Shown in pieces: positions 1-64,000 of a DNA stretch of 64,000 bases. Every line of letters starts with the position of its first letter. The first letter of the stretch is position 1. A program made the translations under genes and the position numbers. This DNA is from Dipteris shenzhenensis (taxonomy: Eukaryota): assembly GCA_047967505.1 (NCBI GenBank), contig CM106538.1; one strand, written 5' to 3'. The notes below the pieces were generated by a model. It was not told the origin of the DNA. It did no database searches and worked only from the letters and a program-made list of their open reading frames with translations.

Positions 1-139
1 CACCCATTGACCTTGCTATAAGCATTAGTATTTGATTAGGAATGCACAACTAGCACTTTTCATTACGTGAGAGGTAAAATAGTAGTGAAATTTCTATGAT
101 ATGTACACACTATAATCTTGTTTCTTTTCTTATCTCCCA

Positions 140-620
140 GGATGATTCATGAACCAAGGATTTTGTCTCCTAGCCATGCTAGACGTAGTAGAGTCTGTGA
201 TGCTACATGGAGGGCTAGACGTGCAATAGCTTAAAGTAGAGCTAGACGTTCTTTGCCAACAACTTTGTATAAGGTACTTGATACTATAGAACAGCTACAA
301 AACAATAATGTGGCACCTCCTATCCTCATAGACCTAAATGATGGAGATATTGTTATACCCATAGCATGCTTGCAAGATATTGAGAGTGAGGTACTTGTGT
401 TGCATTAGTGTACCATTTTACAAGACGGAGAACATTCAAAAATTGAAAGAGACTGTTTGTCATGTGGATATGATTATCCATATAATCCTAGCATAAAACA
501 TATCTCTTTGCTTCCAATTTTCAATGGAAAATGCCTATTTCACAGTTTAGGTGATTTGGAATATGTATGTTCTATTTGTGGTGCTGTAGCATGGAAGGCA
601 AAAGGAAAATCTATTCATAC
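140..620 (+). mobile_element. possible Helitron RepHel N-terminal relic
   Basis: Arg-rich repeats (gctagacgt x3 at 177-250) followed by LGDLEYVCSICGAVAWK, resembling the LG-x-C-x2-C-x-A-x2-W Zn motif of Helitron proteins. No Rep or helicase motifs seen. Confidence 0.25.
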
Positions 621-1719
621 CTTTAGGGGAAATCAAGATCTTCTACTGCTGCGAGGTATTTTGTGAATCAAGCACTTGCATATGTGCTAGGTAATATTTT
701 GTATTTTATTTGTAACTCTTATATTTACTTTTAAAGTAGATTATATTTTAAAATATTCTTGCTTTTAGATCAAACTGTGTGGAGGTGGTCTGTTTCTGCT
801 GATGAGGTGGTTGACATCATTGAAAATTTTGAGATTCTCACGTAGTACAATATTGTGAAGTACTATTAAGTTTTGAACTATATTTTCCTACCTAAATAAT
901 AATATTGTTTTTCACGAACCATTACTACCCTTCACATCTTCTAATGGCTCTTTATGAGACATCCTATTATGGAGGGCTCATTGGTTACTATTACATTGCT
1001 CTCGATCATAACCACACTTCTGGTCGAGCCCATGTGACAGTGAGACAAATAGGTCGTGACAGAACATTAAATGTGGAATTCTCATGCGGTTTTCTGTATG
1101 ATGCTTGGATGTTGCAGATATATAGTACGGAGGGCCCCTCGTCGCATTGGGAAGAGCATGCGTTGGATTGGACCTTGGGTAGTCAGGGTCATCTATAGTC
1201 TATCGTCGCCTTCATTTTAGGCTCTAGACTTTCTTGATTTGTAGTTGGGCAGCATCTTTTTGTTTTGGTGTATATTTGATTTGTTTTATGGGACTCTCTG
1301 TTTAAGATGTTTAGTTTGATTGTGCTTTGACTTTGCCTCTATATATACATACATACATACATATATGTTTTCAGATTGTCAAATACATGCTCTTCAATAT
1401 ATGTGGATCTTCATTCCCACTGGACATCTTTTTGACCCACTTTTTCAATTGAGATGGTCGCATTGGATTTTCATATGAGCATGTGTATCTGTCATCCACT
1501 GGTGGGACATATCCAGCTAGGTGGATCATATGATTTGGGTTATCTGGTCGTATTGGCCCTAGTTTGGTTGGATGACCACAACTTTCCACGAGGTTTTCAC
1601 ATCTTGGTTTTGCATTTAGGTTATGGGCATCTATTGTGTGATTTTTTGGCATCTATGCCCTCATATTCTCTTCGATTAGGCCTCTGTCAGAGTGCAATGG
1701 AATCTTGTGAACTATTGTC

Positions 1720-1760
1720 AACATATATATATATACATATATACATACATACATATAAAT

Positions 1761-1796
<36 letters not shown>

Positions 1797-1797
1797 G
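1720..1797. repeat. (TA)n/(TACA)n microsatellite
   Basis: Directly visible. Confidence 0.9.
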
Positions 1798-1949
1798 ATA
1801 AATACTTCATCCCGGCCATGGAGCATTTGCCACCACAGGCAAACCTCTTGCATCCTATCTAGTGCGTTCATCGAAGAGAGTCAACAGAGCGTAATAAAAA
1901 ACCTCAAGAGCAAAGGTTTTCGGAGATTCACGATGGGGACAACAACAAA

Positions 1950-2400
1950 TGTTTTGACATGCACATGTTCAATGAGGAGATCGATGAGATGATTGAAACA
2001 GTTGTTGGTTGGTCTGACACCACATTTGAAAAAATGAAGTCAGAGTCGGCCACTCCATTGTACAATGGTGCAAGGGTCTCAAAATTGAAGATGCTTTTGT
2101 TGCTACTAAATGTGCAGGCAAAGTTCGGTTGGAGTGACACTAATATCACTGAATTGTTTAGGTATGGCATGACACATACATATGTACATGCACCTACATG
2201 TCATGGAATTTAATGCATACATATAAAATAGATATGTGTATTTATAGGATGCTCAAACACTACATTTTGCTAGTGCCAAACACTATGCCCATATCAAGGG
2301 ATGCTACAAGAAAGGTTCTTCGTAATATCGCCATGGAGTACAACACCATGCACGCATGTCCCAATAAGTGCGTTCTTTTTCGTGTGGTGACCTTACAGCA
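1950..2400 (+). mobile_element. CACTA/En-Spm transposase (Tnp2-like) fragment with one intron
   Basis: ATPLYNGARVSKLKMLLLLLNVQAKFGWSDTNITELFR joins through a GT..AG intron (2162-2247) to MLKHYILLVPNTMP...IAMEYNTMHACPNKCVLFR. HACPNxCxLF is typical of CACTA transposases. Confidence 0.8.
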
Positions 2401-2479
2401 TTTGAGGTGTGACCCACTTGTAGTGTAGATAGGTATATGGAATTGACTTTCTGGGCATTGAACCTTCATGTGGATCAAT

Positions 2480-3605
2480 TATTTGATATGTGTCTGCTGT
2501 GGCAAATGGGACGTATCCTCATTGAGTTGCATTGCCGAAGTAGACCATATCATGCTCCCAATCGATGTATGCCTTGTATTTGCACTGCCAAGCCTTGCCG
2601 AGGATGATCTGTGAGGCTGAGTACTTCGTTGGAAGTACATGAAACCTGTGTTCACATAGTATGTCATTGATGTACACCTTTAGGAATACTCATCCCATAG
2701 TAGTGACATGTTCTTTGGTGGGCCCTATGAGAGTAACAAGATCATCGTCAAGTTCCATTCCTTCTAGACATCGGTATGTTTTGCAGCTGTTGGAGTTTCG
2801 TTGGGTGCCTGAATCTATAAGAGCATACTGCTCAAACCTGTTCTCGGCTAGTTCCACCAAGATGTATGGATCGAAGTCCGTGATCTCCTCGGACTCATCA
2901 TCTGTCAACTGCTGCATTTTTACCTATTTGTTGGCAAGAGCCATGTGCATCGGGGCCTTTTGGTTGGTAGGTTCCTCCACCTGTATTTCTTGATCTGCAT
3001 AGTCTTGATCAAGCATGTTAGCAGTAACCAAACGATATGATTTTGTGATAGACCGCATAGTCATTATTGGCACTAAATCATACCCTTGATTCATCACAGA
3101 ACTTGGTTGGGATTTCTTCAATTGTACACACATCTAGAGTTGCCAAAATTTGTTGCCACTCTAATGGTTTGAAATCAACATTGGGGAATGGTTTGGGGAT
3201 ACAGGGTGAATGGTTTGGGGATATAGGCTTTATCCCGCACTAGGCGATCTAAATTGCATTCTTCTTTTTGTAGATCAATATTATCTGACGCACCACACAT
3301 CCAAAGTTGTGTATCTATGTTTACCCAATCTGGTATGTTGGTGTCTGCATTTGTGGTTGAATCAAAATCTTGTACACAGGTCTTTGCGACATCCCTATAG
3401 CTATGATCTTTCAAATTTATCCACATTATGGAACCCTCTTGCATAAATGGTCTGCCTAGTATGATATCATAGTTTGGCCTTGTGCCAAAATCTACCAATG
3501 GCAAAGGTGTGCTCATATTCAATGCCACATGAGGTTGTGGTCAATTGTTCCAATAGCCCTATTGGTCGTTCAATGTGACCATCCACAAGTTGAAGTTTCA
3601 TGCTT
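2480..3605 (-). mobile_element. Ty3/Gypsy polyprotein relic with two aspartic protease domains
   Basis: KLQLVDGHIERPIGLL...NYDIILGRPFM (3600-3440), then ALIDSGTQ...IILGKAWQ (2830-2580). Contains stops and frameshifts. Confidence 0.7.
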
Positions 3606-3607
3606 CG

Positions 3608-5676
3608 CCTACCCTCATTTTAGCAAGTGCACCTCACTCTCTTCAAGCATATATGCACACCTAGCATCCATCCCAATCTATATATATGAGATAAACCTTC
3701 ATTTTCCATACTAGCTACTCCCAAAATCATCTCCATAGCTCTCTTTCCATAGCCATATCCATAGCCTTGAGCTTGCTACCTCAACACTTGTAATCTCTTG
3801 GCTCAATAATTAATCATTTAGTTTTATTTCAAGCTTGTGTCTGCTCTCCTTCTCTCTCTAGCACTCTCTCTCTAATCAATGTGTTAATTAAGTCTTGATT
3901 AGGTCAAGTTAGGAAACCCTAACCCTAAACATCCAACATGGTATCAGAGCCATTTCATCCTCCTTAAGCTCTTAGCATTTCTATTCTCTATTAGGGTTTA
4001 GATTTCTCTAATTGCCTATGCTCTACTCTACAAGCATTAGGGTTTCCCTCATTAGCTAGAAGCTACTAGCCATTAGGAATTTCAATTAGACTTTAGGTTT
4101 TTTCCTCAATCTTGCAAATTAGGGTTTCCATTAGCCTCTCAACCCCAGCACAATTTGGCCATGTACTTTCAACCACATAAGGAGCTCAACATGATGGACA
4201 TTCTCACTAAAGGGTTTTACTATTGGATCTATACATAAGGAGAACCAACTTCATCTATGGAGCTAACTATCATTTTACAGGTTGCTGTTTTTTTGCATAT
4301 GCAACACAAGAGGAGCTCATCTCTCTCAAATGGTGAATCATTTGATCAAACCCTCATGGTAGAGGAAGATCATGTTGCGTTGAACCTACATCTCAAAGGG
4401 TTTCTCTAATGGAGGTTTACATGTGGAGAACAAGCCTCGTCTCTGCTGGTCACTATGTATTGGTAGTTTTCACAACATTGGGTAACCATTGTGATGAAGA
4501 AGAACCAATCAAGGAGGGCATTGCTCCCAAGGAAAGAGTTACTATCAAGAATGACCAACACCTCAACGAGGGCTCTGAGATGAAGGATGGAGATACATCA
4601 ATGTTGTTGTCTCACGAAGGCAAGCAAGCAGCACCAAGCTTTGGAAATGAGGCCAAGAGAATGGCTTCTACATCCAGTGGTGATGATTTGATTGAAGATG
4701 TAGTAAGAAGGCTTGCACCACATCTCAAAGGGCTCTCCAAAGCCCTTAAATTTTTCTTTAAGCATGCATTCTAGGAAATGTGCTTTGTAATTGGTTGTGT
4801 ATGCCTTGCAATCCTGCACACTCATAACTCTCTTGCAACAGCCAATGCACAACACCACACCACAGCCTCTAGTCCTTGAGTTCCATAACACCATGTAATA
4901 GCCAATGACCTCTCACCATATCACAACAGGAATACAGCCTCTAGAGCTCTGTGGTAGCCATACTCAGCTTGTCCTAACCATAGCAGGATTACAACCTCTG
5001 GTAAGAGCCCCCATACTCAGCCTGTCTTAGGTGGATGCATATCACACTTAGCATGTGTCAAGTGGTTCCACACTATACTCAGTGTGAGTCAAGTGCACAC
5101 TTAGCAGAGTTAAAGGAGTTGTGTTTGAGGGGGGTTTTAGAAATATCAAACCCAATACCTTAGCTGAAAAGGTGGTGTGTGGCGATATTACTTTGCACAT
5201 AGTTCCTCGGCTCCCAAGTTCCACTCTAGACTACCATATGCACTACCTCTAATAATTAGGTAAAGGTTTTATCCCAATTGGTTTTACTTTACTACATGTA
5301 AATACTCTCATCATGACAAGTGTCCTTCATATAAGGCTCCACTTTATACCTCACATGCACTTGACACCTTGCACACATGCATTATGCACATGTATCACCA
5401 GCAAAGAGAAGAAGGAAAATTTCAAAATTTTCCTACCCTCATTTTAGCAAGTGCACATCACTCTCTTCGGGCTCTCTTCAAGCATATATGCACACCTAGC
5501 ATCCATCCCATTCTATATATATATGAGATAAACCTTGATTTTCCATACTAGCTACTCCCAAAATCATCTGCATAGCTCTCTTTCCATAGCCTTGAGCTTG
5601 CTACCTCAACACTTGTAATCTCTTGGCTCATCTTGATTAGGTCAAGTTAGGAAACCCTAATCCTAAAAATCCAACA
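3608..5676 (+). mobile_element. non-autonomous LTR retroelement (TRIM/LARD-like)
   Basis: 5' LTR remnant 3608-3938 ending CA, PBS TGGTATCAGAGC 3939-3950, PPT gagggggg ~5127-5134, 3' LTR 5135-5676 matching the 5' copy. The ~1.2 kb internal region has no recognisable pol. Confidence 0.85.
3939..3950 (+). promoter_or_regulatory. primer binding site (tRNA-iMet)
   Basis: TGGTATCAGAGC immediately after the LTR end atccaaca. Confidence 0.9.
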
Positions 5677-8600
5677 ACTACGAGTCGCTTGTATAATGGT
5701 AGAAGGAAGACTTCCAAGCTTTTATGGAGAGACATCTAGGGGCTCACTTGGAGGCACCTTGAAGGAACACATAAAGACTACAAACACACTCCCATCTTCT
5801 ATGGCAGTCTTACTCATTTGGACCGAGTTTTGGATGTGGATCTGCTACATCTACCATGTAATCTTCACAAAGGGAAGATGTGGAAGGATCAGCATGAGAG
5901 AGGAAGAAAAAGATCATAAGAAACGGTCTTGTGACCTATCTAATGGGCCCCAAGAAAAGCTCCTACCTTGCTGATGAACATGCTATGTCAAACATGGAGG
6001 CTATGCATGTTTTGGAGCTCTAGTAGAGCAAAGGATGAAGAAGGCCTTTGAATCTATCAAAAAATCAAGAGATGCAGTTGTGAGTGTCAAGGAGGCCACA
6101 CGACAAATTGAAGAACACCGAGCTTGGGTTATTTCGGAGTTGAGCCTAACGAGGTTGGAGCTAATGAGCTTGCAGTTCTAAAATCGCTGCACTATTGATA
6201 GTGAGGCTATGGGAATTGAAGCTATCATCGATGCATTTGTAAGGGACCTCTCGCAGCTGCTATTGATTGCCATGACTTTGACAACTCCTTCCTCACAAGG
6301 TCACATGCTTGACGTCACTATTTTCTTCATTCAGGAATAGGTAATCTCAAACTTTCTTTAGCACTCATATTTCATTCTGGATGAAGCTTATTGGCTAGTA
6401 CTGAACATGATTATCTAGATTTTCTTGTCTCTCATAAGCAATATTGTCCTTGTAGCCTACCCTTTTGTTTGGCCTCGGGCATGTCAAATGCATCATTGTT
6501 TGCATGATAGTGTGCATTGTTTCATTGCATACTTATTGTCATATTACATCGGCACATGGTCATTCACTTGGACATGTGTGTCATCGTTGAAGTTAGAAGA
6601 CCCTATTATTGAAAGTGATGCAATACCTACATATGGGCACATGATCATATTTGTCGGCTAGGCTACTAGACATTGTGTAAAACAATGACATACTCTAGTA
6701 CATATTTGGACAAACTCAAGATTTAAATGAGTTAACAAAAATGCTATTCAAATAACTGACTTGTGACCCTCTGATACTGGAGGAGAAGCATATGACACCC
6801 TCCAACACTAGAGGAGAAGCATACAAGACTCTTTAACACCAAAGGAGAGATTGGTAGATGGGAGAATGCCACATTCCCTACAAATTATAGAAAAATGGGT
6901 GAGGATGGTACGACCCCCTTGCCATACGTTTGTATGGTCTTTTTTTTTCCTCCATGGTCACAAGCATGCGCGCACCTATTGCATTTATCTGCATCAAATG
7001 TTCGTAACAAAAGAAACAAACGAAAATATTAAGTTATATTATATTAATAAAATGAGAGAACCATCAAACTAAAATATCTTTCAAAAAACTACAAGCATAC
7101 CAAAGCAAGCAATGAATCTTCAATTTGCAAAACCAAAGTATTGGAGTCATACATGACTAAGCCTGAGAGAAAATTTGGAGAGTTGGCTAGACATGCTGAT
7201 CAGCATAAGAATTGTCCTTTTTTAGGTAGGAACAATTGTTAGAGCACCATCAATGGTCAGGGCCAGTTACTAGGTGCTCTCCAGAAACAGTGACATCAAA
7301 CACCAATAAGCAGACACTCGTGAAGCTAATTGTCAACATCCATCGTAGCCTAATGGTTAACATGGTAGCCTTTTGATCGTGAGATCCCGAGTTCAAGAGT
7401 ACTCATTAATTGGAGCATAAGCAACTTTTTGCTATTTTTGCTATCAAAGTGGGTGTGTGGTTGAGAAAATTTCTTGATCTTTTTTTTTTTGGCTACAATC
7501 ATCATTGATCGAAGATGCTGACATAGGCAAATTTCAAAAAAATACACTCCGGAGAAAATGCGCTCACCATGTTTTAAGGTGCCTTATAACTGGCCCCTTT
7601 ACCCTAGTTGTTGCGACTTGTCGCTTTCTCCTCGCATACAAGAATTGTTGCATGAGTGACTCCACCTATTTTTAAACCTTAACCAACTTTTCAACCATCT
7701 TTTTTTATCTTTATGACACTAATAAGCTTGTGCCAAGTGGCTTCGTCTCCTTCCGACATCCCAAAAAGTCTTTTATACAAAAAGATAATGATGTGTTTGT
7801 GAGACTATTGAGCATGTAAAAAGGAAATGTAATGCTCTCACTAGTTTTTTGGTTCAAGAAATTAATAATAGATTTCTATCACATGACTTGGTTGAAGCAT
7901 CTAACATCATCTATCCAAAATTTCGGTATTCTACAACCTATGTAGTGGATTTCTGAGGCATTTCGGATATCCCAAGGACAACCATGATGAGTGAAGGGGA
8001 TAATCCCCTCGCCAAAAGTAGCTCATTGCAAAAGCACCCTACGAGGATTACAAACCAGTAGAGAAACTTGTTCAATTAGAATTGATGAATTATACATGAA
8101 TTATACACCAACAATAAAACAATGACTTTTTTGTGAATGCCAATAGTTATATTTGAGCATGAACATAAAAGTGTCCTAACACATGGATGCATTGAAAAAG
8201 CAACACTAAATTAGTGGTTCCATCAATCAGCTTTGCTCAAAATGGCACAACCATGACCTATCCTTTCTACTTGTGGTGCTATAATCCAAGACTTTCTATA
8301 TATTACCTCCTTCGTTTACAAAATAACAAGGAGATGACCTATTCCTCTGCAAAATCTACTTATGTAACTATATATCTCTCAACTCCATCATTGGGGGTTT
8401 ATAAAGACTCTAGGTACCCAAAAGCTCTCACTGGATCACCATCTTCAAGATTCATCACGACTCCATGGCCAAAGTTAATGCACTCACACGGTCTAAGCTA
8501 GAATTGTGGAAACTTAATTGCTCTTCCTAACATTTGGTTCATAGGAACTAGCCTCTACAATGTGTGCATGTGCACATAAAATACAATGTAAAAACTATCA

Positions 8601-9389
8601 AGTTTCCATACTTTTGACAGTGGCTAATATTCCTAAACCTAAGTTTTTGTTACTTCAAGGACATTAAAGTATTTCAGTTCTTGTAAGTGGAATACAAAGA
8701 GTCATTGAGGTAGGGTGAAGCGGTTGTTGTCTGCATACAAGGTCTGGCCAATATTAGCCTAGTATAAGCAAAGATCATGCCCTTGACATGTCAGGACATA
8801 GGATAAAATACTCATAATAGATATTGTTGTTCAACCAACACGTTAAATGTAGACTCTTAACCTCACTATCATATAAAGGACTACATTGCTTTCACTAAGT
8901 TTTCAATCCATTGAGTTCCTCAGGTACACATTTAAATACAATTGCTCACGCATTTGCAAGTATGCACAACTATTCCATAGCAAGATATATCCTTCAACAT
9001 ATGATTGGCACAATAATCCAATTACCCCAACTTCGCACTCACCCACCAAGGCTCGCTCAACCCACTCCCCACCCCCAAAACACTCACCATGAGATTGTGC
9101 ACTGCTCTTAGGATTGCACAATATACATACCCAATAGTTGGGATCAATTTTACACATTTCCTTGTTGAGATTACCATTACAAACATCAAGCTCAGTAATG
9201 AACAAGTTAAGCTTACATTATTCATGTTAGGATAGTACAGAACATGGTTCTCACACCCCTTGTCTAAAAGGTATCCTCAACATTCACGTGAGACTTTATA
9301 AGATTTATGATAATGATACCTACATGAGTAAATGAAATTCCATTCATGCAGCATCACCTTCTCAGCCCATATGGATTGTGTTGACCAGG

Positions 9390-10030
9390 TTATGCCATAA
9401 ATTTTGTAATGGCTCTACTGGGCTGAATCTTAACACCATCCACAATAACCCCCTTTTTCCACCATCCACCAACAATCTCCATCATGCTAAAGTTCACCTT
9501 TAGTCGCATCTCCCTCTCCACATGAAACTCACCAACATCAAGCTCCATCCAAGTTCCACATGATCTCAGGTGGGGCCATAGTACTCGAGCTTACAAGCGA
9601 AGCTTGATCTCCAATGAACAAACATTGAGACTCTTTACATTGACCATCCGATGTTGAGAGAGAGAGATTCATAGGTGCTCTGACCCAACCAGATCTAAGG
9701 TCCACAAACATCATCCGAAATGATACTATATAGCCCCCTGGCATAAACATGTTGTCAAGGTCCCCACGTACTTCAAACTAGCATACATGATGCAAGTGGG
9801 CACTTTCAAGAAACCTGATAAAAGAAAAATGCCTAGCATTAATAAGATGAAAGAGTCAGTTTAAGTAATATTATAGTGTCTTCTATCTATGAGACAAACC
9901 AAGAATCAAGTTTTGGGAGCCAACGCCAATAACGCTCGTCATCTCCCCATACAACTGTCAAGTCTCTTGCACCTTTTACAATATAGCATTGCCCCGTGCA
10001 TGGATCCAACCAATATGGCCGAATATGGCT
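9390..10030 (-). pseudogene. PP2: phloem protein 2 (PP2) lectin-domain pseudogene
   Basis: YWLDPCTGQCYIVKGARDLTVVWGDDERYWRW, GT..AG intron 9899-9815, FLESAHLHHVC*FEVRG, then WMELDVGEF...VNFSMMEIVGGWWEKGVIVDGVKIQP. In-frame TAG at 9780-9778 replaces the conserved W; frameshift near 9552. Confidence 0.85.
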
Positions 10031-11289
10031 AGCTAAAAGTGTGAGAAAGCATAAAAATCCATTTGCTATAGCTTCAAACTTAGCTCGAAGTATAGATGAC
10101 AAACCTAATGGTCAGGGTGGCAACTCCAATTCCATGCCCTCCTTTCTTTATGGTATCACACACACACCTCTTATGTGTGCACATGCATAGACACACATAT
10201 AGCTATGTACTACTTATCACATATAGCTACATGTTGCTTCTTATTTGCCTAGAAAGCTTCTAAAAGCTCTTTCTGGTGAGACCCACACATACAGACAAAC
10301 AAGTCCTGATTGGCTTTATGATACTGAAATATACAAACATATGGGGACTAGAAAACTTGGATCGAAGAAATCTCTCCCTGCTCTAGAGTCTCTAACCCCT
10401 CGTTATGGAATAATTAAACATTTTGTTGTTCCTGAGGTTCTGAAGACACCCTAGGCATTGCCTCAACTTCAGGTATGTCTCCCTCCAGTGCTCTCATTGC
10501 CCTTGCTTCTTGAGCTTAAAGAAGACTTTCCCATCTCCTTCTCTAAAACCTTTCTCCATAAGAATATTGAGGAAGATTTGAACTGTCATTGGAATCACTC
10601 ATGCATTGCGCACGTGCTCAAAGATGTACAAATAAGAAATCATTTGCTTTTGACAATACACGTGCAGGGCATAAGATCCACTGGCTACCCCAAAGCTCAT
10701 AGAACCTCTCCGGGTCTAGTATATGAACCTAGCCAACCACCATAATTGAAACCACTTCACCGAGGATGCAATCCTTAATTTAAGGTCACCAGGCAATAGT
10801 GGGAAGAATTCCTCTAAAAGTCGTGCCTCATAGAGGTTCCTCACTAGCAAGGCATCATACTTCTTAGCACCAATAGATATCTAGGGAAATTCCACACTTA
10901 GCAAGATTGCCAAAGTGTTTAAGGCCATTATTCCTCAAACTCTAAACAAAAAACAGTCATACATCACCATTACAAGCACCAAAACGTGCAGGAACTTGTT
11001 GCATATAGAGTGCAGTTGCCTGAATTGCAAAAGACACAAGAAGACCAGAAGTGCAACTTCCAATATTAATCTTGATATTTCACCAACTGAAATTCGGTTT
11101 CCATAGACCAAGAACTCCCAACTACTTAACACTACTCAATAGAGACTAAAGTTTAAAATTAACTAAAAGACACCAACTAAAACATAACTTCTAGAAAATA
11201 CCCCTTTAACAATCCACTTGCTTGCCATGCTTCCCATCGTCCTCCTCTTGCCCATCAAATGCAGTCAATTGCTTCTTCTTAGGCCTTGA

Positions 11290-11850
11290 TTGATAGATGT
11301 TGGGGTGTGTAGTTGGGCTGTCTCTACTCCAACAGGGATGGCATTTAAGTCTATCCCAAGACCATGCTTATCTCTCGGTCGGGGACTGCATCAGATAACT
11401 TTTGGAGGTATGATCTCTATTGCATTGAGTGCCGGCTCAACCCCATGCTTGATCCCAACTATCTTCTTCCCACGAGGCTCGTTTGCTCCCCTTCTCAAAG
11501 CCATGTTGTTAGCAAGCCTAGGGGTAGGCTGTGGATTGATGGTTTTCGAAGTTTGTAGGTGGGGTGTCTCCACTACAATAGGGGTGGCATTTAAGTCTAT
11601 CCATAGATCCTTCTTTTCTCTCAACTGGGGACTACATCGGATAACATTTGGAGGTGTTGTCTCTGTTGCATCTATCTCAAGACCTTGCTTATCTAGTCTC
11701 AACCAGGGAGTGCATCGGATAACCTATGGAGGTGTGGTCTATGTTGCATTGAGTGCCAGATCAGCCACAAGCTTGCTCTCTACTATCTTCTTTCCATGAG
11801 GTTCTTTTCCTCCCCTTTTTGAAGCCATGTTGTTAGTAGCCCTGGGGGCA
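11290..11850. repeat. degenerate tandem/dispersed repeats (~240 bp and ~70 bp periods)
   Basis: Recurring ggcatttaagtctatcc, gcatc(a/g)gataac, tgcattgagtgcc and aagccatgttgttag blocks. Confidence 0.7.
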
Positions 11851-12240
11851 GAAATACAGGAACCATTAGCACCATCCATTCCATATCATAAACCCCACAC
11901 ACATACACAAACCATGCCAAACACAATCACCCTCAAATCTGTAGTCTATTGAATCCCAATAGCCAATAATTAACAAACGCCTCAAAAACAACACATCGGC
12001 CAAGATGTAGTTAGGGCTTCCTTTGAGCTATACAGACAAACAAACCTGGGATTGGTGTTTCTTACAACCAAAAGAGAAGATGCAGATCGTAATATGCAGA
12101 TGATGGCCTACATCCAAGAGGAAGAAATGTGGAACCTCCAAACACCCTGCTCCGACAAACTAGAGAGGGAGGTGCAGAAGACAATGGAGGAGTCTTTGAC
12201 CATCATGACCCTCTGCCCGCATCTGATGAGAGCAAGGTGG

Positions 12241-12400
12241 ATTTTGAAGCAGCTAACATAGCTCTACAGAATGTTCAAGGAGGAAAAAATGACCCCCTCC
12301 ATCCTCCACATGAAGGTCGAATTTTGAAGCAGCTAACATAGCTCTATAGAATGTTCAAGGAGGAAAAAATGACCCCCTCCATCCTCCACATCAAGGTCGG
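12241..12400. repeat. 80-bp tandem duplication
   Basis: attttgaagcagctaacatagctcta...ccatcctccacat at 12241 and 12321, near-identical. Confidence 0.9.
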
Positions 12401-13936
12401 ATGTGACCCAAGAAGAAAAACAGCCTCAATCACCAAGGAAAGAATGCCACAAGGACAAATTGGCAGCACATGTCAACCTACTGAGACCTCTAGATGAAGA
12501 CCACTTTAGCATTGACCTAGTACTACAGATGCGTGCCATATCCCTCCCATTCCACCACTTACAAGTTTTTGATATGAAAGGAAGCAAAGATGGATGATGC
12601 CCCCGACTTGTTCGATCTCAATGAGCACCAAGAAGTTGCCCTCTACCCTTTCACTATCCAATCCGACCCTCTCCTCCCCTACTCTTGCAGCCGTCCCCGA
12701 TTATTATTAGTCAATACCATCCCTACTGCTCACGCGCAGCAGCGATTCCATGATGTCTTGGATCACTTTGCCGTCATCGCCTACAAACTAGTTTAGGGTT
12801 TTGCAAAGAGAAAAAGATATGGTGCAAGAGGACAGTCCTGGTGTACTGATCTCGATAATGGAAAAGCTGGACCTTTTCTCCAACAAACCACCATTCTGCT
12901 AGCTGAATGAGAATACAAGGAGGATACCCATGAGATCCACATGTCCCTGAAATCTTGGCATTGACTAGTGACCCAAAGCCTTCCTTGAAAAGGTAGCAGA
13001 ATGTACCTATAGATCTTGTAATTATGCTAGATAATCGACACAATCCTAAGGTGACTAGCTAAGGTGACCGACCATCTAAAGGTCGGCTAGGTCAGGCATC
13101 AACCGATCTCACTACAAGGGCTATATAATGACAGCCCGCATAATCCTTCATCATCACACTCACTATGCCCTCAGTATCCACCCCAGCTTATAGCCCTTGT
13201 TTTCTATTGTTATCATTATGCCAGCGAAGCTATCAGTACTAGATTGCACTGACCAAATGACCAACCAATTCAGTACGAGTGTTAGCAAACTCCAAAACAC
13301 AGTTACAGACAATCAACTAAACAACAATGCACATGTGATTTGTAGAGCATATGATACCAAATCCACACAACAATGCATAAACCATAGTGACTAGTACACC
13401 AATCATAGAGGTCCTATGGTAGAAGTAACATCAGCAACCAATACCTTGGGTGAGACATATGGTTTCACCAAGCAACCATCTAGATACTCTAGCTCATTTG
13501 TCCAAAGGGAGTGGAGCTGCTACCTCCCTGTTGAGCATCAGGCAATGCTCCAAACAACCATTGATCTGTTGAGCCTGAAGAGCCCTAATTGAAGTTAGCT
13601 CCACTACCTGTAGGTAAAGTTGCAACACTTGAGTGTATCCTGCCAGTACACTCCTCCTTCCATCATGGGAAACTTTACCAACTGACATAGAATGCCAACT
13701 CTCTATAGAAATTCATCTTTGGTCACGAATGTACATCTTCATGACCTCAAAGATGACCATGCTCCATAAAGAATCCATCCCAGAGAATTAGGTGCACATG
13801 TCACACTTGACTCCCATATGTCACTAGTTCTAGGGGCACTATTCCCTATGAACTCTCTTGGTGCAGCCACACACACTATGTTAGCCCATACACAAGACCA
13901 AATAAACAGCAAGGCATCCAATCCTTTCACACCATA

Positions 13937-14854
13937 TTGACTACCGACTCAGAGTTATGACTACCAAATCCTCTCACGCAATCTGACTTGCATCCACCCT
14001 ACTATCACACGCGAGCCCACACTCTGTGAACTTCCAACACAAAGAACGGAACTATAAGGACCAAGTGCATAGGATAGGCCTATAGTCTTACTTGACAATC
14101 ACTCTGCCAATGTGTGCTAAGAATCAGCCCACAAACACAATTTCCAGCTAGCACACTACCCGAAAACATGCTCAAAACAGATCCCTCGGCTCAAGGAGCC
14201 TGACCAAAGATTATCCTTTCTCTTTTTCAACCATGGCCTTAAAAGCCTTGAAGTGGCTGAACACTTCACTTTTGTGCTTCATAAAGTAAACCCACATTTT
14301 CCTATTGTGATCATCAATAAAGCTCACATAGTAGTGGCATCCACCAATAGAAGCGGCTTTGCTTGTCCACACATATGAGTGGATCACTTCCAAAGCTCTT
14401 TTGCTCACCTCAGCATTTTGGGCAATGTATGTCTGGCCTACTTGCCCATTTGGCATGCTTCACATGCCTTTTGCATTCCATCAACGCTGAATTTAGGCAA
14501 ACCTGCAATAATGTTTTTCATTTGCATAGATTTCAGCCTTTGTATATTCATGTGCCCAATGCGCTTGTGCCATATCTCAATCTCTGCAATGACGCCTCTA
14601 CCACAGGCATATCTACATCCAAGGTAAACATCCTGTCATTTCTGTTTCCTTTGCCACCAAGCGGCACTGATTTTTCAAGTCCTCACAAAGCATCCATTGG
14701 GATTAAATCTAACTTGCAGGCCTTGCTCAACCATTTGGCCAACTGAAACCAGGTTCTTGGTGATATTTGAAACATGAAGTACATCTGCCAAGAACTTCAT
14801 TTTGCCATCTTACATACCCAGTAGCACTTTACCATCTTGTGTAATTGGATACAC
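13937..14854. repeat. direct repeat A (partner 33192-34109), includes a Copia GAG-pre-integrase/integrase fragment on the minus strand
   Basis: Collinear with 33192-34109 and shares the same non-Copia/Copia junction ctgaccaaagatta. Translates to LEVIHSYVW...YYVSFIDDHNRKMWVYFMKHKSEVF. Confidence 0.9.
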
Positions 14855-15673
14855 TGTCTCTTCAACATGGTTGCTCTTTGAATCTTGTTGCATCCTAATA
14901 TATGTGTACATTTGGTACAATCTCTCATATAATGCCCAGTGGCCCACACCTATTACAAACATTGAGGAGATTTTTAGTTGCAACATATTTCTCATTGACG
15001 AGGATCATTTGGTGGACCAAGCTGGGGATGTGATTGTTTGGGGATGAAAATGAAAGCGCAGGAAATTGTACTTCACGTTGGGGTTCTTGGAGGCTAGTTT
15101 CTTGTACTTTGACCATGATCATGTTTGTTGGATTGACATATATATGTGGGGATCATATGGATGCACCGATGGAGAGCTCACCTCCAAGCTACTCTTGTGG
15201 AGAATAATGTAGTGTGGGACGGCCACAAGTGTCACTCTTGCGGTCCTCGGATTGTCGCCGATGCAATTCCACAAGAAAAGAATGAGGAGGAAGAAGGGGG
15301 AGAGGGAGAGGAGATCATGATCATGGTGAATGGGGAAGGGGACATAGTCTTGGCAATCACAACGAGCATACAAATGAAGATACAAGTCCAAAGAAAATGG
15401 GAGGAAGAAAGCTTGAACTTGTATTCCTTGATGCAAAACCAACAATGAAGATTAAGTCAAAGGTCTTCCCTTATATACAACTCACCTTTTTAAGGGAGGG
15501 ATAACCCTAACTCATCCTACAACTCTCTTACTCACTTGTTTTTCTCTTTTGTCGAGCCTGCCTTGGTGAGGCTTCTTCTTTTAGCTAAAATCTAGCTATT
15601 TACAACTAAAATAATGTACAAAAATAATGTAGTGAGAAAGTAGTATACAAGTAGTGTTACATGCCCCCCTTCC
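14855..15673 (-). mobile_element. Gypsy (Athila-like) LTR with PPT and gag zinc-knuckle scrap
   Basis: On the minus strand PPT GGAAGGGGGGCA (15673-15662) precedes TGTAACAC at 15661. Similar to the LTR pieces at 59.6-61.1 kb. TGHYMRDC knuckle remnant at ~14910-14960. Confidence 0.65.
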
Positions 15674-16149
15674 TATTGGTGTTCCATCCATGGATCAAGG
15701 GAATTTCAAAATGGAGGAGGTAAGGGCTGCTTGCATGAAATTATCTAGTCTTTGAGAAACGTGGGAAAAAATGTGATGTGGAGGCCAAAAATGTGTATCA
15801 TGCATGTCTTCAAATGTCCGAATATGATGTGCATAAAGATTTTGAACACAAAGATACGTCTGAGATGATGACAAGACCTTGGTTTAGGTAATTACGTAAT
15901 CACATGTTTTTTTCACAGTATTTACACCAGTATTCACAATTTATCATAATCACGTGATTAAAATAGTATTACCACACCAGTGACCACTGACTTGTTCACC
16001 TGCAAAAGCCTGTCGGGATTCTGGCTTTTCTCATCGGGGCCCATTGGGCACTCGTAATTTCCCGACGGGGCCAGTTGGGGCCCACCAGGATACTTGGATA
16101 TCTCAGTGGGCCCCGATGGGGAAAGACAAAAGTCTGGTGTTTAAAACAA

Positions 16150-16620
16150 AGTTAGGTTTTGGCACTTGGTCGTTTGTTCGACCGTGTGTGTCATTACATG
16201 TTTGATCATCACTATGCGAAAGCTCATCACTTTGTCATTCACTCGACATTCATGTCGTCTTTCCTTTCATTGCATAGTCGTTCTCGTGCATATGCTCTTG
16301 TTTTCCATGAATGTGCATGTCATTCTTTATGTGCTTTAATACAAAAAATCCCATGTAATTTTGTTTCATCACTATGAGAGAGCTCGGCTCTTTGTTGTTC
16401 ACTCGGCATTCGTGTCATCTCTCATTGCATTGCATATTCTTTCTCATGCATATTTCAATTTTTGAATCACTAGGAATTTGCAAGTCATTATTTGTGTGCT
16501 TTAATATGAAAAAGGATGCCACATAATTTCATTTCATCATCACTATGCGAGAGCTTGACACTTTGCCATTCACTCATCATTCGTGTCATCTCTCATTGCA
16601 TTGCATATTCATTCTCGTGT
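16150..16620. repeat. subterminal-type tandem repeats (~165 bp x3), mirrored at 31620-32100
   Basis: Unit core tcatcactatg(c/a)ga(g/a)agct...cattc(g/a)tgtc(a/g)tct...cattgcata. Confidence 0.75.
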
Positions 16621-16779
16621 ATATTCACATGAAAAAGGATGCATGTCCAACTCTGTGGAGATGGGATTAGGGTTATGTGTGTTCTTTGATTGTGAGTTGA
16701 TGTATGCAAAATGACTACTACAGGTTTTCATTTCATAGTATGTGTCTTGTCTGATTGCGAGTTGCTTTGCTATGTAGAA

Positions 16780-18200
16780 TGTTTGCTCGAAATTATGATA
16801 AAAAGGAGAGAAAAGATGTGAGAATGCTCTTAGGAGAGAGTTAGTGAATGAGATCATGCACATGTTTCTAGTTGCTATTGAGGGCACGATATGTAATGCT
16901 ATGACTCTCGATGACTTTGTTCGAGCAATATTGAGTGCAACTAAAAGATGGCTGCAAGTAAAGGGAAATACACACCTTACTGAGCCAGCTCTGTGGTGCA
17001 TAGAAGTCGTTAAACACGTGCTTGAGCATGATTAGGAATATCGACAAGTGTGTCAGTGACAATGGAATGCTTGTGTCACAAGAAGATAGTGAAAGAATAA
17101 CACATTGGGATGCACAGTGGATAGAGGAGAAGCAAAGGAGGAAGAGGGAAAAGGATGTAGATACGCAACTCACATTAAGTAAGCATCAGAGAAAGGAACT
17201 AGTTGAAGGCACTAGAGGTGCTGATGTAGAAAAGAGTGCTACAAGGGTGACATGAGATGTAGGGGGGATTTCTCATATAGAACACACATCATGAAACCAT
17301 GAGTGCTTGGTGGTGATCGCCGTTTCGTACGATGCTATGCTGTGGCAAGAAAAGGTTGGGAAGGGATCATACGGTGCTTGTCACAAGGTCAAGTTTGTTG
17401 GAGTTCATTCTTTCCAAAACATGTGACATATTATGCAAAGAAGTACACTGCACGATCAATAGGGAAACAGTTTGAAGCCTTCGACATCGAGCAAGGAATG
17501 CAAAAAGGCCACCCTTGTCTCGTGCATTGCATAGCAAATGCAGGAGCAGCACCATGGGTGACACCATATTTCCTTTCTTTAATGGTGTACCTTAGGCCAG
17601 TTTATGATGCAACGACCTTTTTTGAAGGGTTCATTTAGGCATCATGAACTTAAACTAAGGCAACGAGGAATGATTCAAGAGACAAAGGAAAGATCTGGTG
17701 CTTGCAACCAAGGAGATGGCAAGGATGCAAGGATTGTTTACACATCTGACCTCGAGTCTATGTGCACTTGTAGATTTTATGGCCGTTGCACATAGTGTGG
17801 GAGTCATGCACTTTTATTTGCATGCACATAATATTGTTTTGGATTTATTATTGATTGGGGCCTTATGTTGAAGGCCGGTGAGTCCAAGCCAGCTACCAAT
17901 TTTGTGAGCAGAGTTCCCGGCATGACATCGATAGAGTACATGATGAGGAAGACTCAGGCAGTTCGAGGGAGTAAGTGGTTGAAAGAGTGGTTGGCCCCGG
18001 AGATTCTAGATCCTACATGCTTAAGTGAATATTCTAAAGGCTCGGATGTATATGCTCTCGGATGGCTCATCACTCAAATCATCACGTTTTGGAAAGAATG
18101 CATGTCTATTAATCTAAAGCAAGAATGGTGTGAGCATGACACTGATAGTCAGTCATGCGTCCATCTGCGGAGATGGGTCCGAGGTTGTGAACAAGGGAAT
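16780..18200 (+). pseudogene. apparently intronless atypical protein kinase (copy 1), decayed
   Basis: EKVGKGSYGACHKV (~17348-17390), YYAKKY, HPCLVHCIA, GVMHFYLHAHNIVLD (~17800-17845), frameshifted IDWG, WLAPEIL (~17990), SKGSDVYALGWLI. Kinase subdomains I-IX occur in order across frameshifts. Confidence 0.8.
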
Positions 18201-18489
18201 AATTTTTTTAATATGATGTTATTTGAAATGGTTATTGTTATTCCAAAGTGGAAAACTTGGTGAAACAATGCAATTAGCATCAACATGTGACATTGTATAT
18301 ACATTCATTATTCAATTGTTTTTCATCTGTAATATTTACACTTCTTCTCAAGTCTTTTCATAATTTTTTAAAGTTGTGTTTAAAACTTGAATTTTACACT
18401 TTTTTGTCATGTTGAAAAGCTAATTGCTGTAATCCTATGTCTGAAATTTAATGTGTTGTTTCTATGAATTTGTTTTTGCAAACATACAT

Positions 18490-18690
18490 AAAAATGACCC
18501 TTGAAAGGTCCTATTTAGGGGCAAGGGTCATCTTTACAAGCACTATAATTTCGAAGCACATAATTTAGATCATTTGTCCAAGCACGATAACTGGGGTCTT
18601 TTTGGCAAGCATGATAATTTAGAAGCACGATAGCTGGGATCTTTTTGGCAATCATGCTAATTTCTCAAGCACGATAACTAACGACAATAT
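18490..18690. repeat. small hairpin plus AAGCACGATAA motif array (mirrored at 29590-29750)
   Basis: atgacccttg...caagggtcat stem at ~18495-18530, followed by about 7 copies of aagcac(g/t)ata(a/g) variants. Confidence 0.7.
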
Positions 18691-18863
18691 TCGACCATAT
18701 TAGCGAGTAAGAAAAATTGTTATTATAACCTTACGTCATGAACACTGTCATGATGTGGTTTACTTTTATTTTGAATTTGAAGTTTAAACTTTTTACTTGT
18801 GATTCAAGCTTAATGTTTATTCAAATTTTTGGGGCAATTTAACAGTTCACCACACACATCCGC

Positions 18864-19958
18864 ATGGCTGAACAAGAAGAGCAAGAGCGCAACTTTTGAC
18901 AGGGGAAAGTGAGCATTGACAAGAGAGGAACAAGAGTAGGAGGAACTAGCAAAGGAGAGAGCTAGAAAGTCATTCGGATGTATGCATGTCTTAGCTTTGG
19001 GAATGGATGCTGAAGGGTCCAATCGGGTTGCATCTGGGACTAGCAAGTGGGCCAAAAGCATCCCTTTAGTGGAAGAAGGTAAATAAATAGATTTCTACTG
19101 ACAACATGCATATAGTATGGCCGGTGGCCATAAGCGAGGCATGAAAGGGGCGATGGAAGGTGGACAAGTGACTCTAGGAAGACATCGAGGCAAATGCCGA
19201 GAGGATATACCTCGAGGTGTTAGGACACCACCTACATCACTCTAACTATCCTTTAATCTTTGCCAAAATGCTATACATGCAATTTGTTCGGAGTCTGAAC
19301 ATGGACTTCTCTTCTAAGGAGGTCATCACTACTGTTCATGATATTAGAAGAGAGATAGTCATGTTCACTTGGGAAGAGTTGAATCTAGTGCTTAAAGGAG
19401 CTGCCTTGGAGCTAAAGGTTCACTCAAACTCCCTTCTAGAGAGATTGAGCCAACAAGATACAGAGGCAAAGAGGTGGCATGACTTCATGCAAACCCAAAA
19501 TGCCACCACATGCAATACACGCCGATGCAGCAAATGATGGCATGGAACGAATGGAGATTAGAAAACTCCAATAATTGGTGAAGAAACTTAGTGACTCATT
19601 AAAGTAACATGAGAACTCTATCAGTGTGAAGCACTTGAATAACATTGAACTTGTACTTGTCGAAGGCAGTTCAAATTTGTCATAGTGTCTTGTTTGCAAC
19701 CTAGTTTTTTAATAGTTGGTTGGGGCATTACAGCCTACCATGAGGGCATACTATCATCTCAAAAGCTTGATAAATCATTTGAAAAGAAGGGTTTCTTGTC
19801 CCATTTGTGTAATTCCATTGCCTCATACACTATACAAAGTATTCAGCTTGTAGAGGTATTATGATATGTTAACAGGAGCTGCAGCAAGTACTGGTAGTTT
19901 TATTCGCAATCTTTTTGAGAATTTTGAGGAAGGAAGTCACAATGAGCCTGCTCCATGA
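18864..19958 (+). pseudogene. coiled-coil + C-terminal RING-H2 protein (putative E3 ligase), copy 1, decayed
   Basis: MAEQEEQER start, helical FAKMLYMQFVR...MERMEIRKLQ region, then CLVC...SLP*GHxYHLKSL...VSCPIC at 19686-19810 across a frameshift. Confidence 0.65.
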
Positions 19959-20197
19959 CATTTGAAATTTTTTTAATGAATTGTAACACTTTTTATGATA
20001 TGCCAGCTAACAATATTATAACATTGACGAGGCAAATGTAAATACTCATTGACAAAGCAAATGTAAATATAAAGAGCTATCATATCCTTTATGAGTAAAT
20101 GTGCGTCTACATTTTTCACAAAATTTGAAAAAAGATAAGGTTTGTGCAACAATGTTTTCTAAATATTGATGTTTACTTGAGAGTAAGTTTATAACTT

Positions 20198-21630
20198 CTA
20201 TTCCTCTTCACTGTTGAATATTTCATCTATAACATTTACCAAAGAATCCCTTTCATTAACTTCCAATTCTAAATTGTCATCGATCTGTTGCTCTGTAACA
20301 ACTTCTCTTCATACCTCCACATCATCATCCAATTGGTCTTCAACGTGACAATCATAGGTCCATTGTGGTGCTTGTTCTTCATAATTATTAGACTCAACAT
20401 GTCACGAGATGCAATTATTGCAATACATATACACCAATTTCTTAGCTCGATTAGCCAACAATCAATTGTGAATAGTGCTATGCACGTACTTATATGTACT
20501 CCAGTTTCTCTCTGAACTAGAGTTTGAAGAGCATTGAGCAAGTACATGCATTTCCAAAGGCTTGAATAGTTTGCAGCTCGTACCATTCAACATCCACCAC
20601 TTCCACACCGGCATTTGTTTAGCCAACTTTTGTACAAAGGCATCACTAAATCTGCCCTCTTTCGATTGATATTTTGTGAACTTTGAAATGCACTGAGTAG
20701 CTTCATCCCTATTTGGGTATGCTCGGTCTTAGGATGCCAATTCCAATACTCAGGATCCAAAAGATACCCTACGTTGTGCAACAGATTATGTGCAGATACC
20801 CACCTTCAGTGAAAATATTTCAACAACAAATGACGTTTTCTCCTAGTGTATGGTACTCTCAATGTGGTCACAACTGAGTCTTTCAACTCTTCTGGCTCTT
20901 GCAGGCTCTGTTGTACACCCCACCAAGTCATCCATACCTTTTCCATTCAAGGCATTTTCGTGTTAAGCGCTTTGATAGCATACATCACAGGCATCATTAT
21001 ATGGTATGCATCTCCGACATTCTTCCAGAGCAAGTCCATGTCAACTATTATTTTCCACTGAGCACTCTTATTCCAAACACTTTCTTTTTGTACCTCTTCC
21101 CACCTTCTATAGAGAGTGCATGAGGATGTCTCCTTAATAGCATCTTTGTTTTTCAACAAAGCCTCAAGAACATAAAAGTGCATACAAAATCTTGTTCCAA
21201 CTGGTAGCGTTGACAAAAGATGTGAAGAACTCGTTGTCTATTAAGTATGAATTTATCTATCCTACAAGACTTATCAATAGGTTCTCTGAACCATTGCATG
21301 TCTTCACTCTTGTACCAATCCTGTAGAACTAAATTCAAACTGTGAGTATTACAAACAGTGGCATATATGTGCGGATAACTCCTTTGAATTATACTTTCAG
21401 CAGCTCTGCAATTTTTTGCATTATCCATCACCACCTGTATTACATGTGTTGCTCCCACACTATTGATAGCCAAAACGATGACTTATGCGATGTACCCACC
21501 CGTCTTTATTTGACTAGAGCTATCAGCTATTTGTAAGAAACATTCTCCATGAGGTGAAACAAGCATTATGTTTATAAGAGGCCGACGTTGCACATTTGAC
21601 CAACCATCACTCACAATTGTACATCATGAA
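20198..21630 (-). mobile_element. hAT transposase (DUF659 + dimerisation domain), 5'-truncated, copy 1
   Basis: CTIVSDGWSNVQRRPLINIML, VIQVVMDNAKNCRAA, CNTHSLNLVL, TRF, LHNVGYLLDPEY, QRNWSTYKYMHS, acidic tail. Multiple lesions. Confidence 0.9.
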
Positions 21631-21639
21631 AGATCAGAT

Positions 21640-21861
21640 GTTGATGGTCCGGTTACGCCAGTCCCAAGCGATGGGCATTATACAGGTATTCGATGTAGGC
21701 TTATTATAAGTGCTTGGATAAGTACTACTCGGTGCAACCATACGCCAACTTAGTTAACAGAAACACGTAGAGAATCGGGGTGTGCTAAATAAAGAAGATA
21801 GTAGGGATGAGGAGAAGGAGGTAGATACACAGTGAGGGAAAGCCACCTCGACTTTACCCAA

Positions 21862-21900
<39 letters not shown>

Positions 21901-22162
21901 ATGAACCCTCTTAATCACACAGGAAAGAAGCGATACAAAATAAAGGTAGAAACTGTCTCTTGTATTGAAGTTACTCAACAATAAGGGACAATGGTAACAT
22001 ACAACTCCACTATTGAATCTAGCGAACCCGCCTCCTTTCCTATGCTGTCTAAAATAGATGTGTACAAGAGGGCACCAATTTTGACCTTGGCGAAATCAGG
22101 GTGTGTAATTAACTCTAGATTTTACCAACTTTCCTAACCGCTTGCTTTTGAACTACTAACCT
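21640..22162. mobile_element. LTR-like fragment with (CT)n truncating the hAT gene (mirrored at 26046-26550)
   Basis: Non-coding segment abutting the transposase break in both arms. LTR identity is inferred from composition only. Confidence 0.4.
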
Positions 22163-23809
22163 CCTTTGCAATCAGTGGCTTTGCATAACTTCCTTTTCAT
22201 CACTTAATCACCTTGATTGCTGAAGTATTTAGCATGACAATATATTTTGTGTGTCTTGCATATTTCAAATTTAGTTATAAAATAAACATTATTGTACACT
22301 AACTTAAAACATATTTCGTTGCAAGGCTGAAATTGTTCTTTCAAAAACCAAACCCAAAACATACTTAAGTTTAATTATTATAATATCACTAAATAGAACC
22401 AATTTTGGAATTTATAAAGAAGCAACTTTTTATTTATTAGGAAATTGATACAAGATTTGTGAGGTATGCCTTCACAATAGAATCAATACAAATTTCAATG
22501 ACAAGTTGCTCTGAACAAAGACGCTACATATGATATACCCCAACCTGTTGAGTTCACTACTATTATACATATATCCCAGCCCATTGACAAGACTTCGCTA
22601 CCTCCAAAATTTGAGATTATGAGGACTCCACTATCTCTAGAATATGTATTTTGAAGTTGTTTGAACAATATTTCTTGATCTCATCTTAGAAATAGGTCAT
22701 AGAAGAGATGAAAAATACATAAAGAAAAGTGGCATGACTTATCTTACTCGAAGAAGATGTAAACAAAAGAAATAAAAGTGATGTGAAGAGCTTCAAACCT
22801 GATAAAATGTGCTATTAAAGATATAAGTTTGTGGAGGTGCTGCAACAATAATCTCTACAACAACAAACTCATCACCTCAAGAGAAGTCATGCAAAGAGAT
22901 AGGTCACAAAGGAGATAAAAAATACAAAAAACAAAGAGGCATGAGACCTCCAAACCTTTCTAGATGGACTCACATAGAAGATACGAAGTCGCCAAGGTAC
23001 CATAATCCTAAACCACTTCAATAGTGCTTGTAACAAGAGAGATGGAAGAGGAATCCCGAGAGAATAGAATACATCATCGAACAATGAGACATCAAATATT
23101 AATTTCATTAAAACATAATGGCACATTACAAGGAATACAATGCTTCTTTGTGATACTACATCATGGTACAATGAAACAGCCACAACAATAATCTTTGGAA
23201 CATTTAGTAGTCTTCATTTGTTGGTTTGACACAATGAGATAGAAATGGTTTGGCTCTAATGTTTTGTGCAATAAAGGCAGTATATCGTATTCTTTATTTA
23301 ATAGACACATATATGCTCTCCAAAAAGAGCTCTCTAGAAAGATTATTGGTATAGATGATTTGGATTACTTTTGACACAATAGTATGCAAAGGCTCTCCAA
23401 CATTTTTCTCCCGACATAAATAGACACATAAATAGACACAAAAAATTTTGCTTTGAGGATCTATATAATATAAGTGATGATTCATTGGAAAAGACTGTAA
23501 GGAACTCGGGAGGTGAGAAAGTATCGGATGCCTAAATCACAGCAACCATTCAGTTAGATGCAAGACAAAAGATTGAGACTAAGCAAAGACTTATGTGAAA
23601 GTAAGTAGAGATTCTATTATTTGCTTTCATATTCTAGTCGATCCTCTTTTGCATCATGGTACTTGTTTATGTATAACACTACATTCAGAAGTTTTGGACT
23701 CGAGTTAAGTCGAATTTAAGAATTGGACCAAACAAAATTCCAAATTTTTGAATACCATAGTAGAATGGTTTTGTTCCTCTTGCTTTCAAAACAAATATTA
23801 TTGACAGGC

Positions 23810-25709
23810 TAGGACATGATGGGTATACATCACAACACTATGCCTATAGGGTCAAGGTTCTATAGGAACAAGAGCCCACATGCTTTGAGGATGTAGTAGG
23901 CCATAAACATTGGGAAGTAGCGATGGATGAAGAGGTGGCTACCATGGATGCAAACCACACTTGGGATTTGATGCCTTTGCTTCATGATAAGAAGGCTATT
24001 GGCTACAAGTGGCTTTACAAAGTAAAGCACAATGTTGATGTACCTGTGAGTAGGTACAAGGAATGATTGGTTGCTAAGGGTTTTGCACAAACATATGGAA
24101 TTGATTATGAGGAAACCTTTAGCCTGGTTACAATGATGGAAACTGTGTGAGAAGTAATTGCTATGGTTTCTGCAAAAGGATGGTCTTTACATCAGATGGA
24201 TGTGAAGAATGCTTTCTTGCATGGTGATTTTCAAGAAGAGGTGTATATGGTGCAACCACAAGGCTATGAGGATGATGCACATCCAAATTTTGTATGCAAG
24301 TTGTGCAAAGCCTTGTATGGCCTATATCAGGTGTCCATGGCATGGTCGGACAAGATTTTTCACTTTATGTGAACAGGAAAAACATGGGGATTGTGCTTGT
24401 AGTCATCTATGTTGATTAATTGATTATTATAGGTGATAGTGATGTAGACATCAGTGAAGTGAAGCTACTTTTGAGCAAAAATTTGAGATGAAGGATTTGG
24501 GAGAGCTGCATTACTTCTTGGGCATTGAGGTTATTAGATCCCCTAGTGGGATATGGCTATTGCAAAGGCAATATGTCTTGGACATCCTGTCCAAATATGG
24601 GATGACAGGATGTAAGCTATTTCTATTCCATTGGAGCAGAATGTGAATCTTAGTGTAGAGGCATGTGAGCTTCTTGAGGATATTACTATGTACAAGTGCA
24701 TAGTAGATAGCTTGATTTACATGACTATCACTAGACCAGATTTGAGCTATGTTGTGGGGTTGGTAAGCCGGTTTATGTAGGCACCAAGGAAGCCACATTT
24801 GGATGCAGCTAGATGCATACTGCAGTATGTGAAGTCCACATTGCATTATGGACTATTTTATGAAGCTGGGTGTTAGTTATAGGTACATGGGTACACAGTT
24901 GCTAGCTGTGATGGTAGTGTCTCAGACAGGAGACCTACTAGCGGTTTTACGTTTTCCCTTGGGAGTGTTGCAGTAAGTTGGAGCAGCAAGAAGCAAAAAA
25001 CAATTGCCTTGTCGAGCAGAGAGGCTGAGTATAGGGGTGCATCTATGGTTGCATGTCACGAGGTAGCTTGGTTACAAAAGCTTCTTGCAGATATGGTGGG
25101 CAGTCAGTACATGGAGCAATTGTCATTTATTGTGACAACATTAGGAGCATTATGCTTGCTAATAACCTAGTTTATCATGCTAGGACAAAGCACATTGAGG
25201 TTCATTATCACTTTGTAGGGAGAAGGTTCTAGCAAATGACATTGATCTAAGTGTGTATGTGAGCACTGAGGAGCACGTGGATGATATTTTGATGACGGAA
25301 TTGGGTACATAGAAGTTTTGTAGATTTAGCAGTTTTGTTGGTGTACTCGAGATGGATTTGAGATTGGGTGGGAGTGTTGAAATATCAAGCTCAACCCTCG
25401 ATGTATCTCCAAGGTGACTATCATTTATGTCATCACCTTTGTTGGTTGTACTTGTGGTGTAGTTAGACTACCACATATGTTTTGTTTTAGGTTCACATAT
25501 TAACCACGTATTCTAGGGAGACATTAGGTTCTACAATTTCTCTCCCTGTCCGAGTGCCCTATACCCCTCTCCTATTGTATTTTTGTTGTGTACTATCTTT
25601 AAGTAAGTGAAGATAAGCTTCAGCCTGCACATCTTGTGTCCTCTCTCTCTTGTGTGTGTTTTGAAGAAGCTGCAAGTGAGTCTCCTCCATCTCTCCCGCA
25701 ATCTTTACA
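23810..25709 (+). mobile_element. Ty1/Copia 3' half (RT-RNaseH-PPT-3' LTR), decayed
   Basis: [45 protein letters not shown] ~25366-25374. LTR 25375-25709 TG..CA, same family as the LTRs at 35.7, 52.2 and 58.4 kb. Confidence 0.92.
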
Positions 25710-26551
25710 CATGTTGGTGCCCTTATGATGTTGGGAATTAGCATGGGGATAAATTCTCTCCCTCACAATGAAATTATTGTCTAAAAATCTTACAATGGGT
25801 TTAGTGCCTTTGATAGTGTGCTAGACAAAAGTGTATGTGACGGCGGGATGTTTACTACAATGACATGTGAGCCTATGTGTGTTAACCCTTGCACTTAGTG
25901 AGATATATCTTCTCCCCCTCAAGACCCCCAGTAGGTTGGGAGGTTTCTTTAGGTTGGTTTGTGTTGACCCCAGGGTTAACCTGTGCTTTGAGGTTAAACT
26001 CGAGTCTACCTACCGGTTTCCCAAGATCACTAGGCAAGGAGAGATAGGTTAGTAGTTCAAAAGCAAGCGGTTAGGAAAGTTGGTAAAATCTAGAGTTAAT
26101 TATGCACCCTGATTTTGCTAAGGTCAGAATTGGTACCCTCTTGTACACATCTATTTAAGACGGCATAGGAAAGGAGGTGGGTTCGGCAGATTCAATAGTG
26201 GAGTTGTATGTTACCATTGTCCCTTATTGTTGAGTAACTTAAATACAAAAGATGATTTCTACCTCTATTTTGTATCGCTTCTTTCCTGTGTGATTAAGAG
26301 GGTTCATCATCATCTCAAGAGAGAGAGAGGGTTTGGGTAAAGCCGAGGTGACTTTCCCTCACTTTGTATCTACCTCCTTCTCCTCGTCTCTACTGTCTTC
26401 TTTATTTAGCAAACCCCGATTCTCTGCGTGTTTCTATTAACTAAGCTGGCGTATGGTTGCACCCAGTAGTACTTATCTGAGCACTTACAATAAGCCTACA
26501 TCAAATACCTATATCATGCCCATCGCTCGGGACTGACATAACCGGACCAAT

Positions 26552-50400: not shown

Positions 50401-53056
50401 TTTGATAGACTTCATACAATTGCGTGATTGGGCTCCACTTATGACTGCTTGGGAAAAATCCCACAATAAAAGCTCTTTTTATGACAGTGAAGGTGATTAG
50501 CTTGGCAGGGCTAAGGGCTCTGTACCAGTGCCCTGCTTTGCTTTCCATGGTGAGTCCAAATGCTCCCACCTTGGTAAGATCATCAAGATCTCCAAAGGTG
50601 GTATATACTTGCTCAAAATTGCTCTACATGGAAGATCAGATCACCTTCCCTGAGTATTTTCGCACCAGCTTTGCAACATTATGCGGTCTAACTTTAAGGA
50701 CGGGTTCTCTGTGGGGATGGGAGGCAGTCGCTCCCCAACCTAAGGCTTCTACTAGTAGGGTAGATAATACATCGATGGGAGATCATAAGATGACAATGGA
50801 TCCCCAAGTCCTGGGTAACCATACCCTAGAGGTGGTGGAACACCTCGTTGGTCTTAGTGGTGGGGATACTGGCATGTGCAATGGTATTGTTGTATGCACC
50901 AGTTGCAAGCTTGGTTCTACCGGGTTTGGGTACCTAGTAATTGGTGAGGGTCTTGGTCCCACTGGAATGTACATCGGAGCTATGGTCCCAAGACTCGGAC
51001 CACTAACTAATGTACCTAGTACATGGACTGATGTGGGTCCTTGATCTCTAATCAATGAGGGGACAATTGTGGGAGGAGGGATTGGAGCTCTCAACCCCAT
51101 TGATTGGGATTGAGTGGCATCATCCTCATTATCCTTTGGAATATCTCCCAAGAATGGCTCTAAATATGGTGAAGGTTGATAAGGGATTTCCACCCCTGGG
51201 TTGGTTCCGTGGAGGTCGTAGGGTAATGAACACCCTAGTAGTATGTACCTCGGTATTGCGTACCATCCTCATGATCTCCTAAGTTTTGGCATGGGGGGAT
51301 GTATGCACTCCATAGATTGTGTTGTGGGCCCAACATGTGGAAATGGTGTATGGGTGCCCTTGGCACTTGTCTGGGTGGAGGGTTCCATGAGGTTCCCTCA
51401 CCGGATGTTCTGTTGTATTTGGCCGCAGGGTTGAATGTTGATAAGTGGGGTTCATAGGCCATGTCTTGGGCTGACTGCACCTCATGAGCCTCTTGATCTC
51501 TTTGTAGAGTTGCTATGTAGGTAGGATGATCAGCCGGTGGTTGCGCTACATCTACGAGGTTTGGTCTGACTGAGCTTTCAAAGGCATTTACAAACTCTGG
51601 CATGGGGGCCTTGGTCTTGGTTCTTCTCGACCCTGGTATAAACATGCTTCCCATTCCTGTTGATGGGGTGGGTGACGCTGCAGCCATTGGAGTCCATGTT
51701 GGCTTTGATGCAAGCTGCATGTCAGTGGCAAAGATCATAGATTTTTCAGGTTGAGAGCTTTTGCTTGTGTCTATCCACTGACTCGAGTATGACTCGAACT
51801 CAGGGTATGACCTGAGTTGCGAGCTTCCTACGATGTATATGGTGAAGCTCGGGGTATGACTAGATAAGCTAGGGGTGGGTGATGCACTTGCTTCATCTTC
51901 TATATCTGGTCCCATCAGTCGTCCTGACCTCAATCGCATGTGGCGAGTGGAGTGCTAGGGATACATGATACAAGAGGACTAAGTCCTCTTGTCCCTTTGT
52001 GGGAACTTGGCGATTTTGTCTAAGTATTTGAAAACCTAGAAAATTTTGCCAGAGGTTCGATGCAAAATGAGCTCCTCAAGGGAAGCTCAATGAGACTCTA
52101 GGGGTTAGTGGCTCGTGAGATTGCAGTTGGACAAGCTGGGGCAAAACTCCGAATGTCAGTAAAAATCAATGTCAAATAGGCAAATAGGAACTGGATGTTG
52201 AGATATCAAGCTCTAGCCCCGATATATCTCTTGGGTGACTATCATTTATGTCACTGTCTATGTTGGTTGTACTCATGGTGTAGTTAGACTGCCACATATG
52301 TTTTTAGTTTGGGTTCACATATGAACCACATATTCTAGGGTTTGATATATAGGGTATAAACCTCTTCTATTGTAGAGTTGTGTGCTATTTTCAACTAAGT
52401 GAAGATAAGCTTTAGCCTCCACATCTTGTGTCTCCTCTCTTGTGTATGTTGTGAAGAAGCTGCAATCGAGTCTCCTCCCTCTCTCCCGCATTCTTTACAT
52501 GGTATCAAAGCTTGGTTCGTGGTGAGGAGCTCAAGCACCAAGTAGAGGTCGCGATACCTTGGTAAGAGGATCTGCGCCTCCTTTCATTTTGGATGTTAGG
52601 GAGCATATCTCTGTAGGTACACAGCTGTGAGTGCAAGGTGCACTATCACTGACTCTGATGCCCCATGGTGTGAAGCTTGGGTGCATTACCCTAAGAAAAA
52701 CAAATTGCAAAGCAGAGAATGACGCATCGAAATCGCGGTTCAGGGCCGTTTCGGGGTCCGTTTTGGCATCGCAAAGTTTCCGTCGGCACTCAGGAGAAGT
52801 GGCCATTTTTTGATTGTGTATGTCGTATTTTCGCCTATGTGATTTTTGACAGAGAGGCTGCTGTGTGACACCAATGCAGAGATCCTGAGAAACACAGGCC
52901 AGTTTGGGTTGCTGTGTTTATGCATATTCGTCACTTGAAGTGACTTATGGTTGCTTGCCACTGCCCCTGTGAGGCTATTTGCAGAAGCTTTGTTGTTTGC
53001 CCTTATGAGGTATTTGCTGTGTTTACAGGTTGCTGTTGCAGTTCGTGATTTGTAAA

Positions 53057-54105
53057 ATGTCTAAGAATCTGTCTACCATTGTCAGTGAGAAGCTTGACAA
53101 GAACAACTTCCAAGCATGGAAGTTCAGGATGACAAACTTCTTTATGGGAAAGGGAGTTTGGGAGTACATCAGTGGTGAAACTGCAGAACCAGTCTTGGGT
53201 GCTGCTTCCACTCCTGCTGAATTGAAGGCCTTTAAAGAATGGCATGAAAAAGCCAGGAAATGCTTGTATTGGTTGTTTGTCAGCATTTCAGATTCTATGA
53301 TTGTGCATGTACAGGATGTAGAGATGCCTAAGGAGGCATGGGATACATTGGTGAAGCTGTATAGCACAAATACCAATGCACGAAAGATGTAGCTCAAGTA
53401 GGAGTTGCACAATGTGCAAAGGAAAAATCTGAATATAAATGAGTATTCCTTGAAGGTAAAAGGCCTTGCAGATTCTCTTGGCTCCATTGGAGCACCTGTT
53501 GATGATGAGGACTATGTGTCTGTGACCTTGAATGGTCTTGGGAAGGATTATGCACAGTTTCGGACATCCATTGGAGTCCGTGAAACATTTCCTGATTTTC
53601 AGGAACTTATTGCTCTCTTGCTAAGTGAAGAGCAAAGGAATGGTTGTTCAGCCACCTCAACTTCCCAAGAGTCTGCTTTCTACTTGAATATAGGTAGAGG
53701 CAGGGGTAGAGGAAGAGGCCATTTTGGTGGCCGCACAGGAAATTAGAACCAGCATCAACAACAGGAAAACCAGTTCTATGGAGGAGGATGTGGTAGTTCT
53801 AGAGGCAGGGGGAGCCAAAGAGGCCGTGGTTCATGGCAAAGGAACTAGCAAGTAAATAGTAGCACGGAATGCTATTATTGTGGAAAGCTTGGACACAAGG
53901 AGAATACATGCTATAAAAAGTAGAATGACATCAGAAGTGGGAAGTTGCAGCAAAGCAACTATGCATCATCAAGCGGGCATGGTGATGACAGAAATGAGCA
54001 CCTTTTTGTGATGCAGCATATGGTTAACTCCCTGACAGGAGATGCTGTAGCTTGCAATGATGTTTGGTATGTTGATTCAGGTGCCTCTAACCACATGACC
54101 AGTCA
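53057..54105 (+). pseudogene. Copia gag + protease start
   Basis: MSKNLSTIVSEKLDKNNFQAWKF, LNGLGKDY, CYYCGKLGHKENTC knuckle, WYVDSGASNHMT. Several TAG stops. Confidence 0.9.
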
Positions 54106-57100
54106 TATAGTGTAGATTAGGATAGCTGTCATCTAGCTATTATTCATGGGCGGTGTACCAACCGCATCTGTAGCTAACAAGTCGGTGACATAAATGCACA
54201 ACGGTCACCCTGGCATATCGCGAGTGGAGCTCGATATCTCAAAACTCCCCCTCGAGCTCAATCCCAATTCCTGCACACCAAGCAGGTCTCTGAACTTGCG
54301 CAGCTTCTCTGTGCCCAGTGCCTTCGTGAATATGTCAGCTACCTAATCCTCTGTGCTGACATAAACTAGATCAATAAGACCTAGTAAAACCTTCTCCTGC
54401 ACATAGTGATAATGCACCTCAATGTGCTTTGTTCTAGCATGATAGACTGGGTTATTTGCCAAGTGTATACTGCTCATGTTGTCACAATAAATGACAACCG
54501 GCCCATCTGTAGACTGATGCATATCATAGAGTAGCTTATGCAACCAAGCTACCTCACATGCAGCCATTGCTGCACCCCTGTACTCAGCCTCTGTGCTCGA
54601 CAAGGCAACTGTAGGCTGTTTCTTACTGCTCCAAGTGACTGCAACACTCCCAAAAGAGAACACATATCCACTGGTAGATCGTCTATCAGAAATACTACCA
54701 GCCCAATCAGCATCAGTGTATCCATGCAACTATATCTGAACCCGAGCCTCATAAAATAGTCCATACTGCAATGTGGACTTCACATACCTGAGTATGCATC
54801 TAGCCGCATCCAAATGCAGTTTCCTTGGAGCCTGCATAAACTGACTTACCAACCCAACAGCATAGCTCAAATCTGGCCTGGTAATAGTCATGTAAATCAA
54901 ACTTCCTACTATGTGTCTGTACATAGTAGGGTCTTCCAGAAGCTCACCTGCATCTGCGCTCAGCTTCACATTCTGCTCCAAAGGAACTGAAATAGGCTTA
55001 CAGCCTGTCATCCCATATTTGGACAGCATGTCCAGTCCATACTGCCTCTGCAAGAGCTGTATCCCACTTGGTGATCTAATCACCTCAATGCCCAAGAAAT
55101 AATGCAGCTCTCCCAAATCCTTCATCTCAAACTTCTGCCTCAATAGCATTTTCACATGAAGGATATCTTCATCACTATCACCTGTGATGATCAAATCATC
55201 AACATAAATGACAAGCAGCATAATCCCTTTCTCTGTTTTTCTCACATAGAGTGAGAAATCTGCCTTGGAAATCTGAAAGCCAATAGTGACAAGATACTGT
55301 CCTATCTTGTCAGACCATGCTCTAGGTGCTTGCTTCAAGCCATACAAGGCTTTCTTCAATCTGCAAACAAACTCAGGATGAATAGCATGAACATAACCTG
55401 CTCGGGGGGGTCACTCATCATATGTAACCCTATCACGTGAGTTCAACAAAAGGATATTTTTTATTTCTAAAATTTACAGAAATAAATATACATAAGGGAC
55501 TATTTAAAATAGTTTTGGAAAAAATTTACAGATTTGTATAGAAAGGGGTACATTTTATTAATGAAAAATTTACACAGATAAGGGATTTTAGAAATATGCC
55601 TTGAACGCACGTGGTATAGAGGGTTTATACATAGTGACCCCCCTGAGATAACCTGCTGGCTGCTCCATAAAGACCTCTTCTTGCAAATCTCTTGTAAATC
55701 ACCATGCAAGAAGGCATTCTTTACATCCATCTGATGTAAAGACCATCCCTTTGATGCAGCCATAGCAATGGCTGCTCTTACAGTTTCCATCCTTGCAACC
55801 AGGCTGAAAGTTTCTTCATAATCAATGCCATATGTCTGTGCATACCCCTTGACAACTAATCTTGCCTTGTATCTATTCACAGAACCATCTGCATTGTGCT
55901 TGATCTTATAAACCCACTTACAGCCAATTGCATTCTTGTCTTTAGGCAAAGGCACCAATTCCCATGTAGCATTTGCATCCAAGGCATCCATTTCTTCATC
56001 CATGGCTTTCTCCCATTTTTCATTTCCCATGGCTTGCTCAAAAGAAGTGGGTTCTGGTTCCTGTATCACTTTGACCATATAGGCATAGTGAATGGCTGTA
56101 AATCCATCATATTTCAGCCTATCCACAGGATACCTAACCCTGGTAGACCTGCGCAAAATAGGCTCACTTCCAGGTACTCTCAAAACATCCCTGGTCTTCC
56201 TTACTCCAGGTGTAACAACAGAAGGAATACCCAACTTATCATCAATGCTCTGCTCTGAGCCACTGGATTCACCATCCACATAAGAGTGACCTGCATTCAC
56301 ATCAAACATGGGCTGATCTACCTTCTCTTTCCCTTTTTGTGATACCTGTGTACCACTATCTGCATTGCTTTGAGGAGATTCTCCTGATCTCAATCTACCT
56401 GTCCATGGCGAAGTATGTGAACCACTACTAGAGGACACTGTAGGTCCACTGATATTTTGTGATTGCTGCTGTGAATTTTGTGCAGCATTACCATATTGTG
56501 CATCTACATCAATCATTACATCTACTGGTTTATACCAGCTACTCATCTCATAAAAAAAACATCTCTGCTCACTGTGAACTTACGTGTAGAAGGGTTATAG
56601 CATCTATACCCTTTCTGCTACAGAGAATAACCAATAAAGATGCACTTCTCAGCCTTTGGATCCAACTTGGACCTCAACTCATCTGGCACATGAACATAGG
56701 CAATGCAACCAAAAATTTTCAAATGAGAAATGTCTGGTTTCCTACCAGTATACATCTCCTCTGGCATCATGCCATGTATTGCTACAGTGGGAGTCCTGTT
56801 CATTATATAAACTGTTGTAGCAACTGCTTCAGCCCAATAATAATCTAGTAGATCTTTTTCATTTAGCATGGCCCGAGATACCTCTCCAATATGCCTGTTT
56901 TTCCTTTCTGCAATTCCATTTTGCTGTGGGGTATGACTGCATGAATATTGCTGCTTTATGCCATGCTCCTACAAGAACCTTGCAAACTCATTTGAGAGGT
57001 ACTCTCCCCCTCCATCTGACCTTAGGCATTTTATTTATAGGCCTGTTTCTTTTTCAACCATAGCTTTAAAAGCTTTGAAGTGCCCAAACACTTCACTTTT

Positions 57101-58035
57101 CTTTTTCATAAAATACACCCAAAGTTTTCTACTGAAGTCATCAATAAATGTGACAAAATAGTGACAGCCTCCAATAGATGCAGCTTTAGTAGTCCACACA
57201 TCAGAGTGGATTAATTCCAATGGCTTTTTACTCTCTTGAACATGCTTAGGAAATGGTTTCCTTGCTTGTTTTCCAAATTGATAGGCTTCACACACCTTAT
57301 GCATTTCTACAACCTTGAATTTAGGCAATCTTGCAACAATATTTTGGGCCTGCATTGATTTAAGTCGCTGTACATTAACATGACCAATGCATTTATGCCA
57401 CATATCAATATCTACAACTACACCGGTCCCATGTGCAAACATTGCTGCACTCAATTCAGCATGTCCGCATCTTGTGTAAACATCCTGCCTTTCTTCTTTC
57501 CTTTTGCTATCAAGCGACCATTATTTTTCATATCCTCAACAAAGCATCCATGAGGATTGAATCTGACCTGCAAGCCCTGCTCAACCATTTGACCAACAGA
57601 AACCAGGTTCTTGGTGATGTTCGGGACATAAAATACATCAGACAAGTATTTCTTTTTCCCATCCTACATAGACAAAGGAATTTTGCCAATCTGCACAATA
57701 GGATGTGCAGTATCATCACCAGTCTCCACAAATCCTGGTTTTTCCATTTTCCTTGCATCTGGCATCCATTCAGCATGACCTGTCATGTGGTTTGACGCAC
57801 TTGAGTCAACATACCACACATCATTGCTCTCTTCTGCACTTGTCACAGAATTTGCCATATGCTGTACCATAAACAAATGCTCATTTCTGTCATCACCCTG
57901 TCTACTAGAGGATGCATAATTGCCTTGCTGCAATTTTCCATTCATAATGTCATTCTGCTTTTTGTAGCAGTCTTTAGCCATATGCCCCATTTTACCACAG
58001 TAGTAGCATTCAACATTGCTGTTTGCATTTTGGCC
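54106..58035 (-). mobile_element. inverted Copia (sister family): knuckle-PR-INT-RT-RNaseH-PPT-partial LTR
   Basis: [74 protein letters not shown] 54253-54245. LTR piece 54244-54106 differs from the host LTR. Confidence 0.93.
55401..55647. mobile_element. 247-bp MITE, copy 3, inserted in Copia RT
   Basis: TIRs CTCGGGGGGGTCACT / AGTGACCCCCCTGAG. 8-bp TSD ATAACCTG at 55393-55400 and 55648-55655. Confidence 0.95.
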
Positions 58036-58039
58036 TCTC

Positions 58040-58214
58040 TACGTATTCTAGGGTTTGACATATAGGGTATACCCCTTTTCTATTGTAGTGTTGTTGTGTG
58101 CTATTTTCAACTAAGTGAAGATAAGCTTCAGCCTCCACACATCGTGTCTCCTCTCTTGTGTATGTTATGAAGAAGCTACAATCGAGTCTCCTCCCTCTCT
58201 CCCGCATTCTTTAC
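58040..58214 (+). mobile_element. extra half-LTR of the host Copia family
   Basis: Matches the 3' half of LTR 52196-52499, ends ttctttaca, and is fused to RNaseH-coding caaagcacattgag. Confidence 0.88.
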
Positions 58215-58709
58215 ACAAAGCACATTGAGGTGCATTATCACTTTGTGAGGGAGAAGGTTCTAGCTGGTGAGATTGATCTTGTTTATGTCAGCATTGAGGA
58301 GCAGGTGGCTGATATTTTTACAAAGGCCTTGGGTACCGAGAAGCTTCACAGATTTAGGAGCTTGCTTGGTGTACTTGAGATGGATTTGAGCTTGAGGGGG
58401 AGTGTTGAGATATCAAGCTCTAGCCCCGATATATCTCCTAGGTGACTATCATTTATGTCACCATCTATGTTGATTGTACTCGTGGTGTAGTTAGACTGCC
58501 ACGTATGTTTTTGGTTTGGGTTCACATATGAACCATGTATTCTATGGTTTGACATATAAGGTATAACCCTCTTCTATTGTAGAGTTGTTGTGTGATATTT
58601 TCAACTAAGTGAAGATAAGCTTCAGCCTCCACATCTTGTGTCTCCTTTCTTGTGTATGTTGTGAAGAAGCTGCAATCGAGTCTCCTCCCTCTCCCCCGCA
58701 TTCTTTACA

Positions 58710-58881
58710 CTGGAAAAGTAGGAAAAATTCAAAAAAACAAATAGGCAAATAGGAACTGGAAAAGTAGGAAAAATCAATGTCAAATAGGCAAATAGGAACT
58801 TCGAATGTCAGTAAAAATCAATGTCAAATAGGAAAAGTAGGAACTGGAAAAGTAGGAAAAATTCATGGGGATCTATCAACA
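58710..58881. repeat. A-rich tandem motifs continuing 52150-52195 (probable Gypsy LTR/leader)
   Basis: aaaatcaatgtcaaataggcaaataggaactgga units on both sides of the Copia. Minus-strand TGTTGA start at 58881. Confidence 0.6.
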
Positions 58882-59265
58882 TCCGCACGGGTAAGTGTTT
58901 CCTTACAAAAAAGTTTTCAATCGACTATGTCCATCGCCTAAGCGATTTTGCCTGATTTTGAGCATGTTTTTGGGGTTTTCTCGACCTATGATGTGTCGGG
59001 GGTGTGTGGGGAGAGATACTCTAGGAATGTATGACAAAAAATTAAGAAAAAACAACAAAAACATGGGTGAACAGAATTTCTTGAGATTTTTGTCCATTTC
59101 TACCCCTAGTTTCCGTCGAAAAAAAGCTTAAAAATGCAAGTTTTGTGTGTTTTTTGTGGGGTTTCTTTTCATTAACAGCTTGGCTAAGCTACCGCACTAC
59201 TCAATGTCCAATCTAAGCTACTTCCATCCCAACAAACTCCTAAAAAGACTAAAAACTCTATCTAG

Positions 59266-59309
<44 letters not shown>

Positions 59310-59589
59310 CCCCCTATGCCTCCACCACCAGCTCCTTTCATCAGAGCTAAGCAATGGGTTTATCGAAAGGAAGGAGGATAACGTAAAGAAACATGCACCC
59401 AATCTCCAGCAATGGCGATAAAAATGTTAACTCATGGACCTACCTTGAGAGAACGTGTCATGGGGATCAAGATGCTACGCCGTGGAGGTGCTCCATGCCT
59501 CCGACCGCTCGCCATAAGTCAATGATTACCTTTGTCATACTCCCTTCTGCAGGTATCACACGCCCATGGCTCCCAAAATCTCACTGTTC

Positions 59590-61145
59590 GATGATCTGCA
59601 AGAAGGGGAAGGGGGAGGGCGGGGAAGGGGGAACGCGTAACGCAGCAACAAAGAGCAGGCAGTAATGGAAACAAGCAATCATAACTCAAACACAACACAA
59701 GGGAGTGGGAGGGAAATGGATAGCTTGTATTCCTTGAAAATGATAATGAAGACTAAAGTCAAAGGTCTTGGCCTTTATACAAGACCTTTTTCAAAGGGAT
59801 GGTCTAACCCTAACTTCCAGTACTATACCTAATTCTCTAATTTGGTCAAATTAGACCCAAATCGAGATCTGATTGGTGCAGCCTCTTCCTAGTAGTATCG
59901 GGAACAACATATACAAGGCTTTCTATTTCCCTCCTCTCATTTCAATTAAATGGCCTCCGCTTTATACAATAAATGATGTGTTTCTGCATATGTACAAAAG
60001 AATGCCAAAAATGTAGTCGGTGCCCGCTAGCTTTGTTAACCTTGACAAAACGGTTAACATTGTGTGCCAAGTTGAAGGAATAGAGCTCCAAGCTTCCCTT
60101 CTCCCTTATGTCTTGTGGATTCTTGTTTGCTTCCATTTGTTGTTGGACTTTCACAATTGCTACGCCTACGATTCCCCTTCTCATTGCACTCATGATACAC
60201 TTCCTCTCTTTTCCTTTTTTCCTCTTCTCCTCTTCTTCTCATCTTGTGGAATTGTGATAGCAACAAGCTGAGGGACTACGAGAGTGACACTTACAAAATG
60301 GTTGTTTGATTGGCTTCTACCTAGAAGTAGCATGGAGAAGAGCACTCCACCAATGCGCTTGTTGGTAGATCTCCAATGACATGTGAGTCACCACCAAGGA
60401 CTTAGCATTTTTTGGCACCGTTGCCGGGGACTTTAGCAAGATATGCTCTGTCTACACCAATATTTCCATCATCATCTACTCGCAGTGGCTTCAGGCGTGC
60501 CGCGAGCTCATGGAGTGGATGGAGAAGGCCAACATCATGTGCTACAATTGAAGATCTATACCAAAGACCTCTCCTCCAACTCAGAGATCCAAGGGATGGG
60601 ATCTACTTGAGGTCATGGAGCATGTTAACCACTTTGTGAAGGGTTAACAGATCCATGGGCCCCCATTGTGATAGCAAAGAAAATTTTGCAGAAATTTTTA
60701 CCAAACCACTCGGTAAAGAGCTATTCGAGAAACACCGACTAGTCCTCCATTTTTGCACTATTCTTTTGTACATATGCAAAAATGCATCATTGTTCGTGAA
60801 TAGCGGAGATCATGTAATTGAAATATATAGTGAGGTAAGTAGAGAAGCTTTGTATTATGTTTTTGATACTACTAGAAAGAGGCCAAGCCAGTCAGATCTT
60901 AGTTTGGGTCTATTTTGACCAAATTAGAGAATTAGGTCTAGTAGTGGAAAGTTAGGGTTGGACCTCCCTTTGGAAAAGGTCATGTATAAAAGCCAAGTCT
61001 TTTGACTTTAATCTTCACTTTTTTATTGCAATGAATACAAGCTCTCTCCTTCCCTCCACTCCCTTGTGTTGTGTGGTGATCTTGGTTGTTTGCTTTCATG
61101 CTTGCTCTCTTATTTGTTGCTACGGACTACGCATTCCCCCTTCCC
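59590..61145. mobile_element. Athila-like Gypsy LTR fragments in opposite orientations
   Basis: 59590-59876 is a diverged reverse complement of 60886-61145. An LTR end at ~60406 is followed by a PBS. Confidence 0.7.
60413..60430 (+). promoter_or_regulatory. primer binding site (tRNA-Asp type, Athila-like)
   Basis: TGGCACCGTTGCCGGGGA, one mismatch from TGGCGCCGTTGCCGGGGA. Confidence 0.8.
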
Positions 61146-61604
61146 CCTTCACCCCGCTCTCATGTATCTTCTCATCCCCTTTCCCACCCCCTTCCCCTTC
61201 TTGTGGAGCAATGAGAAAGAGAGAGTCCGGAGGCCGTGGGCATCTATAGTTCACACCTCCTTCCCACGCCTTGTGCAACCACACCTCCAACCCCCGAGCT
61301 ATCTCACTCTCACTCTCACTCACCATTTGCAACTACCTATTAATTCACCTCCAACCCCAAGTGACTTATAGTACACCCGAGAAATGAGTGAGAGTGAGAG
61401 TGAGATAGCTCGGGGGTTGGAGGTGAGTGAGAGTGAGAGTGAGATAGTTCGAGGGTTGGAGGTGTGGGTGCACAGGGCATGGGAAGGAAGTGTCAACTAT
61501 AGATACCCACGGCCTCCGGACTCTCTCTTTCTCATTGCTCCACAAGAAGGGGAAGGGGGTGGGAAAGGGGATGAGAAGATACATGAGAGCGGGGTGAAGG
61601 GGAA
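61141..61604. repeat. long near-perfect inverted repeat (hairpin)
   Basis: Arms 61141-61322 and 61385-61604, ~62-nt loop, 39-bp tandem duplication in the right arm. Confidence 0.92.
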
Positions 61605-62139
61605 ACTACCCTCTCTTTATCATGTATATATATACTACCTGCTGCTCTCATCCAACTCTTCAATATAGCACACAGTAGTTATGAACCCTTACCGGCTCAT
61701 GCCACGTGGAGGACGAGATTATGAACAACCCCAAATCTACTTCTAATCTCATGTCGTGCCATGAGTGACTATGGAGGGACTCCATTCCAAGGGGCAACAT
61801 ATCTAGGATGATCAGGTGGGAGAAATTGATGGTGATTTTCGTAGATGACCTTCCTCAAGTCCTCTAGTCGCGAAGCAACTAGCGAAGCCACAAACAAGAT
61901 ATGCATGGTAACCTGATGTAGAGAGACCTAAACAATAGACACAATTGCGTAAACAAGGTGGATTCTCAATGCCATATCAATTGCATACTCATAATTAAAA
62001 GTTCAATGCTTACCTGAACACTTGCCATAGCCTAGGAAGTCATACATCGTCCACATCAATAGTGCCTTCAAGATAATACAACTCTCCATAACTGGAGACC
62101 TATTACACTTCTTGGGACAGCTTATAAGATCCTAGTGAA

Positions 62140-62834
62140 GACTTTGGCCCTTCGCTTGAAGCCACTTCTCCCGGATATCATTAGAGCCACATAGATAGGA
62201 TTTGTCCAAGATCCGAGTATCTTGGACAATGTGTTTACATTTTGGGAGGCTACTCATTGGGCATAGGAGAGCCAGGAGGATATTGCAGTCCTTCTTCTCG
62301 ATTTCAAGAAGGCTTATGATAGAATTGATTGGGGCTTCCTGGAGTACACTATGAGGAGGCTTGGCTTCAGGGACAAGTGGATTTTATGGGTCTCTTCCTT
62401 GTATTCTCATTCGGCCAATAGGATGGTGTTATGTGGGGGTAGAGGACCTACTTTTTAGTTGTCCAGATCAATTCTTCAGGGATTCCCTCTTGCACCTTAT
62501 CTTTTTCTTTTTGTGACTGAGGCTATGGGGTACTTCTTGTAGGTTGCTAGTCTTGGCATTTTGGGACTCTCCCTTCCGATTAGACAGGAGCAAGAGCTTC
62601 TTAATATTGAGCTCGCCGATGACACCTTAGTGATAATCAGAGGTGATGCCTAAAGCCTAGCTATTGTTGCCTATTCCATTGACAAGTTTTGCCTAGCCTT
62701 AGGAGGACTTGTTAATTGGAATAAATCAAAAGGAATCTGGACTAGGGCTCAGTAGAACACTCCAGCTTTGGGAGATGACATAGGCTTTGTTTGGGTCCCC
62801 AGAGGTACTTCCACGAAGTACTTGGGCTTCTATT
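62140..62834 (+). mobile_element. LINE (L1-type) reverse transcriptase fragment
   Basis: GFVQDPSILDNV, LLLDFKKAYDRIDWGFL, SILQGFPLAPYLF, LADDT, VNWNKS, KYLGF. Contains stops. Confidence 0.9.
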
Positions 62835-64000
62835 TGAGAGTGCTCTCAACGGAAGCAAGAACGGAAGAGGGAGAGAGAGAAACAGAGAGCCACACAAGTT
62901 TTGGTGGGTGCAGAACCACCCTAATCTTCTTTTTCATTCATTTATATATGTGTTTGAGTATTGTACATAACCGGGGTTAAGGCACAGTGACCTTTAACCC
63001 CCACAACCTCCCACTTAAAGGACAATGTGCCTTTAAGGGAGAATAACTAGTGAGCGTACTATCCAATGCCCATCAATACACGACAATACTCAAACCGCTG
63101 ACTAGGTAGACTCTTCTCAGCATATCTGCAGGGTTATCATCTGTATGAACCTTGACAAGCTCTATGCTCTTGTCCTCAAGTACCTCCCTGATGAAATGGT
63201 ACCTGACCTCAATGTGTTTGGTCTTTGCATGAAAGACCGGATTCCGTGCTAGCTGAATAGCACTCATGGAATCACTATGCAATGTTGGTACACCTGTATG
63301 AATCCCCAAATCTCCCACTAGCCGATCAAGCCATATAGCCTCCTTGCAACCCTCTGTGGCTGCAACATACTCAGCCTCTGTGGTAGACAAAGCCACGCAC
63401 TTCTGTGCACGAGACATCCACAACACGGCACCACCTGCAAAGGTGAACACATAACCAGAAGTGGATCTCCTACTATCCACATGCCCTGCATAGTTTGAAT
63501 TATTGTACCCAAGTACACGCATGTCTCCTTTACCAAAGCAAATGCACATCTCCTTGGTACCCTTCATGTACCTCATGATGCACTTAACTGCCTCCCAATG
63601 CCTCTTTCCTGGATTAACCATATACCTGCTAACAACTCCCACTGCAAATGCAATGTCTGGTCTAGTAGCTATCATAGCATACATAAGACTCCCAACCGCT
63701 GATGCATAAGGAACCTTAGCCATCATGGCCCTCTCCTCTTCTGATTTGGGACTATCTGTATGACTCAGTTTCACATATGGAGGCAATGGAGTACTCACTG
63801 CCTTCCCCCCCTCCATATTGAAATGCTGCAATACTTTTGTAACATACTCTTTTTGTGAAAGCCAAAGGAGTTTCCTACTCCGATCACGCATGATGCGCAT
63901 ACCAAGAATATGACCTGCAAGTCCCAAATCCTTCATATCAAAGGCCTCATGCAACTTGGCCTTTAATGCATCTAGCTCATAAGTATTCTTGCTAGCCAAT
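62835..64000 (-). mobile_element. Ty1/Copia 3' end (RT-RNaseH-PPT-short LTR), runs off the window
   Basis: ORF 63999-63073: FDMKDLG, YASAVGSLMY, TRPDI, ALSTTEAEY, KHIEVRYHFIRE. PPT 63017-63006. LTR 63005-62835 TG..CA. Confidence 0.92.

Follow-up and report, generated by a model that had tools for sequence, protein, structure and literature searches.

Probable mirror-image remnants of a divergent protein-kinase gene in Dipteris shenzhenensis

A stretch of DNA from Dipteris shenzhenensis (contig CM106538.1 of assembly GCA_047967505.1) carries traces of a protein kinase in which HxDLHxxN stands where Ser/Thr kinases have the catalytic-loop consensus HRDLKxxN, and DWG stands where they have DFG. 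Are these motifs products of decay or features of a distinct kinase, and did a mobile element or a foreign donor bring the gene to this place? We analysed the whole stretch, hereafter the window (64,000 nucleotides), and consider it probable that it holds two mirror-image, frameshifted, dead copies of a divergent protein-kinase gene.

Kinase motifs and lesions in two broken copies

Copy 1 lies on the forward strand at 17337-18263, in four frame segments running from the first in-frame ATG to a stop ending at 18263. It contains the glycine-rich loop GKGSYG (17358-17375), YAKK with the putative beta3 Lys (17432-17443), IIDWG (17847-17861) and the C-lobe motifs WLAPE (17988-18002) and DVYALGW (18045-18065). 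Its catalytic loop is mutated to HFYLHAHN (17809-17832) and the catalytic Asp is gone. Copy 2 lies on the reverse strand at about 30052-30901, with an N-lobe readable in a single frame (30641-30943). It has GKGSYD in the G-loop (30863-30880), the catalytic loop HYDLHAHN (30405-30428), FIDWG (30376-30390), WLAPK (30235-30249) and DVYALRW (30172-30192). The original prediction had assigned GKGSYG, APE and DVYALG to copy 1 and HYDLHAHN to copy 2, and we located each of them there.

Set against the Pfam Pkinase family (PF00069), the copies provide the GxGxxG loop and a beta3 Lys (GKGSYG, YAKK) as well as the DFG, APE and subdomain IX-XI landmarks: DWG keeps the Asp and the Gly, WLAPE and DVYALGW follow, and a C-terminal RP is present in relatives. 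The loop HRDLKxxN was found in neither copy. YAKK is placed 19 residues downstream of the G-loop in both, and the beta3 Lys was assigned by position alone, since none of the relatives covers this stretch of the N-lobe cleanly. Only one of 11 window pieces matched Pkinase in Pfam, scoring 18.7 bits where the cut-off is 31.7. The pieces being below the threshold, the kinase assignment rests on relatives. The 278-aa ORF of one of these, the metagenomic locus L001, matched copy 1 with an E-value of 4.9e-24 and copy 2 with 4.6e-23 (tblastn, summed over three frames), and other family proteins used as tblastn queries likewise matched both copies in three frames each.

We mapped the lesions with a frameshift-aware alignment and a copy-to-copy DNA alignment. 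Three of them are common to both copies: a 2-nt insertion that shifts the frame between ..PWVT and IFPFFN (17561-17566 in copy 1, 30671 in copy 2), a net +1 frameshift whose site is approximate (about 17700-17720 and 30517-30531, respectively), and a deletion of about 28-31 nt at the NIVLD/IIDWG junction (17846-17847 on the forward strand for copy 1). The latter removes about 10 codons, changes the frame and takes out the strand that links the catalytic loop with DWG. The original prediction had placed IDWG in a different frame from NIVLD and too close to it in both copies, and had dated the deletion before the duplication. We found the frames to differ in both, with 10 residues missing relative to family members, and the deletion came first because the same 10 residues are absent from both copies. 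The idea that the kinase can be rebuilt from two complementary copies held for the motifs, which do complement each other, but not for the reading frame: two further frame breaks are common to the copies, and these alone therefore give no whole frame.

Other lesions are private. Copy 1 has 1-nt deletions at 17403-17404 and at 17586/17587 (both on the forward strand). On the reverse strand, copy 2 has a 1-nt deletion at 30441, a premature stop at 30141, and substitutions in three motifs, i.e., the G-loop, APE and DVYALG. The two copies differ by 55 substitutions, distributed 20/19/16 over the codon positions. Of these, 14 are synonymous and 41 non-synonymous, a synonymous share of 0.255, compared with 0.269 expected without selection. 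Since the duplication, the drift of both copies looks neutral. Both copies are pseudogenes and neither is able to make a kinase now.

Frameshifts may also arise as consensus errors, in which case the gene would be intact and functional in the organism. The three private frame breaks are indeed single-base indels, and the contigs of relatives differ from the window at two break sites; each run of the four related organisms has one contig or more without the 2 nt at 17561-17566. Yet two diverged copies share the 2-nt insertion and lack the same stretch of about 10 codons, the catalytic Asp of copy 1 was lost by substitution, copy 2 has its stop and its three motif substitutions, and the substitutions between the copies follow a neutral pattern. 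In addition, the window's form accounts for roughly half of the depth at 17561 in runs X1 and X3. Hence, we regard an assembly or sequencing artefact as highly improbable, and retain the reading of two genuine pseudogenes. Several lesions seem to be absent from the contigs of the relatives, and an intact orthologue may therefore exist.

The kinase gene has no introns over its whole length. We rejected a processed (retro-copied) pseudogene, which would also be intronless, since a 3' poly-A tract was not found: neither copy is followed by a stretch of at least seven A in the next 900 nt or so. The upstream region at 16802-17255 was tried as a part of the gene and discarded, as a stop at 17292-17294, 45 nt upstream of the first ATG, cuts it off from the kinase frame; its single Pfam match, to DDT, scored 16.9 bits, below the cut-off of that profile. 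Upstream of the kinase, where this stop closes the frame, we saw neither a transmembrane nor an ectodomain part.

The inverted duplication and its mobile-element neighbours

There are two kinase copies because both sit in the arms of a 7.3-kb inverted segmental duplication. The left arm (14855-22162, forward) and the right arm (26046-32839, reverse) are 91.1-94.3% identical when 14855-22162 is aligned with 32839-26046. Their edges are sharp on both sides and the flanks differ. The stretch at 15437-16138 is found in the left arm only, on the side of copy 1. A 139-aa ORF at 28620-29039 (reverse) and its mirror at 19178-19537 had no Pfam match, and the best Atlas score of the former (0.89) pointed to no family.

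A decayed hAT transposase occupies 20269-22095 (reverse) of the left arm, with DUF659 at 21153-21482 (60.8 bits) and the hAT dimerisation domain at 20462-20728 (19.8 bits), and the dimerisation domain of its mirror copy lies at 27378-27761 (forward) in the right arm. The unique spacer between the arms (22163-26045) contains a Copia RT/RNase H fragment (about 23800-25226, forward) and an LTR-like piece (25185-25710). A Copia-internal fragment with GAG-pre-integrase abuts the left arm (13937-14854, reverse) and is repeated directly, over 918 bp and with 93% identity, beyond the right arm (33192-34109). The Copia half in the spacer is thus followed on either side by an inverted arm and then by a direct Copia repeat. 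A simple inverted duplication does not explain the direct repeats outside the arms. As a candidate history, we considered an inversion-duplication of which one break fell within a Copia element.

Plant DNA transposons such as Pack-type elements and Helitrons capture gene fragments, and the original prediction had suggested a kinase that was either borne by a transposable element or horizontally acquired. The neighbouring hAT, or an element without obvious ends, might have carried or captured the kinase, the two copies being two insertions. The sharp edges of both arms at both ends, the decayed hAT transposase that shares each arm with the kinase, and the lack of introns throughout the gene fit such cargo. 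So do the fragmentary state of all database members and the mosaic structure of one of them (P0007, in which a JmjN-like piece is joined to a kinase C-lobe), which is of the kind made by transposon gene capture. Motifs resembling AAGCACNATAA also recur, as judged by eye, near 18535-18650.

The ends of such an element were not found around the kinase. There are no terminal inverted repeats (TIRs) at the arm edges, and a strict scan (target-site duplication, TSD, 8/8; TIR at least 12/14) revealed no bracket of 8-bp TSD and TIRs, as would be typical of hAT cargo. A relaxed scan (TSD at least 7/8, TIR at least 11/14) gave two matches per arm, none common to both arms, where about 0.5 per scan would be expected by chance according to a hand estimate rather than a shuffle control. 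Decay could hide old element ends. The hAT transposase lies on the strand opposite to the kinase, 2 kb away from it. Contig depth, a weak measure, was 6-57 for the kinase bins in four related organisms, similar to that of single contigs, whereas it reached 1e3-3e3 for the hAT-domain bins and, in three of four runs, was 1e4-2e5 over the adjacent Copia piece, whose bin reached 1.7e5-2.2e5 (about 600, precisely 596, in X2). A complex rearrangement better explains the direct repeats of the Copia fragment and the half element in the spacer. Pack-type elements and Helitrons do resemble the locus, in that a broken host-like gene lies beside a transposase in more than one copy and one family ORF is a mosaic; they differ from it in the lack of element ends around the kinase, the colinearity of the whole domain and the low contig depth in relatives. 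Transposon cargo is thus an unlikely account of the two copies, and we favour local rearrangement of an already broken gene.

A small family of HxDLHxxN/DWG kinases

Comparison with database proteins indicates that HxDLHxxN and DWG are conserved features of a small unnamed family and not marks of decay. A phmmer search of 1,835,955,588 representatives gave 14 matches at E≤0.001, of which 10 are fragments of 81-232 aa with common motifs. A profile search added four members. A metagenome collection yielded 82 pattern matches and one confirmed member, L001 (1.2 kb), whose 278-aa ORF extends from helix C to the C-terminus and is interrupted upstream of helix C. The frame-broken stretch upstream of this ORF may hold the beta3 region. 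The named members come only from the fern Adiantum capillus-veneris (KAI5054163.1) and the clubmoss Diphasiastrum complanatum (KAJ7548332.1 and KAJ7547121.1/KAJ7547141.1), the others being ORFs from ENA, Logan and JGI (P0001-P0020) and L001. The annotation of the database members never goes beyond "hypothetical protein". Searches of the literature on transposon-encoded fern kinases and on the motif strings returned nothing on an HxDLHxxN/DWG family. As far as these searches reach, the family is neither named nor described.

Family members and window copies have the same motifs in the same order: AH..G..H-x-D-L-H-x-x-N-(I/V)-x-L-D-F-T, (I/V)IDWG, RPW(L/M)APE, DVYALG(W/Y) and the C-terminal RP. 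L001 additionally has the stretch EQGMQ..HP..V.CIA...PW.TIFPFFNGG.LG in common with the window. The window copies differ from the members in their frameshifts, in about 10 fewer codons before DWG, and in sequence (about 30-40% identity). The catalytic loop of the family, H-(C/N/T/Y)-D-L-H-x-x-N, is of the non-RD kind: it retains Asp and Asn, has no Arg, and carries His in place of the Lys of Ser/Thr kinases. On these sequences it is a variant loop, in which the catalytic residues are not lost. After DWG comes a long activation segment, which RPW(L/M)APE closes, and then (A/V)(S/V)DVYALG(W/Y). Only the two window copies show the N-lobe of the family, with its G-loop and Lys. The suggestion that the locus is not a decayed ordinary receptor-like kinase of HRDLK/DFG type is therefore borne out, as both HxDLHxxN and DWG are conserved in a distinct family.

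The ancestor of the two copies would have been a gene without introns, encoding a stand-alone kinase domain of this very divergent family. From the span between ATG and stop plus the deleted codons, we estimate an ancestral protein of about 310-320 residues. The 2-nt insertion, the net +1 shift and the deletion broke the frame first; the segment with the kinase and the decayed hAT transposase was then duplicated in inverted orientation, and private lesions accumulated afterwards as both copies drifted. The family itself is most likely an active phosphotransferase, because it retains the G-loop, a candidate for the beta3 Lys, the catalytic residues Asp and Asn, the Asp that binds Mg, and APE. 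No complete unbroken member was seen (the longest database member has 232 aa), and we thus infer the existence of an active enzyme from motif conservation only. Among proteins of 407-2000 aa, a profile search for longer or fused forms found none at E≤1e-5 in 7425 candidates, which is weak evidence, and a first protein search with a 143-aa piece gave 22 candidates of greater length, none significant. In the sequencing runs, the best DNA run shared 0.17 of words and no RNA run was listed among the matches.

Did the family enter seed-free vascular plants from a virus, a fungus or a bacterium? In the catalytic loop and IDW there is a likeness to the Pfam APH model, which scored above its cut-off in some members. 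The nearest matches outside the family include two multi-kinase proteins of Rhizoctonia solani and one oomycete protein, the named members come from two taxa only, and the gene is intronless. These outside matches are weak and local, however (35-55 bits, over up to four repeated domains). Six of the 14 phmmer matches are named, all as eukaryotic or "hypothetical protein", and none of the 14 is named after a bacterium or a virus. Among 2.9 million viral contigs, a pattern-limited scan gave 20 pattern matches, none of them confirmed. Plant receptor-like kinase (RLK/RLCK) domains make up six of the nine top fold matches, and the 26-41% identity of the fern and clubmoss members to L001 is as compatible with old vertical descent as with any other history. 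Acquisition from such a donor is thus very unlikely. A broader idea is that these kinases form a mobile or horizontally spreading stand-alone clade in ferns and clubmosses, travelling with hAT-like elements that lack ends. It would explain why the known members are all intronless fragments, why one is a mosaic and why few are named, and we give it little credence. The mobile or foreign origin put forward in the original prediction is accordingly not supported: we found no TIR/TSD bracket at strict settings, no viral relative in the pattern-limited scan and a low contig depth in four related genomes.

The locus itself is of little import, as a dead gene duplicated by local rearrangement. The family, which occurs in one fern and one clubmoss at the least, joins three oddities: a long activation segment, a DWG like that of CK2, and a non-RD loop with His for the Lys that contacts phosphate. 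Should intact and expressed members exist, plant kinomes would gain a lineage-specific branch, and the roles of DWG and the catalytic-loop His outside CK2 would have a natural test.

Kinase identity and the nearest known systems

By sequence, the family scores as a protein kinase without falling into a single known kinase group. The expected kinase HMM match, which failed for the window pieces, was obtained with the relatives. We scanned 16 members with Pkinase, and eight exceeded the curated cut-off: P0017 (67.8 bits), P0021 (64.4), P0019 (59.0), P0002 (44.3), L001 (41.4), P0004 (38.9), P0013 (35.9) and P0007 (34.4). In the Atlas features, 85-100% of the members of the best clusters carry Pkinase, and the top three clusters score 0.97-0.98. 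The structure prediction called for originally, an AF2 model of the L001 ORF (pLDDT 66, pTM 0.70), matched kinase domains with Z up to 9.7 and picked out no single group. Searches of solved structures by sequence gave RSK2, CK2, CDK8 and EGFR at E-values of 1e-9 to 1e-7, the first three leading. The best Foldseek matches were EphA2, BRAF and RIPK1 (E-values of 3e-4 to 1e-3).

The small-molecule kinase fold of Pfam APH (PF01636) resembles the family in the catalytic centre, where H-x-D-L-H-x-x-N followed by I-D-W fits model positions 164-198. APH exceeded its cut-off of 23.2 bits in four of the 16 members (P0017 34.5, P0021 26.3, P0013 24.8, P0019 24.2). It covers only 30-50 residues, and the same proteins carry the APE, DVYALG and C-terminal RP of eukaryotic protein kinases. 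We rejected it as the best family, as it scored 19.5-34.5 bits where Pkinase scored 24-68 in the same proteins.

The fold of the model points to the TKL kinases. The best VIA fold matches were plant RLK/Pelle, IRAK, RAF and RIPK kinases, with Z of 9.7-8.8 and tied within 1 Z. Among the top nine (Z 9.0-9.7), the six plant domains are tied with IRAK4 and a yeast RIPK entry; RAF, IRE1, RIPK1 and MLKL come next (Z 8.8-9.0). CK2 was absent from the 50 best fold matches listed. TKL kinases, i.e., IRAK4, RLK/Pelle (e.g., BIK1, SOBIR1, LYK3), RAF and RIPK1, superpose over 132-152 residues with an rmsd of 2.8-4.2 Å, but are only 13-21% identical, and the family lacks their HRD(L/I)K and DFG. The motifs W-x-APE and DVY/W-S/A-x-G are typical of TK/TKL. 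Haspin has a His at the corresponding position of the catalytic loop.

The nearest parallel for DWG is CK2alpha, of the CMGC group, to which the sequences around IDWGL match with E-values of 2e-7 to 1e-5. CK2alpha has DWG instead of DFG, and its Trp is described as adding a hydrogen bond and disfavouring the inactive DFG-out state (PMC9608649). By analogy, the family's Trp may hold the activation segment in its active conformation. The match to CK2alpha is local, from the catalytic loop to DWG (query about 10-83 or 54-163), and the family differs from it in having His rather than Lys in the catalytic loop and W-x-APE with DVYALG of the TK/TKL type.

Two broken copies of a kinase domain

Five overlapping stop-to-stop frames between 17295 and 18263 (+) are colinear and jointly make up a kinase domain, reading in order ..MLWQEKVGKGSYGA.., ..YYAKK..HPCLVHCIA.., ..GTLGQFMM.., ..AVAHSVGVMHFYLHAHNIVLD and IIDWGLMLKAG..WLAPEIL..GSDVYALGWLITQI... 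A mirror copy (copy 2) lies on the - strand (~30052-30943). Copy 1 kept GKGSYG, WLAPE and DVYALGW intact and has HFYLHAHN as its catalytic loop; copy 2 kept HYDLHAHN and has the other motifs changed to GKGSYD, WLAPK and DVYALRW. The exact motif coordinates match, copy by copy, the placement in the original prediction. One of the 11 kinase pieces of the window matched the Pfam Pkinase profile, at 18.7 bits, below the cut-off of 31.7. The frame of the G-loop opens past a stop (17292-17294) and has its first ATG at 17337, an arrangement common to both copies. Hence, the ancestral product was probably a bare kinase domain, which we estimate from these coordinates at ~310-320 residues.

We mapped lesions by frameshift-aware alignment to the ORF of L001, a metagenome locus, and by DNA alignment of the two copies. 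Common to both are two extra bases between ..PWVT and IFPFFN (~17561-17566 in copy 1, 30671 in copy 2), a net +1 shift (near 17700-17720 and 30517-30531), and a frame-changing loss of the 10 residues that separate NIVLD from IIDWG in relatives (between 17846 and 17847, and at ~30390). The presence of this loss in both copies bears out the proposal that a deletion predates the duplication. Only copy 1 has 1-nt deletions at 17403 and 17586 and a substitution of the catalytic Asp; in copy 2 alone, 1 nt is deleted at 30441, a stop stands at 30141 and three motifs carry substitutions. The copies are thus complementary, as had been suggested, but combining them does not give an open frame, and neither is able to encode a kinase. 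Their coding segments differ by 55 substitutions (20/19/16 by codon position), of which 14 are synonymous; their share, 0.255, compares with an expectation of 0.269 under the observed transition bias. Judged by these counts, the copies have drifted neutrally since the duplication.

Contigs of four related organisms (coded runs X1, X2, X3 and X7) cover the duplicated arm at ~90-95% likeness. In each run at least one contig is missing the two bases at 17561 and carries a G following 17586, a form that accounts for about half of the depth there in X1 and X3. A 2350-nt X7 record places 751 letters on 17405-18126 (722 nt) and an X2 record 375 letters on 17633-17978 (346 nt), both 29 longer than the window, and two X3 records end their alignment at 17846, leaving 34 and 23 letters unaligned. 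The gaps of the X7 record (35, net +29) fit 31 letters gained at the deletion site and one lost at the +1 site, plus the changes at 17561 and 17586. As calculated from summary-table counts rather than from the contig sequence, this pattern would restore one frame, and the relatives may be less broken at the kinase locus.

An undescribed kinase family

A phmmer search of 1,835,955,588 cluster representatives with a 143-aa C-lobe piece gave 14 matches at E<=0.001. Ten were short ORFs (81-232 aa) bearing unusual kinase motifs: ..AH..G(I/V).HCDLH..N(I/V).LDFT......(V/I)G(I/V)IDWG(L/M).., RPW(L/M)APE and (A/V)(S/V)DVYALG(W/Y). The other four were long multi-kinase proteins with a local match only (two from Rhizoctonia solani, one from an oomycete, one unnamed). 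A profile search added four short members, and a scan of a metagenome collection found one 1.2-kb locus, L001, whose 278-aa ORF runs stop-to-stop from helix C to the C-terminus. With tblastn this ORF matched copy 1 (E 4.9e-24) and copy 2 (E 4.6e-23), in three frames each. The named members, KAI5054163.1 of Adiantum capillus-veneris and KAJ7548332.1 and KAJ7547121.1/KAJ7547141.1 of Diphasiastrum complanatum, are all annotated as 'hypothetical protein'. No intact member, and none known to be expressed, was seen among the relatives found.

The Pkinase cut-off was passed by eight of the 16 members scanned (maximum 67.8 bits), and that of APH by four, over only 30-50 residues around the catalytic loop. 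Since the unusual motifs recur in relatives that score as Pkinase, H-x-D-L-H-x-x-N and DWG, rightly singled out as non-canonical, are family characters and not decay products. The family, to which both window copies belong, is unusual and undescribed. Diphasiastrum complanatum (P0019, P0021) has at least three annotated family loci on two chromosomes; two of them on one chromosome, 08G070000 and 08G071500, encode an identical 188-aa protein, which indicates recent local duplication there too.

The inverted duplication and the question of mobility

The window (G+C ~34-48%) is eukaryotic and plant-like, filled with reading frames of Copia and other LTR-retrotransposons, along with a hAT transposase remnant. 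Self-comparison revealed a 7.3-kb inverted duplication in which 14855-22162 aligns with 32839-26046 at 91.1-94.3% identity. The left arm, which holds copy 1, has a private stretch (15437-16138), and the spacer (22163-26045) is unique. All four arm edges are sharp, and none carries a terminal inverted repeat. The two kinase copies are the product of this inverted segmental duplication, and the locus is ordinary as a pseudogene pair. Copia-internal direct repeats (13937-14854 and 33192-34109, 918 bp, 93% identical) lie outside the arms, and a Copia 3' half sits in the spacer in opposite orientation. This layout points to a complex inversion-duplication involving a Copia element.

Several other features were noted. 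The longest open frames of the arms, 19178-19537 (+, 119 aa) and 28620-29039 (-, 139 aa), are on the kinase strand ~900 nt downstream, and matched no Pfam family and no Atlas entry scoring above 0.89. Upstream of the kinase, both arms have a diverged tandem repeat (16199-16625, mirror 31625-32045; unit ~160 bp, 77-82% between units). Motifs resembling AAGCACNATAA recur, by eye only, in 18520-18820, a region that may represent the subterminal repeats of an ancient DNA transposon; a short local duplication on the copy 1 side (18533-18650 and 18651-18820) matches 29453-29620 with both halves. Further away, a proline-rich stretch (37684-38294), free of stops in three + frames and one - frame, is followed by ~1 kb of degenerate TA/CA-rich repeats (38265-39320, period 8-14 bp, 51 overlapping copies reported). 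Six overlapping open frames on both strands (44973-45473, 115-163 aa) are underlain by an inverted repeat (44998-45147 and 45392-45241, 93%). More LTR-retrotransposon bodies at 45976-51954 (-), 52196-58713 and 63073-63999 (-) include a long - strand polyprotein, Gypsy-like by eye, and putative Copia copies whose frames correspond to RT, RNase H and integrase.

The original prediction took the kinase to be TE-borne or horizontally acquired. One observation favours such an origin: gene capture makes mosaics of the kind seen in the family member P0007, a 175-aa ORF of an unnamed ENA contig (733 bp) that fuses a JmjN-like N-terminus (22.8 bits, E 8e-5, below the cut-off) to the kinase C-lobe. The other evidence counts against these origins or fails to support them. 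Scans with strict settings found no 8-bp target duplication with terminal inverted repeats bracketing the kinase, and relaxed scans gave two matches per arm, with no match recurring in the other arm (~0.5 expected by chance per scan, a hand estimate). The ~900 nt downstream of either kinase copy contain no poly-A tract (no run of 7 or more A). Summed contig depth in the four related organisms was 6-57 in the kinase bins and 1.7e5-2.2e5 in the adjacent Copia bin in three runs (596 in X2), a coarse contrast only, as contig depth is not copy number. Each arm has a decayed hAT transposase 2 kb from the kinase on the opposite strand (DUF659 60.8 bits, hAT dimerisation domain 19-20 bits), and only its pieces at 20321-20621 and 21224-21825 had raised depth in these contigs (1e3-3e3); the core of the transposase is therefore part of a repeated family, and the rest of the arm is not. 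As for transfer, a pattern-limited scan of viral contigs found no relative, and no bacterial or viral name occurs among the 14 phmmer matches, of which only six carry any name. Neither origin is supported, and each looks unlikely. The observation itself is real and was well read.

Kinase type and predicted activity

The L001 ORF was modelled with a 17-sequence alignment (mean pLDDT 66, pTM 0.70), and its poorly modelled parts are limited to residues 1-67 and some loops. Its best Foldseek matches were EphA2, BRAF and RIPK1 (E 3e-4 to 1e-3). The top rows of the wide VIA fold search were all tied (Z 9.7-8.8): IRAK4, BIK1, LYR4, SOBIR1, a rice RLK, LYK3, a RIPK, a cacao kinase, CRAF, IRE1, RIP1 and MLKL. 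Sequence searches of solved structures gave RSK2, CK2alpha, CDK8, EGFR and an apicomplexan MAPK (E 1e-9 to 1e-7). Given the tied fold matches and the differing sequence matches, the family counts among the eukaryotic protein kinases; it is divergent, its C-lobe has TK/TKL-like features, and its group placement differs by type of search.

A His at the position of the catalytic-loop Lys of Ser/Thr kinases is typical of APH-like phosphotransferases and haspin. Most members keep the G-loop, a Lys candidate, the Asp and Asn of the catalytic loop, the Asp of DWG and APE, a conservation suggesting that the family ancestor would have been catalytically competent. It was presumably a non-RD kinase, and so its activity would not have hinged, as is usual, on phosphorylation of the activation loop. 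CK2alpha also has DWG; as one report states, its Trp makes an additional hydrogen bond and works against the DFG-out state, in line with constitutive activity (PMC9608649). By analogy with CK2, the Trp of DWG might have held the ancestral kinase in an active state.
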